Of a DNA stretch of 64,000 nucleotides, positions 1-64,000 are shown one piece after another. Numbering within the stretch: position 1 is the stretch's first letter; each line of letters opens with the position of its first letter. The DNA is from Acidobacteriota bacterium. GTDB taxonomy: Bacteria; Acidobacteriota; UBA890; WLXD01. The stretch spans positions 2,144,001 to 2,208,000 of the forward strand of contig CBDBHB010000009.1 in assembly GCA_965205505.1 (NCBI GenBank), in the 5' to 3' direction. Under the pieces are notes generated by a model, which saw only the letters and a program-made list of their open reading frames with translations, was not told the origin of the DNA and did no database searches. Made by a program: the position numbers and the translations under genes.

Positions 1-834
1 GGTGGCGTCGAGCTCAGCAGAAGGCTCGGTGAAGGGGAAGTACCCGGGTCGAAATCGCGTCGCCGTCTGAGGTCCGAACAGCGCTTTGGCGAACGTATCG
101 AGCGTGCCTTTCAAGTCTGCCAACGTGATGTCGGTGTCGACCACCAGGCCTTCGAGCTGGACGAACATGGGGGTGTGGGTTGCATCCGGCGTGTCCCGGC
201 GGAAAACGCGCCCCGGAACGATGATCGCGAAAGGAGGTTCGTGAGTCTCCATATAGCGAATCTGGACGGGTGAAGTGTGCGTGCGAAGCAGCAGGTCGTC
301 GTCCAGGTGCAGGGTGTCCTGTGCGTCGCGCGCCGGGTGATCGGGCGGAAAGTTGAGCGCTCCGAAGTTGTACCAATCGGTCTCGATCTCGGGGCCGTCG
401 ACCACTTCGTACCCCATGGCGACGAAGATGCTCTCAATCTCCGCGAGCGTACGCGTGATCGGGTGAAGTCCGCCGAGCGCGTCGGGAACGGCCGGCTGTG
501 TGACGTCGATGGCTTCGTCCCTGGCACGCTCGGCGGATGCAGAGATGCGGAGCCGCTGCTCGAGCTCCTCCAGCGCCGTGCCGATCGCCTGTCTGGCGCG
601 GTTGGCTGCCGCGCCAACTTGCCGCTTCGTGTCGGCATCGAGATTCCGCATGCTCTGAAAGACTGCCGTGAGTCGACCGCGCTTGCGACCCAGGTAGCGC
701 GCCTGGATTTCTTCGAGCGTGTCGAGATCTGTTACGCCGGCGCTCTCGCGGTGAAACTCCTCGACGATCGTCTCGACGAGCTCTAGCGGATCACCAGCCG
801 CGCCCGCCACGTTGTCCAGCGGGGCAGCCGCCAT
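1..834 (-). CDS. pheS: Phenylalanyl-tRNA synthetase alpha subunit (3' end runs off the window)
   Basis: Manual minus-strand translation gives LLRTHTSPVQIR, RVFRRDTPDATHTPMFVQLEG and RFRPGYFPFTEPSAE; ATG at 834 (alternative GTG at 810); lies downstream of rplT. Confidence 0.95.
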   Translation of the reverse strand, partial: MAAAPLDNVAGAAGDPLELVETIVEEFHRESAGVTDLDTLEEIQARYLGRKRGRLTAVFQSMRNLDADTKRQVGAAANRARQAIGTALEELEQRLRISASAERARDEAIDVTQPAVPDALGGLHPITRTLAEIESIFVAMGYEVVDGPEIETDWYNFGALNFPPDHPARDAQDTLHLDDDLLLRTHTSPVQIRYMETHEPPFAIIVPGRVFRRDTPDATHTPMFVQLEGLVVDTDITLADLKGTLDTFAKALFGPQTATRFRPGYFPFTEPSAELDAT

Positions 835-841
835 ATCCAGC

Positions 842-1195
842 TCAGCTAAGGGCGTTCTTAGCGGTGGCGGCGAGCGCCTCGAAGGCGTGCGGATCCTTTA
901 CGGCGAGCTCGGCAAGCACCTTGCGGTCCAGGCCGACCCCGGCGACCGCGAGGCCGTTGATGAACTGGCTGTAGGACAGTCCATGCTCACGACTTGCGGC
1001 GTTGATTCGCGTGATCCATAGACGGCGATAGTCGCGCTTCTTGCGTTTGCGGCCGTGGAAGGCGTACTGCAGCGCCCGGTCGACTGCCTCGCTCGCCTCG
1101 CTGTAGAGGCGACTCCTGGCGCCGAAGTAACCCTTCGCCTGCTTGAGAACGCGGCGGCGCCGCCTCGTATGGACATTGCCGCGCTTGACGCGCAT
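842..1195 (-). CDS. rplT: 50S ribosomal protein L20
   Basis: MRVKRG...AKGYFGARS...[17 protein letters not shown]; conserved operon position. Confidence 0.98.
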
Positions 1196-1217
1196 GGTTC
1201 CCTCCGTTACTGGCCGG

Positions 1218-1412
1218 CTAGCCGGGGAGCAGCCGATCCACGCGCTTGTAGTCGGCGCTGGTCAGCGTAGTCGGTTTACCGAGCCGCCGCTTCCGCTTGC
1301 GTGACTTCTTGGTCAGGATGTGGGCCTTGTAGGCCTTGCGGCGCACCAGCTTGCCAGTACCGGTGCGCTTGAAGCGCTTGGCTGCGCCACGGTGCGTCTT
1401 CATCTTCGGCAT
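1218..1412 (-). CDS. rpmI: 50S ribosomal protein L35
   Basis: [21 protein letters not shown]. Confidence 0.98.
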
Positions 1413-1476
1413 ATCGTTCCTCGTTGGCCACGGAATACCCGCGGATGTCCTGCGCGCCCAGGCGCCGGTAGGAACC

Positions 1477-1986
1477 TCAGTCGCGTTTCGGCGTCAGGAT
1501 CATGATCATCTGCCGTCCCAGCATGCTGGGGCGACTCTCGACCCTGAAGCTTCCCTCGTCGAGGTCCTCTTGGACGCGTTCCAAAATTCGACGACCGAGC
1601 TCCGGATGTACCACTTCGCGGCCGCGAAACATGATCGTCGCCTTGATCATGTGACCTTCGCCGAGAAATCGCTTGATGTGGTTAAGCTTGAAGGCGTAGT
1701 CGTGCTCGTCGATCTTGGGCCGGAATTTTACTTCTTTGAGCTGTGGCTGATGTGCCTTTTGCTTGCGATCCTTCGCGAGACGGTAGACGTATTTGCCGTA
1801 GTCCATAAGCCGGCATACGGGCGGTTGGGCCGTGGGCGCGACTTCCACGAGATCCAGACCCGCCTGTCGAGCCAAATCCATGGCCTCCTCGGTGGGGACG
1901 ATGCCGGCCTGGTTACCGTCTCCGTCGATCAGACGAACCTGCGGGACGCGAATGTTCTCGTTTATACGATGGCGCTTGTCGCTAAT
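1477..1986 (-). CDS. infC: Translation initiation factor IF-3, ATT start codon
   Basis: Frame extends upstream of the listed ORF to GAGGAAACCAAGCA-ATT ([21 protein letters not shown]); contains [22 protein letters not shown] and [14 protein letters not shown]. An AUU start is the known infC autoregulatory feature. Confidence 0.93.
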
Positions 1987-2055
1987 TGCTTGGTTTCCTC
2001 GAATGGTTGGCGCGGATCACCCGCTGAACTCGGCCGACGGACACTAAAGGATGCC

Positions 2056-4011
2056 TCAGTCCGCCTCAACAGGCCACTCCTGAAGGGCACGCACCTCGAC
2101 GTCGGCTACGGTGCGCTCGATGAACTCTGACGTCGGCATGGTACCGAGGTTGCCTGCGGCGCGGTGACGAACGGCGACCTGGCCGGCCTCGGCTTCGCGG
2201 TCGCCGACCACCAACATGAAGGGGGTCTTTTGCATTTGGGCGTCGCGGATCTTGGCGCCCATCTTTTCGGAGCGCCCGTCGACGGACACACGAAGGCCGC
2301 GCGATCGTGCTTCGTCAGCGATCTGCCCAGCGTAGTCGCGATGCCGGTCCGCGATGGGAATCACGGTCGCCTGCGTCGGCGCCAGCCAGAGCGGGAAGGC
2401 GCCCGCGTAGTGTTCTACCAACATACCGAAGAAGCGCTCGAAGGACCCTAACAGCGCGCGGTGGATCATGATCACGCGGTGTTCGTGGGAGTCGCTACCA
2501 ACGAACGTGATGTCGAAACGCTCGGGAAGGGTGAAGTCGAACTGCACTGTGGAGCATTGCCATTTGCGGCCGATCGCGTCGGTGACTTGGACGTCGATCT
2601 TGGGTCCATAGAAGACCGCCTCGCCCTCCATCCGTGTGTAGTCGAACCCCTCGGCATCGAGCGCCCGGCCGAGGGCCGTCTCGGCACGTTCCCAGTCGGC
2701 GTCGGAGCCAGCATACTTGCCAGTATCTCCGGGATCACGAACTGAGAGCTCCACGTTGTACTCGTCGAAACCAAACGTGGCCAAGAGGTCGCGCATGAAT
2801 TGCAAAGCGCCCAGGATCTCCTCGTCGATCTGCTCGGGTGTACAGAACAGATGCGCGTCGTCCTGGGTGAAGCCACGGACCCGCAGCATCCCGTGTAGGA
2901 CGCCAGAGCGCTCGTAACGGTAGACGGTGCCGAACTCCGCCAAGCGCACGGGCAGCTCACGGTATGAGCGACCGCGGGTCTGGTACACGAGGATGTGGCC
3001 TGGGCAGTTCATCGGTCTGAGGACATATTCTTGATCGTCGATGTCGAGCGAATACATGTTCTCCCGGTAGTAATCCCAATGCCCGGACTTCTCCCATAGC
3101 TTCTGGCGCGCGATGTGCGGCGTGTACACGAGGTCATAACCGCGTCGAAGGTGCTCCGCACGCAGATAGTCCTCGATCAAGCTACGGATCAAGGCACCCT
3201 TCGGATGCCAGAAGACCATGCCCGGCCCCGCCGATTCGTCGATGTGGTAGAGATCGAGGTCGGTCCCGAGGCGACGATGGTCGCGTCTGCGAATCTCCTC
3301 GAGCTGATCGAGGTGCTCCTGAAGGGCCTCGTCGGAGAAGAACGCCGTGGCGTAGATACGCTGCATCATCGGCGCGTCGTCGCGGCCGCGCCAGTGGGCC
3401 GCTGCCGAGTGCAGCACCTTGATGGAAGGAATTTGCACCGTGGACGGCAGGTGCGGTCCGGTACAGAAGTCGATGAATTCGCCCTGCTGATAACAGGAGA
3501 CCGAGTGGCCGCCCTTGTCGCGAATGAGCTCGCACTTCAGCGGCTCGTCCTTGCTCGCGAACAGCTCCAGCGCCTCTTCCTTCGGCATCTCGAGACGCAG
3601 CATCGGCTGATCGCCAGCAATGAGCTCCCGCATCCGCGCTTCGATCTTCTCCAGGTCTTCCGGCGTGAACGGTTGTTCGCGCAGGAAATCGTAGTAGAAG
3701 CCAGTGGCGGTCGGCGGGCCGATTCCCACCTGAGTATCACCAAACAACTGCTGCACAGACTGCGCCAACACGTGAGACGCCGTGTGTCGCGCCATCTCCA
3801 GGGCGGCCGCCGGATTCGACTCGGCGCTGATGAGCTCGAGCTCCCCAGACTCCACCAGGGCCATCTGGAAATCGAGATCGTGCTCCCCGAGGCGCACGCC
3901 TACGCCAGTGGCGAGCCAGTCGGGAGCCGCTTCGGCCAGGAACTCGCCGACACGAGCGCCGGCGTCGACGTCGTGTGTCTGGTCGCCGATCTTGATCTGT
4001 AGCTGACTCAT
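2056..4011 (-). CDS. thrS: Threonyl-tRNA synthetase
   Basis: HTASHVLA, DFCTGPHLP, RDHRRLG, RPMNCPGH, FYGPKID; start moved to ATG 4011 because the longer ORF overlaps the tRNA. Confidence 0.97.
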   Translation of the reverse strand: MSQLQIKIGDQTHDVDAGARVGEFLAEAAPDWLATGVGVRLGEHDLDFQMALVESGELELISAESNPAAALEMARHTASHVLAQSVQQLFGDTQVGIGPPTATGFYYDFLREQPFTPEDLEKIEARMRELIAGDQPMLRLEMPKEEALELFASKDEPLKCELIRDKGGHSVSCYQQGEFIDFCTGPHLPSTVQIPSIKVLHSAAAHWRGRDDAPMMQRIYATAFFSDEALQEHLDQLEEIRRRDHRRLGTDLDLYHIDESAGPGMVFWHPKGALIRSLIEDYLRAEHLRRGYDLVYTPHIARQKLWEKSGHWDYYRENMYSLDIDDQEYVLRPMNCPGHILVYQTRGRSYRELPVRLAEFGTVYRYERSGVLHGMLRVRGFTQDDAHLFCTPEQIDEEILGALQFMRDLLATFGFDEYNVELSVRDPGDTGKYAGSDADWERAETALGRALDAEGFDYTRMEGEAVFYGPKIDVQVTDAIGRKWQCSTVQFDFTLPERFDITFVGSDSHEHRVIMIHRALLGSFERFFGMLVEHYAGAFPLWLAPTQATVIPIADRHRDYAGQIADEARSRGLRVSVDGRSEKMGAKIRDAQMQKTPFMLVVGDREAEAGQVAVRHRAAGNLGTMPTSEFIERTVADVEVRALQEWPVEAD

Positions 4012-4058
4012 CGATGTTTTCGCACGAGTCGCTTCACCACGACCGGTGGAAGGATGAA

Positions 4059-4131
4059 TAGGCGCGGCCGGGCTCGAACCGACGACCTCTTCCGCGTCAG
4101 GGAAGCGCTCTCCCAACTGAGCTACGCGCCT
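4059..4131 (-). tRNA. tRNA-Val(GAC), CCA not encoded
   Basis: AGGCGCG-TA-GCTCAGTTGGGAGAGC-G-CTTCC-CTGACGC-GGAAG-AGGTC-GTCGG-TTCGAGC-CCGGC-CGCGCCT-A folds as a cloverleaf; anticodon GAC. Confidence 0.96.
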
Positions 4132-4194
4132 GCGCTAAGACAACGCGGCTCTCGGCCTGTTACTGGGATGCACGAGAGCCGCAGCAAGGTTGGA

Positions 4195-4224
4195 ACTATA
4201 GCAGCGGTACGCGAAAACGGTCAA
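4195..4224 (-). promoter_or_regulatory. Sigma70-type promoter for the tRNA-Val-thrS operon
   Basis: Minus strand TTGACC-N18-TATAGT with TG at the extended -10 position; a GCGGCTCTCG/CGAGAGCCGC hairpin lies in the leader. Confidence 0.7.
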
Positions 4225-4916
4225 CGTAACGGGTCGGCACGCTGACCGTGCTTGGGCCCGGTAAGGAATGCGACCACGACTGCCATCAGCACGTCGCCCG
4301 GCACATGGGTCACATAGCCATGAAACAGTAGATCTCCGGGAGCCATGACCTCACCGGCGGGCTGCAAATAGCGCTGGCTGAAAGCAGCCCACGCGAGACC
4401 CGCCGCATAGTACGGCGAGAGGCTGGCGGTGAGCGCCAGAACGCGAGCCGGCCGCTCCACGAGCCGGAGGGCGTAGAAGAACGCAATCACCAGGGCCAGG
4501 ACCAGAACCGCGTTGAAATAGGGTTTGAGCTGCTGACCAATCCAGGGCTCCTGCCAGGCGTGCGCTGTGACCGCAGTCACCAGGGCCATGACCAGCAGGA
4601 TCCATCGAACGGATCGGCGGCGCAGATGATCGGTATCAGTGACCAAACGACTTGCTGCCGCGCCTGCCGCCACGCGACCGGCCATGTAGCCCCAGTCGGC
4701 GACTTCCCCGACGACCCCCATGAGGCTCAGAGCCATGAGGGCCACGAGCGCCATCCCCTGTGAGCGAAGCGCGCCAGAGCCGCCGAGCACGCAGCCTGCG
4801 AGCAAAGCGACGCCGGTGGAGAACGTGTAGGCGCCAACGGTGAGCTCGTAGCCGAGCGGGTAGACGACGATGGTCAGGAGCGCCCAGGCCCAAAGTGGCC
4901 AGTCACGCGGGTGCAA
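4221..4916 (-). CDS. Hypothetical multi-pass membrane protein
   Basis: Several hydrophobic segments; starts 5 bp after the ParA stop. Confidence 0.7.
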   Translation of the reverse strand: MHPRDWPLWAWALLTIVVYPLGYELTVGAYTFSTGVALLAGCVLGGSGALRSQGMALVALMALSLMGVVGEVADWGYMAGRVAAGAAASRLVTDTDHLRRRSVRWILLVMALVTAVTAHAWQEPWIGQQLKPYFNAVLVLALVIAFFYALRLVERPARVLALTASLSPYYAAGLAWAAFSQRYLQPAGEVMAPGDLLFHGYVTHVPGDVLMAVVVAFLTGPKHGQRADPLR

Positions 4917-4920
4917 CGGC

Positions 4921-5775
4921 TCAGAGGCCGGCAGACTGGCGTCGGGCCTCTGCTGCGTGGCCGTCGATCACGGTGAGGCGCCGGCGCTCCTCATGGTGCT
5001 GAGGCAATCCGAAGTAGCCCCTCCGGGAGGCTGCCCGGCGGATGATCTCTCTGGTCAGCGAACGGAACTCAGCCGCCGCCCGGGTGGCCGGCGCATATCG
5101 CGTGATCGGCTCGGGCGCGTCGGTCGACTCCGAGATCTGTACACAATCGTTCACCACCGTGTCGAGAACCAGGTCGCCGTAGGCCGATTGCATTGCTTCG
5201 AGGACCTGATGGGCGATACGAGTGCGGGCGTCGAAGGCGTTCGCGAAAATGCCGAGCAGGTCGAGACTCGGATTGGCGCCCAGATCGCGCAACTCTCGTA
5301 CCAACTCCAGCACGCGCTGGACGCCTTGGTAGGCCATGCCGCGAGCCTGTACGGGGCAGAGGATATGCTGCGCCGCCACGAAAGCGTTGAGCAGCACCAC
5401 CCCGCCGTTGCCGGGTGGGCAATCGATGATGGCGTAGTCGCAGGTCTCGGGGAGACGAGCCAGTAGTACGCGCTCGCCCGCCAAGTTGCGCCGATTGATG
5501 TCGTCGAGCCGGGGCGACGCGGCGACGCCCCAAATGCCGGGAATCCGAGTGCGGACCGCGGCTGTACCGATCGTTGCCTGGCCGCGGAGCACGTCGGCGA
5601 GGGTCTGGTGCGCTCCGAGCGCAGGCAAATCGAGGCATTCCGTGAGGCTCCCCTGAGAGTCGGCATCGATGACTAGCACGGTATGGCCGAGCTCGGCCAG
5701 CACGGCGGCGAGATTGAACGTCGTCGTTGTCTTGCCGACGCCGCCCTTGAGGTTGCTAACAGCGATTGTCCGCAT
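4921..5775 (-). CDS. ParA/Soj-family ATPase (no ParB adjacent)
   Basis: Deviant Walker A KGGVGKTT, IDADSQG, IIDCPP. Confidence 0.92.
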   Translation of the reverse strand: MRTIAVSNLKGGVGKTTTTFNLAAVLAELGHTVLVIDADSQGSLTECLDLPALGAHQTLADVLRGQATIGTAAVRTRIPGIWGVAASPRLDDINRRNLAGERVLLARLPETCDYAIIDCPPGNGGVVLLNAFVAAQHILCPVQARGMAYQGVQRVLELVRELRDLGANPSLDLLGIFANAFDARTRIAHQVLEAMQSAYGDLVLDTVVNDCVQISESTDAPEPITRYAPATRAAAEFRSLTREIIRRAASRRGYFGLPQHHEERRRLTVIDGHAAEARRQSAGL

Positions 5776-6009
5776 CGATTCCCAGGGTGAACAATGAACG
5801 CCGACGGAGCGTAAATGGACCGAACACTGTGGTCAAGAGGCTTCCATTCGGCCGCCGAGAAAGCCAGGGCGGCCCTTGCACCCGCTCAGCGAGAGCTCGG
5901 GTCAACTTCGCTGACGAGACTCCTGGGGCCGTCCTATACTTCGGCTGCGGGGGGGTATGGGCGACGTCCTGCCCCGGCATCAGAAGCGCGAGCCGCAGGA
6001 GCCGAACCC

Positions 6010-7932
6010 ATGCCTATACGAGCCACCACGATCGTGGCCATCGTCTTCGCCATTGCTGTCCTGACACCCGATGTGAGCGCCCAGGACGGCAACTGGCCGG
6101 GCTGGCGAGGGGATGGTAGCGGCGTGTCGAGGGCCACGAACCTGCCGGTCGAATGGGATACCGAGCGGGGCGTTCTTTGGAAGAAGCCTCTGGCCGGCGC
6201 GGGACACTCCTCGCCGGTGGTATTCGGTGATCGAGTGCTCGTTACCACTGCCTATGAGCGCACCGACACGGTGTTTACCAAGTCGCTCTTGATCCCCGTC
6301 AGCGGACTGCTGGGTCTGGCGCTTCTCGTGTTCATGCTGATGTGGGCCTGGCGCGGCCTCGGGCTCGGTGGTACCGACGTATCGGCAGCACCTTCGTGGG
6401 TGCGTCAGGCGGTCAGGCTCGAGATGCTGCCAGTCCTCTTGCTGGGGCTGTACTTCCTGTGGGAGCTCGCCGATTTGCTGCTGTGGAAGAGCGCCGGCTT
6501 CAACGTCGAGAGTCCCCACCTCACCTGGATCCTGAGTGGTGAGGTTATCGTCCTCGGGCTGATAGCGTCCGTAGGGACATTGCGGGCGGGGAGTTGGCTA
6601 CGCTTGGGCGCAGCCGGATTGTTGGCCGCTGCTACCGCCGCGTTCTACGTCAATCAGCCGCGTGGGCTGGCGAATCTGGCGGTTCCCGCAGAGTGGCAGA
6701 TGAACGTACTGCAGCCCGCTGCTATCGCTGTCGCCTGGTTCCTCGTCTTTTGGATATTCGTGCGCCTCGCCGGGCGACCGCATCGCCGGCCTGCGCCGAC
6801 CGTCTACGTGACCGCTGGCGGGTTGGCCGTTCTCGCCATGCTCAGCTTCGGCTTCTTCAACTTCGTGGAACCCAGCGTTGGTCTCTGGCGTGCGGTCACA
6901 GCACTCGATGCGGACACCGGCGAGGAAATTTGGACGCAGGGGGTGGCCGCGCCCTCTGGGCGCAAATACCCGACGAACTCCTATGCCTCGCCGACGGCGG
7001 CAACGGACGGCCGCTACGTGGTCGTCAACTTCGGCCCGACGCTGGTGACCATGGACTTCGACGGCAACATCCTCTGGGAGCGCCGTGAGCCGCTCTTCAT
7101 GCGGTACTTGCGCCACGGCGCTGCGATATCGCCAGTGATATACGGAGATAACGTGCTGTTCACGTTCCTGCCGGAGACCCGTGAGGCGGGCATGGAGGAT
7201 GCTACGACCGACACATCATTCGAGTCGTTGTCCTATCTCATCTCGCTGGACCTGGCGACCGGTGAGGAACGCTGGCGGGTCGACGGGATGGCTGGTGGTC
7301 GCGACGCCTTCGGAACGCCCCTGCTGGTACCGACATCCAGTGGCATGTCGGTGCTCCTGAGTGTCAACGATCACATGCATGCCTACGATGCCGATTCCGG
7401 GGCACATCTCTGGTCGGTGGAAACGCCGCTGCACGTGCCGGTCCCGAGCGTGGTTGCGAACAGTGAGACCGCCTTCATGTCCGGTGGGCTCTACGGCCCG
7501 GCGGTGATCGCGGCCGTGGCCTTGACCGATGACGATGGCCGCGAGGTGGAGCGGGCTGCGGCCTCCAAGCGCCGTCCGTTCCGTTGGAAGGTCACCCGTG
7601 GTACTCCGGACGTGTCGTCGCCGATCATCTACGGCGACCTCCTTTACTGGGTAACGCAGAACGGCCGGATGTTCTGCGCCGATCCAGCCACCGGCGAGAT
7701 CCTGTGGAGACAACGGTTGGGGGCGCAATATACGGCCTCGCCGGTAGCGGGAGATGGCAAGCTTTACATCGTCGGCGCCGATGGCTCCGTGGCCGTCCTC
7801 GAGGCTGGGCGAGAGTACCGGGAGATCGCCAGGAACCACTTCGATGAGGTCATCTACGCTTCCCCGGCCATCGCCAACGGCCGTATTTACATTCGTGGTC
7901 AGCACCATCTGTACGCCGTTCACGGCAACTGA
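6010..7932 (+). CDS. PQQ-like (BamB-type) beta-propeller protein with an inserted multi-TM block
   Basis: Signal peptide, NWPGWRG, GHSSPVV, then about 200 hydrophobic residues, then YASPT, SSPII and YASPAIANGRIYIR propeller repeats. Confidence 0.85.
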   Translation: MPIRATTIVAIVFAIAVLTPDVSAQDGNWPGWRGDGSGVSRATNLPVEWDTERGVLWKKPLAGAGHSSPVVFGDRVLVTTAYERTDTVFTKSLLIPVSGLLGLALLVFMLMWAWRGLGLGGTDVSAAPSWVRQAVRLEMLPVLLLGLYFLWELADLLLWKSAGFNVESPHLTWILSGEVIVLGLIASVGTLRAGSWLRLGAAGLLAAATAAFYVNQPRGLANLAVPAEWQMNVLQPAAIAVAWFLVFWIFVRLAGRPHRRPAPTVYVTAGGLAVLAMLSFGFFNFVEPSVGLWRAVTALDADTGEEIWTQGVAAPSGRKYPTNSYASPTAATDGRYVVVNFGPTLVTMDFDGNILWERREPLFMRYLRHGAAISPVIYGDNVLFTFLPETREAGMEDATTDTSFESLSYLISLDLATGEERWRVDGMAGGRDAFGTPLLVPTSSGMSVLLSVNDHMHAYDADSGAHLWSVETPLHVPVPSVVANSETAFMSGGLYGPAVIAAVALTDDDGREVERAAASKRRPFRWKVTRGTPDVSSPIIYGDLLYWVTQNGRMFCADPATGEILWRQRLGAQYTASPVAGDGKLYIVGADGSVAVLEAGREYREIARNHFDEVIYASPAIANGRIYIRGQHHLYAVHGN

Positions 7933-7934
7933 GC

Positions 7935-8591
7935 ATGAACACGAACGGATACGTCCTCTACCACGGCAACAAGAACTACTCCTCGTGGTCGATGCGCGGC
8001 TGGCTTGCCGTGCGTCAGTCGGGATGTGAATTCGAGGAGGTAGCGTTTCATCTAGGCGCGGACGGCGTGCGCGACCGCATCGGGGAGCACTCGCCTTCCC
8101 GAAAGGTCCCGGCCCTGCGCCACGGTGACCTGATCATCTGGGATTCGCTGGCGATCACCGAGTATCTCGCAGAGCGGTTTCCGGAGGCAGGGATCTGGCC
8201 TGCCATCGAGGCCGATCGGGCGCGAGCTCGGTCTGTGGTGGCTGAGATGCACGCTGGGTTCACTGCCCTACGGACGGCGATGCCGTTTAACTGCCGTCGC
8301 TCGAGCCCGGGCGTGGGTAGACAGGCCGGCGTCGCCGAAGACATCGCCCGGGTCACGCAGATCTGGCGCCGGTGTCGCGCACAGGCGAACGATGGGGAAT
8401 ACCTATTCGGCGCATACTCCGCGGCAGACATAGCCTACGCGCCTGTCGTAAGTCGCTTTCGTACCTATGCCGTCGAGTTGGATGACGTCTGCGAACAATA
8501 CGCGCAATCGGTCTGGGAGCATCCCCATATTGTCGAATGGTACGCCGCCGCTGCGCGGGAGGAGTGGATCGAGCCCGAATACGACCTGTGA
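7935..8591 (+). CDS. Glutathione S-transferase family protein
   Basis: GNKNYSSWSMRGW, SPSRKVPAL, WDSLAI. Confidence 0.93.
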   Translation: MNTNGYVLYHGNKNYSSWSMRGWLAVRQSGCEFEEVAFHLGADGVRDRIGEHSPSRKVPALRHGDLIIWDSLAITEYLAERFPEAGIWPAIEADRARARSVVAEMHAGFTALRTAMPFNCRRSSPGVGRQAGVAEDIARVTQIWRRCRAQANDGEYLFGAYSAADIAYAPVVSRFRTYAVELDDVCEQYAQSVWEHPHIVEWYAAAAREEWIEPEYDL

Positions 8592-8674
8592 TTTGGTCGA
8601 CTGAGGATGGAGAGAGCGGCGGCGGATCCACTCACCGCTCACCGCCGCCGAAAACGCATTGCTCGATGTCGCCT

Positions 8675-11518
8675 TTACGGAACCGAGCCGCGATCCCAGG
8701 CGCCGTACTGCTTCTCCAGGAAAGGCACTCCCTTGATTACCCAGTCCGGCGGCGGGGAATCCATCAGGTGGTGATCGAAGAACTCCTGCATTCGGATCGT
8801 CAGGTCGCGGCGGTTTGCGAGGTTGCTGAGGCCGTGTCCCTCGCCGGGATACGCGAGAAGGATGATGTTCTTGTCGTTGAACCGCAGACCGTTGTACAGC
8901 TGCACCGCCTCCATCACCGCGACGACGCCGTCGGCGGTGCCGTGCATGAGTAACAGCGGCGTGTCCATCGTGCGCACGTGGTTGGTCGCGGATTCTCGCC
9001 AGTACAGCTCTCTGTCGTCGTAGGGGTTGGTACCCAGCCGGCCTTGTCCGTAGTAGTCGTAGCGATGAGCGTTCGCGCCGGTGCCGATCATGTTCGTCGG
9101 GGTCCATCCCCACATATGGTTGAAATCGGCCAGCAAGTTGGTTGCTGCCGCGCCTGCCGCCACGGCGGCGAACATCGTCGAGTTCCCGGCAATGTAGGCG
9201 GAGCCTTGGCCGCTGAAACTGTGACCATGCAAGCCAATGCTCCGGGGATCGGCGTATCCCATCTCGATTACCTTGCGGGTGGCGGCTTCGACGCACTCCA
9301 GCATGTCGGCGTGGGTGTTGCCGGTACGGAAGTGGATGTCGGCCTGCATTACCAAGTAGCCTTTGCTCACGGCTTCGATCAGGGGTGAGCCGAATCCCGT
9401 GACATATCTTGGGGCGATATGCCGGTGGAGGTTCTGCGAGTTCTTCTCGTAGAAGTTCACCAGCATCGGGCGGCGCTCGCCCGCAGCGTAGTCGTCGGGA
9501 ATGGCCAGCGTCCCCTGAAGACGCACGCCGTCGTCGTTGGTGTAGTCGAAGAGGATGCGCCGCCCCCAGCGGTATTCCGCCTGCCATGGGTTGGCATCGG
9601 TGATGCGCCGCAGGCTGGCGAAGCCGTCATCGCTGGCGTAGATGTCGGGGAATTCCTCGAAGGTCTCGCGGGTTGTCAGGTACATCTCGGCGCCGCGCGC
9701 CTTGAGCGGTCGGCCGAAGCGTCGGTCGTCCAATACAAGCTCTTCCAGCTCGCCGTCGGTGAGCCGGTAGAAGCCGGCTTGCTTGGTCCATTGGCCATAG
9801 GCCGACAACAGGATCGGCTTGCTGAGGTCGATGGTGGGTTCTCCGGCGGCGGTTTGGATATAACGAAAACGGAGTTCCCGAGAGTCGCCCCGACCACCGG
9901 TGAGGCTTGTCGCCGGGCTGCCGTCGAGCGGTTGTAACCAGAGGTCGTAGCGGTGGTTGAGGACCAACGCTAGCCCGTCCTTCGTCCAGCCGGCGACGCC
10001 GTAGGGCGGGGTAGTGCCCGGGTAGTCGTACTCGCGGTTGACGAAGCTCACCGGAGCGTCTGCAGTGAGGCTCCGGGTATCGCCGGATTCAAGCTCGTAC
10101 AGCCACAGCTGCGCGTCTCGCCAGTACAAGAAGTGTCGCCCGTCGGGCGAGAGCCCGAGCGTCAGCTTCTGTCCCTGTAACATCGGCGTGCGCTCGCCGG
10201 TTCTGGTGTCGACGCGATAGTAGTCGGCTTGCGGCTCCTGCCAATCCGAGATGTAAGGCTTGTCGTCGACACCCACGCCCCACCTCCCATCACGGCTGAG
10301 CGTGATACTGCGCATCGCCTCGTCGGTGAGGCGCACGAAGCGCTCGCCATCGAGCACAAGGGCGGCGCGGTATGTGAAGTTGCGATCGCGGTCCGCCTGC
10401 ATCATCTGTACCGACTGGATGCGCTCGTCCTGCACATGCCAAACGTCGACGTTGGCCACTCGATCCGGGTCCTCTGGCTTCTCCACTACAGCCTGCTGCT
10501 CGTCGAGCCCGAAGAAGACGCGGCTGAGGTCTTCGCTCCAGGCGATCGGCGACCGTTCGCTGATGACGATTCCATCGGGGAACGTATCGTCGAACCTGGG
10601 GTCCAGCTCGGTAGTGATCGGTGTGTCGGTGTCGCCCGTTGACGCGCCCAGGCGGCGGACAGTTACGAGAATGTTCAGGCGCTCGGCCTGGCCATCGGGC
10701 TTACTGCCCTTGAGAAGGGCGAGCGCACTCCCGTCCGTACTCCAGGCGAGTCTCGAATATGTACGGGCGTCGTTGTCGAGTGACCGTAGCGCCCGACTGT
10801 CGAGATCGATCAGATAGGCTCCGTTGCCGGTCTGATCTGCCGCATCGACGGTGTACGCGAGCCAACGGGCGTCGCGATCGGGCGGCAGGTGCTCAGCGTC
10901 GCCGGTGAGTTGCTGGTCGAAGGCGAACTCATTGACGCTGCCGATGAGCTGTTCGGTTCCCCTATCCAGGTCTCGGAGAACGAGGTCGGAGCCCTCATGA
11001 TCCGCGTCACGGTCGGCTCGTGCCTTCTTGACGGCGAGAAAGTCGGCGCCGGCGGCGAACTGGAACGCCGCCGCGTTGGCCCAGGTAAAACGCTCGCCGG
11101 ACACGAGGTTGAGCAGCTGCACCGTGCGCGGCCGCGGAGCCTCCTCACGGCGGAGCTTCTGCGCCTCGTCGAAGGTCAGGTCGACGAAGTAGGCGACCCA
11201 CCGAGAGTCATCGGAGAATCGCGCCCCCGAGGCGTCGAGCAACTCGAACTCGGTGTCGTCGAGCAGCGACTCTATGTGGAGCACCACCTCGGGGTTGAAG
11301 GCGTTCGGCTTGCTATACCCATACGTTACCCAGGCGCCATCATCCGAGATTGCCGGCTCTGTAATACGTCGCCAACGCTGATAGTCGTCGGTGTGCAGGA
11401 TCTTCTTGACGGCCGCCGGCTGCGTGTCTTGCGGGGCAGCGATGGCTGAAGAGCCAGCGCCCAGCAGCAACGTTGATGAAGCGAGAACGGCGACGACGGC
11501 CACGACCTCAGAGCGCAT
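8675..11518 (-). CDS. Secreted S9 (prolyl oligopeptidase-family) peptidase
   Basis: Signal peptide from ATG 11518; propeller repeats; GHSFSG nucleophile, HGTADG and GEGHGL catalytic motifs. Confidence 0.92.
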   Translation of the reverse strand: MRSEVVAVVAVLASSTLLLGAGSSAIAAPQDTQPAAVKKILHTDDYQRWRRITEPAISDDGAWVTYGYSKPNAFNPEVVLHIESLLDDTEFELLDASGARFSDDSRWVAYFVDLTFDEAQKLRREEAPRPRTVQLLNLVSGERFTWANAAAFQFAAGADFLAVKKARADRDADHEGSDLVLRDLDRGTEQLIGSVNEFAFDQQLTGDAEHLPPDRDARWLAYTVDAADQTGNGAYLIDLDSRALRSLDNDARTYSRLAWSTDGSALALLKGSKPDGQAERLNILVTVRRLGASTGDTDTPITTELDPRFDDTFPDGIVISERSPIAWSEDLSRVFFGLDEQQAVVEKPEDPDRVANVDVWHVQDERIQSVQMMQADRDRNFTYRAALVLDGERFVRLTDEAMRSITLSRDGRWGVGVDDKPYISDWQEPQADYYRVDTRTGERTPMLQGQKLTLGLSPDGRHFLYWRDAQLWLYELESGDTRSLTADAPVSFVNREYDYPGTTPPYGVAGWTKDGLALVLNHRYDLWLQPLDGSPATSLTGGRGDSRELRFRYIQTAAGEPTIDLSKPILLSAYGQWTKQAGFYRLTDGELEELVLDDRRFGRPLKARGAEMYLTTRETFEEFPDIYASDDGFASLRRITDANPWQAEYRWGRRILFDYTNDDGVRLQGTLAIPDDYAAGERRPMLVNFYEKNSQNLHRHIAPRYVTGFGSPLIEAVSKGYLVMQADIHFRTGNTHADMLECVEAATRKVIEMGYADPRSIGLHGHSFSGQGSAYIAGNSTMFAAVAAGAAATNLLADFNHMWGWTPTNMIGTGANAHRYDYYGQGRLGTNPYDDRELYWRESATNHVRTMDTPLLLMHGTADGVVAVMEAVQLYNGLRFNDKNIILLAYPGEGHGLSNLANRRDLTIRMQEFFDHHLMDSPPPDWVIKGVPFLEKQYGAWDRGSVP

Positions 11519-11757
11519 CTGACTGGCATCCTTTGGAGATGGAGACCTCGAGGGACATCTGCGCAGGTTCAGTTGGCTCGGTCGGCCTGTCAAGGACCCT
11601 GCAACAGCCTCACGAGATTTGGTCGAGAGGTCCGGAAGACCCCGAGTCGCCCGCTTGCCGGTCAAAAGTGCAGCGGGTATTCTCTGCGATACGAAGCGCT
11701 CGGGGTTCTCCCGAGAGTCGCCTCCCCGAGCCCGCTACCCCCCCCCCGCTCTCTAGC

Positions 11758-12996
11758 ATGTCACTAAAGCTGTTCCGCGAAGTCCTGGCCGGTCGCCAGC
11801 GACTACCACGTATGTGGCGCCAGCACTCGCTGCGGGACAGCTATGCGGCGGTCATCATCGGGGGTGGTGCGCATGGGCTTGCGTGCGCCTACCACCTCGC
11901 CAAAGACCACGGCATCACTGATGTTGCGGTCGTCGAAAAGACCTACATCGGTTCGGGTGGGAGCGGGCGCAATACCGCCATCGTACGTAGCAACTACCTG
12001 ACGCCGGACGGGGTGCGTTTCTACGACGCCAGCCTGAAGCTCTACGAAGACCTGGCCCGTGACCTCGACTTCAACGTCATGCTGGGGCAGCGAGGACACT
12101 TGACGCTGGCACACAGCGACTCCTCGGTGATCACGATGCGGCGACGCGCCGAGACCAACCGGCTGGTCGGCGTCGATTCGAGGCTGATCTTCCCCGAGGA
12201 GATCGCCAAGCTGTGCCCGGATTTGGACCTCAGCGATCGGCCGCGATATCCGATTCTGGCGGCCCTCTACCACCCTCCCGGCGGGATCATTCGCCATGAC
12301 GCGGTGGTGTGGGGCTACGCCCATCAGGCCGACGCGCGTGGCGTGCATATCCACCAGAACACCGCCGCCACCGGAATAGACATCGAGAACGGCAAGGTCA
12401 CCGGCGTCCAGACCACACGGGGACGGATCAAGACCGACACCGTGCTCAACGCTACCGCCGGTTGGGGGGCGATCATCTCCGACATGGCAGGCGTGAAGCT
12501 CCCCATGTCGACGCGCCCGCTGCAGGCATTCGTCACCGAGCCACTGAAGCCGTTCCTCAACGTGGTGATCGTCTCCGGCAGCCTGCACGCCTACGTCAGC
12601 CAGTCGGATCGCGGTGAGCTCGTCTGCGGCGGCAGCGTCGACCCGTACGCCTCGTATTCGATGAACTCGTCGCTCGACTTCCTCGAGACGCTGGCAGGGC
12701 ACCTGCTGGCGCTGTTCCCGTGCCTACCGAAGGTGCGTGTCCTTCGACAGTGGGCCGGGCTCTGTGACATGACGCCCGACTACAGCCCGATTATGGGCAC
12801 GACCCCGGTGGAGGGGTTCCACATCGATCTGGGTTGGGGCACCTATGGCTTCAAGGCGTCGCCGATTTGCGGCAAGACCTTGGCCGAGTTGCTTGCTACC
12901 GGGCGTACACCCGATCTGATCCGCCCATTCCGGCTGTCTCGATTCTCCGAGCACGATCTCGTCGGAGAGGGCGGTGCCGCCTCGGTTGGACATTGA
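11758..12996 (+). CDS. soxB: Sarcosine oxidase beta-like FAD subunit; by context N-methylglutamate dehydrogenase (MgdA)
   Basis: IIGGGAHGLA, GSGRNTAIVRSNY, WAGLCDMTPDYSPI, GWGTYGFKA; first gene of the cluster. Confidence 0.9.
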   Translation: MSLKLFREVLAGRQRLPRMWRQHSLRDSYAAVIIGGGAHGLACAYHLAKDHGITDVAVVEKTYIGSGGSGRNTAIVRSNYLTPDGVRFYDASLKLYEDLARDLDFNVMLGQRGHLTLAHSDSSVITMRRRAETNRLVGVDSRLIFPEEIAKLCPDLDLSDRPRYPILAALYHPPGGIIRHDAVVWGYAHQADARGVHIHQNTAATGIDIENGKVTGVQTTRGRIKTDTVLNATAGWGAIISDMAGVKLPMSTRPLQAFVTEPLKPFLNVVIVSGSLHAYVSQSDRGELVCGGSVDPYASYSMNSSLDFLETLAGHLLALFPCLPKVRVLRQWAGLCDMTPDYSPIMGTTPVEGFHIDLGWGTYGFKASPICGKTLAELLATGRTPDLIRPFRLSRFSEHDLVGEGGAASVGH

Positions 12997-13042
12997 TGCG
13001 AGCAGTGAGGCGAGCGCTGATGCACAGGAGCAGGAGGGCGCC

Positions 13043-13342
13043 GTGCTGCTGCTGACCTGTCCCAATTGCGGCCCGAGGAACGTGAGCGAGTTCCACTTCG
13101 GCAACGAGTACAATCCCCGGCCGGCGGATCCGGCCGCCGCCAGCGAAGCCGAGTGGGTCGACTACCTGCATCTGCGCAACAACAAGGTGGGGGTACAGAA
13201 GGAGTGGTGGCACCACGGCACCGGCTGCGGCCTGTGGTTCCTTGCCGAGCGACACACCAAGACGGGCGAGGTATTGCGCACCTACCTGTGGCGTCCAGAT
13301 GGCGACGCGGGTCCGGATTCTGAAACAGGGGCGAAGCCGTGA
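13043..13342 (+). CDS. soxD: Sarcosine oxidase delta-like subunit (MgdB by context)
   Basis: GTG after AGGAGG; CPNCGPR..EF and WWHHGTGC Zn motifs. Confidence 0.9.
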   Translation: MLLLTCPNCGPRNVSEFHFGNEYNPRPADPAAASEAEWVDYLHLRNNKVGVQKEWWHHGTGCGLWFLAERHTKTGEVLRTYLWRPDGDAGPDSETGAKP

Positions 13343-16239
13343 AGCGTCTGCCTGCCGGTGGCACTTCGATCGACCGATCGTCGAGCCTGGAGTTCACCTT
13401 CGACGGCAGGAAGGTGATGGCGCACCATGGCGACACGATCGGCTCGGCGCTGGCGGCGTCGGGCGTGCGGGTGATCAGCCGGTCGTTCAAGTACCACCGG
13501 CCTCGGGGTCTGCTTTGTTGCTCGGGCCACTGTCCTAACTGCCTGGTTCAGATAGGCGACGAGCCCAACGCCCGCGCCTGCATGCGGGCGGTGGAAGAGG
13601 GCATGCAGGTGCGTTCGCAGAACGCCTGGCCTTCGCTGCGGTTCGACCTCCTGTCGTTGTCGCGGTTCGCGTCGCGCTTCATGACCGCCGGTTTCTACTA
13701 CAAGACGTTCATCCGGCCGAAGTGGCTGTGGCCCTTCTACGAGCATGTGTTGCGCAACGCTGCCGGCCTCGGCGTGGTCGACCCGAAAACCCCGCGCGGC
13801 AGGTACGACAAGCGCTACCTGCACGCCGACATCGTGGTTGCCGGCGGCGGCCCGGCGGGGATCAGCGCGGCGCATGCGGCCGGTAAGAGCGGCGCGCGCG
13901 TGCTGCTGATCGACGAGAACGCTGAGCTCGGCGGCCATCTCAGGTTTGCCGGCGCGCGACCGGACTCCGAGACGGCCGCGGTCGATCGACTGCGAAGCGG
14001 GCTCGAGGGCATGGACAATGTCGAGGTGCTGACCAATACCTCGGTGCTGGGCTGGTATCGGAACGATTGGCTAGCAGCGAAATCAAGTAACCGCCTCTTC
14101 AAGATTCGCCTGGGTTCGCTGGTGGCGGCAACCGGGGCTTTCGAGCGGCCGCTGCAGTTCGAAAACAACGATTTGCCCGGGGTGATGCTGGGCGGCGCCG
14201 TTCGACGACTGCTGCACCAGTTCGGTGTGGTCGCCGGCCAGCGGGCGTTGGTCGCCACTGCCAACGACGACGGCTGGCACATCGCCGCCGATCTGCGTGC
14301 CGCGGGGGTGGAGGTGGCTGCGATCGTCGACGAGCGCCCTGCCGAGGCGTGCACGAGCCCGCACGGCGAGGCGCTGGCGGCACAAGGAGTGCCGGTCCAC
14401 TACCAGCACACGGTGGTCAAGGCGGTCGGGGGCAAGGGTGTTACTGCGGCCATCATCGCTCAGACCGCCGGCGGCGATGGCGTGGACAAGGGAACTTACA
14501 AGACGGTCGCCTGCGACCTGCTGGTGGTCAGCGTCGGCTGGACGCCGGACACTGACCTCACACATCTTGCCGGCGGCAAGACTCGCTATGACGCCGATCG
14601 CGCCGAGATGCTTCCGACCGAGCTGCCGTCTCATATTCACGTCGTCGGCCGCGCTGCCGGGACGCACGAGCTGGCGGCGGAGCTCCTGGAGGGGGCGATT
14701 GCGGGCCGGGGGGCGGCTCACCGGCTGGGAATCGGGCTGCAGCCGGACGCCGCGCAGGCGGTTGAGCTGCAGCGGCTCAAGAGCTCCGAGCCGCGGCGCA
14801 GCTCGCTGCGCGTGAGCATCCCCGGCGGTAAGCCGAAGAAGCGCTTCGTGTGCCTGTGCGAAGACGTCACGGAGGAGGACATCCTCGCGACCATCGCCGA
14901 AGGGTTCGACAGCATGCAACTGCTCAAGCGCTACAGCACCGTGTCGATGGGGCCCTGCCAGGGCAAGATGTGCTCGATGGCCGCCATCCAGATCTGCGCC
15001 CGGGCGACGGAGCGTTCGATCCCGGACACCGGCACAACGACTTCGCGACCGCCGGCGACGCCGGTTTCACTCGGCACGCTGGCCGGCCAGGAGATGGAGC
15101 CGGTTCAGCTTGGCGCGCTGCACGACTGGCATCTGGCAAACGGCGGCAAGCCGATGGTTGCGGGGGGTTGGATTCGCGCCGAGCACTATGGCGATGCCAT
15201 CGCCGAGGTCAAAGCGGTGCGGGACGCGGCGGGCCTGATCGACGTCAGCTCGCTCGGGAAGCTTCGCCTGACCGGCCCCGGCGTGCCGGACTTGCTGCAA
15301 CGCGTCTACATCAACAAGTGGAGAAAGCTGGGTGTCGGCCAAGCGCGCTACGGTGTGATGTGCAACGACGAAGGCATCGTGCTCGACGATGGTGTCTGCG
15401 CCCGCGTCGGCGAGCAGGAGTGGTACATGAGCACCACTTCCTCCGGTGCGACCGGTATGTACGACTGGATGCAGTGGTGGATCCAATCGGGCTGGGGGGA
15501 AGGTATCCACCTGACCAACGTGACCGAGGCGTTCGCGGCAATGAACCTCGCTGGTCCGCGTACGCGCGAGGTTCTTGCCGACCTTACCGATGTCGACCTG
15601 TCCAACGAGGCGTTCCCCTACATGGGGGTTCGCAGCGGCGCGGTGGCAGGAGTGCCGTGCCGGCTGCTGCGCATCGGTTTTACCGGCGAGCTGTCCTACG
15701 AGATCCACTGCCTGTCGGGCTACGCCGTACACCTTTGGGAGGCGCTGATCGCCGCAGGTCAACCACACGGCATCAAGCCGTTCGGTGTCGAGGCGCAGCG
15801 TGTATTGCGGCTCGAGAAGGGCCATATCATCGTTGGCCACGACACCGACGGGCTCACCGATCCGATCATGGCGAACATGGAATGGGCGGTGAAGCTGGAC
15901 AAGTCCGATTTCCTCGGGATGCGACACCTGAGTCGGGTCGCAGAGCATGGGCCGCATCAGCGCCTGGTCGGCTTCAAGGTCCCCGCCGGCGGCGCCAAGC
16001 CCGAGGAAGGGATGCAAATCGTGGCTGGATCCAACGGCAAGCGGGAGGTAATCGGCTGGGTCACCTCCTGCCGCTTGAGCCCGACCCTCGGAGAGATCAT
16101 CGGGTTGTGCTGGCTGCCGGCGGAGCTGGGTGATCGCGAAGCTGCCGAGTTCACCATCCACGTCGACGGCCGATCGCAGCCGGCGCGCGTTTGGCACGGC
16201 GCTTTCTACGACCCCGAGGGCAAGAGGTTGCGCAGGTGA
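13339..16239 (+). CDS. soxA: Sarcosine oxidase alpha-like subunit (MgdC by context)
   Basis: SRSFKYHRPRG, GGGPAG, CLCEDV/MGPCQG, C-terminal GcvT-like folate domain (GFTGELSYEI). Confidence 0.93.
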   Translation: MKRLPAGGTSIDRSSSLEFTFDGRKVMAHHGDTIGSALAASGVRVISRSFKYHRPRGLLCCSGHCPNCLVQIGDEPNARACMRAVEEGMQVRSQNAWPSLRFDLLSLSRFASRFMTAGFYYKTFIRPKWLWPFYEHVLRNAAGLGVVDPKTPRGRYDKRYLHADIVVAGGGPAGISAAHAAGKSGARVLLIDENAELGGHLRFAGARPDSETAAVDRLRSGLEGMDNVEVLTNTSVLGWYRNDWLAAKSSNRLFKIRLGSLVAATGAFERPLQFENNDLPGVMLGGAVRRLLHQFGVVAGQRALVATANDDGWHIAADLRAAGVEVAAIVDERPAEACTSPHGEALAAQGVPVHYQHTVVKAVGGKGVTAAIIAQTAGGDGVDKGTYKTVACDLLVVSVGWTPDTDLTHLAGGKTRYDADRAEMLPTELPSHIHVVGRAAGTHELAAELLEGAIAGRGAAHRLGIGLQPDAAQAVELQRLKSSEPRRSSLRVSIPGGKPKKRFVCLCEDVTEEDILATIAEGFDSMQLLKRYSTVSMGPCQGKMCSMAAIQICARATERSIPDTGTTTSRPPATPVSLGTLAGQEMEPVQLGALHDWHLANGGKPMVAGGWIRAEHYGDAIAEVKAVRDAAGLIDVSSLGKLRLTGPGVPDLLQRVYINKWRKLGVGQARYGVMCNDEGIVLDDGVCARVGEQEWYMSTTSSGATGMYDWMQWWIQSGWGEGIHLTNVTEAFAAMNLAGPRTREVLADLTDVDLSNEAFPYMGVRSGAVAGVPCRLLRIGFTGELSYEIHCLSGYAVHLWEALIAAGQPHGIKPFGVEAQRVLRLEKGHIIVGHDTDGLTDPIMANMEWAVKLDKSDFLGMRHLSRVAEHGPHQRLVGFKVPAGGAKPEEGMQIVAGSNGKREVIGWVTSCRLSPTLGEIIGLCWLPAELGDREAAEFTIHVDGRSQPARVWHGAFYDPEGKRLRR

Positions 16240-16952
16240 GCGCCGCGAAGCCGGCTTTACTGACGCCCTTGTACGGAGTGACCAAGGGTCTCGGGGCGCG
16301 ATTCGTGGAAACCGGCAACGGCTGGCTCATCGCAGATGCCTATGCCGAGCCGGAGTCGGAGCAGGCCGCGGCGCGCGACCGGCTGGCGATCGCGGACATC
16401 TCGGCGGATGGCAACTTGAGGATCGAGGGCGCCGATGCGGAAACCACACTGCGCGATGCCTACGGGCTGCCGGCACTCGCGATCGGCGAAAGCGCGCCCG
16501 TCGGGAACGGACGCTGTTATCGTTTGCGTGCCGACTTGTTCTCGGTCATCACCGCCCCCGGGGTTGAGGAAACGACCTTCGGCGCGATCGAGTCTGCTGC
16601 GCAATCGGCGGGTCATCGGATCACCGTGACGGTGATGACGCACGGGCAGGCCAGTGTCCGTATAATCGGCCCGCGCGTAGCGGAACTCATGAGCAAACTG
16701 TGCGGCCTGGACTTCAGCCCCGCGGCGTTTCCTGACGGGGTAGCCAAGCGCACGAGCTTCGCGAAGACGGCACAGCTTGTCGTTCGCCGTGACATTGGTC
16801 AGCTTCCCGCCTTCATGGTGGTCGGAGCGCGGTCGGTCGCGGCCTACGTTTGGGAGACGATTCTGGAGGCCGGCGAGGAGTACGGCATCACGCCGATCGG
16901 GCAAGATGCGCTGTCAAAGATCATTGCGGACAGTACTGAGAGGGGAACATGA
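16236..16952 (+). CDS. soxG: Sarcosine oxidase gamma-like subunit (MgdD by context)
   Basis: GTGA overlap with the alpha subunit; KLCGLDF and RSVAAYVWE motifs. Confidence 0.85.
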   Translation: MSAAKPALLTPLYGVTKGLGARFVETGNGWLIADAYAEPESEQAAARDRLAIADISADGNLRIEGADAETTLRDAYGLPALAIGESAPVGNGRCYRLRADLFSVITAPGVEETTFGAIESAAQSAGHRITVTVMTHGQASVRIIGPRVAELMSKLCGLDFSPAAFPDGVAKRTSFAKTAQLVVRRDIGQLPAFMVVGARSVAAYVWETILEAGEEYGITPIGQDALSKIIADSTERGT

Positions 16953-18412
16953 CCGATCTAGAAGCCTATGTTCGTGCCGACGGCCGTGACGAACTGGTCA
17001 AGGAAGTTCGTAAGCAGATCGAAGCACTCGGGATCGAGTACATCTACTACCAGTTTGTTTCGGTAACTGGCCGCATCGTTGGCAAGGGCGCTCCGGCAGA
17101 CCACTGGGAAAAGTTTGCGGAAAACGGCTTTCAGCTCGTCTACGGCTCCACCGCCAACCTGTTCACCGATCGGCACGGCAACTACATCGGCTACGGACCG
17201 GAATCATCCGAGCTCGTCGGCATCCCCGATGCGGAGACGTTCGTCCAATTGCCCTGGGAAAAGCGTATCGGGCGCGTCTTCTGCACCTGCTTCCGCAACC
17301 GCGAAGAGCCGGAGAACCCGGGGGCCTTTCTGACGTCGGACTGTCGCGGCAACCTGCGCCGCACGCAGGAGCAATTCACCGCCGATCATGGACTCGAGAT
17401 GCGCGCGGGTACCGAGCCGGAGATGATGTGGTTGAAGAAGGGTGCCGACGGTCGGCCGGACGGCGGCGTTACGCGGCCCTTCTGCTACCACATCGATCAG
17501 TTCGAAACGCTGCGTCCGGTGGTGCTGCAGGTGGTCGAGTACAGCCGTGCCATGGGTCTCGACATCATCCAGGGCGATCACGAGGACGCTCCCGGACAGC
17601 TCGAGCTCAACTTCACCTACGACGACGCGCTCCGAAATTGTGACCGGCTGACCACGTATCGACAGATCTGCGCCGAGGTCGCCAAGCAGCACAACATGAT
17701 CGCCTGCTTCATGTCGAAGCCGTTCATGGGGGTGTCGGCATCGGGGTGCCACCACAACGTCTCGTTGTGGCGCGGCGGCGAGAACGCCGTCAACAGGCTC
17801 GGCCAGGACCCGGTGCCCGGTATCGAGGAGAACTTCACGTACCGGCGGGGCGGTGAGAACGTCTTCCTCCCGGAGGCCGGGCAGCGCATCCCGTCGGAGC
17901 TCGGACTTCAATGCCTGGGCGGATTGAAAGAGCATCTGCCGGCGCTAACGGCGATCGGCTGCTCGACGGTGAACTCTTACCGTCGCCTGTGTGAGACCGG
18001 GTTCTGGGCACCGATCTTCGCCGACTGGGGCTTCCAGAACCGCACCTGCGGGCTGCGCGTTTCTTCGCCCGACCGCTTCGAGTACCGCGCCGTCGACTCG
18101 ATGGTGAACCCGTACCTCATGGCGTCGGGGATTCTGGCGGCGTTTGACGACGGCATCCGCACCAAGGCCGACCCTGGCCCGCCCGAGGAACGCAACATCT
18201 ACGATGCCATCCAGGAGGGCAAGGAGGTGGTCAAGCTGCCCTTGTCGCTCGGTGCTGCCCTGGATACGCTTGCCGCTGACGAGGTCGTGAAGTCAGCGTT
18301 GCCCGGCGATATGTACCGGGTCTTCATGCACTACAAGACCGATGAGTGGGAGCGGTTCCTCGCTCAGACCACCGAATGGGACCTCGAAAACTACCTGGAC
18401 TGCTTGCCGTAG
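16949..18412 (+). CDS. gmaS: Glutamine synthetase-like gamma-glutamylmethylamide synthetase
   Basis: GTEPE, DHEDAPGQLE, SGCHHN, QNRT, EYR glutamine-synthetase motifs; lies next to mgsABC. Confidence 0.82.
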   Translation: MTDLEAYVRADGRDELVKEVRKQIEALGIEYIYYQFVSVTGRIVGKGAPADHWEKFAENGFQLVYGSTANLFTDRHGNYIGYGPESSELVGIPDAETFVQLPWEKRIGRVFCTCFRNREEPENPGAFLTSDCRGNLRRTQEQFTADHGLEMRAGTEPEMMWLKKGADGRPDGGVTRPFCYHIDQFETLRPVVLQVVEYSRAMGLDIIQGDHEDAPGQLELNFTYDDALRNCDRLTTYRQICAEVAKQHNMIACFMSKPFMGVSASGCHHNVSLWRGGENAVNRLGQDPVPGIEENFTYRRGGENVFLPEAGQRIPSELGLQCLGGLKEHLPALTAIGCSTVNSYRRLCETGFWAPIFADWGFQNRTCGLRVSSPDRFEYRAVDSMVNPYLMASGILAAFDDGIRTKADPGPPEERNIYDAIQEGKEVVKLPLSLGAALDTLAADEVVKSALPGDMYRVFMHYKTDEWERFLAQTTEWDLENYLDCLP

Positions 18413-18436
18413 CGTATCGGCGGAGATAGCGAAACG

Positions 18437-19384
18437 ATGTGTGGAATCGCAGGAATCATTCACCGTAACAAGACCGGCAACGTGGGCGCCGAAATGACCG
18501 GCATGCTTCAGGCCATGAAGCACCGCGGCCCGGATTCGACCGGCTTCGCCTTTTACGGAGTGCCGACTGAAGGCGAACTGCTGTTGCGTTTCAAGGTGGC
18601 CGAGAGCGACGATCTCGCCTCCGGGTTCGAGATTCACGAGGCGATCAAGGAGCGTCGGGCGCAGGTGGACGAGCGCATCGAGTCGATGGGCGGCGAGATC
18701 CAGGTGGCCGAGGCATCGACTGAGTACGCCTTCCTCTATCGCCTTCGATTCGATCCCAAGCTCGATAGTCTGGTACGTCTGGCCGACTACATCGAGGACG
18801 TCGAGGGTGCCGAGGTTCTCTCGATCGGCAATGCGCTCGAGCTCGTCAAGGACCTGGGCGACGCCACCGAGGTCAGCGATCAATACGAGATGGGCAACTT
18901 CGTCGGCACTCACGCCATCGGTCACACACGAATGGCGACGGAATCGGACGTCGACATCCGCTCGGCACATCCCTACTGGGCCTATCCGGTGAGCGACGTC
19001 TGCGTGGTGCACAACGGTCAGCTCACCAACTACTGGAGCAAGCGGCGTGAGCTGGAGCGAACCGGCCACCGCTTTCTCTCCGATTGCGACTCGGAGCTGA
19101 TCGCCGTCTACGTCGCCGAGCTGACCGAACGCGGCAGGTCACTCGAAGAGGCGATGCACCAGTCGGTCGACGAGCTCGACGGGGTGTTCAGCTACCTGGT
19201 TGCTACCAGCGACGCGCTGGGGCTGGCCAAGGACACGATGGCCGCCAAGCCCATGGTCTTGTACGAAGGCGACGACTGCATCGTAATGGCATCCGAGGAG
19301 GTCGCGATCCGCACCGTTTTTCATGAGGAAATTGATACCTTCGATCCGTACGCTGGTGAGGTACTGGTGTGGAGCACCAACTAG
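18437..19384 (+). CDS. Class II glutamine amidotransferase, N-methylglutamate synthase subunit A
   Basis: MCGIAG N-terminal Cys, HTRMATES, AHP, HNGQL. Confidence 0.85.
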   Translation: MCGIAGIIHRNKTGNVGAEMTGMLQAMKHRGPDSTGFAFYGVPTEGELLLRFKVAESDDLASGFEIHEAIKERRAQVDERIESMGGEIQVAEASTEYAFLYRLRFDPKLDSLVRLADYIEDVEGAEVLSIGNALELVKDLGDATEVSDQYEMGNFVGTHAIGHTRMATESDVDIRSAHPYWAYPVSDVCVVHNGQLTNYWSKRRELERTGHRFLSDCDSELIAVYVAELTERGRSLEEAMHQSVDELDGVFSYLVATSDALGLAKDTMAAKPMVLYEGDDCIVMASEEVAIRTVFHEEIDTFDPYAGEVLVWSTN

Positions 19385-19569
19385 TGGCCTGTAAGCAGAT
19401 GATCGTTGCGTATCGTGGCCGCCATCCTCCGGACAGATGGGCAGTTGCGGGCGATATCGGCGTTGCGCCTCGTCGACGATGCCCATTGCATCGCCTTCCT
19501 CGCCGCGCCTTGATCTCACCCGCAAATCCCATCTGCGATATGCAACGATCATCTGATACAGGACACTAG
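19381..19569. mobile_element. IS630-type MITE (189 bp, non-autonomous)
   Basis: About 35-bp terminal inverted repeats CTAGTGGCCTGTAAGCAGATGATCGTTGCGTATCG / CGATATGCAACGATCATCTGATACAGGACACTAG, CTAG at both ends; ends match the IS630 at 54453-55637. Confidence 0.8.
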
Positions 19570-19571
19570 CG

Positions 19572-20408
19572 ATGGCAAAGCAATCGATAAGTGAACCGAT
19601 CGACGTGCACGCGGAACCGCTGAAAGGCCGTTCCCACAAGACCTTCTTTCGGGCCGAGGAGGGGGAGAATCTCGTCTATCCGGACAGTATCGAGGTCGAC
19701 TTCGATCGCTCCGCCGAATTCGATGCCGCCGAGATGGATACCAGTGCGATCAACGTGCGCATCCGCGAGCTCATCGGCGAGGGGCATGGCCACATCATCG
19801 TCCGCAACCCTGGGGCCAAGCACTCCCTCGGGGTCGGAATCCTCAACCGGCTGAAGCTGGAGTTCGATGGCTCGCTCGGCTACTTCGGGATCGGCTTGAA
19901 CGATGGCCCGAACGTACGAATCCGGGGTCGGGTCGGCTGGTCGTGTGGCGAAAACATGATGGCAGGCACCATCGTGGTGGAGAAGAACGCGGGGTCGTCG
20001 TTCGGCGCCGCCATCCGTGGAGGTGATCTCGTCTGCCACGGCGATGTCGGAGCGCGAACCGGGATCAATCAGAAGGGCGGAACGATCATCGTCGGTGGAC
20101 GCACCGGAATGTTGTCCGGGTTCATGATGCAGCGCGGGCGCATGATCGTGCTCGGCGACGCCGGCGATAGCCTCGGCGACTCGATGTACGACGGAACCAT
20201 TTACGTTGGTGGTGAGATCGCGTCGCTCGGCATCGACGCGGTACCCGGCGAGATGACCGATCACGAGGCGGCCTTCTTGCAGCGCAAGCTCGACCTCTAC
20301 GGTCTGGAGGCGCCCAACGGAGTGGAGAAGCTGCAGAAGATCGTCGCAGGCAAACAGCTGTGGAACTACGACAACCTCGAACCCACTGAAAAGAAGATCG
20401 TGCTGTGA
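19572..20408 (+). CDS. GXGXG (GltB/FwdC-like) protein, N-methylglutamate synthase subunit B
   Basis: Repeated beta-helix motifs GENMMAG, GINQKGG, GDSMYDG. Confidence 0.85.
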   Translation: MAKQSISEPIDVHAEPLKGRSHKTFFRAEEGENLVYPDSIEVDFDRSAEFDAAEMDTSAINVRIRELIGEGHGHIIVRNPGAKHSLGVGILNRLKLEFDGSLGYFGIGLNDGPNVRIRGRVGWSCGENMMAGTIVVEKNAGSSFGAAIRGGDLVCHGDVGARTGINQKGGTIIVGGRTGMLSGFMMQRGRMIVLGDAGDSLGDSMYDGTIYVGGEIASLGIDAVPGEMTDHEAAFLQRKLDLYGLEAPNGVEKLQKIVAGKQLWNYDNLEPTEKKIVL

Positions 20409-21748
20409 CCGACAACGGCAAGCGTAACAAGGACATTCTGGGGCAGAACTTCGTGTTCAAGCCCAGCGTCATCGATGACATCCACATCAAGTCGGATCTG
20501 GGCCGTTACCGCATGCGCGGTATGGCGCTGTTCAAGAAGATCCCGACCTGGGACGACCTCACCTTTCTGCCCGGCACGCTCACTCGCTTCGTCATCGAGG
20601 GCTACCGCGAGAAGTGCCTCACGGAGACGGTGATCGGCCCCAAAGCGAAGCGTCCGCTGGTGATGGACATCCCGATCTACATCACCGGGATGAGCTTCGG
20701 CGCGCTGTCCTACGAGGCGAAGGTGGCGCTGGCGCGCGGTGCCACGATGGCCGGAACGGCTACATGCTCGGGAGAGGGCGGCATGCTGCCCGACGAGCGC
20801 CGCTACTCATCGAAGTGGCTCTACCAGTGCATCCAGTCGCGCTACGGATTCAACCCGCACCACTTGCGCCTTGCCGATGCCTGCGAGTTCTTCATCGGAC
20901 AGGGCTGCAAGGTGGGTCTCGGCGGCCACCTTATGGGGCAGAAGGTCACCGATCAGGTGGCGGAGATGCGCAACCTGCCGGCGGGCATCGACCAGCGCTC
21001 GCCAGCACGGCACCCGGATTGGCTGGGACCGGATGACCTGGCGTTGAAGATCGACGAGATCCGCGAGGCCACCAACGGCGAGATCCCTATTCAGTTGAAG
21101 CTCGGATCGGCGCGTGTCTATGACGACGTTCGCATGGCCGCCAAGACGGGCCCGGACAGCATCTACCTTGACGGTATGGAAGGCGCCACCGGCGCCGGGC
21201 CCCATCTGGCCACCGAGGAGACCGGCGTTCCGGGGATCGCTGCGATCCGGCAGGCACGGCACGCGCTCGACGACGTCGGCAAGACGGGCGAGATATCGCT
21301 GGTCTACGCTGGAGGCATCCGCAATGGGGCCGATGTGGCCAAAGCGCTGGCGCTGGGTGCCGACGCCATTGCGATCGGTACGGCGGCGATGGTGGCGCTC
21401 AACTGCAACCGCGACATCCCCGAAGCAGACTTCGAGGGAACGATCGGCGTGCCGGCGGGCTACTGCTACCACTGCCACACCGGTTTGTGCCCCGTGGGTG
21501 TCGCCACTCAGGATCCCGAGCTGCGCAAGCGCTTGGATCCCGACGAAGCGGCGATTCGCGTGTTCAACTTCCTCCACACGCTGGCCATCGAATGTCAGAT
21601 GATGGCGCGCGCCTGCGGCAAGACCAACGTCCACTCACTGGAGCCGGAAGACCTGGCGGCGCTGACCTCCGAGGCCTCGGCCATGGCGGAGGTGCCCATT
21701 GCGGGCACTCGCTACACCGTCGGCCACCCTGAAATGACCCGATTCTGA
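20405..21748 (+). CDS. FMN-binding glutamate synthase-family protein, N-methylglutamate synthase subunit C
   Basis: GMSFGALS, SGEGG, GQGCKVGLGG, CYHCHTGLCPVG. Confidence 0.9.
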   Translation: MTDNGKRNKDILGQNFVFKPSVIDDIHIKSDLGRYRMRGMALFKKIPTWDDLTFLPGTLTRFVIEGYREKCLTETVIGPKAKRPLVMDIPIYITGMSFGALSYEAKVALARGATMAGTATCSGEGGMLPDERRYSSKWLYQCIQSRYGFNPHHLRLADACEFFIGQGCKVGLGGHLMGQKVTDQVAEMRNLPAGIDQRSPARHPDWLGPDDLALKIDEIREATNGEIPIQLKLGSARVYDDVRMAAKTGPDSIYLDGMEGATGAGPHLATEETGVPGIAAIRQARHALDDVGKTGEISLVYAGGIRNGADVAKALALGADAIAIGTAAMVALNCNRDIPEADFEGTIGVPAGYCYHCHTGLCPVGVATQDPELRKRLDPDEAAIRVFNFLHTLAIECQMMARACGKTNVHSLEPEDLAALTSEASAMAEVPIAGTRYTVGHPEMTRF

Positions 21749-21769
21749 TCGAACACAGCGAGAGACAAC

Positions 21770-22186
21770 GTGAGCGACGAAGCCCCAAAGAACGGCGAGT
21801 CCCAAGCGGAGGACGTCGACTACTACCTCAAATCGAGCGGGCTGGATACCGACCGTGAGCTCGAGATCGGTCAGCACATCGGCTACCGGTACGACGTCAA
21901 CCTGGTGCCGGACTACTCGCTGATGACCCCGCTGCTCAAGAGGTACATCGAACACATGGGCTGGCCGGACCTCAACTGGATGGAAGATGTTCACATGGGC
22001 TACGAGGAAGGTCGTTCGGCCGTCTTCGACCGCAACATCAACGGCTGGGTGGCAGTCCCGGAAGATATGGAGCTGCCCGACTCGCAGCAGGAACGCGACA
22101 TGGTGGCGCGCGAGCTGCTGCTGAAATTCCAAATGTCACCGCAGCACCCGCTCTACGACCTGGGAGAGCGGCACAAGAAGTTTTGA
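21770..22186 (+). CDS. Hypothetical acidic protein inside the methylamine operon
   Basis: Clean 138-codon ORF with GC-rich third positions, between mgsC and the flavoprotein; no recognised family. Confidence 0.85.
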   Translation: MSDEAPKNGESQAEDVDYYLKSSGLDTDRELEIGQHIGYRYDVNLVPDYSLMTPLLKRYIEHMGWPDLNWMEDVHMGYEEGRSAVFDRNINGWVAVPEDMELPDSQQERDMVARELLLKFQMSPQHPLYDLGERHKKF

Positions 22187-22256
22187 GGCGTTCTTCTCTC
22201 CAGCGGGGTCGCGACGCGGCCCATATCGATCGACGAGGGTCGATCGCGAGGCCGAC

Positions 22257-23654
22257 GTGAGCGAAACCAAGAAGTGGGGCGCCGACGAGTTCTGGGGGCT
22301 TTCCTATGACTGGGATCCGCAATGGATCCTCACCGCGGAGCAGCAGGAGCTTCAGGCGTCGCTGATCGATCTCTGCCAGAGCACGATGCGTGAGAACGCC
22401 GTGGCGAGCGATCGCGACCTGATCTTTCCGCGCAAGAACTTCGAGGCCCTCGCATCCCTCGGCCTTCTCGGCCTGATAGTGCCGAAGGAGCTTGGCGGGC
22501 GCGGCGAGAGCCATACTTGCATGGCCATGGTGGTCGAGACCATCGCCCGGTATGGATGCGCCAGCACGGCGATGTGCTACACGATGCACGTCAGCGCCGT
22601 CGCCGCGGCGATGCTCCGGGCACACGGTAACGAGACCATTCAGAGCCTGATGCCGCGTCTCGACGACGAGGTCCTGATCGGCACCCTGTCGTACTCGGAT
22701 CCCGAGACGGGCTCGCACTTTTGGTACCCGTTCTCCTCCAGCGCGGAGCGTGTCGAGGGCGGCTGGAAGGTCAACAAGAAGTCATCGTGGACTACTTCAG
22801 GGGGGTTCGCCGACTGGTACGTCATACAGACCACCAGCCCGGACTTCGACGGCGACTACTCGGACCTGTCGGTTTTCCTGATCATGGCCGACGAGATCAG
22901 TGCCGATCCTTCGACCTGGGACGGGCTTGGACTGCGCGGCAACCAGTCGGGGCCGCTGCTGGTGGAGGATAGGACGATTCCCGAGGGTCGCCTTATCGGC
23001 CCGACCGGCGACGGCGCGAGCTCTAATGACGAGGCCGTCGATCCCTTCTTTCTGGCGTGCTCATCGTCCTGCTGGAACGGCATATCGATGGGTCTGATCG
23101 ATATTGCGAAGGGGCATACGACCAAGAAGAAGCACGTCGACGTGGGCATGAGGGTCTGCGATTACCCGACCATTCAGGATTACATTGGCGAGGCCGTGAT
23201 CGATACCAACACGTCGCGCGCGTTCGTCTACCAGTTGACCGCGGCGATAGACAAGAAGACCAACGACTGCGACTGGTCGATCCACGAGGACGTCGCCGTG
23301 CTGCCTCGGTCGACCGTGCTGCACTGGATGTGGCAAGTGAAGTTCACCGCCGCCAAGAACGTCGCCAAGGTTGCCGACAAGATGCTCCACGCTTGTGGCG
23401 GAACCGGCTACAAGCCGGGCCTGGGCATCGAGCGTTACCTTCGCGACGGCAAGGCTGGTTGGGTGATGGGCCCGACCAACGAGGTACTGCGGCAGTTTGT
23501 CGGCAAGGCGGTGTTGTTGGGGTTCGATTCGCTCGACTACTGGAACCAGTCGGTCAACGAGCGCGTGCTCCACAACGAGATCAAGAAGATGGACGCTGCG
23601 GCCAAGAGCGTGCTGGCGCAGAAGCTGCTCGCGGAGGCCGAGGAATCGCAGTGA
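22257..23654 (+). CDS. Acyl-CoA dehydrogenase-fold flavoprotein, non-canonical active site
   Basis: GLIVPKELGG, SYSDPETGS, KSSWTTSG, GLRGNQSG, IERYLRDGK; VMGPT where IYEGT is usual. Confidence 0.88.
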   Translation: MSETKKWGADEFWGLSYDWDPQWILTAEQQELQASLIDLCQSTMRENAVASDRDLIFPRKNFEALASLGLLGLIVPKELGGRGESHTCMAMVVETIARYGCASTAMCYTMHVSAVAAAMLRAHGNETIQSLMPRLDDEVLIGTLSYSDPETGSHFWYPFSSSAERVEGGWKVNKKSSWTTSGGFADWYVIQTTSPDFDGDYSDLSVFLIMADEISADPSTWDGLGLRGNQSGPLLVEDRTIPEGRLIGPTGDGASSNDEAVDPFFLACSSSCWNGISMGLIDIAKGHTTKKKHVDVGMRVCDYPTIQDYIGEAVIDTNTSRAFVYQLTAAIDKKTNDCDWSIHEDVAVLPRSTVLHWMWQVKFTAAKNVAKVADKMLHACGGTGYKPGLGIERYLRDGKAGWVMGPTNEVLRQFVGKAVLLGFDSLDYWNQSVNERVLHNEIKKMDAAAKSVLAQKLLAEAEESQ

Positions 23655-25996
23655 TCCTGTCGCAGCTCGAGGGGCCGCGCTGGGTCGCGGGAGGCCTGCT
23701 CCCCGAGGCGCCCGGCAGGGAGCGATATCGAGTCGCAGGCGGTGGTGCCACCGTCGTCGCGCTGGCGGCCGGTGACCGCATCGACATCACCGACGTCGAG
23801 GGCGGGCAGCGCTGCGAGCTGGCGGTCTTCTCTCCAACCGGCGGCGAGGACAGCGCCGCTCTCAATGTCGCAGCCGACAGCCAGCTGGGCGTACTGGGAA
23901 TTGCGCAAGCTGAGCGGCAAGCCGATACGGACGCCGCGGTCGCCGCTTTGCTGGCGCGTGGTATCGATCCACGTGGCGCGCCGGCACTGCAGCTGTTCCG
24001 CGGCGATGGGCCTCCGGGAGCGGCGGAGTCGTTCACGGCGGAGCGCGACGTCATCTGCATTGTTGGAGCCCCGGGTGGTCCGATGCGCGTCGATGCGCAG
24101 GATCCGCCGACCGACCTGCGGGTGATGGTTCAGCGAGCCCGGGTGACCGAGACCCCAGAGGTACCGCTGCCAACACCACTTGGCGATATGCGTCTCGACA
24201 TGCGCGTCGAGCGCGCCGCTGCATGCGCCTACGAGGTGAAGGCCGGCGAGTACATCCAGGTTATCGACGTGGCCGGACGGCAATGCTCGGATTTTCTCGC
24301 GTTTCGTTCCGGCGCCTTGCAAAACGGGGTGGAGAAAGGTCTCGACGCCACGGCTACTCGAACGCTCATGGGCTCAGCTTATCCGGCACCCGGCCTATAC
24401 TCGAAATTCTATGATCACGACCTGCAGCCGCTTGTCGAGGTCGTGCGCGATACGGTCGGACGCCACGACACCTTCGGGCTGGCATGCACGGCGAAGTACT
24501 ACGAGGACATGGGCTACTTTGGCCACGCCAATTGCTCTGACAACTTCAGCGCCGCCTTGGATCCCTACAGCATCGCATCGCGGCGAGGTTGGCCGGCGAT
24601 CAACTTCTTCTACAATACGCGCATCGACGACAACAACGTCCTGTACCTCGACGAGCCGTGGTCGCGGCCGGGCGACTACGTGTTGCTACGGGCGCTGGAC
24701 GATCTCGTCTGCTTGACCTCGGCTTGTCCCGACGACATCGATGCTGCCAATGCATGGAATCCAACTGAGGTGCATGTCCGTGTGTATCCGGCCAAGAGCT
24801 CTTTTTCGATGGGGATCGCACACCGGATGATTCCTGACGCCGAGCCCAAGCTGACGCGCGAGACCGGGTTCCACCCGCGTACCTCGGCGTTGACTCGGAA
24901 GTTCACCGAATATGGCGGCTACTGGCTGCCGACGGAATTCACCGGCTACGGCGCCATCAAGGAATACTACGCCTGCCGCGAGGGCGCGGTGGTGCTGGAT
25001 CTGTCGGCCCTTCGCAAGTTCGAGGTTCTCGGCCCCGGTGCCGAAGCACTGATGCAGGCCACGCTCACCCGCAATGTGCGCCGCGTAGCCGTCGGTCAGG
25101 TGTCATATACGTCGATGTGCAATGAGACCGGCGGGCTGCTGGACGACGGCACGTTGTTCCGCCTCGGCGCCGACAACTTTCGTTGGATCGGCGGCAACGC
25201 GACGGACGGCATCTGGCTGCGTGAACAGGCCGAGAAACAGCGGCTCAAAGTGTGGGTCAAGTCGTCGTCGGAACAGCTTCACAACATCGCCGTACAGGGC
25301 CCGAGTAGCCGAGATATCCTTCGAGAGGTTGTCTGGACCGCGCCCACCCAGCCGAGCATCGACGAGCTCAAGTGGTTCCGCTTTACCGTCGGCCGCGTAG
25401 CGGCGGCAGACGGCACGCCGCTGCTGGTATCCCGAACCGGTTACACGGGCGAGCTCGGCTATGAGGTCTGGTGCCACCCCGACGATGCCGTTGCCGTTTG
25501 GGATGCGATCTGGGAGGCGGGCGAGCCGCACGATCTGGCGCCGCTAGGCCTGGATGCTCTCGACATCTTGCGCATCGAGTCGGGGCTGATCTTCCCAGGG
25601 TACGAGTACGACGACCAGGTGGATCCGTTCGAAGCAGGCATCGGGTTCACCGTCGACCTCGAGAGCACGGACGACGATTTCGTTGGCCGGGCAGCCCTCG
25701 TCGAGCGCAAAGCGCACCCGCAGCGACTGTTGGTCGGCCTGGAGCTCGAAGGCAGCGAGACCGGTGGTCACGGCGACGGCGTGTACGCCGGTCGCAGTCA
25801 GGTGGGAGTGATCACCAGCGGCACGCGCTCTCCCATCCTGCGAAAGAACATCGCCCTGTGCCGGTTGGCCAAGGAGCACGCCGACCCTGGCACGGAGCTG
25901 GAAGTCGGTAAGCTCGACGGGCATCAGAAGCGCATTGCGGCGACCGTGGTGCAGTTCCCGTTCTATGACCCCGGCAAGAAACGTCCTCGTAGCTAA
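23651..25996 (+). CDS. tdm: Trimethylamine N-oxide demethylase (DUF1989 + GcvT domains)
   Basis: GTG start overlapping the upstream stop; GRQCSDF, HDTFGLAC..YYEDMGYFGHANCSDN..SACPDDID three-Cys site; SRTGYTGELGYE aminomethyltransferase domain. Confidence 0.88.
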   Translation: MILSQLEGPRWVAGGLLPEAPGRERYRVAGGGATVVALAAGDRIDITDVEGGQRCELAVFSPTGGEDSAALNVAADSQLGVLGIAQAERQADTDAAVAALLARGIDPRGAPALQLFRGDGPPGAAESFTAERDVICIVGAPGGPMRVDAQDPPTDLRVMVQRARVTETPEVPLPTPLGDMRLDMRVERAAACAYEVKAGEYIQVIDVAGRQCSDFLAFRSGALQNGVEKGLDATATRTLMGSAYPAPGLYSKFYDHDLQPLVEVVRDTVGRHDTFGLACTAKYYEDMGYFGHANCSDNFSAALDPYSIASRRGWPAINFFYNTRIDDNNVLYLDEPWSRPGDYVLLRALDDLVCLTSACPDDIDAANAWNPTEVHVRVYPAKSSFSMGIAHRMIPDAEPKLTRETGFHPRTSALTRKFTEYGGYWLPTEFTGYGAIKEYYACREGAVVLDLSALRKFEVLGPGAEALMQATLTRNVRRVAVGQVSYTSMCNETGGLLDDGTLFRLGADNFRWIGGNATDGIWLREQAEKQRLKVWVKSSSEQLHNIAVQGPSSRDILREVVWTAPTQPSIDELKWFRFTVGRVAAADGTPLLVSRTGYTGELGYEVWCHPDDAVAVWDAIWEAGEPHDLAPLGLDALDILRIESGLIFPGYEYDDQVDPFEAGIGFTVDLESTDDDFVGRAALVERKAHPQRLLVGLELEGSETGGHGDGVYAGRSQVGVITSGTRSPILRKNIALCRLAKEHADPGTELEVGKLDGHQKRIAATVVQFPFYDPGKKRPRS

Positions 25997-26005
25997 GGGT
26001 TTTCG

Positions 26006-27346
26006 ATGAGTTCTTTACCGGAAGCAAGCAAGTACGTCGTCATCGGTGCGGGTATTCACGGCCTGAGCACCGCCTATCATCTGGCGCTTGAGCTGAAAGC
26101 ACGGGGGCAGGGAAGTGGGGCCGACATTATCGTCCTCGACAAGGAAGGCGTCGGCGTCGGAGCGTCGGGGATTGCCTGCGGCGTAATCCGCAATAACTAT
26201 TTTCAGCCGGCAATGCGCGAGCTAATGGCGCACAGCGTCGAGGTATGGGACAGCGACCCGGAAGCGTATAGCTATCATCCGGTTGGCTACATGCAGATCA
26301 GCCCGGCCGTGATGGAGGCCGATGTCGCGCAGATCTACGAGCAGCAGAAGGCGATCGGCTACGAATCCGAGCTCATTGTCGGAGCGGCCGAGTCCGAGAA
26401 ATACATGAAGGGACTGTTCCACGACTGGAGAGCTCGCGGAATCACCTCCGTCTTGCACGAGAAGAAGGGTGGTTACGCCAACAACATGGCGTCGATGCTC
26501 GGGCTTGCCGGCAAGGCGGAAGGCGTCGGGGTGACGATCCACTCCGGGGTGAAGGTTGCCGGCTTCCAGCACACCGATGCCGGAATCACCGCCGTGGAGA
26601 CCGACCAGGGGACGATCCGCACCGATTACGTCGTCGTGGGTGTGGGCCCGTGGGTGAAGCACATCTGGGACATGCTCGAGCTGCCCAAGACCATCACCGT
26701 CAACGACAACGGCACGGTGCACGAGAACATCCCAATGTGGCGTTACTGGTGCCTGCAAGAGGGCACGCTCGGCGTCGAGCCTGATCTGCAGCGGACAAAC
26801 GACGGCGAGTTGCCCCCGGTGGTGCACATCGACACCGACGCGCCGCTCTACTCCGACCTCGATGGCTCGCTGATTACCGACCAGATATGGGGCATCTACT
26901 ACAAACCGGACTTCAACTTCGGCGGCGTCCAAGGTGGCGCCATGCCCTACAAGGTCGACAAGGATGCCGATGATGTGGCAGTCGATCCATACGGACCCAA
27001 GTCGCCCGACTTCATCGTCGGCGAGGATTTCGCCAACATGTGGTGCTCGGCGCTGGCGTTTTGTCAGGAGCGCTTCGTTGGCAAGTCCGGTCTGTTCCGT
27101 GGCGAGGAGCCGTCAGGCGGCATCGGCTCGTTCACGGCAGACAGCTTCCCGGTATTCGACGTCTTCCGCGGCAACTGCTACTTCGTCGCCGACTCCAACC
27201 ACGGCTACAAGATGCTCGGTGTCGGCAAGCTCGTGGCGGAGGAGATCGTCGGCAATCGGAGCGCGTTGCTCGAACCGTTTCGCTTCTCCCGCTATGCCGC
27301 GGGGAAGTTGCACCCGGTGTCCAACAGCCCGTACCCCTGGAGCTAA
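26006..27346 (+). CDS. DAO-family FAD-dependent oxidoreductase (SoxB-like paralog)
   Basis: IGAGIHGLS, GASGIACGVIRNNY, DSNHGYK. Confidence 0.88.
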   Translation: MSSLPEASKYVVIGAGIHGLSTAYHLALELKARGQGSGADIIVLDKEGVGVGASGIACGVIRNNYFQPAMRELMAHSVEVWDSDPEAYSYHPVGYMQISPAVMEADVAQIYEQQKAIGYESELIVGAAESEKYMKGLFHDWRARGITSVLHEKKGGYANNMASMLGLAGKAEGVGVTIHSGVKVAGFQHTDAGITAVETDQGTIRTDYVVVGVGPWVKHIWDMLELPKTITVNDNGTVHENIPMWRYWCLQEGTLGVEPDLQRTNDGELPPVVHIDTDAPLYSDLDGSLITDQIWGIYYKPDFNFGGVQGGAMPYKVDKDADDVAVDPYGPKSPDFIVGEDFANMWCSALAFCQERFVGKSGLFRGEEPSGGIGSFTADSFPVFDVFRGNCYFVADSNHGYKMLGVGKLVAEEIVGNRSALLEPFRFSRYAAGKLHPVSNSPYPWS

Positions 27347-27451
27347 TGCTACGCCCCACAAATAGTGGTACGCAGCACTGGTCACTAGGCTGATCGGGGC
27401 CTGACGACACGCCGAACACCACGACCGTCTGACGCAGGACACCGAGGAGCC

Positions 27452-27762
27452 ATGGAAAACGAGTTCACCGCCCTTACCGTCATCTTCACGGAGTTCTACT
27501 ACTGGGTTTGTATCGTCCTGATGTTCCTCATCCACGTCGGCTTCTGCCTGTACGAGGTCGGAGTATCGCGAAAGAAGAACATGATGCACACCCTGATGAA
27601 GAATGCGATGGTGATCCCGTTGATCACCGTGACGTTCTTCTTCTTCGGATGGTGGATCTACTTCGCGCTGCAGAACGGACCGGGCATTACCGGCGGCTTG
27701 ATCTCCGCTCCGTTCGCGGTCCCATGGAGCGAGCTCATGGGCACCCACATGGGCGGCCAACC
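27452..27762 (+). pseudogene. amt: Ammonium/methylammonium transporter (Amt) 5' fragment cut by IS3
   Basis: LMFLIHVGFCLYEVGVSRKKN..LMKN..FFFFGW; reading frame runs into the IS end at 27763 and the 3' part is not on the other side. Confidence 0.85.
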
Positions 27763-29022
27763 TGACCTGACCCCACGGTTAGTACCACGTCTTATCTCAG
27801 TAACTCGGTGCTGACAAGGGGTTGTTGAGGCCGGCGAAGCGGAGCGTAGCCGGCTTCAACAACAGCGCCTCCGGGGCCGGTGGTCGGTAGCCCAACGAGC
27901 TGTGCGGTCGCATGCGGTTGTACTGCTGCCTCCATCTCTCGATCAGAACCTTTGCCTCCTTGAGCGTGTAGAAGATCTCGCCGTTGAGCAGCTCGTCTCG
28001 GAGCTTGCCGTTGAAGCTCTCCACGTAGCCGTTCTCCCACGGCGAGCCCGGCTCGATGAACAGCGTGCCCACACCGAGCCTACCGAGCCAGTCGCGAACC
28101 GCCTCGGCGGTGAACTCCGGTCCGTTATCGGACCGGATGTGCTCAGGTATGCCCCGGTGCACGAACAACCACCCGAGCCGCTCGAGCACGTCCTCACAGT
28201 TGAGCTTCCGTGCCACGTCGATCGCCAGGCTTTCTCGTGTGTACTCATCGACGATCGTCAGCAGCCTCATAGCCCGACCCTCGTGCGTCCGGTGATGAAC
28301 GAAGTCATACGCCCAGACGTGATCTTTGCGCTGTGGTCGCAGCCGGATGCACGAGCCATCGCTGAGCCACAGCCGGGCTCGTTTGGGCTGCTTTGTCGGT
28401 ACTTTCAGCCCCTCACGCCTCCAGATACGCTGCACTCGTTTGTGGTTCACCCACCAGCCCTCCATACGCAACAACGCCGTCACTCGCCGATACCCGTAGC
28501 GCCCGTATTGTCGGGCTAGATCCACGATCCGCTCCGTCAACATCTGCTCATCGCCCGGTTCTCTTGGCATGTACCTGTGTGTCGTGCGTGGTTGTTTCAG
28601 TACCCGGCACGCCCGCCTCTCGGAGACGCCCAGCCGCCCCTGTACATGCGCCACCGCCTCGCGCCGTCGAGCTGGGCTCAGAAGTTTCCCTCCGCGACTT
28701 CCTTCAGGATCGACAGGTCGAGCTCTTTCTCCGCCACCAGTTTCTTGAGCCGGGCGTTTTCTTTCTCCAGCTGCTTGAGCCTTCTGGCCTGGTTGACCTT
28801 CAGCCCCCCGTACTCCCGCCGCCACCGATAGTAGGTGTGCTCGGTGATCGCTAGCTTGCGGCAGGCATCCTTGACCGTCCCGCCTTGCGCCAGCTCCACT
28901 TCAGCCTCCCGGAGCTTGCGTACGATCTGCTCGGCGCTGTGCCTCTTCGTCGGCATTCTGACCTCCCCTTTTCGACCCAGATCGTGAGATTACCTCTGGA
29001 TCCGTTTTGGGGGGTCAGGTCA
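27763..29022 (-). mobile_element. IS3 family (IS407-like) element; orfA 28678-28956, orfB about 27797-28681
   Basis: Ends TGACCTGACCCC / GGGGTCAGGTCA; GGGAAAC frameshift window; WAYDF, SDNGPEF and ESFNG DDE motifs; no target duplication. Confidence 0.95.
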
Positions 29023-29195
29023 GGCCTAGTTTGGTGCCGGCGTGAACCAACATCCACGGTCCCTGACACAATCTTGACGAATGCCAGACCCTAATCTGAC
29101 ACGAGAGGCGTAGTCTCTCAGTTTGAGGAGTGGACTCAAAGATCGGCGTGGCTGGCACTAGAAGCGTTATGCCACGTGTCTCCGGAGTTGCCGGC

Positions 29196-29915
29196 ATGGC
29201 GTTTCGTCAATGGTTTCGCCCGCCCCGTTACGTACTGACGATTTTCTTGGGCGTCGCCGTCGTGTCCGCAGGGGCTCTGGGATAGCTGACCTGGCTCCTG
29301 GTGCAACAGGACAGGGCCCTGGAGGTGCAGCGCCGCCAGGAGCGTCTGGAACAGGCGGCGGACCGCGCGGCGGTCGTCATGCAGGGTGCGCTGGCAGATC
29401 TCGAGCTGCAGCTCACTTCGTATTCGGCCCGCCTGCCGGAGTCCATACCCGGCGTCGTAATCGTCACCACCGGTCCAGCCGGCATCGTGGTCCACCCGGA
29501 CGGAGGTCTGCTGTACTACCCAGAACCAGGGCCAGAACCAGGGCAGGTGCCCAAGTCACCCAGAGCACCATTCGTCGAGGCGGAACAGGCCGAGTTTGCG
29601 CGCCGGGATCTCGGGTTGGCGGGGACCCTTTACTCGGCGCTCGCTTCCAGTGGCGACATCTCGGTTCGCGCCGGGGCGCTCGCTGGCCTGGCGCGGGTTC
29701 GCCGCAAGGCGCAGCATCCCGAGGCGGCGCTCGCCGCCTATGACGAGCTGGGTGAACTGTCCGGAGCCCGTGCTGCCGGGCTCCCGGCGGGGTTGGTGGC
29801 GCGCGCTGGTCGGGCCAGAGTGCTCGAGGAAACCGGCCGTACGTCGGAGCTCCGCAACGAGGCCGCGACGCTGGCTGGAGAGCTCGAGACCGGTCGCTGG
29901 CAGCTAACGGAGTCG
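29196..29915 (+). pseudogene. N-terminal fragment of a membrane sensor histidine kinase
   Basis: MAFRQWFRPPRYVLTIFLGVAVVSAGALG*LTWLLVQQDRALE..RLEQAAD; TAG at 29283; truncated before any kinase domain. Family assigned from recognition of this N-terminus. Confidence 0.6.
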
Positions 29916-29954
29916 CAAGCTCGAGCCAGAACCCGCGAGCCCGCGCCACTTCGT

Positions 29955-30055
29955 GAACATCCGCGGCCTCGGATACCGATTCGATGCATGAATCGTACAG
30001 AACCCTGACAGTCACGAGGCATCGAGCTGGACACGCCACTTCTAGGATCGGGGAC
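29955..30055 (+). repeat. Copy 1 of a ~100-bp duplicated upstream regulatory region
   Basis: Near-identical to 33354-33453; contains GTACAG-AACCC-TGACAG and TAGGAT; lies just before the RBS of the 30072 gene. Confidence 0.9.
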
Positions 30056-30071
30056 TAGGAGGTGAGTTGAT

Positions 30072-32195
30072 ATGAGAAGCCATGTGATTCCGTTACTTGG
30101 GGTGGTGCTTCTAACTGCAGGGTACACCTCGCTTCTGGTTGCCCAGACACCCGACGCGGCCGAGATCATGTTCGAGGCTGCCAAGGCGATGGAGCTGATC
30201 GACGGCGACCTCGAGGCTGCCATCGAGCAGTACCAAGCGATCGTGACCAGACACCCGGACCGGCGAGCCATCGTTGCTAAGGCGCTGCTGGGAATGGCCA
30301 GTGGCTACGAGAAGCTAGGCCAGGTCCGGGCGCGCGAAGTCTATGAGCGACTGGTGCGCGAATACGCTGATCAAGCCACGGTGCTGGCTTTGGCACAGGA
30401 AGGTCTGTCGCGGCTGACTGTCGAGTCGACGCCGCCGTCTCCCGCGCTCCACGCAGAGTTGCTGTGGGCAGAAGCCATCGGGGTCAGCCCCCAGGGCGGC
30501 GTCTCGCCGGACGGCAGCTTGGTGACTTACGTCGATTGGTTGGACGATGGCAATCTGGCGATCCGTAACCTCGCGACCGGCGAGAGCCGACGACTCACCC
30601 ACACGGCGGACAACGGCGACAACTACGCGTTCAACTCACGTATTTCCCCGGATGGCGAGCAGGTCCTCTACGATTGGGCCCGTCCAAGCCCTGTCGGCGA
30701 GACCGGTGAGCTGCGTCTCTTGCCGGTGCACGGAGATCAGACGGAACCGCGCACCATCTGGAGTCCCGACGATGGGAGCTTTACCTCCGTTCAGGACTGG
30801 TTCCCCAGCGGCGATCGAGTGGCGGCGGTTGTCAGCTCTTCCGGCACCCGTTCCATCGTCACCGTGTCGACGGTCGATGGCCGGGTGCGACAGATCCGCA
30901 CCATCGAGTGGGGCGGAGAAGAGCCTCTGGTTCGCGTGTCACCCGACGGCTGCTATCTCGCCTACAGCCGGTCGGCGTCGCGCCAGGCTCCCGAGCCGGA
31001 CATCTTCCTGCTGGCTGTCGACGGTTCATCCGAGATCGTGGTTGTCCAGCACGCCGCGAGCGACGAGCTGGTGGCCTGGAGCCCGGGTGGTACGCATCTG
31101 CTGTTCAATAGCGACCGGAGCGGTCAGCCCGGTCTCTGGGCGCAGCGGGTTCAAGACGCGGAGCCTGCGGGCGAGCCGCGGCTGCTCGTCTCGAACGTCG
31201 ACGTGGGCTCGGGCATGGGTGTTACCCGTGACGGAACACTCCATTATCCGGTCAGGGTCTCGCGTCGCCGCCTGAAGATCGCGGAGCTCGACACCAAGAC
31301 TGGCAGGCTGCTGCGCCAACCGGTCAACGCGACGGATCAATTCGTCGGCGGCAATAGGGAGGGCGTGTTTTCTCCCGACGGCGAGACGCTCGCGTATGTC
31401 TCGGACCGTCGGGGATGGATGGAGCGAGCCATGGTTGTCCAATCGCTGAAGACTGGAGAGGAGCGGGACATCCCTCACGGGTTGCATCTCGGGGTCGGCC
31501 CCGTCCGTCTGAGCTGGCGATCGGACAGCGATCACCTCATTGCCCGCGCCCAGGACGATTTGGGTCGTTACGTCCTATTCGATGTCAACGTGGCAACCGG
31601 CGAGACGCGGTCGCTGCCTGAGATTCCAGGCGCAGTGCTTAAGGTCTGGACGCCGGACGGGATGCAGATTCTGCATCGCAACTACCTCGAGAACCCCGAA
31701 TCGATTTACTCCTATAGCGTGACCGACGGCTCGGTCCAGGCCCTCCCCGGCGTCTTCGGTGGGGCTTTCTTCAGCCTGTCCCCGGACGGTCAATGGATCG
31801 CAAACGTAGGCGGCCACAGGAGCGAGACGGACGACAACTATGGGAGGACCGAGATACGACTGCATCCCGTAGAGGGCGGAGACGGCGACGTGTTGTTGGC
31901 CACGAATGAGAGCGAGCCATTCGGAGGTTGGACCACCTGGACGCCGGACGGCACAGCTCTCTTGGTGCTCAAACAGGACGCGCAGGCCGGTGAGGGCATG
32001 TCGAAACTGTGGATCGTTCCCGTTGATGGGTCAGAGCCAGTCGCCACAGAGCTCGTGTATGAGCTTGCCAACGGCGGCTCGGCTCCGATTAAGTTCCACC
32101 CCGATGGGACGCGCATCGTCTACGCGGCGGGCGGCTACTTCTCCCAGTTCTGGGCCTTGCACAATCTCGCGCTCGACTCGCCTGACTCGCCCTAG
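30072..32195 (+). CDS. Secreted TPR + PD40/TolB-like beta-propeller protein
   Basis: Signal peptide; IDGDLEAAIEQY..AKALL..YEKLG TPR; repeated SPDG motifs. Confidence 0.88.
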   Translation: MRSHVIPLLGVVLLTAGYTSLLVAQTPDAAEIMFEAAKAMELIDGDLEAAIEQYQAIVTRHPDRRAIVAKALLGMASGYEKLGQVRAREVYERLVREYADQATVLALAQEGLSRLTVESTPPSPALHAELLWAEAIGVSPQGGVSPDGSLVTYVDWLDDGNLAIRNLATGESRRLTHTADNGDNYAFNSRISPDGEQVLYDWARPSPVGETGELRLLPVHGDQTEPRTIWSPDDGSFTSVQDWFPSGDRVAAVVSSSGTRSIVTVSTVDGRVRQIRTIEWGGEEPLVRVSPDGCYLAYSRSASRQAPEPDIFLLAVDGSSEIVVVQHAASDELVAWSPGGTHLLFNSDRSGQPGLWAQRVQDAEPAGEPRLLVSNVDVGSGMGVTRDGTLHYPVRVSRRRLKIAELDTKTGRLLRQPVNATDQFVGGNREGVFSPDGETLAYVSDRRGWMERAMVVQSLKTGEERDIPHGLHLGVGPVRLSWRSDSDHLIARAQDDLGRYVLFDVNVATGETRSLPEIPGAVLKVWTPDGMQILHRNYLENPESIYSYSVTDGSVQALPGVFGGAFFSLSPDGQWIANVGGHRSETDDNYGRTEIRLHPVEGGDGDVLLATNESEPFGGWTTWTPDGTALLVLKQDAQAGEGMSKLWIVPVDGSEPVATELVYELANGGSAPIKFHPDGTRIVYAAGGYFSQFWALHNLALDSPDSP

Positions 32196-32235
32196 TAGGT
32201 GCCGAAGAAGCTCGCTCTCTAGAGAAGTCTCTCCG

Positions 32236-33267
32236 ATGGGGACGCGCATGCTGCGAGCAACGATGCTCGTCTTGCTGCAGACGATGCTGCTGCTAGCGGT
32301 CGCTCAGACCGCCTGTGCCACGCGGTCAGCGCCGCGGACAGTCGGAGCGGAGTCCAGTCGGCCGCTCGGGCTGGATCTGTACCGGCCCGAGCCCGATGAC
32401 AATCCGACCGTGCCCGCGACGGTCGCACTCGGCCGGCGCCTGTTTCATGAGCGACGGCTCGCGCGCGACCGCTCGCTCGCCTGTGTCGACTGCCATCGAC
32501 CCGCGCTCGCCTTCACCGACGGCCGTGCCAAGGCCGTCGGCGTGTACGGGCGCCGTGGGCCGCGCAGCGTGCCGACGCTCGTGAATCGTGCCTGGGGCGA
32601 ATCGTTCTTCTGGGACGGCCGCATCGACACTCTCGAAATGCTGGTCCTGGCCCCGATCGTGGCCGAGCTGGAGATGGACCTCACGATCGGCGAAGCCGTC
32701 GACCGTCTCCGTGGCACAACCCCGTATCCCACGGCGTTTCGGGAGACCTTTGGTGGCGAAGTGAACGGCGCCGACCTCGCCCGCGCGCTCGCCGCCTACA
32801 TTCGCACCATCCAAGCCGGCGGATCTCCTTACGATCGATATGTCTGGGGCGACCCGGCCGCGCTCTCCGCGGACGCCCAGGCGGGCCTCCACCTGTTTCG
32901 TGGCCGAGCAAACTGCACTGTATGCCATGCCGGCGCCAACCTGACGGACGAACAGTTTCACAACACCGGTGTCTTCTGGGGTCAGCAACCCTACGATGCG
33001 GGGCGCGTCGTGGTCACCGGCGTCTCCGAGGACACCGGCAAGTTCAAGACACCTACGCTGCGAGAGATCGAGCACACCGCTCCCTACATGCATGACGGCA
33101 GCATCGCGACGCTCGAAGAGGTGGTCGATTTCTACGACCGGGGCGGAAACGCCAATCCGTACCGGGACCGGGAGCTGCGACCCCTGTCTCTCACTGGAGA
33201 GGAGAAAGAGGCGCTGCTGAACTTCTTGAGGAGCCTCAGTGGCGAGATTCGCGAGGGCCTGGAGTGA
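32236..33267 (+). CDS. Di-heme cytochrome c peroxidase/MauG family
   Basis: CVDCH and CTVCH, FFWDGR, FKTPTLR, PYMHDG. Confidence 0.92.
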   Translation: MGTRMLRATMLVLLQTMLLLAVAQTACATRSAPRTVGAESSRPLGLDLYRPEPDDNPTVPATVALGRRLFHERRLARDRSLACVDCHRPALAFTDGRAKAVGVYGRRGPRSVPTLVNRAWGESFFWDGRIDTLEMLVLAPIVAELEMDLTIGEAVDRLRGTTPYPTAFRETFGGEVNGADLARALAAYIRTIQAGGSPYDRYVWGDPAALSADAQAGLHLFRGRANCTVCHAGANLTDEQFHNTGVFWGQQPYDAGRVVVTGVSEDTGKFKTPTLREIEHTAPYMHDGSIATLEEVVDFYDRGGNANPYRDRELRPLSLTGEEKEALLNFLRSLSGEIREGLE

Positions 33268-33353
33268 CGCGCCGTCGATGAAGCACGGTTTCCACCCCGT
33301 GTCCGTTGTCGCCCGGTTCGGAGTTCAGTAAGGACACGGACCAGAACCGACTC

Positions 33354-33453
33354 GAACGTCCGCGGCCTCGGATACCGATTCGATACACGAATCGTACAGA
33401 ACCCTGACAGTCACGAGGCATCAAGCTGGACACTCCACTTCTAGGATCGGGAC
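33354..33453 (+). repeat. Copy 2 of the duplicated regulatory region
   Basis: Matches 29955-30055 with a few substitutions; upstream of the 33506 gene. Confidence 0.9.
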
Positions 33454-33505
33454 CTTCTGTAGGCGCGCGGCATCCGGCCACACGCCAAACCTGCGGGAGA
33501 CAAGC

Positions 33506-34889
33506 ATGCGTATTGGCAGACTAATGATAGGCGTGGTGGGACTCGTGGCGTTGACGATGCCGCCAGTAACCGTCGCAAGTGCCCAGGCCCAGGATGCCCC
33601 ACGGATTCTCAGCGTAAAGGAATCGCCGAACAGCAGGAGCCTACTGATCATGGGTGCTCGGCTGTCGAAGGGGGAAGAGCCAGTTGTGACCCTTGAAGGT
33701 GAGCAGCTGGAGGTTGTGCGGGTCACGCGCTCGCTGGTGAGAGTCAGGCTACCGGAAGACATCGAGAGCGGTACCTACCTGCTCACGCTGCAGAGCGGTG
33801 CGAATCAACCCACCCCGTTTCATGTAGCCCTTGGGGCGGCTGCGCCCATCGGCACCGTCTACACCGGCTGTTTGGCCAACAACGGCGATCTCCGGAACGT
33901 CGCGATCGGCCTGCACCCGTCAAGTATCTGCGATGCGGGTTGGACCCAGATCAGCTGGAACGAACAGGGACCGCCAGGACCACAGGGACCACCAGGAGAA
34001 GACGGTGCTGATGGAGAAGACGGTGCCGATGGAGAAGACGGTGCCGATGGAGAAGACGGTGCACCGGGTCCGTCAGGAGTAGACGGTGCCGATGGAACCG
34101 ACGGTTTGCCGGGAACGGACGGTGCTGATGGAGCAGACGGAGCGACCGGCGAGACCGGACCCCAGGGGCCTCCGGCGTCTACGCCATGGAGTCTCAATGG
34201 AAGCAACGTGGTCTATAACGCCGGCAACGTCGGCATCGGGACGACGACTCCAGGAGAAGCGTTAGACGTAGTCGGAGTAGTTAGAGTCATCAACCCGGCA
34301 GGTGGATTCGCGTTCGGTATTAATGGTCCTGCCCACGTGAGACGACTTCAAACGTTTCGACTCTGGTCCGAGTATTCGATTCCTAGGTGCAGATAATCAC
34401 TATGCAAATGTCGGTGTGAGAGGTTTGTCTGTTGGTTCAGATCATGCTCTGAGTGGAAATCTTGGATTCCCAACTTTTGTTCCGCCTCTGTACGGAATGA
34501 TAGTCGAAGGCAGCGTTGGAATCGGGACGCGCAGCCCAGCCGAAAAGCTGCATGTGATAGGCAACATTCGCGCCACCGGCAGTATCTCGCCCGGCTCATC
34601 TAGAGAGTTCAAGGACAACATCGCTCCGCTCACCGAAAGCGAAGCCTTGGACACTTTTGCGGCCCTTGAACCGATCAAGTTCACGTACAAGGCGGACACG
34701 TCCGGCGATCTTCAACTGGGCTTCATTGCGGAGGACGTGCCAGAGTTGGTGTCGATCCCCGGCCGGAAGGGCGTTGCGCCAATGGATCTCATTGCGGTGC
34801 TGACCAAGGTCGTGCAGACGCAGCAGGAAAGGATCGCCGACCTTGAGGAGCGGTTTCGAGAGCTAGAGGAATCCTCACGTCGTCGGTAG
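33506..34889 (+). pseudogene. Secreted collagen-repeat fibre protein with C-terminal S74 intramolecular chaperone, split by a one-base frameshift near 34355
   Basis: Signal peptide, Ig/IPT-like domain, G-X-Y repeats, GNVGIGTTTP; second frame open from 34341 with GSVGIGT and SSREFKDNI..LGFIAEDV. Confidence 0.75.
33995..34063 (+). repeat. 18-bp tandem repeat encoding GEDGAD (nearly 4 copies)
   Basis: GGAGAAGACGGTGCYGAT repeated. Confidence 0.9.
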
Positions 34890-34899
34890 TCGGCGGAGC

Positions 34900-35086
34900 T
34901 GAAGGTCGAACCGTGGCCAACGGCTTCGAGGATATCGACGGCGACGGCGACAGCGACTGGGTCGGGCACTTCCGCACGCGGGACACAGGGATTCTCTGCG
35001 GAGCAACCGATGCTCCTGTGACCGGCGAGACACTCGACGCGCAAGCGCTCGAAGGCAGCGACTCGGTCAACATCGTGAAATGCTGA
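34900..35086 (+). pseudogene. Orphan C-terminal domain remnant of a secreted protein
   Basis: Translates as EDIDGDGDSDWVGHFRTRDTGILCGATDAPVTGETLDAQALEGSDSVNIVKC*; DxDGDG Ca-binding-like motif; no convincing N-terminus. Confidence 0.55.
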
Positions 35087-35109
35087 CGGGTTGATCTCTC
35101 AGCAGTTAG

Positions 35110-35139
35110 CGCCCCTGGGGTTGTATCCTGGGGGCGTTT
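35110..35139. terminator. Hairpin between convergent genes
   Basis: GCGCCCCTGGG...CCTGGGGGCGTTT. Confidence 0.5.
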
Positions 35140-35158
35140 CTGTTCGCGGGAATCGGCC

Positions 35159-37582
35159 TCAAGTCTTGCCCCGCTGCCGTGAACTGGCTTCGGGCGGGTG
35201 TAGCGTCAGCGTCGAGACGGTGTTGGCGGCGATCGCTGCTTCGCTCCAGTGCACCGGGTGCAAGACACCGGCCAGGTAGTCGGCCAGTTGGTCGTCGTAG
35301 TGGCGGTCGGCTGGGTGCCCCGACTGGCCGGCCGGCAAGACGGCGAGCGATCGGTCGGGATTATCGAGGTCGGCGACCCATCGCATCGATGGTCCGTACG
35401 ACACGTTCTGGTTACCGTCCGACCAGGAGCCGCCGAAGGCCGCGACGGTGGTAGCCGATCCGGGTAGCGGGATCGGTCCGCGATTGAACCAACGGCCGAT
35501 TACCGGCACCGATCCGGCGGGGTTGCGCAGCCACAGGTGGTGAAGCTCGGCGTAGTCCCAATCATCCATCTGTGCGCCCCAGCGGGTCGTGGCTTCATGC
35601 AAGGCGCGTTCGAGAGCGGCGGCAACAACGTTGCGACGCGTCTCGCGCTCGGGTGTGCCGACATCGTCGAACCACTCGGCCGACAGGTCACCACGCAACG
35701 CGCGCAGAAGCTCCTCCCGTCCGCCGATCCGCCGCAGCCGGTGCGCCCGCGCCTCATCGTCGAATGTTGCGATCGTTAGCTCGCGGTCCAGTATGAGAAA
35801 CAGCGCTCCGGCACCGCTCATCGCCATCGCGCCGTCCCAGGTGGCTAGCATGTCGTACGCGGTCGCGGCGGCGCCCGTGTACTCGTCTCCTAGCAGTTGC
35901 ACCAGCTCGAGGGCGTACCGCGAGCGGATATCTGCCTGCACCGACTGCATGTCGTCGGCGGTCCATCGATCGCGCCGCTCGAGCAGCTCGCGGATTCGCT
36001 CGGCGCGGTGTGGGGTATCGAAGTTGGCGGTAAACGGCGCGGCGCGCGACGGTTCGGTGCCGGCTCGTATGTCGTGGTTCGCGGTGACGATCACATCGGC
36101 GCTCGGTCGCAGCATCGTGGGGTTGTCGACTTGTGAGAACAGACCGCTCCAGCCGTAGTCGGCATCCCAGGCGGGGGCCGGCAGCCTCCCATCTCCGGTG
36201 CGTCGCACCGGAACCCGACCGATCGCCGTGTACAACAACCCGTTGTCGCGATCGGCGACGACCAGGTTCTGTGCCGGGGCGACGTAGCTATCCAGCTGGC
36301 CGATGAGATCGTCGACCGAGTCGGCGCGCGCCAACCGCAGAAAGGCGGCGGGCAGATCCGCCGGCGCGCCTCCGGTCCAGGCCATGCTGCGGGCCGGCAG
36401 GCCGCGCTCGGGATCAGATTCGAGCACGACGCCGATATCCGAGTACCGCACTGTCAATGTCACGGGGTCGGCGCCGGCGACCGCGATGCGCTCTTCGGTG
36501 GTCTCCAGTGGCACCCAGCCGTCGCCGCGCTGCACGGCCGATCCGTCGGCACTGAGACGCTCGAAGAAGATGTCGTGATCGTCGAGCATGACGTTGGTCA
36601 GGCCCCAGGCCAATCGGTGTCCGCGTCCGATGACCACGAACGGAAACCCGGGTAGCGTCATGCCAGCTGCCTCGTAGTCTGGCGCTCGCAGCACGACCTG
36701 GTACCAGAAACCCGGCAGGCTCAACGGCAAATGCGGATCGTTGGCCAGCAGCGGAAGCCCGGAGGCGGTGCGCGAGCCCCCCAGCGCCCAGCTATTGCTG
36801 CCCGGGCTGCCGAACAGCAAGGCGGCGGAGTCTTGTCGTTCGTCGACAGGCGCACGGATCTCGGACGCTACCGATTGTGGCGGTGTTTCGCGCGCCAGCG
36901 CGGCGATCGATTCGGCGACCTGGAGGTGCGGCTCGCCAAGCAGATCGGCGAGGCGCTCGCGACCGTATGCCCGCAGCCACTCGTAACGATCCTCCTCCGG
37001 GCGCCCCTGCCAGAACGAGAGCTCGTGCGCCATTTGCAGTTGGAAGAAGAAGCTGTGGATCGGCTCCCAGGGCTGCGGATCAATGCCGAGAAGTCGCAGC
37101 TCCGGAGGTAGGTCGGGCCCACGCTCGCCCAACCAGGCGTTGACGCCGCGCGAGTATGCTTCCAGCAGGGCCCGCGTCTCGGCAGATGCGGCCTCGAGCA
37201 TGGTAGCGGCATGGCGCGGCATGCCAAGGGATCGGAAGTAGCGATCCGAAGGCAGTGCCACCGGACCCACCACTTCGGCGAGCCGCCCGGCTGCGAGCCG
37301 ACGACCGAGCTCCAGCTGGACGAGTCGGTCGTTCGCATGCAGGTAGCCCACCGCAGTGGCCAAGTCGACGACGCTCGAGGCGGTGACGTGCGGTACGCCC
37401 CAATCATCAAAGCGAACCGTTACTGACGACGCGAGTCCCGACAGCGCCGCCTTGCCGGAGCGTCGCGGCATGCCGCCGCGTGAGATCCACCAGAAGGCGC
37501 TCATCGCAACGATGAGCAGCAGCGTGACAGCCACCAGCACGCCGAGCGCGATTCGACGAATCATTCCGCGAGCCTCTGACAC
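35159..37582 (-). CDS. Penicillin acylase family (Ntn hydrolase)
   Basis: N-terminal TM, DDWGVPHV, GSNSW, LANDPHL, GQSGHP. Confidence 0.95.
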   Translation of the reverse strand: MSEARGMIRRIALGVLVAVTLLLIVAMSAFWWISRGGMPRRSGKAALSGLASSVTVRFDDWGVPHVTASSVVDLATAVGYLHANDRLVQLELGRRLAAGRLAEVVGPVALPSDRYFRSLGMPRHAATMLEAASAETRALLEAYSRGVNAWLGERGPDLPPELRLLGIDPQPWEPIHSFFFQLQMAHELSFWQGRPEEDRYEWLRAYGRERLADLLGEPHLQVAESIAALARETPPQSVASEIRAPVDERQDSAALLFGSPGSNSWALGGSRTASGLPLLANDPHLPLSLPGFWYQVVLRAPDYEAAGMTLPGFPFVVIGRGHRLAWGLTNVMLDDHDIFFERLSADGSAVQRGDGWVPLETTEERIAVAGADPVTLTVRYSDIGVVLESDPERGLPARSMAWTGGAPADLPAAFLRLARADSVDDLIGQLDSYVAPAQNLVVADRDNGLLYTAIGRVPVRRTGDGRLPAPAWDADYGWSGLFSQVDNPTMLRPSADVIVTANHDIRAGTEPSRAAPFTANFDTPHRAERIRELLERRDRWTADDMQSVQADIRSRYALELVQLLGDEYTGAAATAYDMLATWDGAMAMSGAGALFLILDRELTIATFDDEARAHRLRRIGGREELLRALRGDLSAEWFDDVGTPERETRRNVVAAALERALHEATTRWGAQMDDWDYAELHHLWLRNPAGSVPVIGRWFNRGPIPLPGSATTVAAFGGSWSDGNQNVSYGPSMRWVADLDNPDRSLAVLPAGQSGHPADRHYDDQLADYLAGVLHPVHWSEAAIAANTVSTLTLHPPEASSRQRGKT

Positions 37583-37962
37583 ATGAGCCGGGGGCGCAAG
37601 CGCTCGACAGCTTCGGAAACCGCCAGGTCAGTCGGTATAGCGCAGGCTGCTGGCGCAGTGCTCTACCTGCGCGGCAATCGCCTCGTACTCATCGGCTGGA
37701 GCTCCCCAGCTGATCACGTACGGGATCCCTGCATGCAGGAAGAGCAAGCGGCGGACCTTGATCGGTCCGGCGACGCTCGGGCGCAAGCTCATGGAGTCGT
37801 GCACACGCAGGCCGTTGAGTCGCCAGAAGGTCGGGCGAGCGGAAGCGGCGGCCGGGGCACATAAATGTTCCGCACCCCACAGTAGGTGCGACTTTTGACG
37901 AGCCCGGCGGCTCTTACTAGGTACTCGAGTGATCGTTGTTCCCCAGCGACTGGAGGTCAGTG

Positions 37963-38964
37963 ATGTTTGCTGTGAACCTACGCTCCCGCATCGTAGTTGC
38001 GGTGGTGGGGCTGTGTGCCGTGGCGGGTCTGATGGCGGTGTCGGTAGGCGCCGTGCAGGCGGGTGCGGTGCAGACGGAAGAAGAAGCGAAGCAGGCTGAA
38101 GAGATGGCGCAAGCCAAGGAGGTCTACGCCCGGCACATGCAAAAGGCGGCGCAAGCGGCCAGGCGGGCCGCTGAGGCCGGCCGCCAGCGCCTGGCCAAGC
38201 ACCTGGTGCAGGCCAGGGGACATTGGACCGAGGCGCGGCGTCGCGGCGCCGAAGCCGTTCGCGAGGCGTTGCAGGACGGCCGCGGCCGGATGCGTGGCGC
38301 CCCGCGTATCGCGATCCGTCATCGTGGGCCGGGGGGCGGCGGCGGAATCGCCGAGCGAGTCTTGCGCCTGGCCGAGGATCTCGAGCTCACCGAGCAGCAG
38401 GAAAGCGAGATCCGCGACGCACGGCGGCAATATCGTCGAGCGTCGATCGAGCGCGAGGCAGCGATCGACGTCGCCCAGCTTGATCTCGAAGAGCTGATGG
38501 TGGATCCACACACCGCGGACCTGGGTGCCGTCGAGCAGCAGATGCAGGCGATTGGCATGTTGCGCGTCGAGAGCCGAGTCGCCGATCTGCGCCTGAATCA
38601 ACAGGCATGGGGAACGCTCACCGCCGAACAGCGCGACCAGCTCCAGGATGGGCGCCACAACGCCTTCTTCCTACGCGGCGATGGCCCGCGCGGTTGGTCC
38701 CTCTCGGGCGATGACTTCATGTTGAACTTCGATGCCGACGACTTCGTGCATGAAGAGTGGCTGAACGACTTCGATTTCGATTTCGACTTCGGGTCGGGCG
38801 AGGACACGCCGTTCGGCGGACTCTGGCGCTTGCACGAGTGGCAGGACGACGAGGGCTGGCACGAGCACGAGGGCGAAGACGAGGACGAAGACAAAGACGG
38901 CGAGGTGAAGACGAATGCTGGCGCTGCCGGCGCCCTGGGCGTCGGCGTTCGCGCGCTCTTCTGA
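37963..38964 (+). CDS. Periplasmic Spy/CpxP/ZraP-like protein with acidic tail
   Basis: Signal peptide; LELTEQQ and LTAEQR (LTxxQ) motifs; GGAGG RBS upstream. Confidence 0.7.
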   Translation: MFAVNLRSRIVVAVVGLCAVAGLMAVSVGAVQAGAVQTEEEAKQAEEMAQAKEVYARHMQKAAQAARRAAEAGRQRLAKHLVQARGHWTEARRRGAEAVREALQDGRGRMRGAPRIAIRHRGPGGGGGIAERVLRLAEDLELTEQQESEIRDARRQYRRASIEREAAIDVAQLDLEELMVDPHTADLGAVEQQMQAIGMLRVESRVADLRLNQQAWGTLTAEQRDQLQDGRHNAFFLRGDGPRGWSLSGDDFMLNFDADDFVHEEWLNDFDFDFDFGSGEDTPFGGLWRLHEWQDDEGWHEHEGEDEDEDKDGEVKTNAGAAGALGVGVRALF

Positions 38965-39042
38965 CCCCAACTCGCCTCAACCAGGCCCACAACACTTCCA
39001 CCACAGCCTGTTACAGGACACTAGGCGACGCTAAACGTCGCA

Positions 39043-39084
39043 GACGGCCCGGTCCGAAACCTTCCTCCCTCGGTCCGGGCCGTC
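39043..39084. terminator. GC-rich stem-loop after the 37963 gene
   Basis: GACGGCCCGG...CCGGGCCGTC; no U-tract. Confidence 0.45.
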
Positions 39085-39162
39085 GCTCGTGCGGCGGTTG
39101 CCGACTGCCTGTCAACGCCGCGCCGGCGACGTTAGGGGGCGTCTCGGTGTATACGGGGTCGC

Positions 39163-40485
39163 ATGACGCCGTCGCCGATCTCGCTCCGCCGCCGCTTTTT
39201 TCGGCTGGCCATCCCCAACATCCTCTCCAACGTCACTGTCCCCCTGGTGGGTCTGGTCGATATGGCCTTCCTGGGACACCTGTCCAACATCGACTTCCTC
39301 GCCGGCGTGGCGCTTGGCGCGGTGATCTTCGACTATGCCTACTGGACCTTCGGGTTCTTGCGCATGGGCACCACCGGAACGACGGCGCAGGCGGTGGGTC
39401 GCGACGACCATCGCGAGGTGTGCCACATCCTGTATCGGTCGCTCGCGGTGGCGATTGCGGTGGCCGTCGTGCTGTTGTTGGCGCGCCACCTGATCCGCGA
39501 CGTCGGCTTTGCGATGCTGTCGGGCTCGTCTGGCGTGGAGCGGGCCGGGACAGACTATTTCAACGCCCGCATCTGGGGCGCCCCGGCGACGCTGAGCAAC
39601 TACGTGTTGCTGGGGTGGCTGTTGGGACGGGAGCGGGCGCGCGAGGCCCTGCTGATCACCGTCGCGGGCAACCTGGCGAACGTGGCGCTCGACTACCTGT
39701 TCATCGTCGAGCTCGGTTGGGCCGCCACGGGGGCCGGTGTGGCGACCGCCGTAAGCCAGTACCTGATGCTGCTGATCGCCTCGGTGTGCGTCTATCGTAC
39801 GGGTCCGCTGGCGCCCGTCACCGCCGCCGCGGTGTTCGATCGCGAGCGGTTGGCGGCGCTATTCCGGCTCAATCGCGACATCCTGCTGCGCACGCTCGCG
39901 CTGCTCACCACGTTCGCGCTGTTCACCAACTTCAGCGCCCTCATCAGCACCACCGTCCTGGCTGCCAACGCCATCCTGATCCGCCTCCATTTGGTGGCCG
40001 CTTACTTGATCGACGGCGCCGCGTTTGCCACCGAGAGCCTGGCGGGTATCTACTACGGGCAGCGGGATGTCGATAGGCTGCGGCGGGTCCTGCGGCTCGC
40101 CATGATGACTGGCTTGGCATTTGCGGCTCCCGTGCTCGTGGTGATGCTTCTGGCACCCGGAACCGTGTTCGGCATCATGACGTCGCACTCGGCCGTCACC
40201 GTGGCTGCCCAACGGTACGCGCCGTGGATGGTGCCAATGCTCACGGTCGGGTCGATCGCCTACATCTACGATGGCTTCTTCATCGGCATTACCGAGGGCA
40301 AGGTGCTGCGCAACCAGATGATCGTCAGTGCCCTGGTGTTCTTCTTGCCGGTCGCCTGGTTGGCGGTTCGCCGGGGCGACAACCACCTGCTATGGGTTGC
40401 GATCGTGCTCTTCATGATCGGTCGCGTCATTACCATGTGGATCGCAGAGCGCCGCGTGTTCGATCGATTGGAAGGCCAGCGGTGA
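39163..40485 (+). CDS. MATE family efflux transporter (DinF-like)
   Basis: LAIPNILSNVTVPLVGLVD, FLRMGTTG, about 12 TM segments. Confidence 0.93.
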   Translation: MTPSPISLRRRFFRLAIPNILSNVTVPLVGLVDMAFLGHLSNIDFLAGVALGAVIFDYAYWTFGFLRMGTTGTTAQAVGRDDHREVCHILYRSLAVAIAVAVVLLLARHLIRDVGFAMLSGSSGVERAGTDYFNARIWGAPATLSNYVLLGWLLGRERAREALLITVAGNLANVALDYLFIVELGWAATGAGVATAVSQYLMLLIASVCVYRTGPLAPVTAAAVFDRERLAALFRLNRDILLRTLALLTTFALFTNFSALISTTVLAANAILIRLHLVAAYLIDGAAFATESLAGIYYGQRDVDRLRRVLRLAMMTGLAFAAPVLVVMLLAPGTVFGIMTSHSAVTVAAQRYAPWMVPMLTVGSIAYIYDGFFIGITEGKVLRNQMIVSALVFFLPVAWLAVRRGDNHLLWVAIVLFMIGRVITMWIAERRVFDRLEGQR

Positions 40486-40958
40486 AGACGACGCGCGACA
40501 ATTTGCAGGTGGTGCTCGTGGAGCCCGAGATCCATGGCAACACCGGCAACGCCGGGCGCACGTGCCTGGCGGTGGGCGCGCAACTGCATCTCGTCGCACC
40601 CCTCGGCTTCGAGCTCGACGACGCCAAGGTGCGGCGTGCGGGGCTAGATTACTGGCCGCGGGTCACGCCGCAAACGTGGAACAGCTGGTCCGACCTGGAG
40701 CCGCTCCTGCCGAGCTTGGGTACGGCGTATTTCTTTTCCGCCGAAGCCGAGCGCGAGTACTGGGACGCCGACTACCGTCGACCGGTGACGTTGGTCTTCG
40801 GCCGTGAGTCGGTCGGCCTGCCGTCGGCGATACGCAGCCGCTACCAAGATCGTCTCCTGCGATTCCCCATCGCCGACCCGGGCGTACGCTCGCTCAACCT
40901 TGCCAACTGCGTGGCGCTGGCGTGCTTCGAGGTGCTTCGTCAGCGCCGGCGCGAGTGA
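40482..40958 (+). CDS. trmL: tRNA (cytidine/uridine-34 2'-O)-methyltransferase
   Basis: PEIHGNTGN, RRAGLDYW, FGRES, RSLNLAN; GTGA overlap with MATE. Confidence 0.92.
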   Translation: MKTTRDNLQVVLVEPEIHGNTGNAGRTCLAVGAQLHLVAPLGFELDDAKVRRAGLDYWPRVTPQTWNSWSDLEPLLPSLGTAYFFSAEAEREYWDADYRRPVTLVFGRESVGLPSAIRSRYQDRLLRFPIADPGVRSLNLANCVALACFEVLRQRRRE

Positions 40959-41005
40959 GCGAGGAGCAGCCACGCCATCGAGGAGCTGCTTCCCGCTCGG
41001 GGACC

Positions 41006-41036
41006 TACGCAACGATCATCTGTTACAGGCCACTAG
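41006..41036. repeat. Solo MITE terminal repeat
   Basis: TACGCAACGATCATCTGTTACAGGCCACTAG is the reverse complement of the 19381 MITE end with a 1-nt gap; a shorter end lies at 39008-39024. Confidence 0.8.
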
Positions 41037-42182
41037 CGCCTGATCCAAGTCGGCGATCAGATCGTCGGCAGCCTCGATCCCCACCGACATGCGGATGAGG
41101 CTGTCGGTAACCCCGGCTGCGGCGCGCGCTTGCGGCGGCATGCCGGCGTGGGAGGTGGTCGAAGGGCGAGTGATCAGGGTCTCCACGCCGCCAAGGCTGG
41201 GTGCTTCAATCGGTAAGCGCACGCCCTTTACGACCTGTCGGGCAGCCTCCACGCCGCCATTCACCTCGAAGCTGAGCATGCCGCCGAAGTCGTCCAGAAA
41301 GCGCCCGGCGCGTTGGTGATCGCGGTTGCTCGCCAGTCCCGGGTAGTTGACCGACGCCACCGCTGCATGCCCTTCGAGAAACACGGCGATGCGTGCTGCA
41401 TTGTGGTTTTGCTGGCGCACCCGCACGGCGAGTGTCTTCACGCCCCGATGCAACAGGAAGCAAGCGTGAGCGTCCAGCGATCCCCCGAGGTGGTTGGTCG
41501 TACGGCGTACGGCCTCGACGAGCTTCGCGCTGCCGATCACCGCACCAGCGGCGAGGTCGGTGTGGCCGTTCAGATACTTGGTGGCCGAGTGCAGCGACAG
41601 ATCGAACCCCCATTCCGCCGGTCGGAAATTGAGCGGGCTGGCGAAGGTGTTGTCGATCATCGAAACGAGGCCGCGGTCCTTGGCGAACGCCGCGATGGCC
41701 TCCAGCTCGCCAACCTGGATCAGCGGGTTGGTGATTGTCTCGGCGTAGATCACCTTGGTCGAGGGGCGTACCAGGTTGCCCCACGAGTCAGGGTCGGTGG
41801 GGTCGAAGGTGTCGACGGCGATCCCCCAGCCGGGTAGGTCGTCGAACACGAACGAGTGCGTGCCGCCGTAGAGGCAGTTGTGCACGAGTAGGTGATCCCC
41901 CTGGCGCAGAACCGATAGCAGCGCGCTGGTGATCGCCGCCATCCCGCTGCTCGTCGCCAGCGCCGCCTCGGCGTTCTCGAGTGACGCTAGCTTGGCGTGG
42001 AGGATGTCGTGGGTCGGGGTGTTGCTCAGGCGAGCGTAGCGGAGGTCGTCATACGAGCCTGTGCCGGTGTACTCGAACGTCGAGGACTGGAAGATGGGCG
42101 GCACTACCGCGTCGCCGATGCGGGGCTCGGGCTCGCCGGCATGGATGAGCTTGGTGTCGATGCTGGAGGTGCGGTCGGCCAT
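41016..42182 (-). CDS. PLP-dependent trans-sulfuration enzyme (cystathionine gamma-synthase/lyase or methionine gamma-lyase)
   Basis: [38 protein letters not shown]. Confidence 0.93.
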
Positions 42183-42430
42183 ACGGGTCTCCTGCTTGGC
42201 GTCGCTTGGGCACTGGTGGCGCCCACGCCTACTGTGCCCGATGGCTTGCCAGCACGCGAGCCGATCTCCGGGCTGCTAGCAGGCCGTGGTGGAAGTGTGG
42301 CGCGCTTGCTCTGACCGGCGCGTCTGGCATACGTGCTATTTTTACAGCACCTTCGGAACCCGCGGCCTTGCTCGTGCGTCCTAAAGACAGCGGGCTCTCG
42401 CCGAGAGCACAACTCCCCAAGTTGGTCGCC

Positions 42431-42531
42431 ATGCAAGATGTTCTGCAAGACCTCAAGTTCGCCGCACGCTCCCTCCTGCAGACGCCGGGCTTCGTGGTGG
42501 TGGCGGTATTGACGTTGGCGCTTGGCATCTC
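42431..42531 (+). pseudogene. ADOP/MacB-like ABC permease 5' fragment truncated at the island boundary
   Basis: [33 protein letters not shown], stopping where GANTAIFS is expected. Confidence 0.85.
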
Positions 42532-42687
42532 TGCCATCGTTCAGATCCGGTGCATTCCTGAGTTGACCTATTAGTCCCTAAGCATCAGTAGAGTCAGACA
42601 GTTACGAGTATTCGTCCATCTTGCGTGTTCCCGGACAATCCGCTACATTCCCGCCTTTAATGGCGGAATGAGAGGGGGATGCATAAT

Positions 42688-43716
42688 ATGTCCGATGCGC
42701 AGGCAACTGCACCGAAACCCAGCCCTCGGCGCAAGAGCGGCAAGCACCCGGAGCGGGCCCTGTCGGCGGCGTTCGTACGCACGGTAATGAAGCCGGGCCG
42801 GTACTGCGATGGACACGGCCTGTACCTGAACGTGATCCCGAGCGGAGCGCGCAGCTGGGTACAGCGGATCGTGATCCAGGGCCGTCGCCGGGAACTGGGT
42901 CTCGGAGGCTACCCCTTGGTGTCGCTGTCGGAGGCGCGCGAGGTGGCATTTGCCAACCGCAAGCTGGCCCGTGCCGGCGGTGACCCGCTGACAGACAAGC
43001 GCCGGGCCGAGGGCATGCCGACGTTCGCGCAAGCAGCGGCCAAGGTGTATGAGATGCACCGCCCCGGGTGGCGCAACGCCAAGTATGCGGCGCAATGGAA
43101 AACGGAGTTGCGCACCTATGCGTACGGGCGCATCGGTGAGATGCCGGTGTCGGAGGTGACGACGGCCGAGGTGTTGGAGGTACTGGGTCCGATCTGGCAT
43201 GACAAGGCCGAGACCGCACGGCGGGTGCGGGCGCGCATCGGTGCGGTGATGAAGTGGGCCATGGCGCAGGGGTACCGTGGCGACAACCCGGCTGGTGAGG
43301 CGATCACCCAGGCGCTGCCACGGCACCGCAAGCGGCGCCGGGTACCGCTATCGGGCCGGGCAATGGAGATCCTGCGCCAGGCGCGGGGGCTCAGGGATGG
43401 CGAGGGGCTGGTGTTTCCCGGCGCACGGGCCGGCAGGCCGCTGGCGGACGCAACGCTTTCCCGGGTGCTGCGGCAGCTGGGTATTGAAGCGGTACCGCAC
43501 GGGTTTCGCTCATCGTTCCGGGACTGGGCGGCGGAGTGCACCAACGCACCGCGGGCGGTCATGGAGGCGGCGCTGGCGCATGCGGTGCGCGACCCGACCG
43601 AGGCGGCCTATGCGCGCTCGGACCTGCTGGAGCGGCGCCGGAAGCTGATGGAAGACTGGGCCGCTTACCTGAGTGCTGAGGGCGGCAAGGTGGTGCCGAT
43701 GCTGCGCCCTGTCTAG
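42688..43716 (+). pseudogene. P4-like tyrosine integrase with in-frame internal deletion
   Basis: Arm-binding domain (DGHGLYL, LGGYPLVSL), core-binding domain, HGFRSSFRDW and LAH..AYARSD; ALPRHRK joins directly to RRVPLS, so the catalytic Arg box is missing. Confidence 0.85.
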
Positions 43717-44020
43717 GGAGCAGTACCGGGTCGGTTCCCTGCCTGCTGAAGTGGGTTGGCACACGGCCACGCACGCTACCCTGAAGACGTGTCTACCCCA
43801 CCGCCCCCGTGCCTACGGAGAGATGATATGGACAGAGGTGAGCTCGGCAACGTGCGGATGGGCGATCTCCGCTCGCCCAGGATCAACCTTTCGGGCCGTG
43901 CACTGACGCTGATTCCGGCCGTCATCCTGGGCCTGATGCTGCTGTCCCCATCGATCAGTGGGCCCGGGCCGCACTCCAGGTTGCCCGCCCCGATCCAGAC
44001 CATCGTGCCGGTGCTGCCTC

Positions 44021-44680
44021 ATGGGTGAAAAAGAGCGCGCGAGGCAACCAGTGTTGCCTGTGCGTGCCGTCCTGGACAAATCCCGGAACGATGAGTTCGC
44101 CAAGCTGCACCATAAGCACCGGACACGATTCATTGAGCAGAAAGAGCGCATTTCCAACGACGATGCGCGCGCTCTCGTGGGCTTGTGGCTCGACCTGGAC
44201 CCGTCGTGGAGAAACCCAGAGATCGCCCACAACTACAACGTATGGATGTACGCTGCGTTGTTTCTTCGGGGCGAAGACAACACCCCGCGCGAGGATATCG
44301 AATCCACTACCGAAGGATCACGTACTAACCCCGTACATTGGGACGCACTGGCGTGGACGTTCGCGCGCACCGAAGGCAAACGTCCACTCGGGCAAGCCCT
44401 GCACCGTTGGGTGGGCGACGTGATGCATGGCCGGCGTGCGCCTCCGAAAGGCGGCAAAGGCAGCCAGGGGCCGGCCCCCAAGATGGCCGAGCGAAATAAC
44501 GTGCTCCGATGGGCGATCCACGTCCTGACAGAGTGTGGCATGCATGCGGAGCGCAATGAGGCTACCGACGCGATGGAGCGTCCGTCCGCCTGCGACATCG
44601 TGCTCGGGGTGCTCAAGGAGAGAAATCACAGTGTGAGCACGTACGACACCATGCGCGACATATGGCAGGGTAAACGGTAG
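44021..44680 (+). CDS. Hypothetical protein between integrase and AlpA
   Basis: 219-aa ORF in a position typical of satellite-like islands. Confidence 0.65.
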   Translation: MGEKERARQPVLPVRAVLDKSRNDEFAKLHHKHRTRFIEQKERISNDDARALVGLWLDLDPSWRNPEIAHNYNVWMYAALFLRGEDNTPREDIESTTEGSRTNPVHWDALAWTFARTEGKRPLGQALHRWVGDVMHGRRAPPKGGKGSQGPAPKMAERNNVLRWAIHVLTECGMHAERNEATDAMERPSACDIVLGVLKERNHSVSTYDTMRDIWQGKR

Positions 44681-44794
44681 TCGGCTGCGCCACCCCCGGG
44701 CCGTGGGGGCGAGTTTTCGGAAACTCGCACCTCATGACAGGCCAGAGGTACCCCTGCACAGTGGGAGGAACCACCAAAACCAAGGAGGTTCCTC

Positions 44795-45019
44795 ATGGAG
44801 CAGCAAGTCCTCATCAAGCGTCCTGAAGTCGAGCGGATCACGCTACTTTCCAGGTCAGCGATCTACGCTGCGATGGATGCGGGGGAGTTTCCCCGTCCGG
44901 TGCGCATCGGCCGCCGTGCCGTAGCCTGGCGGATGGCGGACATCGAGGCGTGGTTAGCGAGCCGTCCGACCGCCCTGCCGGGGGGCGATCAACCTGCCCC
45001 TCCCCAGCAGTCAACGTGA
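44795..45019 (+). CDS. AlpA-family regulator/excisionase
   Basis: IKRPEVERITLLSRSAIY..GEFPRPVRIGRRAVAW; AGGAGG RBS. Confidence 0.92.
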   Translation: MEQQVLIKRPEVERITLLSRSAIYAAMDAGEFPRPVRIGRRAVAWRMADIEAWLASRPTALPGGDQPAPPQQST

Positions 45020-45020
45020 C

Positions 45021-46679
45021 GTGGCCAGCCTGGAGCAGATCGTCCGCCCGCTCGAGGGTCGATCCAATGGACCTGGCATGGACCCCTGCCCGGCGCACGA
45101 GGACCGCAACCCGAGCCTGAGCGCGACAGAGCGCGACGGGCAGGTGCTGGTGCACTGTCACGCCGGATGCACGCAGGAGGCGGTTCTGGAGGCCCTAGGG
45201 GGCCGGGGTCTGGACATTCGACAGCCCAACGGACTCAAACGGTACCGTCGCCCGTGTCGGCGACCGAGGCGAGGTCGCGTAGTGGGGCGGCTGCGTCAAG
45301 TCCGGACACGGCACGAGGAGCGCGCGCTGCCGCACAACGTCGAGGTGGAGCGCTCGATCCTGGGCGCGGTGTTGCTCGACAACGAGGCGCTGAACGCGGC
45401 CGCCCAGGTGCTCACGGCCAACGACTTCTTCGGCGACGCCAATCGGCTGGTTTACGAGGCAATGGGCGCGATCTCGAGGCGCTCCGAGGCCATCGACACA
45501 GTGACCCTGCGCGAGGAGCTGACCCGACGCGACGCGCTCGAGCGCGCCGGCGGCGCGGCGTACATCTCCGGCCTCATCGACGGTATCCCAGTGGCGGCCA
45601 ACGTCGAGCAGTACGCGCGCAGCATCAAGGACAAAGCGATCCTGCGCGATGCCATCGCCGAGGCAGAGACTTTCCGCAACATGGCGATGGACCCGGGCGC
45701 GGATCCCGAGGTAGTCCTCGTGGAATCCCAGCAGGCCATCGCGGCAATCGCAAACCGTGCTAGCTGCGCCGCGGATCGTGTCCAGGTATACGGGCTTGCC
45801 GAGTATCTCGAACTCCGTCTACCGCCGCGACGGCCCCTCCTGTCGCCTTGGTTCAACGAGAAAGACCTGGCGATGCTGTACGCGAATCGCGGGGACGGCA
45901 AGACCTGGGTCGCGCTCAGTATCGCGCTCGGTGTCGCTACGGGGACGTCAGCCTTGGTCTGGGAGGCGCCTGCCGGGGCGCCCGTTCTTTTCGTGGATGG
46001 TGAGATGCCCGTGGAGACCCTCCAGTCGCGCACGAGCTCGCTACTCGCCGGGCTAGACCCGGACCTCGACATCTCAGAAATCCCCTTTCGAATCCTCGCC
46101 GCGGACGCCCAGGAAATCCCGGTGCCTGCGCTCGATAGCCCGGAGGGGGAGCGCCTCATCGACGCGATCCTTGGGGACGCCAAGCTCGTGGTCCTCGACA
46201 ACATTTCCACGCTGTTCGGTGCCGGTCCGGAGAACGAGGCCGAAGCATGGGGACCCGCTCAGGACCTTCTACTGGGGTTGAGGCGGCGAGGAGTCGCTGT
46301 CCTCCTCGTGCACCACGCCGGCAAGAGCGGTGCTCAGCGCGGTACCTCTCGCCGGGAGGACGTCCTCGACACGGTGATAAAGCTGAAGCGCCCGGGCGAG
46401 TACCGGGCTGAGGATGGCGCCCGGTTCGAGGTTCGCTTCGAGAAAGCTCGGGGACTCATTGGTGCTGACGTGGCCCCATTCGAAGCGCAACTCGCGACTG
46501 ACGAGAACGGCTGCGCGACCTGGATCGTAGCCAACGTCGAGGGCCGGACCCATCGGCAGGTCATCGATCTCCTGAACACCGGCATGACTCCGAGCGCTGT
46601 GGCATCCCAGCTGCGTATCCATCGATCGACCGTGTACCGGCACCGGAACGCAGCAATCGCCGAGGGGAAGCTTCGATGA
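45021..46679 (+). CDS. Replication protein: primase Zn finger + DnaB N-terminal domain + AAA_25/RepA-like helicase + HTH
   Basis: CPAHEDRNPS..HCHAGC; LPHNVEVERSILGAVLLDN; RGDGKT Walker A; VLDNIS; HHAGKSGAQRGTS. Confidence 0.82.
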   Translation: MASLEQIVRPLEGRSNGPGMDPCPAHEDRNPSLSATERDGQVLVHCHAGCTQEAVLEALGGRGLDIRQPNGLKRYRRPCRRPRRGRVVGRLRQVRTRHEERALPHNVEVERSILGAVLLDNEALNAAAQVLTANDFFGDANRLVYEAMGAISRRSEAIDTVTLREELTRRDALERAGGAAYISGLIDGIPVAANVEQYARSIKDKAILRDAIAEAETFRNMAMDPGADPEVVLVESQQAIAAIANRASCAADRVQVYGLAEYLELRLPPRRPLLSPWFNEKDLAMLYANRGDGKTWVALSIALGVATGTSALVWEAPAGAPVLFVDGEMPVETLQSRTSSLLAGLDPDLDISEIPFRILAADAQEIPVPALDSPEGERLIDAILGDAKLVVLDNISTLFGAGPENEAEAWGPAQDLLLGLRRRGVAVLLVHHAGKSGAQRGTSRREDVLDTVIKLKRPGEYRAEDGARFEVRFEKARGLIGADVAPFEAQLATDENGCATWIVANVEGRTHRQVIDLLNTGMTPSAVASQLRIHRSTVYRHRNAAIAEGKLR

Positions 46680-46710
46680 GGAATAGGGCATTCCGTCGCG
46701 CCGTTGCACG

Positions 46711-46890
46711 TGTCGCAGTCGGCACCCCCTTAGGGGGGTGCGACTGTGCGACAGACGGTGCGTGTCGATGCGACAAGCGATGCGACAACCCTGCGACAAG
46801 GGAAACAGCGGCGTGAGGGCGAAAGAGGCGGCACTGCGGGTGTTGCAGCGGAATTCCGCTGTCCCCGAGCCTGCGACAAATCCTGCGACA
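46711..46890. repeat. TGCGACA iteron cluster, putative replication origin
   Basis: Six direct TGCGACA copies plus one inverted TGTCGCA flanking a CACCCCC-TTAG-GGGGGTG palindrome. Confidence 0.75.
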
Positions 46891-46906
46891 GGAGGGTGCA
46901 GCAGCC

Positions 46907-48177
46907 TGACCTGCCCGCCAATAATCGGGCCAGTTTGAGAGTTAGGAATTGAGGCTCTCAGGAAGGCTCGGGAAGGGGGAGAAATGGCCCGGAAGCGATA
47001 CACGGTAGAGCAGATCATCGCCAAGCTCAGGGAGGCAGAGATCGAGCTGGCGCAAGGAGCCAAGACGCCGGAAGCGTGCCGGAAGCTGGGCATCAGCGAG
47101 AACACGTAGTACCGGTGGCGTAAGGAGTACGGCGGGCTGAGGGTGGATCAGGCACGGCGACTCAAGGAGCTGGAGCGCGAGAACGGGCGGCTCAAGAAGC
47201 TGCTGGCGGAAACGATGCTCGACAACGCCATCCTCAAAGAGGTGTCGTCGGGAAACTTCTGAGCCCGGCGCGCCGGAGCCGGGCAGTGCGACACGCACAG
47301 CAGTCGCAGGGGGTGTCGGAGAGGCGAGCCTGCCGAGTGCTGGGCCAGGTGCGCTCGACGCAGCAATATCGGCCCAAGGCGCCTGGAGACGAAACACCGC
47401 TGGTGAAGCGAATGACCGAACTGGCGACGCAGTACGGACGCTACGGGTACCGTCGGATCACGGCTCTGATGGAATGCGAAGGGTGGCGGGTGAACCACAA
47501 GAGGATCGAACGGTTATGGCGTCGTGAAGGACTGAAGGTACCGAAAAAGCAGCCCAAGCGCGGACGCTTGTGGCTCAACGATGGATCGTGCGTGCGGCTG
47601 AGGCCGGAAAGGAAAGATCACGTGTGGGCCTATGACTTCGTGCACGAACGAACTCACGACGGGCGAGCGGTTCGTCTGCTGACGATCGTGGATGAGTACA
47701 CCAGGGAGTGCTTGGCCATCGATGTGGCGCGCAGGCTCAACTCCGAGAACGTGTTGGATCGACTCGCTGAGCTGTTCGTGAACCGTGGTGTTTCCGACCA
47801 CATCCGCTCCGACAACGGACCGGAGTTCACTTCTCGGGTAGTGCGTGGCTGGCTCGAGCGGGTCGGTGTGAAGACGTTGTTCATCGAGCCCGGCTCGCCG
47901 TGGGAAAACGGCTATGTGGAGAGCTTCAACGGCAAGCTACGCGACGAGCTGCTGAACGGGGAGATCTTCTACACGCTCAAGGAGGCGCAGAGCTTGGTGC
48001 AAGCCTGGCGCCGCAAATACAACCAGGTGCGGCCACACAGCTCGTTGGGCTATCGGCCGCCTGCACCGAAAGCGACGTTGTTAAAGCCGGCTACGCTCCG
48101 CTCCGCCGGCTGCAACAACCTCTTGCCAGCACCGATTCTATGAGTTACGAAGTGGCCTCAACACTTGGGGCAGGTCA
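46907..48177 (+). mobile_element. IS3 family (IS407-like), copy A; orfA carries a nonsense mutation
   Basis: TGACCTGCCC / GGGGCAGGTCA ends; TAG at 47107 where copy B has TAC; orfB 47286-48143. Confidence 0.95.
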
Positions 48178-48279
48178 CCTTCCGCTGGCCCCGGAACGAT
48201 AGGTGACCGTCGGACTCCCCTGCTGAAACGCAATCGGACAGAGACGACCTTGGAGGTACGGGTAGGGTACGGTCAAACC

Positions 48280-48732
48280 ATGCCCCGCATAGGCACCTGG
48301 AACACCAACTGGGCGAAACCGGGTACTGCGCGCGGCAACCGCGTCAGTACCGCCTTGGCCTAGCCCGATTGCGATGTCCTATGCGCAACGGAGGGGTACG
48401 TTGGCGTTTGCATTCCCTGGCGCGACGCCCACGTTCGCACCGGCCGCAAAGACCGCGATCCTTGGCAGGATCACAAGAGTTGGTTGGCAGCATTCGAGAC
48501 CTTGCCCTATCGGCGGGCTGCGGAGAGGATCGTCGTCTTGGGCGACTTCAATCAACGGATACCACGAAGGTGGCAGCCCAAACGGGTGTACGAGGCACCG
48601 TTGCGCGCATTTGATGGACTCACGTTTGCAACGACCGGTGAGTTGTCAGGGGCGCCAAGCCGGTCGATTGATCACATCGCTCATACGTGTGATTTAGCGC
48701 TGGTCGGCAACATCGAGCTCTGGCCCAAGTGA
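48280..48732 (+). pseudogene. Endonuclease/exonuclease/phosphatase-family pseudogene
   Basis: RIGTWN, DVLCATEG, LGDFNQ, IDHI; internal TAG, frameshift and IS truncation. Confidence 0.75.
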
Positions 48733-49050
48733 CCTGCCCCCTTTTCTGGTCCACTGGAAGTGAGAGTCTCGGACCGAACATAGGGGTGTTATCGGTTCGC
48801 CAACGGCGGGGCAACGGAAGCAGCCGGAGGCTGCTGGAGTTGCGCTGCCGCGGCGAACTCGTGTGGAGTCAGGTCGCCCAGTGAGCTGTGCAGCCTGACG
48901 TAGTTGTAGTCTCGACGCCAGTACTCGACCTTGCACCGGGCGTCCTCGAGATCCGTGAACCAGTGCTGGTTGAGGCACTCGTCTCGGAACGAGCCATTGA
49001 AGCTCTCGATGAAGGCGTTGTCCACGGGCTTGCCAGGCCGGATGAAGCGT

Positions 49051-50773
49051 TGGTAGCGGCAGACTGAAAAGGGACCCCGTGGCGGGTTGAAAAGGGACCC
49101 CCTGAGAAGCGCTGGACTGGCCCCCCCTGGTGGGGTAGCGAGACGGAAGCAATAGAGCGTTTCGGATACCCGATCCAGGAGGACCCGAGGAGGTGATCAG
49201 AGTGTCTCAGTGGGCCGAGATTCGGCACATGCACGTCGTGGATGGGATCGCCAAGAAGGAGATAGCCCGACGGCTGGAGGTAAACATCAAGACCGTGCGT
49301 CGGGCGCTGGACAAAGACGAGGCGCCGCTGCTGCGGGCAACGCCCCGGCGTGGGCGGCGGCTGGATCCGTGGCGGGAGCAGATCGAGGGCTGGTTGAAAG
49401 CCGATACGCCCGTTCGTTCCGACAGGGAGCCAAGGTGCTGGAGCCGCTACACGTGCTGCCGTTGCTGGAGCGCAAGCACCGGGCGGTGGGCGAGGCGACG
49501 GCGCTGCAGGGCTGGGAGCTGCCCGAGGCGTTCGGCGAGCTCAGAAGACAGCTCCACCAGTGCACCCGCAAACCGGACCGGGAATGGGTGAAGGTGCTGC
49601 GGCTGTTGGAGGAGCACGAGCAGCCCGAGGTGGAAGCCGCGGTCCAGGAGGCGCTACGGAGCGGATCGCCCCGCTACGAGACCGTGCGCTTGTTGCTACG
49701 TCGAGCACAGCGGGCGGGGATGCCCCAGGTACGCCCGGTGCCGGTACGCGCTGAGCTGGCGGCGATGAGGGTCCCAGAGCCGGTGCTGGAGGCGTACGAC
49801 GTGCTCTGGAGGACAAGCTGATGGCGGTGGCCAAGATCCAGGAGCCACCGCATCTGCTGGAGGATCTGCGGACCCTGTACCTGACGAGCATGGCCTCACA
49901 GTGGCGAACGGTGGCGGAGCAGGCACGCAGCCACCGGCAACCCTATGCGGAGTTCTTGGCCGATCTGGCGAGGCTCGAGGTAACGGGTCGGCGAGAGCGA
50001 CGCATCCAGCGGCGCGTGAAGGAGGCGCGCTTCCCGATGCTCAAGACGCTGGATGCCTTCCAGTTCGAGGCGCAGCCGACGCTGGATCGGGACGAGGTGC
50101 TGGAGTTGTTCCGCTGCGAGTGGGTCCGAGAGGCGGCCAATGTGGTGTTCGTCGGCTCCGTCGGTACCGGCAAGACCCACCTGGCGATCGCGCTCGGGAT
50201 GGCCTGCTGCCAGCAGGACTACCGGGTGAAGTTCACCACCGCTGCCGAGCTCACCAACATACTCGTGGAGGCCAAGCAGGACGGCCGGCTGTCCAGAAAG
50301 CTCGAGCAGATGGCGCGCTACGACGTGGTCATCCTCGATGAGCTCGGCTACGTGCCGTTCGACAAGCAAGGAGCCGATCTACTGTTCCGCTTCATCACCC
50401 GGGTGTACGAGCGCCGCTCCGTGGTGGTGACCACGAACCTGCCGTTCGCCAAGTGGTCCGAGGTGTTCTTGGATGCCACGGCGGCCGCTGCGGTGATCGA
50501 CCGGATCGTGCACCACGCTACCGTGCTCAAGACCGAAGGCAACAGCTACCGACTCAGGGCCGCTAAGGACAGAGGCCGACGTCGAAAGGGAGGACCATAA
50601 CGCTGCAGGACCCCGCGGCCGTGGAAACTGCCGTGTCCGTGGAAACCGCAAGGCGGTTCCCACCGCCTCTTGGACAACGCTTCACGTTGCCCACAGTTCC
50701 ACCGCCTCTACGACTACATAGGGGGTCCCTTTTTAACCCGCCGCAAAGGTCCCTTTACGACTTGCCATTACCA
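49051..50773 (+). mobile_element. IS21 family element with internally deleted istA and intact istB
   Basis: TGGTA...TACCA ends with repeated AAAAGGGACCCC boxes; 5-bp direct repeat AGCGT at 49046 and 50774. Confidence 0.93.
49821..50600 (+). CDS. istB: IS21 helper ATPase IstB
   Basis: GSVGTGKTHL, LDELGY, TTNLPF, DRIVHH. Confidence 0.95.
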   Translation: MAVAKIQEPPHLLEDLRTLYLTSMASQWRTVAEQARSHRQPYAEFLADLARLEVTGRRERRIQRRVKEARFPMLKTLDAFQFEAQPTLDRDEVLELFRCEWVREAANVVFVGSVGTGKTHLAIALGMACCQQDYRVKFTTAAELTNILVEAKQDGRLSRKLEQMARYDVVILDELGYVPFDKQGADLLFRFITRVYERRSVVVTTNLPFAKWSEVFLDATAAAAVIDRIVHHATVLKTEGNSYRLRAAKDRGRRRKGGP

Positions 50774-51670
50774 AGCGTAGCTCTACGCCCATCTCGTAGG
50801 CCCACGCGTCCAACGCCCGGCTCGTGAACTCGGGACCGTTGTCGATCAGGATCTCCTTGGGTTTACCGCGTTGCTCGACGACCCGGCCCAACACCCGCGC
50901 GACGCGGGCGCCCGTCAACGACGTGTCGACCTCGATCGCCAGGCACTCGCGACTGTACTCATCCAGCACGTTGAGCGTTCGGAACGACCTGCCGGTGGCC
51001 AGCGAGTCGCTCATGAAGTCCATCGACCACCGGTCGGTGGCTGCCTGTGGCGTGATCATCGGCACCCGCTGCATCGATGCCACGCGCTTACGCTTGCGGC
51101 GCCGCACAGCCCCCTTCTCGTTGATACAGCCGGTACAAGCGCTTGTGGTTCACCTGCCAGCCTTCGCGGCGCAGCATCACGTGCAGTCGGCGATAGCCGA
51201 ACCGTGGCCTCTCGGCCGCCAGCTCACGCATCCGCTCGAGCAACGGTCCGGCTTGTTGCCGTCGAGCTCGATACCGGCACGTCGATCGGTTCACACCCAC
51301 GATCCGGCACGCCCGGCGCTCGCTCAGCCCCAAGCGCTGCTGCAGCCATGCCGCTGCTTGCCGCCGCATCGCGGGCGCCACCATTTTCGCGACACAACTT
51401 CCTTGCGCGCCTGGTTGTCCAGCGTCAGATCCGCCACGGCATTCTTGAGCCGCCGGTTTGTCACGCTCCAGCTCCTTGAGCCGGCGCGCCTCACTGATAT
51501 CCAGCCCCCCGTACTTCGCCTTCCACCGATAGTAAGTGCCCTCGCTGAAGCCATGCTCCCGGCACACGTCCTTGACCGCCTCGCAGGCCTCCACCTGGCG
51601 CAGGATCTTGATGATCTGCTCTTCGCTGTACCGCCTCTTCCTCATGTAGCCCTCCCGGCCCTAATCTAGC

Positions 51671-52579
51671 TGACCTGCCCCTGGAAACTGGACGCATCGA
51701 AGCGAGAAAATCTCCGTAATCGAAAGAGGAGGAGAAACTCGTGAAGAGGTCCCGATTCAGCGACGCGCAGATCGTCACGGCGATCAAGCAGGTGGAGCTC
51801 GGCGTACCGATTCCGGAGTTGTGCCGCAAGTACGGGGTCAGCCAGCAGACGTTTTATCGGTGGCGCAGCAAGTACGGGGGGTTAGCGCCGAGCGAGCTGC
51901 GACGGCTCAAAGAGCTGGAGCGGGAGAACGGTCAACTCAAGAAGCTGGTAGCCGATCTGAGATTGGACAAGCAGATCCTCCAGGATGTGCTGGCAAGAAA
52001 AGTCTGAGGCCCGCGCGCAAGCGCCAGCTGGTGCGTCGAACCCGACAGCGGTACCAGATCGGGACACGCCGCGCGTGCGGGCTGATGCAACTTCAGCGCA
52101 GCAGTTTCTACTATCGGCACCGAAAAGATCCGCAGGAGGCACTGCGACTCAGAATCCGCGACCTGGCGGCGGCCCGGCCGCGTTACGGATATCGACGATT
52201 GCATGTGCTGTTGTGCCGGGAGGGCTGGAAGATCAACGCCAAGCGAGTGCTGCGGCTCTACCAGCAGGAGAGACTGCAGTTACGAACGCGACCCCGTCGG
52301 CGAAAGGTCGCGGCGCGGCCGCGGGCTCATCTGCCGGCCCCGTCGGCACCCAACGAGCGGTGGAGTCTGGACTTCGTCAGCGATGCTCTGGCCAACGGCC
52401 GGAGGTTCCGCGTGCTCACGGTGATCGACATCCACAGCCGCGAATGCCTAGCGCTGGAGGCGGACGTGTCGCTGCCCTCCAGGCGAGTCACGGACGTGCT
52501 CGAGAAGGTCGTGGCGCAACGAGGTGCGCCGATCGCCTTGACGCTCGACAACGGCACGGAGTTCACTTCCAACCACTTC
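51671..52579 (+). mobile_element. 3'-truncated IS3 family element (orfA 51741-52007)
   Basis: TGACCTGCCCC end; orfB stops after DNGTEFTSNHF and runs into the 120-bp repeat. Confidence 0.88.
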
Positions 52580-52691
52580 ACCAAGGCCCTCGAGTACCGC
52601 CTGTACACCGAAGGCTCGGCCGCATACCAGATGGCTTCTCGCGCCCCCGTCCGCAGCCTGCTGCTGTGAGGTGGTGCAAACTCCACGGGGG
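52572..52691 (+). repeat. 120-bp direct repeat, copy 1
   Basis: Identical by eye to 58791-58910. Confidence 0.92.
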
Positions 52692-53912
52692 TGACCCAAA
52701 CCCCGAAAACGGTGCCAGGTTGATGTTTAGGAAATCGGTGTACCGTCGTCCTCCAAGCAGGAGGACAGATGAAGCGGAAGAGGTACACGGACGAGCAGAT
52801 CGCCTACGCGCTGCGGCAGGCTGAGGCGGGCACGCCGATCAAGGAGGTGTGTCGCAAGCTGGGCGTCAGCGAGCAGACGTTGTACACGTGGCGCCGCAAG
52901 TTCGCCGGGATGGGCGTGGCCGAACTTCGGGAGCTACGACAACTCCGCCATGAGAACCGGAAGTTGAAGCAGCTGGTGGCAGATCTGAGCTTGGACAAGC
53001 ACATGCTCCAGGAGGTGCTGTCAAAAAAGGTGTGAAGCCGGCGCGCAAGCGCGAGGTGGTGCGGTACCTGCAGGACGGGTTCCGTGTCAGTGAGCGTCGA
53101 GCGTGTCGGCTGATCGAGTTGTCGCGCACCAGCCATCGGTATCAGAGCACAAGGACGGACGACCCCGTGCTGCGGCGTCGTCTTGGCGAGCTCGCCGCGG
53201 CGCGTCCGCGGTTCGGGTATCGGAGGTTGTGCGTGTTGCTACGCCGCGAGGGATGGGTAGTGAACCAGAAGCGCGTGTATCGGATCTATCGAGAGGAGGG
53301 GCTGGAGGTACGGACCAAAAAGCGACGGCGCAAGCGGGCGAGTCACATACGGCTTGTGCTGCCGCCCGCAGAGCGGCCCAACGAGCGCTGGAGCATGGAC
53401 TTCGTGACCGATCGGCTCGAGAGTGGCCGGCCGTTTCGGGTGCTGACGGTGGTCGATCAGTTTAGCCGTGAATGTCCGTTACTTGAGCCGGGCGTGTCGA
53501 TGACCGGCAAGGCGGTGGCTGGAGCACTCGAGCGGCTGTCGTTTGCCGGGCCGTTGCCACGGGTCATCACCGTCGACAATGGCTCAGAATTCTACTCCCA
53601 GGCGATGGACTCCTGGGCGTACCGAAGAGGCGTGCAGTTGGAGTTCATTCGGCCGGGAAAGCCCGTGGAGAATGCGTTCATCGAGAGTTTCAACGGACGG
53701 CTTCGCGACGAATGCCTCAACGCCAACCTGTTCTTCTCGATCGATGACGCGCGCCGAAAACTGGAGGCTTGGAGGCTTGATTACAATACCCACAGACCAC
53801 ACAGCTCACTGAACGATCGAACTCCTACGGAGTTCGCCAGGGGCTGGCAACCGGAGGCTTCGGAACACCGAATCCTAAACCTCTGACTGGTACTGATTTC
53901 GGGGTGGGGTCA
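52692..53912 (+). mobile_element. Apparently intact IS3 family element (orfA 52769-53035, orfB 53032-53886)
   Basis: TGACCCAAACCCCG / CGGGGTGGGGTCA ends; A6G slippery site; DDE motifs. A further IS3 right-end remnant follows to about 53963. Confidence 0.93.
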
Positions 53913-53979
53913 ATAGCCCGGAGAACTCACACTCGCACTGGCTCAGTTTTCGGGGAGCACGTCAATCTCATCGTGCCGT

Positions 53980-54267
53980 ATGAAGACAGGCCAGCTGGCT
54001 CTGTGCCGCATGGCGGGTGGGCGCGCCGCATTGCTGCGTGTGCTGTCCGTGACCGACCAGGCAGTGGAGCTCACCGCTGCTGGAGGGCCACAGGCCTGGT
54101 ACCGGCGCACAGACGTGTTCCGAATGGATAGTGCGCTCCTGTCGGCGTTGGTACGCGCCCGCGCTGCCGGCGACACCGCAGCCCTGGAGGCGCTATGGGA
54201 CCAGGCAGTGCCCTGGGCACCTGGAGGAGCAGGACGGTTGAAGGGTACGGCTCGGGCGCGCCCGTGA
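53980..54267 (+). CDS. Hypothetical 95-aa protein, copy 1
   Basis: Paralog at 62443-62730 keeps the same frame and length despite substitutions. Confidence 0.7.
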   Translation: MKTGQLALCRMAGGRAALLRVLSVTDQAVELTAAGGPQAWYRRTDVFRMDSALLSALVRARAAGDTAALEALWDQAVPWAPGGAGRLKGTARARP

Positions 54268-54452
54268 AGGTCGGCTCCCTGTGCTAGCGACCCGAAGATG
54301 GGGCAATCAGAGGCAGCAGCGATGCGTGGTGTAGTTGCAGCCCCGGGTGCGATTGCGGCCCCGGCGCTCGGTGTGTTCAGGGCTCCCCAGAGGTCCGGAG
54401 AAGTTCGCTTTATTCCCCGATTTAATGGTGGGAATAGTGAGGTGATAGTCTA

Positions 54453-55637
54453 CTAGTGTCCTGAGTCAGAAGTTCGCATACAAAATCGGGCGATGGAATC
54501 TAGGATCTGGTCGGCAGTCTTGGTCCAGATGAACGGCTGGGACTGAGCATTGGTGGAGTCGACAAAGCGTTCGATGGCAAGTTCAAGATCGCGGGTAGAG
54601 CGATGCACACGGCGCCGGAGTTGCTTCTCGGTCAGAGCGGCGAACCAGCGTTCGATCATGTTGCGCCAGGAGGAATAGGTGGGAGTGAAGTGCAGATGGA
54701 AACGTGGGCGCTTCACCAACCATTGATGGATCATCGGGCTCTTGTGGGTGGCGTAATTGTCCAAGATCAAGTGCACGTCCAGATCCTCGGGCACGGCCTG
54801 GTCGATGCACCGGAGGAACTTCCTGAACTCCACGGCACGATGCCGACGATGGCACTGGGCAAGGATCTCTCCTGTCTTTGCATCCAGGGCGGCGAATAGG
54901 GACGTGGTGCCGTGCCGGACGTAGTCATGGGTGCGGCGCTCGATCTGGCCGGGACGCATGGGCAACAGCGGCTGGCTGCGGTCCAGCGGCTGGCTGCGGT
55001 CCAGCGCCTGGATCTGAGACTTCTCGTCGACACACAGGACCACGGCCCTTTCGGGAGGACTCAGGTACAGTCCGACGATGTCACGGACCTTGTCGATGAA
55101 CAACGGGTCGTTAGACAGCTTGAAGGTCTCGGACCGATGTGGCTGCAGTGCAAAAGCTCTCCAGATCCGGCTGACGGCACTCTCGCTCAGACCGCACCGC
55201 TGGGCCATGGAACGAGTGGACCAGTGGGTGGCGGCCTGCGGCTGGCTCTCCAGGGTCAGGGTCAGGACTCGTTCGACGTCCTGGTCGGTGATGGTGCGCT
55301 GGACCCCAGGACGCGGCGCGTCCAGCAACCCGTCCACACCTTGGTCTTGAAACCGCTTGCGCCACTTGCCGACCGTCTGGATGGTGATGCCGAGTTGCTC
55401 GGCAGCCGTGGTGTTGGAGGAGCCCTCGGCCACGGTGAGGATGATCCGGGCCCTCAAAGCGAGCGCTTGCGCGCTCTTGGGTCTGCGAACCCAGCGCTGG
55501 AGAATGTCGCGATCCTGGTCGTTGAGATCGACCGGCGCGATAGGGCGGCCTCTGGGCATGAGGTCTCCTGCAGTGTCGGTAACAGGAAGATGAACCATGC
55601 CTTTATTATTAAATGAATTTATAACTCAGGACACTAG
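54453..55637 (-). mobile_element. IS630 family element (transposase 54453-55559)
   Basis: CTAGTGTCCTGAGT / ACTCAGGACACTAG ends; the empty site at about 62913 has a single CTAG; [22 protein letters not shown]. Confidence 0.96.
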
Positions 55638-55846
55638 AAGTTCCTGTAACATATTGTTATAAAATACTTTAGTTACATTACTATGGCGGATGCGGACATG
55701 CTGGCACGCTACGCCCGTGGCGAACTCGCCGTTCGCGATGCGATGGCGACCCTGCGCTACGGCCGCCGCTAGGGGCCTCGCGCTCGGCGCGCGACGTCCA
55801 GCTCCAGCGGTACGCCGGTGAGCAACCGCCCTGCGGAAGAATAAGG

Positions 55847-56179
55847 TTAGGCGGAGGGCATGATTCTGACCTTGACCTCCATCAGTACGTACGCGACGGC
55901 CATACCCTGCAGGGCGGTCGCAACCCCGTCAAGCACTGAATTGACCCATGCACCGACGACTGGGATGACGTCCAGACTGTCGGAGAAGATGGGCAGTGCC
56001 ACGGCCACCACTTAGACCCCAATCCGTTGGGTGACATCAGCACTCGTGTCCATCACACCGGCAACCAAGCCGAGGATGACGAGGGCGAGGCCCGCGTACA
56101 GGACCGCTTCGGCAACGGCCGGGATGATTGCCAGGATCGCCACGACTACGACCAGGGCCGAGAGGATACGTTCGGACAT
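55847..56179 (-). pseudogene. Small membrane protein with internal stop
   Basis: MSERILSALVVVVAILAII..QRIGV*VVAVALP..RIMPSA*; hydrophobic frame continues past TAA at 56012. Confidence 0.6.
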
Positions 56180-56759
56180 TCCGATGCTCCTTGCACCCGT
56201 GCTTCCGCGACCAACGCGAAAACGCGGACTCCGAAAGCCACCAGCGAGCCACGGGGAGCTGGCGACACAGGTGCACTGAAACGAAGCACAGGGTCTATTG
56301 CAACCGTATCGGGGTCGATAGTCGTCCCCCGTGACTGTCGATGGGCTATCGGGCGCCGACGAGCTTGTTCTTGTGCCAGCTGATGAAGCCCCTCGGGGCA
56401 CCCTCGCTGCAGGCGTACCGCCCAGCCTTCTCGCCGCACACCAGCACTGCGTCATAGACTATCGACATCCGCCGCGGGGCTATCGCCGCGCTGCGACCGT
56501 GCTCGAGCAGATCCTGGTCGTGGGTAACCCTCATCGGCTTCTGCCCGACTAGCCGGCCTTGCGTGACGGTTAGGGCGGCGAGCGCATCGGCCAGTGTGTG
56601 CTGCATCTGCACTGCCACGGCCGGTCGTGACAGCCCCACCGGAACGCCAGACAGGGGGTCCCCAAGGGCAATCAGAATTGTACATAACCCTGTATATGTG
56701 GCCAGCTATATGATCTATAACTTACTGAATATAAATTTGTTATCTGATTCTATTAGTGG

Positions 56760-57000
56760 AGGCCGCGACCACGCGGACCTGGAACTGGATCGACGCGGTA
56801 TCGTCGTCGTCGGTGACGGTATAGATGTAGCCGGTCATCGGCAGAACGGCGGTCGGCGTGCCGGTGACGGTCCGCGCGCTGGCATCGAACGTGAGTCCGG
56901 CGGGGAGCTCCGGCGAGAGGCCGTAGGACAGCGGCGGGTTTCCCTCGCTCGCAGCCGGCAGCGACAGGTGGACGGAGGTGCCGACCGTCCAGACGGCGAG
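56760..57000 (-). pseudogene. Putative Ig (He_PIG-like) domain fragment
   Basis: LPAASEGNPPLSYGLSPELPAGLTFDASARTVTGTPT..YTVTD. Confidence 0.65.
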
Positions 57001-57352
57001 CTGACCTACGACCGGGTAACGGACCACCTCACGGAGCTAGAAGCCGAGCAGCACGACCAGCGCCGCAGCCGGACCGTGGAGCTGCGCCGCTTGGAGCACG
57101 CCACACGGAGCGAGCTGGAGACGATCAGCGAAGCTCGCGGGCGCCTCGATACGAGCGGGGAGCCGTGGTGACGCCATGAGCGAGGATAGCCTCCGCTCAC
57201 GGCGGCCCTGTGTCAAGGCGCTACGCGCCTCCCTCCTCCGCTTCGCTCCGGCCCTTCGAGGGTGACACGAGCCTTCCGCTAGGCCCACGCCGCGGGCCGA
57301 CAGGTCCTGCACGCCGGTGTTCTGGATCTAGGGGCTCAGTAGCGGGCTGCGT

Positions 57353-58228
57353 TCACCGCACGCTCACCCTCGCGACGCCCTGCGCACTCACCACCACGTG
57401 GTCATTGTCATGCGTGATGTGCGTCACGTCGGGGAACGCCTTTTGCACGCGCTGGCGGAAGGTGTCGATCGCCGCGCGAAGCGCGTCTTCTGAATACAGC
57501 CGAAAGGTCGAATAATGATAGTGGGTGGCTTGTTCGACGAGGCGTGCCAACGAGATGGTGACCCGCCACACAACCGTCTGCGCGCGCACCGTCCTGAAGG
57601 CACCGGTGGCGTCCAGGGCGGCTCGCATCTCGTTGACTGTATGGAGTCTCGTTTCCCGCGTGGCGAACTCGGGAAAGTGGCGGCCCCAGATCGTGCGGCG
57701 GTTCTGCGCCGGGGTGCGCGTGTAGACGACGAGCTGGCCGGCGGGGGTGAGCACCCGCGCCGCCTCGCCAGCAAACCGGGCGAGGTCGAAGTGGTGCACG
57801 GCATTGAAGCAGGTCATCACGTCACAGCTGGCGGCCCGGAACGGGAGCGTTTCGACGGCCCCGACCAGATGCCCCGCGTGTCCGGCGCGGCGGCGCGCTT
57901 GCCGGAGCATGGGCAGACTCCGATCCAGGCCGATGGCCACGACCTCCCGGGCGTGCGATGCGCCGACGCCCTGCATGACCGCGTCCAGGTAACGCCCCGA
58001 GCCCGTGGCGATGTCCATGAGCCGCACGGGTCTTCCCGGGTCCGCGGCGCGAGCCACGACGTCGCTGATGAGGCGCACGGCACCGACATCCAGCTCGCGC
58101 AGTGTCCGATACCGTGCCGACACCTTGGCGAAGTGGTCGCTCAACCGCGCCGTGCGCCCGCGCTCCTCCCCGTCGTGCGTCCCAGAAGCGATCTCGACAG
58201 TCAATCCCGGCGTGTCTCCCGTGGTCAT
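57353..58228 (-). CDS. Class I SAM-dependent methyltransferase
   Basis: MDIATGSG, GLDRSLPML, ETLPF, AVHHF, RVLTPAG; ATG at 58228. Confidence 0.85.
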   Translation of the reverse strand: MTTGDTPGLTVEIASGTHDGEERGRTARLSDHFAKVSARYRTLRELDVGAVRLISDVVARAADPGRPVRLMDIATGSGRYLDAVMQGVGASHAREVVAIGLDRSLPMLRQARRRAGHAGHLVGAVETLPFRAASCDVMTCFNAVHHFDLARFAGEAARVLTPAGQLVVYTRTPAQNRRTIWGRHFPEFATRETRLHTVNEMRAALDATGAFRTVRAQTVVWRVTISLARLVEQATHYHYSTFRLYSEDALRAAIDTFRQRVQKAFPDVTHITHDNDHVVVSAQGVARVSVR

Positions 58229-58425
58229 CCGTATACTGTGGAGCGCCGGACCCCGCAGCGACGGCGATGCAGGTGACGCGACGACAAGAAGCCTTGCAAG
58301 TCTGCCACGATTCCCGCCATCTGTGAACCGCCTGTATTGAAACCGTGCGATGCACGCGGCGACGGGGAGCAGCGCAAAACAATACCGCGGAGACGACACC
58401 GGCGCTCGGTCCAGCGCGCTCCGGT

Positions 58426-58538
58426 TCAATGGGCGAGGACCTTCTCGCCTTGCTCGCGCAACTGGCCCTGCGGCCCGACGTTCCGGTAGAGCGTCACGGG
58501 GTTGATCCCGAGTTCTCGGCAGAGCGCGGACACGCCGG
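58426..58538 (-). pseudogene. Serine resolvase C-terminal HTH fragment
   Basis: GVSALCRELGINPVTLYRNVGPQGQLREQGEKVLAH*. Confidence 0.7.
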
Positions 58539-58790
58539 AGAATGGTGGGGAAAGTGAGGGGGAGAGCGGCGAGTCTCTCTATTTTACTAATGTTTCCTAA
58601 AAAACGGTTGCCGGTATGCAACCGCCACAGAAAAACAGCCCGGATAGCCTCCACCGTCCAGGCGCGTCCACGGCTCACGCCGTCCTCCGCTCCGGCCCCT
58701 CCGGGTAACCCGCCTGGCCCGCTGCCGCTCAAGCAGCCACACCCAGCCATCCCATAAGGTTCAGGTCAGGCTTCGGTGGAGGCCGCGTCT

Positions 58791-58910
58791 ACCACTTCAC
58801 CAAGGCCCTCGAGTACCGCCTGTACACCGAAGGCTCGGCCGCATACCAGATGGCTTCTCGCGCCCCCGTCCGCAGCCTGCTGCTGTGAGGTGGTGCAAAC
58901 TCCACGGGGG
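58791..58910 (+). repeat. 120-bp direct repeat, copy 2
   Basis: Identical by eye to 52572-52691. Confidence 0.92.
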
Positions 58911-60181
58911 TGACCTGCCCCCCAATAATCGGGCCAGTTTGAGAGTTAGGAATTGAGGCTCTCAGGAAGGCTCGGGAAGGGGGAGAAATGGCCCGGAAGC
59001 GATACACGGTAGAGCAGATCATCGCCAAGCTCAGGGAGGCAGAGATCGAGCTGGCGCAAGGAGCCAAGACGCCACAGGCGTGCCGGAAGCTGGGCATCAG
59101 CGAGAACACGTACTACCGGTGGCGTAAGGAGTACGGCGGGCTGAGGGTGGATCAGGCACGGCGACTCAAGGAGCTGGAGCGCGAGAACGGGCGGCTCAAG
59201 AAGCTGCTGGCGGAGACGATGCTCGACAACGCCATCCTCAAAGAGGTGTCGTCGGGAAACTTCTGAGCCCGGCGCGCCGGAGCCGGGCAGTGCGACACGC
59301 ACAGCAGTCGCAGGGGGTGTCGGAGAGGCGAGCCTGCCGAGTGCTGGGCCAGGTGCGCTCGACGCAGCAATATCGGCCCAAGGCGCCTGGAGACGAGACA
59401 CCGCTGGTGAAGCGAATGACCGAACTGGCGACGCAGTACGGACGCTACGGGTACCGTCGGATCACGGCTCTGATGGAACGCGAAGGGTGGCGAGTGAACC
59501 ACAAGAGGATCGAACGGTTATGGCGTCGTGAAGGACTGAAGGTACCGAAAAAGCAGCCCAAGCGCGGACGCTTGTGGCTCAACGATGGATCGTGCGTGCG
59601 GCTGAGGCCGGAAAGGAAAGATCACGTGTGGGCCTATGACTTCGTGCACGAACGAACTCACGACGGGCGAGCGGTTCGTCTGCTGACGATCGTGGATGAG
59701 TACACCAGGGAGTGCTTGGCCATCGATGTGGCGCGCAGGCTCAACTCCGAGAACGTGTTGGATCGACTCGCTGAGCTGTTCGTGAACCGTGGTGTTTCCG
59801 ACCACATCCGCTCCGACAACGGACCGGAGTTCACTTCTCGGGTAGTGCGTGGCTGGCTCGAGCGGGTCGGTGTGAAGACGTTGTTCATCGAGCCCGGCTC
59901 GCCGTGGGAAAACGGCTATGTGGAGAGCTTCAACGGCAAGCTACGCGACGAGCTGCTGAACGGGGAGATCTTCTACACGCTCAAGGAGGCGCAGAGCTTG
60001 GTGCAAGCCTGGCGCCGCAAATACAACCAGGTGCGGCCACACAGCTCGTTGGGCTATCGGCCGCCTGCACCGAAAGCGACGTTGTTAAAGCCGGCTACGC
60101 TCCGCTCCGCCGGCTGCAACAACCTCTTGCCAGCACCGATTCTATGAGTTACGAAGTGGCCTCAACACTTGGGGCAGGTCA
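58911..60181 (+). mobile_element. IS3 family (IS407-like), copy B, intact (orfA 58988-59266, orfB 59290-60147)
   Basis: Same length (1271 bp) as and near-identical to 46907-48177; no target duplication. Confidence 0.96.
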
Positions 60182-60526
60182 CGACCGTGCCGCGGACGCC
60201 TCATCGGCGATCTTCGTGCGACCCTTCTCAGTGATCGACCACCGGTCCTTCTTCTGAATGCGCTCGGCCTTCACCAGGTCATCGACCCGGAGCCGAGCAA
60301 GGGCCGAACGGGTATCGTCATGAGTGAGAGTCACGCGTTCGTTGCCGCCGACCTCAATCTGATTGAGTTTGCCGACAGATTCCCCGCGTTCGTCCTCTGA
60401 CCCCCTGAGGTTCAGTAATACAACGTTGTCTATCACCGTTTGACGAATCGGCTGCGTCTCGGGCGAAAATTGAAGCCTGTATCCGAAGACTGCAAGCCGC
60501 CCTCGACCAGCGTCGGTATCAGACAT
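60182..60526 (-). pseudogene. 5' fragment of a gene truncated by IS3, winged-helix-like end
   Basis: ORF runs into the IS end; WSITEKGR resembles a wHTH wing. Confidence 0.5.
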
Positions 60527-60737
60527 GAGTCTCGATCATGTTGAGCGCGATTACGCCTTGTCCGCCCGATGGTGAGCCTCCTGGGTTCATCAGCTCTGCT
60601 GGTTTGTGGATGACGTGTCCACGGCAAACGGTGCGGAACCGCGGTAGGTTGTCGGTATGGAGAGCCGGTTTTTCGAGAGTCCGATCCGACCCCCGAGGGT
60701 TGTCCATAATCCTCTCATTCTATTCATTTTGCACATG

Positions 60738-60811
60738 TCGGGGTGAGAGGATTGGAACCTCCGGACCCCTGCTCCCAAAGCAGGTTCACTTCCAAGCTGC
60801 GCCACACCCAG
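60738..60811 (-). tRNA. Degenerate tRNA-Pro(TGG), probable pseudo-tRNA or att relic
   Basis: CCTGC-TTTGGGA-GCAGG anticodon arm intact; mismatches in acceptor and D stems; T-loop TTCCAAT. Confidence 0.75.
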
Positions 60812-60861
60812 CGATGCGCGCTCAGGATACAACGTCGGTCGGCGGGCCCACGACGTCGCTG

Positions 60862-61191
60862 CTAATAAAGCCAATCGCGCTGCGGCGCGATGGGGCTGGC
60901 GAGGTCGACGTGGCCGGTGAGCGTGTCGATGCCGTTGCCGTCGTCTAGAAACTGAACTGTGTGGATCTGTCGAAACGACGACATCAGCGTGCCGACGCCG
61001 CCGTACACGGCATAAAGCTCGGCCAAGCTGCCTTTCGACATCGCCAACGGCAACTCGGCCCCGAAGTCGACGTAGGCTACACTCGGGTTCGACACCCAAA
61101 CCTCGCGTACGGTCGTTCCGGGTGGCAGCGGCGAGTTCACCGTGGCGACCAGCCGCTCGATGACCATCTGTGTCTTGGCCGCGAGCGTCAT
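60862..61191 (-). pseudogene. GerMN-domain protein 3' fragment
   Basis: SPLPPGTTVREV..AYVDF..VQFL..TLTGHVDL. Confidence 0.75.
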
Positions 61192-61299
61192 TGGCGCCTC
61201 GGTCCGCTGCTTGATGAAACCGCGCGCAACCGGTAGCGCCGCGTTGCACCAGAATGCTGGTCGTCGTAGGGGTATATGTTGATGTGACGCTCGTCGAAT

Positions 61300-61408
61300 C
61301 GGCGCACCAGTAAGTGTTCCAGAGCGAGGTGCTCAGATTGTCGTCCATCGAGTTGACTTGGACGGCCTCTCGGGGCGCTTTCGCTCGGATGCGCTCGGAG
61401 AATCTCAT
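61300..61408 (-). pseudogene. AbiJ N-terminal-domain-like fragment
   Basis: MRFSERI..VQVNSMDDNLSTSLWN resembles the AbiJ-NTD4 start; similarity is then lost. Confidence 0.55.
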
Positions 61409-61550
61409 CCGGCCTCAGCACTGTAGACAGCGGACCAGCGCCGAAATGTTAGATGGATGTTAGATCGCTGAACGTTCAGCTTGGAACGTGAGTGTCGAGA
61501 TCCGGCCTTTTGTCGGTTGGATCTCCCTTGTACAGAGCAGCTTACAAGTA

Positions 61551-61607
61551 GTGCCCAAGGAGGGACTTGAACCCCCACGGGCCGAAGCCCGCTAGGTCCT
61601 GAACCTA
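61551..61607 (-). tRNA. 3' portion of tRNA-Leu(CAG), att-site duplication
   Basis: TAGG-TTCAGGA-CCTAG, variable arm CGGGC-TTCG-GCCCG, GGGGG-TTCAAGT-CCCTC, CTTGGGCA; 5' half absent. Confidence 0.85.
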
Positions 61608-61860
61608 AGGCCGGCTTCTCGTCGCGGACTTCGAGCAGATGCGTGGACGCGGCCACCGGTCTCGGCGGCGCACAGTTCCGGGGTAACTTCGGAACCGCCA
61701 TCGGCGTCGAGGAAGTGAAAGGAAAGATCGAGCGGCGTCGTGCCGCCGTCGTGAAAGACAAACGCCACCGGACCCTGAGCGCCGCCGAAGGGGCTAAGGT
61801 CCATCACCCGGCAGTGACGGCTCGAATGGAGTGGAACTCACCGGCACCACCTCAAGACCG

Positions 61861-62373
61861 TCAACTCGATGCTCCTGACCCTTCTGCCTCGGTACCGCTG
61901 TCCGCACCTGTTGCGCCGGCTGATTCGTTCCGGACAACGGCTGAGGCATCCTCATCGGAGCTGGGCGGCGGTGGCGCAGCCGTGTTCGGTTCGTCTTGTT
62001 CCTCACCGGGCAAGAAGTACTCTCCAGCGGAGTTCTTGCTCAACGTGCCCGACTTGGCCATTGCCCAAAGCTCCTGCCCGACACGCGCACCCGGCTTCGT
62101 CTTTCCTTTGAACTGATAGCCACGATCGCGCAGACTCCGCGTGACCTGCGCAGGCTTCAGCGCCCCAGCCTCCTTGAGTACCGCTCGGGCTGCATCACGA
62201 ACACCGAGTTGGCGCAGTCCGGCGTCCGGTGCGGTTTCTTGGTCCAGGATTAAGCGAAGGGCGTCCTGTCGTGTCTTGAGCCACTGCAGCCGTGCCTCAA
62301 GTTGAGCCATCTCATCCGCAACGTCTGCTTGTTCTGCTTGGAGTCCGTAACGAACTGCCTTGCTGATAGCCAT
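61861..62373 (-). CDS. Hypothetical coiled-coil + winged-helix-like protein
   Basis: Heptad-rich N-terminus, AVLKEAGALKPAQVTRSLRDRGY, acidic disordered tail. Confidence 0.6.
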   Translation of the reverse strand: MAISKAVRYGLQAEQADVADEMAQLEARLQWLKTRQDALRLILDQETAPDAGLRQLGVRDAARAVLKEAGALKPAQVTRSLRDRGYQFKGKTKPGARVGQELWAMAKSGTLSKNSAGEYFLPGEEQDEPNTAAPPPPSSDEDASAVVRNESAGATGADSGTEAEGSGASS

Positions 62374-62442
62374 TACCTTGTCTCTCGTCAGTAGGTTAGG
62401 GTTTCATTTGGGATTTCCTAGCTTAAGCTCTTATCGTGCTGC

Positions 62443-62730
62443 ATGAAGAGAGGCCAGCTGGTTCTGTGCCGCATGGCGGATGGGCGCGCCACATTGCTGC
62501 GTGTGCTGTCCGTGACCGATCAAACAGTGGAACTCACCACTGCTGCAGGGCCGCCCGCCTGGTACCGGCGCACAGAGGTGTTCCGGATGGATGGGGCACT
62601 CCTGGCGGCGCTGGTACGCGCCCGCGCTGCCGGCGACACCGAAGCCCTGGAGGCGCTATGGGACCAGGCAGTGCCCTGGGCACCTGGAGGAGCAGGACGG
62701 GTGAAGGGTACGGCACGGGCGCGCCGGTGA
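62443..62730 (+). CDS. Hypothetical 95-aa protein, copy 2
   Basis: Paralog of 53980-54267. Confidence 0.7.
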   Translation: MKRGQLVLCRMADGRATLLRVLSVTDQTVELTTAAGPPAWYRRTEVFRMDGALLAALVRARAAGDTEALEALWDQAVPWAPGGAGRVKGTARARR

Positions 62731-62960
62731 AGGTCGGCTCCCTGTGCTAGCGACCCGAAGATAGGGCAATCAGAGGCAGCGATGCGTGGTGTAGTTGCAG
62801 CCCCGGGTGCGATTGTGGCCTCGGCGCTCGGTGTGTTCAGGGCTCCCCAGAGGTCCGGAGAAGTTCGCTTCATTCCCAGATTTAATGGTGGGAATAGTGA
62901 GGTGATAGCCTACTAGAAGTTCCTGTAATGTATTGTGAACAAATACTTTAGTTGCATTAC

Positions 62961-64000
62961 TATGGCGTCGAGCTTCTGATCCTCGACAAGGATCTTGCGC
63001 AGGGCCTTGTGCGCCTTGCTCGATCCAAAGAGCACGCCGTCGGGCACGATCACGGCAGCGCGGCCGCCTGTCTGTAGCAGGCGCAGGAAGAGCACGAGGA
63101 AGAGTAGCTCGGTCTTCTTGGTCTTGACGATCTGCTGCAGGTCCTTCGCCGTGGACTCGTAGTCGAGGCTGCCGGCGAAGGGGGGATTGGCGAGGATCAG
63201 AGAGTACTTCTCTGCATCGTCCTCGTCAGACTCCGCGAGCGAGTCCCGGTAGCGGATGTCCGGGTTCTCCACGCCATGCAGCAGCATGTTCATGCTGCCG
63301 ATGCGCAGCATGGTGTTGTCGAAGTCGTAGCCGTGGAACGTGCCCTCGTTGAAGCGGCGACGGGCGGCGGTGTCCTTGTAGATCGTGTCGCTGTGGTGCT
63401 CGACGAGGTACTTGGAGGTAGCGATGAGGAAGCCCGCCGTGCCGCACGCCGGATCGCAGATCACGTCCTTCGGCGCGGGCGCGGTCATGTCCACCATCAG
63501 CCTGATGATGTGGCGCGGGGTGCGGAACTGCCGTTCTGCCCGGCGGTGGCGATCTTGCCGAGCATGTACTCGTACAGGTCGCCCTTGGTGTCGCTGTCGG
63601 CCATGCCAATGCCGTCGAGCTGGTCGACCACGTTGGCAAGCACCCGGGCCGTGGGCATCATGAAGAGGGCGTCCTTCATATGGTGGGTGTAGGTGCTGCC
63701 GCCCTCACCGTCGGTCCCTCCCCGTTGCCCGAGGGTCTTGATGAAGGGAAACACGCCGTCACGGACTGCCTCGAACATCTGCTCCGGGGCGGCCTCCTTG
63801 AAGCGCGACCAGCGGATCTTGTCGTGGCCGGCGGCGAAGATCGGCCTTTCGATGGGCTCGCCGATGCGGGCGGCCTTGGCTTCCTTGAGCGTCTGCAGCT
63901 CGTCGAGGCGCTTGATGAAGAGCAGGTAGGTGAGCTGCTCGATGACCGAGAGAGGGTTGGAGATGCCCCCGGACCACATCGTGTCCCAGATGCGGTCGAT
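62961..64000 (-). pseudogene. hsdM: Type I restriction-modification M subunit, frameshifted and 3'-truncated
   Basis: WSGGISNP, KGDLYEY, GQNG|FRTPRHII frameshift near 63532, DPACGTAGFL, NPPF; ends at KLDAIV against the att-like module. Confidence 0.92.

Follow-up and report, generated by a model that had tools for sequence, protein, structure and literature searches.

Gene organization of the locus

The DNA analysed, called the window here, is a 64-kb stretch from the genome of a soil-type Acidobacteriota bacterium (the source genome). Positions 21770–27346 carry four plus-strand genes, orf138, a gene for a protein of the acyl-CoA dehydrogenase (ACAD) fold, tdm and DAO446, with an mgsC-like gene (C') on one side and amt on the other (Table 1). 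This layout, proposed in an earlier sequence-only reading, was confirmed by the open reading frames, Pfam and NCBIfam. Conservation in other genomes marks orf138, the ACAD-fold gene and DAO446 as real genes. The region would be the distal half of a single plus-strand methylated-amine operon spanning 11473–27814. The stop codon TGA of the ACAD-fold gene overlaps the GTG start of tdm in the sequence GTGA (23651–23654).

At the proximal end, the SoxB-like subunit is probably part of an N-methylglutamate dehydrogenase, and the real start of its gene probably lies downstream of the TTG. The SoxA-like subunit scored 917 bits on TIGR01372, under the cut-off of 1164. At the distal end, amt is broken after about 104–120 codons by a 1262-bp IS, which contains an rve-family transposase gene at 27797–28825 and is present in at least 10 copies genome-wide with 99–100% identity. 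An intact amt copy, coding for 463 aa, was observed on contig C2.

Table 1. Features of the methylated-amine locus, in window coordinates
Feature	Position	Strand	Evidence
SoxB-like beta subunit, heterotetrameric sarcosine-oxidase family	11473..12996	+	Pfam DAO 240 bits, residues 127-473
SoxD-like delta subunit	12974..13342	+	Pfam SoxD 101 bits
SoxA-like alpha subunit, GCV_T folate domain	13339..16239	+	Pfam GCV_T, Fer2_4, SO_alpha_A3
SoxG-like gamma subunit	16191..16952	+	Pfam SoxG/GCV_T
GS' (GS-fold ligase)	16949..18412	+	TIGR03105 297 bits vs cut-off 469.6
A' (MgsA-like class-II amidotransferase)	18437..19384	+	Pfam GATase_7/6
B' (MgsB-like GXGXG protein)	19572..20408	+	Pfam GXGXG
C' (MgsC-like FMN glutamate-synthase-domain protein, type 1)	20405..21748	+	Pfam Glu_synthase 303 bits
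orf138 (138 aa, orphan)	21770..22186	+	no family match
ACAD-fold protein	22257..23654	+	Pfam Acyl-CoA_dh_N/M/1
tdm (trimethylamine N-oxide demethylase)	23651..25996	+	NF053776 1210 bits
DAO446 (DAO-family flavoprotein)	26006..27346	+	Pfam DAO 112 bits, residues 10-224 only
amt, 5' part of Amt-family transporter gene	27452..27814	+	Pfam Ammonium_transp, profile positions 4-75 only
IS element in amt	27762..29023	-	Pfam rve/rve_3/HTH_21

A TMAO demethylase without Tmm and DmmABC

The accepted aerobic pathway for methylated amines includes two steps, those of Tmm and DmmABC, that are missing from many genomes with tdm. Tdm of the window exceeded the curated NF053776 cut-off of 1100 bits and had the architecture required for the family (Pfam DUF1989, GCV_T and GCV_T_C); judged by its family score, it is a genuine trimethylamine N-oxide (TMAO) demethylase.

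The cluster had been said to contain no tmm or dmmABC, which was borne out, and none was found elsewhere in the genome either. Across the assembly, which comprises 9 contigs and is 96.3% complete, no matches were obtained for Tmm with PF00743 or NF058570 (cut-off 675 bits), for DmmC with PF11927 or for DmmA with NF041259. The dmm models were validated on Xanthobacter genomes, whose dmm genes were detected (positive control). No TMADH-type gene was detected in the genome; its sole long PF00724 protein (657 aa, contig C9) was rejected as TMADH, scoring 265 bits as 2,4-dienoyl-CoA reductase versus 188 bits as TMADH. A betaine-aldehyde dehydrogenase gene adjoins that of the 657-aa protein on C9. 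Among 401 sampled Alphaproteobacteria, 33 were tdm-holders, of which 18 were without Tmm and 25 without a strong DmmC match.

The ACAD-fold protein as a predicted monooxygenase

The three ACAD domains (N, middle and C) were recognized with 65 bits for PF02771, 28.5 bits for PF02770, which is below the 33.3 cut-off, and 40 bits for PF00441. The family is compact, with about 75% identity across phyla. The catalytic base of acyl-CoA dehydrogenases is a glutamate of either the Glu376 type in MCAD ('YEGT') or the Glu254 type in IVD. In alignments, the MCAD-type position was Gly405 ('VMGPTNE') and the IVD-type position was Phe; in the motif 'GWVMGPtNE', all residues except Thr407 were identical in at least 98% of 120 homologues.

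Related stretches, 348 in all, were found in one-genome-per-species contigs, and the best 80 were analysed; these came from Acidobacteriota, Latescibacterota, Gemmatimonadota, Alphaproteobacteria, Verrucomicrobiota and Obscuribacterales. Among these best 80 of 348, tdm lay within 54 loci and a flavin reductase gene, confirmed by PF01613, within 52; for the 43 loci flanked on each side by 5 kb or more of sequence, the numbers were 38 and 31, respectively. The reductase gene was mostly no more than 400 bp from the ACAD gene or directly 3' of tdm, and its product scored on HpaC/HsaB/StyB-type models. The window operon contains no flavin reductase gene, and the single PF01613 gene of the genome is on contig C1 amid unrelated genes.

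The possibility that an ordinary acyl-CoA dehydrogenase gene lies beside tdm by chance was considered. The best sequence matches are indeed true acyl-CoA dehydrogenases (96 bits, PDB 1ws9), and the protein obtained 211 bits on the Rv1679 family of NCBIfam (cut-off 600). However, both catalytic Glu positions are lost while the replacement motif is conserved, the linkage to tdm and a flavin reductase recurs across phyla, and fatty-acid genes are absent from the operon, making such a coincidence highly improbable. We infer that the protein is not a dehydrogenase. Very probably it is, as predicted from its sequence and gene neighbours, the oxygenase component of a two-component (group D) flavin monooxygenase, and we are confident that such an enzyme would work in methylated-amine catabolism. 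The group D enzymes DszC, HsaA, C2-HpaH and SfnB likewise have ACAD domains without the catalytic base and an adjacent PF01613 reductase. The ACAD-fold protein differs in being nearer to true ACADs by sequence and in belonging to a family tied to tdm; its NCBIfam matches to SfnB, HsaA, HpaH oxygenase and DszC were weak, far under the cut-offs, and it scored 54 bits against PDB 3m9v/4kcf. Isobutylamine N-hydroxylase and KijD3 are ACAD-fold amine N-oxygenases of group D.

The 33 alphaproteobacterial tdm-holders included 9 with the ACAD-fold protein and 15 with Tmm above cut-off, with no overlap. Tmm thus occurred in 0/9 ACAD-holders versus 15/24 others (Fisher p = 0.0014, or 0.0029 minus the centre genome, kinship being ignored in both); the sample has many MAGs, and G023 was included for holding the ACAD gene. 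DmmC occurred in 2/9 versus 6/24 (p = 1). Since the ACAD-fold protein was never found with Tmm in these genomes, TMA (trimethylamine) → TMAO is its likeliest reaction, and TMA has roughly even odds of being the substrate of the predicted monooxygenase. The sequence-only reading, which proposed the unassigned genes for the missing steps, is supported for the ACAD-fold gene to the extent that this gene makes a good candidate for the step of Tmm. Tmm (NF058570) is a class B single-component FMO; like it, the ACAD-fold protein is proposed to convert TMA and O2 to TMAO via a flavin hydroperoxide, is encoded beside tdm and has a complementary distribution among tdm-holders. In contrast, Tmm has the two-Rossmann FMO fold and no sequence similarity to the ACAD-fold protein, which would also need a separate flavin reductase. 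Because the folds differ, the claim is that the protein works like Tmm, as a predicted analogue, not that it is a Tmm.

Further observations speak for and against this assignment. Nine of the 33 tdm-holders had neither Tmm nor the ACAD-fold protein, so tdm-holders commonly do without a TMA oxygenase and do not necessarily have a substitute. In Xanthobacter flavus, a single operon contains, in this order, the genes for the ACAD-fold protein, flavin reductase, Tdm, a TMAO permease, DmmA, DmmB and DmmC, and Tmm was not found in the genome; given the permease, this could be a TMAO-only operon. Among 40 ACAD-holding genomes, 37 were without Tmm and three (G014, G018 and G031) had it; if their contigs are L034, L047 and L045, the genes for Tmm and the ACAD-fold protein are neighbours or lie no more than about 12 kb apart, which is odd for a pure replacement.

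These three clusters would fit complementary roles, in which the ACAD-fold monooxygenase acts on dimethylamine (DMA) in place of DmmABC, by N-hydroxylation or direct demethylation, or on both TMA and DMA. N-hydroxylated DMA could then release formaldehyde through Tdm or another enzyme, or N-oxygenation and demethylation could alternate with Tdm in an iterative cycle. DmmC was missing from 37/40 ACAD-holders, and the tight coupling to tdm is compatible with either enzyme using the other's product. In the unbiased sample above, however, it is Tmm and not DmmC that is excluded, and in Xanthobacter the operon is shared with DmmABC. Moreover, many Dmm-less tdm-holders (e.g. G381, G076, G253 and G428) carry the six-gene module described below and no ACAD-fold gene, so the ACAD-fold protein is not their DMA enzyme. 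Action on DMA is thus considered unlikely, although not negligibly so.

A paralogous set upstream and the six-gene module

The genes upstream had been read as canonical gmaS and mgsABC, which did not hold: GS' is under the TIGR03105 cut-off, and C' belongs to a separate class. GS' scored 181 bits on PDB 7cql and 9qur, and the second GS-like gene of a relative (L010) scored 659 bits on 9qur ('glutamate--methylamine ligase'). Canonical GmaS copies are encoded on contigs C9 and C2; with only 30% identity to both, GS' is, on these scores, a paralogue and not canonical GmaS. Two MgsC classes, set by our own identity comparison as no curated model exists, were distinguished, the window type (type 1) being 77–96% identical and the gmaS-adjacent type 51–58%. 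Type-1 C' occurred in 58/71 genomes. No canonical MgsABC was found in the source genome, so in this organism the module may be nothing more than its methylamine pathway.

orf138 gave no match in Pfam, NCBIfam, PDB or Foldseek (best VIA Z 2.8), yet 62 columns were invariant in 17 sequences from several phyla. It always follows C' and was found in the very 58/71 genomes carrying type-1 C'. Its product is probably a fourth subunit of an A'B'C' complex.

DAO446 was 67–90% identical in 8 relatives, and orthologues were present in 50/71 genomes. Profile matches (1y56_B, SoxB and dimethylglycine oxidase) were confined to residues 2–231 and 371–429, separated by an insert of about 140 residues (about 231–370), and the 61 bits on TIGR01373 (soxB), versus a cut-off of 529, place it only in the wider DAO superfamily. 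Among proteins of solved structure, its closest relatives are N-methyl/N-alkyl amino-acid dehydrogenases. It shares FAD-binding and C-terminal parts with dimethylglycine oxidase (DMGO, 1pj5), SoxB (2gag_B) and the proline dehydrogenase beta subunit of P. horikoshii (1y56_B), which oxidize a C–N bond of N-alkyl amino acids; it differs in that the alignment covers only about 290 of its 446 residues and the folate (GCV_T) domain is absent. DAO446 is predicted to be a divergent SoxB/DMGO-type FAD amine dehydrogenase or oxidase.

The sequence-only reading took orf138, DAO446 and the ACAD-fold gene together as filling the missing steps or feeding an unrecognised N-methylated substrate into the pathway. 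Their association with methylated-amine genes was upheld across phyla, but they do not form a single unit: orf138 is found together with the mgsC-like gene, and DAO446 together with either the GS-like gene or tdm. orf138 and DAO446 also occur in canonical-Tmm genomes (e.g. G381, G076, G253 and G428) and hence do not replace Tmm. As the upstream set is non-canonical, the candidate for replacing Dmm is not orf138 plus DAO446 alone but a six-gene module consisting of DAO446, GS', A', B', C' and orf138, which we infer to be a paralogue of GmaS-MgsABC. Compared with GmaS/MgsABC/MgdABCD of Methyloversatilis, Methylocella and Ruegeria, it has the same folds, the same gene order and SoxBDAG-like genes upstream; it differs by two additional conserved genes (orf138 and DAO446) and usually coexists with the canonical set. 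Neither the module nor the ACAD-tdm feature was found described in the literature searched.

Strong DmmC matches were found in 1/58 module-holders versus 9/13 non-holders (p = 9e-8, kinship ignored), the exception being G392, which carries both. Twenty-three sampled genomes had tdm and canonical GmaS; 18 of them had the module, and 5 had DmmC without the module. Canonical GmaS was also present in 26/34 orf138-holders, so the module is not simply its substitute. tdm was found in 23/34 orf138-holders versus 23/64 GmaS-holders. In the 1.3-Mb alphaproteobacterial genome G428, the genes are ordered tdm, DAO446, GS', A', B', C', orf138 and amt, followed by canonical mgsABC-gmaS. The haem-dependent oxidative N-demethylase DmmDABC (PF11927, NF041259) converts DMA to MMA (methylamine) and formaldehyde, the step missing here; its distribution is complementary to that of the module, and it has no homology to any window gene. 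From these distributions, the module emerges as the strongest candidate for the dimethylamine step that is missing, and we lean slightly towards its handling DMA.

Two other readings of the module were weighed. It could be a second type of methylamine (N-methylglutamate) pathway with no DMA step, Tdm giving one formaldehyde per TMAO and DMA being excreted (the 'bottleneck'). Here the module is the only NMG-synthase-like enzyme, canonical MgsABC being missing, and it lies directly 3' of the SoxBDAG-like genes; 11/34 orf138-holders are without tdm, and the bottleneck view is published (PMC5520151). On the other hand, two complete sets serving one substrate would be unexpected in the many orf138-holders with canonical GmaS, often with canonical mgsC alongside, the near-exclusion with DmmC would not be expected of a plain MMA pathway, and HTCC1062 reportedly uses TMAO as a nitrogen source for growth without dmm (PMC8918994). 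This reading is possible but doubtful.

Less probable still, DAO446 alone could be a flavin DMA dehydrogenase or oxidase (DMA → methylamine + formaldehyde), with the other module genes assimilating methylamine. Being kin to enzymes that oxidize N-methyl secondary and tertiary amines would suit it to this, and its gene is directly 3' of tdm in the source genome and in G428; among the 33 tdm-holders, it occurred in 2/8 DmmC-holders versus 16/25 others. PMC5520151 also mentions an uncharacterised 'general amine oxidase' that N-limited SAR11 expresses, not shown to be the same protein. However, orf138 and C' show a strong exclusion with DmmC and DAO446 a weak one (p = 0.10); most loci place DAO446 with GS' and not with tdm; and in G104 the module adjoins tdm with DAO446 absent.

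Proposed route and its significance

The explanation that we consider best for the whole, with a probability of about 0.5, is that an ACAD-fold N-oxygenase would serve in place of Tmm and the six-gene module in place of DmmABC. The PF01613 reductase, here the sole copy on C1, would supply reduced flavin to the ACAD-fold oxygenase, which would N-oxygenate TMA to TMAO via a C4a-hydroperoxyflavin, replacing the unrelated FMO-type Tmm. TMAO would pass to Tdm, translation of which is coupled to that of the ACAD-fold protein, and the module would carry the product, DMA, onward instead of DmmABC. In this scheme, which is chemically coherent, GS' would ligate DMA to glutamate, A'B'C' (with orf138) would carry out the transfer that yields N,N-dimethylglutamate, DAO446 would, like dimethylglycine oxidase, take off one methyl, and the last would be removed by the SoxBDAG-like enzyme encoded upstream. 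These exact intermediates are tentative, and we know of no precedent for secondary-amine ligation or transfer by GS-like plus GltS-like enzymes. It is an unlikely but tenable extension that the locus encodes a full route from TMA to glutamate nitrogen without Tmm and DmmABC, in which DMA is never released as methylamine and the module is the SAR11-type DMA step.

Methylated amines account for a sizeable share of the organic nitrogen in seas and soils and give rise to climate-active aerosols. The locus and its relatives name cloneable candidates for both the Tmm and DmmABC steps and bear on the means by which many bacteria, among them some that abound in the ocean, consume dimethylamine. PMC8918994 leaves unanswered in what way SAR11 and other bacteria lacking Dmm draw nitrogen from TMAO. 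If the proposal is true, surveys of TMA and DMA turnover with tmm/dmm markers would need revision, and the module would be the long-sought DMA step of SAR11-type and many soil bacteria, removing the marine 'DMA bottleneck'.

Gene arrangement of the probable methylated-amine operon

The gene arrangement first described at 21770-27346 was borne out: orf138 (encoding a 138-aa orphan protein), a gene for an acyl-CoA-dehydrogenase-fold (ACAD) protein, tdm and a gene for a DAO-family flavoprotein (DAO446) are part of a longer run of methylated-amine genes on one strand. The stop codon of the ACAD gene and the start codon of tdm overlap in GTGA. Consensus scans showed promoter- and terminator-like sites in this run at levels not above those of shuffled sequence, which is neutral on whether it forms a single operon. 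The nearest relatives of the locus are in Acidobacteriota MAGs, and the full gene order is kept in the related locus L010, with protein identities of 84-96% (gamma subunit, 71%).

Features of the methylated-amine gene run (window coordinates)
Feature	Position	Strand	Remarks
Methylated-amine gene run	11473-27814	+	Genes close together or overlapping
SoxB-, SoxD-, SoxA- and SoxG-like genes	Start of the 11473-27814 run	+	
GS-fold ligase (GS')	16949-18412	+	
Class-II amidotransferase, GXGXG protein, FMN domain		+	Three glutamate-synthase pieces, one gene each (Pfam)
orf138	21770-22186	+	
ACAD-fold gene	22257-23654	+	
tdm	23651-25996	+	NF053776, 1210 bits (cut-off 1100)
DAO446	26006-27346	+	
amt		+	Cut at 27762 by a 1262-bp IS

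The IS that splits amt at the operon end (27762-29023) carries an rve-family transposase. At least 10 copies, 99-100% identical, are spread over contigs C4, C8 and C9 of the genome (G000), which points to recent activity. Contigs from four runs break over the IS site at 27762 and 29023/29024, some continuing into unlike sequence; G000 itself also has a second DAO446-amt copy on contig C2. This region (C2:4534-13200; L110) encodes a DAO446 that is 100% identical and an uninterrupted Amt of 463 aa, after which come a histidine kinase and a canonical GmaS. On C2 the copy starts precisely with the DAO446 gene, preceded by unlike DNA; either a duplication or an IS-free assembly variant may explain it. 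C2:1926-7950 and C9:3133825-3139862 share 97.9% identity. Downstream of the IS are genes for a MauG-like di-haem cytochrome c peroxidase and a collagen triple-helix-repeat protein (31906-33267 and 33506-34396), which, as far as seen, have no relation to the operon.

Canonical upper-pathway genes in the genome

The sequence-only reading had noted that tmm (TMA to TMAO) and dmmABC (DMA to MMA) are missing from this cluster. Profile searches of the G000 assembly (9 contigs, 5.98 Mb, 96.3% complete) extended this absence genome-wide, since they gave no match to the FMO-like model PF00743, the Tmm equivalog NF058570, DmmC (PF11927) or DmmA (NF041259), and no protein nearest to TMADH. As a positive control, the DmmC and DmmA models did detect the Xanthobacter genes. 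Copies of tmm and dmmABC outside the cluster, which would have refuted the sequence-only proposal, were therefore not found. No TMAO permease was found above cut-off in the assembly. The sole long OYE-type protein, considered as a TMADH candidate, was rejected; it scored 265 bits as a 2,4-dienoyl-CoA reductase versus 188 bits as TMADH and adjoins a betaine-aldehyde dehydrogenase. This pair (C9:3125444-3129454; L115), in which the long protein is a 657-aa FadH/OYE-type Fe-S flavoprotein, is about 9 kb away from a canonical copy of GmaS and may represent choline/betaine-type demethylation genes (DgcA-like).

The ACAD protein and its neighbours

The ACAD protein showed Pfam ACAD N- and C-terminal domains and a weak middle domain. 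Its NCBIfam matches were all far under cut-off (Rv1679 family, 211 bits versus 600), with weak matches to SfnB, HsaA, HpaH oxygenase and DszC. In the alignment with solved ACADs, Gly405 is paired with the Glu of the 'YEGT/GEGT' motif and a Phe with the IVD-type Glu, these two Glu being the catalytic residues of ACADs. Homologues approximately 75% identical occur across Acidobacteriota, Latescibacterota, Gemmatimonadota, Alphaproteobacteria, Udaeobacter and Obscuribacterales; 'GWVMGPtNE' is kept throughout 120 homologues, with identity of 98% or more at 215 of the 465 positions.

Among the best 80 of 348 confirmed related stretches, tdm was present in 54 and a flavin reductase (PF01613, 150 bits) in 52, two of the reductase matches being only 31-32% identical. 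For the 43 stretches flanked by 5 kb or more to each side, the corresponding numbers were 38 and 31, with tdm no more than 1 kb away in 25. The Xanthobacter reductase matches HpaC/HsaB/StyB-type reductase models. Pairing with such a reductase is the mark of two-component (group D) flavin monooxygenases, the activity predicted for the ACAD protein. No flavin reductase was found in the window, so the single G000 homologue (51% identical), located amid unrelated genes on contig C1, would need to act in trans.

Other genes were seen near ACAD genes. A divergent gene for a Peripla_BP_6-type periplasmic binding protein of an ABC importer, which may bring in substrate, adjoins the ACAD gene in six loci (L013, L016, L036, L041, L059 and L086). 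Five ORF families near the gene in other loci (f11, f28, f29, f45 and f46) have no Pfam match and may be shadow ORFs from crude ORF calling. One alphaproteobacterial genome contains a second ACAD-fold paralogue, 62% identical and away from tdm (G036:C17:24936-26321).

Candidate step for the ACAD protein

In Xanthobacter flavus, genes for the ACAD protein, reductase, Tdm, TMAO permease (NF053774, 849 bits), DmmA, a DmmB-like reductase and DmmC lie on one strand, and no Tmm was found in the genome; if the ACAD pair oxidised TMA, there would be one enzyme for each step from TMA to MMA. Tdm was detected at E <= 1e-150 in 33 genomes from a sample of 401 Alphaproteobacteria; 26 were above the curated cut-off, and all 33 were counted. 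Nine encoded the ACAD protein, 15 had Tmm above cut-off (plus one broken fragment), and none had both (Fisher p = 0.0014; 0.0029 once the centre genome G023 is left out; the test ignores kinship). The occurrence of DmmC showed no relation to that of the ACAD protein (2 of 9 tdm-holders with it versus 6 of 24 without), and in 40 ACAD-holding genomes from several phyla Tmm and DmmC were each found in 3. That the ACAD protein acts instead on DMA, or on both TMA and DMA, is considered unlikely.

Two observations count against simple replacement of Tmm. Both enzymes were missing from 9 of the 33 tdm-holders. Moreover, Tmm (above cut-off) and the ACAD gene occur together in Virgifigura deserti, a Proteobacteria MAG and a Dongiaceae MAG (G014, G018 and G031), where by coordinates they adjoin or lie within about 12 kb, provided that L034, L047 and L045 derive from the contigs so numbered; two of these stretches also include tdm. 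Such co-occurrence is unexplained if both enzymes do the same job. Owing to these three genomes, the nine lacking both enzymes and tests blind to ancestry, N-oxygenation of TMA by the ACAD protein is given a probability of about 0.5.

A conserved six-gene module

The upstream gene that had been read as gmaS did not prove to be canonical: GS' scored 297 bits on TIGR03105 (cut-off 469.6) and 181 bits on the solved GmaS structures 7cql and 9qur. Further downstream, L010 has another GS-like gene, which scored 659 bits on 9qur, 'glutamate--methylamine ligase', and canonical-type copies in G000 are at C9:3136433-3137749 and C2:4534-5850. Likewise, two classes of mgsC-like gene could be told apart: those of the window type are 77-96% identical and the others 51-58%. 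Of 71 genomes, 58 had the window type, and these were precisely the orf138-holders; in no fewer than 12 of them the other type adjoined canonical gmaS (G023, G076, G104, G124, G133, G145, G381, G383, G392, G413, G428 and G430). DAO446, GS', the MgsA-, MgsB- and MgsC-like proteins (A', B' and C') and orf138 thus form a conserved module, which in the 1.3-Mb genome G428 lies between tdm and canonical mgsABC-gmaS. The Cys motif (CxxC...C) of C' was rejected as an Fe-S mark of the module: 'NCN...CYHCHTGxCPVG' is kept not only in module-type MgsC but also in the canonical-type MgsC of G428, canonical Xanthobacter MgsC alone having lost it (window 20405-21748 versus L113 and L111).

In eight loci of Latescibacterota and Gemmatimonadota (L014, L015, L019, L023, L024, L029, L033 and L035), C' and orf138 stay with ACAD-tdm-reductase-amt-formate-THF ligase-GmaS, and GS', A', B' and DAO446 are absent within about 8 kb upstream and 10 kb downstream. 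Since the pair persists there without the other module genes, C'-orf138 is the tightest link in the module.

Wherever present, orf138 follows the mgsC-like gene, and DAO446 adjoins the GS-like gene or tdm. The proposal that the unassigned genes supply the missing steps held as regards their tie to methylated-amine genes; orf138 and DAO446, however, are not Tmm substitutes, because both are present alongside a canonical tmm-tdm pair (e.g. in G381), and they belong to the module. The structure model of orf138 was middling (pLDDT 66, pTM 0.60), with no Foldseek match against PDB at E <= 0.001 and a top Z of 2.8 in VIA-align over 48,161 chains; nothing usable came from the ESM Atlas, nor anything meaningful from phmmer against PDB. 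Its profile, run against 1.84 billion representatives, had 297 matches of at most 317 aa, mostly fragments and without informative fusions. Beyond these matches, orf138 has neither a detectable relative nor a known fold. Solved relatives of DAO446, which align only over residues 2-231 and 371-429, are proline dehydrogenase beta (1y56_B, 78 bits), SoxB and dimethylglycine oxidase, all of which oxidise N-alkyl amino acids; its AlphaFold2 single-sequence model was unusable (pLDDT 31.5).

Distribution of the module and a possible DMA route

Strong DmmC matches were found in 1 of 58 module-holders (G392) versus 9 of 13 non-holders (Fisher p = 9e-8), and among the 33 tdm-holders in 1 of 23 with the module versus 7 of 10 without (p = 0.0002). 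Each of the 23 sampled genomes with tdm and canonical GmaS had the module (in 18 cases) or, in the other 5, DmmC but no module. The module thus tracks tdm and is complementary to Dmm, the pattern expected of an alternative DMA route. Exceptions were G392, with both module and DmmC, G104, without DAO446, and 11 orf138-holders without tdm. In the 401-genome sample, orf138 occurred in 34 genomes and canonical GmaS in 64, and tdm accompanied each of them in 23; canonical GmaS was present in 26 of the 34 orf138-holders, which indicates that the module adds to the methylamine genes and does not replace them. As G000 lacks canonical MgsABC, its module may also, or only, process methylamine.

In the putative route, GS' would convert DMA to gamma-glutamyl-DMA, A'B'C' with orf138 would yield N,N-dimethylglutamate, DAO446 would demethylate this to N-methylglutamate, and the SoxBDAG-like enzyme would release glutamate. 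We infer every step, and the route appears coherent.

PMC5520151 sets out the dmmDABC genes, reports that SAR11 lacks them and puts forward a DMA bottleneck; PMC8918994 describes growth of HTCC1062 with TMAO as its source of nitrogen and proposes 'an isoenzyme of DmmDABC'. The R. pomeroyi cluster is given in PMC13390433, and PMC13352529 concerns DMS, not amines. The literature search returned no account of an ACAD-type TMA monooxygenase, a gamma-glutamyl-DMA/N,N-dimethylglutamate route or an alternative Dmm. The ACAD protein and the module are probably new functional variants from known enzyme families, and the locus makes a recognised gap in methylated-amine cycling testable.

Follow-up and report, generated by a model that had tools for sequence, protein, structure and literature searches.

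The gene at positions 22257..23654 (+ strand) of the window, the 64,000-nucleotide stretch of DNA that we analysed, encodes a 465-residue protein of the acyl-CoA dehydrogenase (ACAD) fold that has no glutamate at either catalytic position. This protein, ACADx (P0001), is proposed to supply the oxygenase of a flavin-dependent amine monooxygenase that has two components. From sequence comparisons, it appears to represent a conserved, uncharacterised family that is bound genetically to Tdm, the trimethylamine N-oxide (TMAO) demethylase, and that replaces Tmm in many genomes. The known aerobic methylamine route rests on Tmm, Tdm and Dmm. Full-text literature searches returned no description of an ACAD-fold or two-component trimethylamine (TMA) monooxygenase, nor of an ACADx gene beside tdm.

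ACADx starts with a GTG codon, with GAGG 7-10 nt 5' of the start. Pfam matched ACAD domains only, and matched all three (N, middle and C), indicating that the three-domain ACAD fold is present. The AF2 model (pLDDT 92, pTM 0.89) superimposes on solved ACADs with Z scores of 44-49 (VIA). Typical ACADs are about 80 residues shorter than ACADx, which carries N- and C-terminal additions. A preliminary description of this DNA had pointed out that the motif KAGWVMGPTNE (residues 399-409) stands in place of IYEGT. In phmmer alignments with four solved ACADs, the column of the YEGT-type catalytic Glu indeed falls on Gly405, followed by Pro406, a position that 28 of 30 aligned family members (alignment A1) fill with G and the other 2 with A. 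The same description had called for a check of the LCAD/IVD position, and there too the residue is not acidic: the Glu of 'LDYER' in isovaleryl-CoA dehydrogenase 4o5m aligns with Phe264 and the next Arg with Phe265, position 264 being F in 27, L in 2 and I in 1 of the 30 members. Neither catalytic column holds a Glu in any of 35 remoter relatives. ACADx is an ACAD-fold protein that has lost the catalytic base at both Glu positions. It shares its fold with the MCAD and isovaleryl-CoA dehydrogenases (such as 1ws9, 3mdd, 1ivh and 4o5m) over some 370-385 residues, at Z 46-49 and an rmsd of about 2 Å, but differs from them in the loss of both glutamates, in the replacement of the adjacent Arg by Phe, and in a gene context that offers reductase partners instead of CoA or ETF functions.

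True ACADs rank first among solved proteins by phmmer, by Foldseek (PDB) and by VIA, the last run on Foldseek's top 1000 chains. 1ws9 is among the best matches (E 2e-26), and the 50 VIA matches listed are all dehydrogenases or other CoA/ACP-dependent enzymes. Of the solved ACAD-fold proteins that bear a monooxygenase label, the nearest is 5z8t/5gj7 (E 1.6e-23, 24% identity, TM 0.73/0.85), with 5z8t at rank 30 in Foldseek. The deposition titles read 'Flavin-containing monooxygenase' and 'Acyl-CoA dehydrogenase type 2 domain protein', and a full-text literature search by PDB code found no paper on 5GJ7 or 5Z8T. Matches to KijD3/nitrososynthase-type enzymes are weak (3m9v and 4kcf, E 1e-13; 3mxl, 'Nitrososynthase', E 1e-10). 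Structure comparison, tried as a discriminator between dehydrogenase and oxygenase, gave no separation, as true ACADs head both the Foldseek and the VIA lists. By structure, ACADx stands closer to true ACADs than to enzymes of the KijD3 type, which the preliminary description had named.

ACADx scores far under the cut-off for every one of its 19 NCBIfam matches, among which the Tmm model is absent. The best, NF049984 (Rv1679/FadE16), gave 211 bits (E 3e-62) against a cut-off of 600, and ACADx is not a member of that family. The likeness lies in relatives at 25-37% identity, a wider clade that also lacks Glu at both positions and has the V-M-[G/A]-P motif in common with ACADx. We know of no demonstrated function for the Rv1679/FadE16 family.

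ACADx could be taken for a genuine CoA- or carrier-protein-dependent ACAD enzyme, with an unrecognised base or a desulfinase-like, non-redox reaction, that lies near tdm by chance. The best sequence and structure matches just described would fit this, as would the acryloyl-CoA reductase and 3-sulfinopropanoyl-CoA desulfinase models, which match at about 100 bits, and Glu409, a residue conserved in the family four positions past the lost base. We find this reading hardly credible: there is no acidic residue at either base position, the Arg beside the IVD-type base is Phe, and the NCBIfam matches are all far under their cut-offs. Moreover, as the preliminary description had remarked of the surroundings, CoA ligase, CoA transferase and ETF genes were not found among the 30 window ORFs scanned, the nearest ETF genes lying about 356 kb past the window's end. 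The reductase neighbours and fusions given below also weigh against it, and the tdm linkage in at least six phyla is not chance.

The window operon places ACADx among methylamine-pathway genes, all on the + strand. The tdm gene (23651..25996; DUF1989 and GCV_T domains) matches NF053776 at 1210 bits (cut-off 1100). The ACADx stop codon, TGA at 23652-23654, overlaps a GTG at 23651-23653 in the Tdm frame; this 4-bp overlap (GTGA) holds the probable tdm start and agrees with the translational coupling proposed earlier. Upstream, Pfam/NCBIfam domains identify a gmaS-like gene of the glutamine-synthetase family (16949-18412) and mgsA-, mgsB- and mgsC-like N-methylglutamate synthase genes (18437-19384, 19572-20408 and 20405-21748), which together form a monomethylamine assimilation module (16949..21748); the gmaS/mgs names were given by analogy with the pathway scheme in PMC5520151. 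Three sarcosine-oxidase-like subunit genes precede them, soxB-like (11473-12996), soxA-like (13339-16239) and soxG-like (16191-16952). These match TIGR01373, TIGR01372 and TIGR01375, all under cut-off, and we read them as N-methylglutamate dehydrogenase (mgd) genes. Between mgsC and ACADx lies a conserved 138-aa ORF (21770..22186) with no Pfam or NCBIfam match, whose homologs (cluster c8) are found 3' of mgsC in 21 of 80 loci, even where mgsC is apart from ACADx.

Downstream, also on the + strand, a 446-aa DAO-family FAD oxidoreductase (26006..27346, PF01266) begins 9 nt past tdm; its homologs (cluster c27, 9 loci) adjoin gmaS in other loci. Next on that strand comes an Amt-family transporter gene reduced to its first 104 codons (27452..27763); it is interrupted at 27763, and no remainder of the gene was found in the window. 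An IS3-family insertion element occupies 27761..29024 (- strand), bounded at its ends by perfect inverted repeats of 14 nt (27761-27774 and 29011-29024). Its transposase ORF is at 27797-28825 (- strand), and synteny with related loci stops at this element. A promoter/terminator scan of 11000-28000 found no more sites than in shuffled sequence. The DNA of the window is present in 20 sequencing runs from 10 studies, with no RNA holder listed. Other neighbours that occur in subsets of loci (formate-THF ligase, cold-shock protein, fatty-acid desaturase, aromatic amino-acid lyase and methyltransferase) were set aside as lineage synteny that gives no pointer to the substrate.

The ACADx family matched 348 stretches in a collection with one genome per species. 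Its members are 70-96% identical across at least six phyla, with carriers titled Acidobacteriota, Latescibacterota, Gemmatimonadota, Alpha- and Gammaproteobacteria, Udaeobacter and Obscuribacterales. Soil and freshwater lineages are among the matches, Dongiaceae and Xanthobacter included, and Xanthobacter flavus, Dongia deserti and Virgifigura deserti are cultured candidates for a direct test. Virgifigura deserti has Tmm and Dongia has none, and both are without Dmm. Neighbourhoods were counted in 80 fetched loci with a reach of 8 kb, Tmm and DmmC were profiled in 79 carrier genomes, and phyletic association was assessed in 401 Acidobacteriota and 251 Alphaproteobacteria genomes.

ACADx is genetically linked to tdm, which lies within 8 kb in 56 of the 80 loci, in both orientations. 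In the Acidobacteriota sample, Tdm and ACADx occur in the same 8 genomes, adjacent every time (ACADx in 8/8 Tdm-positive vs 0/393 Tdm-negative genomes), these carriers belonging to only 2 genera. Seven of the Alphaproteobacteria carry ACADx, 6/17 with Tdm vs 1/234 without (Fisher p = 2.5e-7); because the genomes compared share ancestry and include many incomplete MAGs, this test and those below overstate the evidence. The co-occurrence in the two groups gives good support to the view that ACADx works with Tdm. Adjacency and co-occurrence hold in 14 of the 15 carriers. The exception is an alphaproteobacterial genome (G127; L086, L090) in which full-length Tdm is absent and the ACADx homolog (62% identity) neighbours a glycosyltransferase, a PhyH dioxygenase, an OYE/FadH-like flavoenzyme and a xanthine-dehydrogenase-like gene. 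The OYE/FadH-like neighbour was considered as a TMA or DMA dehydrogenase, and annotation gave no assignment.

On a further reading, ACADx accompanies Tdm as a reduced-flavin oxygenase but acts on a different small compound of nitrogen or sulfur, and neither TMA nor dimethylamine (DMA) would be its physiological substrate. Candidates would be another tertiary amine, with an N-oxide that Tdm can demethylate, N-methylhydroxylamine, and a nitroalkane or nitronate. The G127 member among unrelated genes and the wider Glu-less clade, with its Rv1679/FadE16-like relatives that have no assigned substrate, are consistent with such a role. The association with Tdm in 14 of 15 carriers, the 70-96% identity across phyla, which suggests one conserved job, and the window operon, where the partners are all methylamine-pathway genes, argue the other way, and we judge this reading quite improbable.

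ACADx is also genetically linked to flavin reductases. A PF01613 flavin reductase gene lies within 8 kb in 50 of the 80 loci, on the same strand in 49 and within 300 bp in 25; where at least 6 kb is available on both sides, the count is 29 of 42 loci. Some relatives are fused to a reductase: FAD_binding_6 and NAD_binding_1 domains lie at the C-terminus of P0123 (770 aa, 53% identity) and of P0133 (882 aa, 37% identity), and a Fre/FNR-like reductase fusion is found in P0129 as well. Together, these neighbours and fusions support well the view that ACADx is a reduced-flavin oxygenase. In line with the preliminary description, no PF01613 reductase gene is present in the window. The only such gene of the genome is on another contig (C1), is 45-52% identical to the cluster-encoded reductases, and is probably the one that serves ACADx in this organism.

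The distribution of ACADx is complementary to that of Tmm. The genome that contains the window (96% complete) has no FMO-like gene by NF058570 or PF00743, none of the 8 Acidobacteriota carriers has Tmm, and Tmm exceeds its cut-off (NF058570) in only 4 of the 79 carrier genomes. The 17 tdm-positive Alphaproteobacteria divide into 7 with Tmm alone, 6 with ACADx alone and 4 with neither, and none has both (p = 0.035), which places ACADx in 0/7 genomes with Tmm vs 6/10 without. Restricting the comparison to the 15 with Tdm over cut-off gave p = 0.007. That ACADx stands where Tmm is missing is well supported by this split and by the rarity of Tmm among carriers. Xanthobacter flavus offers an example. 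Its genome lacks Tmm, and the cluster runs GcvT-like gene, ACADx, flavin reductase, tdm, permease, dmmA, dmmB, dmmC, so that ACADx would fill the one missing step.

For Dmm, PF22290 (DmmA-like_N) proved too narrow as a marker (over cut-off in 3 of 18 genomes), and the profile was redone with the Xanthobacter DmmC protein as the query. In the 17 tdm-positive Alphaproteobacteria, ACADx is not associated with DmmC (1/3 with vs 5/14 without, p = 1). DmmC is present in 5 of the 79 carriers and missing from 74, neither Tmm nor DmmC is found in 70, and the four Tmm-bearing carriers all lack DmmC. In one lineage (L026, L032, L039), tmm, ACADx, tdm and a flavin reductase gene share a single cluster. 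The absence of canonical Dmm from 74 of 79 carriers and this tmm-containing lineage leave some likelihood for a DMA-oxidising or dual role of ACADx.

A DMA-oxidising role would make ACADx a two-component enzyme that acts after Tdm as a substitute for DmmABC: TMAO would be imported, Tdm would yield DMA, and ACADx with a reductase would turn DMA either into monomethylamine and formaldehyde or into an N-hydroxy intermediate, and the gmaS/mgs/mgd pathway of the same operon would take up the product. That many organisms with tmm and tdm are missing the DMA step is acknowledged as a gap in PMC5520151. Consistent with this, the genome with the window has no DmmA-like or DmmC gene, its operon combines Tdm with a complete monomethylamine module while the known DMA step is absent, and the L026/L032/L039 clusters, with tmm, tdm and reductase and no DmmC, would cover each step exactly once. 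Two OpuAC-family binding proteins in the genome would make TMAO import possible; both genes are far from the ACADx cluster and are uninformative as a proxy for such import. The distribution runs counter to a role in DMA oxidation, as the presence of ACADx follows the absence of Tmm rather than that of Dmm, it is missing from 6 of 6 tdm-positive Alphaproteobacteria that have Tmm but no DmmC, where a need would be expected, and Xanthobacter-type clusters (5 genomes) pair it with dmmABC and have no Tmm. In addition, the clusters carry Amt or APC transporters, not a TMAO-binding protein, and the chemistry is less well precedented: N- and S-oxygenation are established among ACAD-fold oxygenases, while to our knowledge oxidative N-demethylation has no precedent among them. 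We consider DmmABC substitution unlikely.

A dual role can be cast as an iterative machine in which ACADx and Tdm, with a flavin reductase, would take TMA to monomethylamine without Tmm or DmmABC. ACADx would N-oxygenate TMA to TMAO and DMA to N,N-dimethylhydroxylamine (the tautomer of DMA N-oxide), and Tdm would demethylate both oxygenated products. Such a scheme would account for the 70 of 79 carriers without Tmm and DmmC, for the tight bond with tdm and for the shared monomethylamine operon. A search by term in the eLife Tdm structure paper (PMC13619132) found nothing on alternative N-oxide substrates. We regard the iterative scheme as decidedly unlikely.

In our best reading, ACADx and a flavin reductase would make up a two-component flavin monooxygenase, in which ACADx, as the oxygenase, takes the place of Tmm and turns TMA into the TMAO that Tdm uses. 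We put the probability of this reading at about even. A separate NAD(P)H:flavin reductase, the PF01613 neighbour in most relatives or the fused Fre/FNR-like domain in some distant ones, would hand reduced flavin to ACADx. A flavin C4a-hydroperoxide would form on ACADx and pass oxygen to the nitrogen of a methylated amine, most likely TMA, to give TMAO, which Tdm would then cleave to DMA and formaldehyde bound to tetrahydrofolate. ACADx would thus be a non-homologous stand-in for the FMO-type Tmm. The preliminary description had already proposed such a replacement, and the analysis supports it in part: the base-less, reduced-flavin oxygenase, the partnership with Tdm and the place in Tmm-less genomes are well supported, whereas TMA to TMAO is only the best reading of the reaction. 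Several observations were counted against this reading: the nearest solved proteins by sequence and structure are genuine ACADs; four carriers have Tmm as well, and tmm is clustered with ACADx in L026/L032/L039, which would be odd for isofunctional enzymes; DMA has no known outlet in most carriers, though a monomethylamine pathway is present in the window operon; and the window has no reductase gene and the G127 carrier no full-length Tdm.

Amine N-oxygenases of the ACAD fold include KijD3, DnmZ and ORF36 nitrososynthase, which are amino-sugar enzymes, and isobutylamine N-hydroxylase; DszC also has this fold. ACADx resembles this group D in combining an ACAD fold without the base with a distinct NAD(P)H:flavin reductase whose gene is often close by, the pairing being genetic evidence in the case of ACADx, and in the proposed oxygenation of a nitrogen or sulfur lone pair. 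It differs in that the similarity is remote, true ACADs ranking above group D by sequence and structure, and in its proposed substrate, a very small and volatile amine that would be catabolised, in place of an intermediate of secondary metabolism. ACAD-fold two-component oxygenases of Acinetobacter baylyi oxidise dimethyl sulfide and DMSO, as stated in PMC13352529, where Tmm is described as a single-component class B enzyme with bound FAD and direct use of NADPH. ACADx would share with Tmm (NF058570) the conversion of TMA to TMAO, the pathway slot just before Tdm and a gene that often adjoins tdm. The two differ in fold and in cofactor logic, as ACADx appears to need a separate reductase, and they are not homologous. 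Since ACADx has no homology to FMO or class B enzymes, it is a functional analogue of Tmm at most.

TMA, TMAO and DMA serve as major currencies of both nitrogen and carbon, and they are precursors of aerosols that act on climate. Should ACADx prove to N-oxygenate TMA, surveys that use tmm as their marker gene would overlook a large share of non-marine TMA oxidisers. Should DMA be its substrate instead, the family would fill the known 'DMA bottleneck', to which the iterative scheme, if true, would also offer an answer.

ACADx is encoded on the plus strand at 22257-23654 as a 465-residue protein with a GTG start, preceded by a GAGG 7-10 nt upstream as read from the sequence. All three acyl-CoA dehydrogenase (ACAD) domains were matched in Pfam. 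The top NCBIfam match was the Rv1679/FadE16 family at 211 bits (family cut-off, 600), and the remaining matches were all near or below 100 bits. The structure prediction and superposition proposed in the preliminary description returned an ACAD fold. The AlphaFold2 model, calculated with confidence from a 65-sequence alignment (mean pLDDT 92, pTM 0.89), superimposed on solved ACADs over ~370-385 residues with Z of 44-49, and Foldseek gave TM scores of 0.73-0.76 (query) and 0.85-0.92 (target).

Gly405, followed by Pro406, occupies the catalytic Glu column when ACADx is aligned by phmmer to four solved YEGT-type ACADs, and alignment to isovaleryl-CoA dehydrogenase (4o5m) places Phe264 opposite the Glu of "LDYER" and Phe265 opposite the neighbouring Arg. 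We take columns 405 and 264 to be the MCAD-type and IVD/LCAD-type base positions. The structural matches include PDB 1egd and 1ege, titled "T255E, E376G mutant" of MCAD. Among 30 aligned family members (alignment A1), position 264 is Phe in 27, Leu in 2 and Ile in 1, and position 405 is Gly in 28 and Ala in 2; Glu is absent from both columns in all 35 remoter relatives (25-37% identity). The loss of the catalytic Glu, first noticed in the sequence alone, is thus borne out, and an alternative Glu, which would have spoken for a dehydrogenase, was not found at either known position. The nearest proteins by both sequence and structure are real ACADs, ahead of any characterised oxygenase of the fold. 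ACADx looks like an independent recruitment from dehydrogenase stock, inside a wider Glu-less clade that includes Rv1679-like proteins.

A word-indexed search, in which 8000 candidates were scored, found 1533 proteins matching ACADx at E <= 0.001. The best 120 of these are of the same length and 74-100% identical, and carry no source name other than "acyl-CoA dehydrogenase family protein" or "AidB-like". A library clustered at 50% identity held a handful of family representatives, followed by generic ACADs (~30-37% identity). Scanning one genome per species yielded 348 stretches encoding a relative, the best 80 of which, from 79 genomes, were analysed as loci. Their titles name Acidobacteriota, Latescibacterota, Gemmatimonadota, Alpha- and Gammaproteobacteria, Candidatus Udaeobacter and Candidatus Obscuribacterales, with Xanthobacter flavus, Dongia deserti and Virgifigura deserti as cultured carriers. 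The most divergent member seen (62% identity; L086:14839-16236 and L090) comes from an alphaproteobacterial genome, G127, without a full-length Tdm (TMAO demethylase). Its neighbours encode a UDP-glycosyltransferase, a PhyH dioxygenase, a 751-aa OYE/FadH-like flavoenzyme and xanthine-dehydrogenase-like proteins, and it may act on a different substrate.

The ACADx stop codon TGA (23652-23654) shares bases with a GTG (23651-23653) in frame with Tdm; this Tdm reaches 1210 bits against the cut-off of 1100 set for NF053776, the TMAO demethylase equivalog. Methylamine-pathway genes lie 5' of ACADx on the same strand, overlapping or spaced by 21-70 nt: genes for sarcosine-oxidase-like subunits, taken to be N-methylglutamate dehydrogenase, a gmaS-like gene of the glutamine-synthetase family, and three mgsABC-like genes matching the three domains of glutamate synthase. 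A conserved 138-aa ORF (21770-22186, plus strand) has no Pfam or NCBIfam match. It follows mgsC in 21 of the 80 loci, also when mgsC and ACADx are separated (L041, L045, L051), and seems to be an unrecognised partner of N-methylglutamate synthase. Directly after tdm, a gene for a 446-aa DAO-family flavoprotein (26006-27346, plus strand) matches PF01266 over its N-terminal half only. In other loci (L019, L024, L041, L061) it adjoins gmaS, and it is a candidate for dimethylamine (DMA) oxidation or for a single-subunit N-methylglutamate dehydrogenase. The first 104 codons of an Amt-family transporter gene follow (27452-27763, plus strand). The gene breaks off at 27763, where it is interrupted by an IS3-family element that has 14-nt perfect terminal inverted repeats (27761-27774 and 29011-29024) and encodes its transposase on the minus strand (27797-28825). 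The remainder of the transporter gene was not found in the window; related loci also have this gene after the cluster (463 residues in L002). The 30 window ORFs scanned include no CoA ligase, CoA transferase or ETF, in agreement with the first reading, and the ETF genes of the same genome are >350 kb away. A promoter and terminator scan gave nothing above chance. Further along, the region 42679-55598 is of mobile-element type: a phage-type integrase is encoded at 42679-43716, a DnaB-like helicase/AAA protein at 45021-46679 and a DDE transposase at 54453-55598.

Unbiased ORF clustering over the 80 loci, after removal of shadow ORFs overlapping the two large genes, revealed two dominant neighbours of ACADx: tdm (56 loci, either strand) and a ~180-aa protein (50 loci), the latter on the same strand in 49 loci and no more than 300 bp away in 25. 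Each of these 50 proteins matches a Xanthobacter protein that is a PF01613 flavin reductase in Pfam. Where at least 6 kb was available on both sides (42 loci), tdm was present in 36, the reductase in 29 and both in 28. Latescibacterota loci sharing the window's gene order carry the reductase between tdm and the DAO-family gene; at this point it is missing from the window and from the two loci most closely related to it. The single PF01613 gene of this genome, on contig C1, encodes a protein 45-52% identical to cluster-encoded reductases. In the stretch G000:C1:11397-14828 (L081), the gene for this 167-aa reductase lies directly 5' of, and on the same strand as, a gene for a 488-aa protein of the pyridine-nucleotide-disulfide-oxidoreductase family, and therefore may serve another system too. 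Three remoter homologs, P0123 (53% identity, 770 aa), P0133 (37%, 882 aa) and the fragment P0129, have C-terminal FAD_binding_6 and NAD_binding_1 domains, the Fre/FNR type of NAD(P)H:flavin reductase, and would represent the proposed two-component enzyme in self-sufficient form. Taken with the missing base, these reductase neighbours and fusions are what marks, at the genetic level, a two-component oxygenase dependent on reduced flavin.

Among 401 evenly sampled Acidobacteriota, Tdm was found in 8 genomes; these same 8 held ACADx, each time next to tdm, and Tmm, the FMO-type trimethylamine monooxygenase, was in 0 of 8. As the carriers come from only two genera, they represent about two independent cases. 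Among 251 evenly sampled Alphaproteobacteria, Tdm exceeded the cut-off in 15, with two further high-scoring partial matches, and these 17 genomes hold Tmm in 7, ACADx in 6, neither in 4 and both in none. ACADx occurred in 7 of the 251, so only one carrier is without a full Tdm. Fisher tests gave p = 0.035 for Tmm-ACADx exclusion among the 17 (0.007 with the 15 over the cut-off) and p = 2.5e-7 for ACADx-Tdm association in this class, values that overstate the evidence because the sampled genomes are related. DmmC, our marker for the DMA-oxidising enzyme DmmABC, was present in 3 of the 17 and showed no association with ACADx (p = 1). The genome carrying the window (96.3% complete) yielded no FMO-like gene, NF058570 (Tmm) match, DmmA-like gene or DmmC gene. 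The gene order of the Xanthobacter cluster is GcvT-like gene, ACADx, flavin reductase, tdm, permease, dmmA, dmmB, dmmC; since this genome has tdm and dmmABC but no Tmm, the one step lacking is supplied by ACADx, and this is the clearest case for ACADx as a Tmm stand-in.

We consider it highly probable that ACADx works together with Tdm as a reduced-flavin oxygenase and that its substrate is a methylated amine. Amine N-oxygenases of this fold are known (KijD3, DnmZ, nitrososynthase, isobutylamine N-hydroxylase), and passing oxygen from a flavin hydroperoxide to the lone pair of an amine, as ACADx would do, is ordinary chemistry for such enzymes. The reading we rank first, at about even odds, is the one originally put forward, that ACADx is a trimethylamine (TMA) N-oxygenase, a non-homologous Tmm that would make TMAO for Tdm. 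It fits the Tdm linkage, the reductase, the lost base and the complementarity with Tmm. Counting against it, or leaving room for other readings, are the closer likeness of ACADx to real ACADs and the presence of Tmm over its cut-off in 4 of the 79 carrier genomes. These four, from a Dongiaceae/Virgifigura-like lineage, are without DmmC, and in three loci tmm lies within the ACADx cluster (L026, L032, L039). A canonical tmm sits between ACADx and tdm in L039:9584-13108, accompanied by an adenylate-cyclase/TPR regulator gene, and in L026:10925-12373; sister loci L045, L051, L055 and L059 are without the insertion. Assigning ACADx to DMA oxidation would give these clusters one enzyme per step. 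Only 5 of the 79 carriers have DmmC, so that an ACADx making TMAO alone leaves DMA without a known outlet in the other 74, although the window has monomethylamine genes in the same operon. We nevertheless regard a DMA role as rather unlikely: ACADx was found in 0 of 6 sampled Alphaproteobacteria with Tmm but without DmmC, and so is not a general answer to the DMA gap. That gap is found in Tmm-bearing organisms such as SAR11 as well (PMC5520151). A dual role, with ACADx oxygenating TMA and DMA and Tdm demethylating both products, seems more doubtful still. Our ranking thus places TMA first and DMA second, with the dual role the boldest proposal.

A recent study of Acinetobacter baylyi showed two-component oxygenases of the ACAD fold that act on dimethyl sulfide and DMSO (PMC13352529). 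Our full-text literature search found no description of an ACADx-type enzyme or of the ACADx-tdm gene pair. Thus, the kind of enzyme is already known, and what appears to be new is its use in methylated-amine catabolism, widely paired with Tdm and replacing Tmm, a proposal that is open to test in cultured bacteria.
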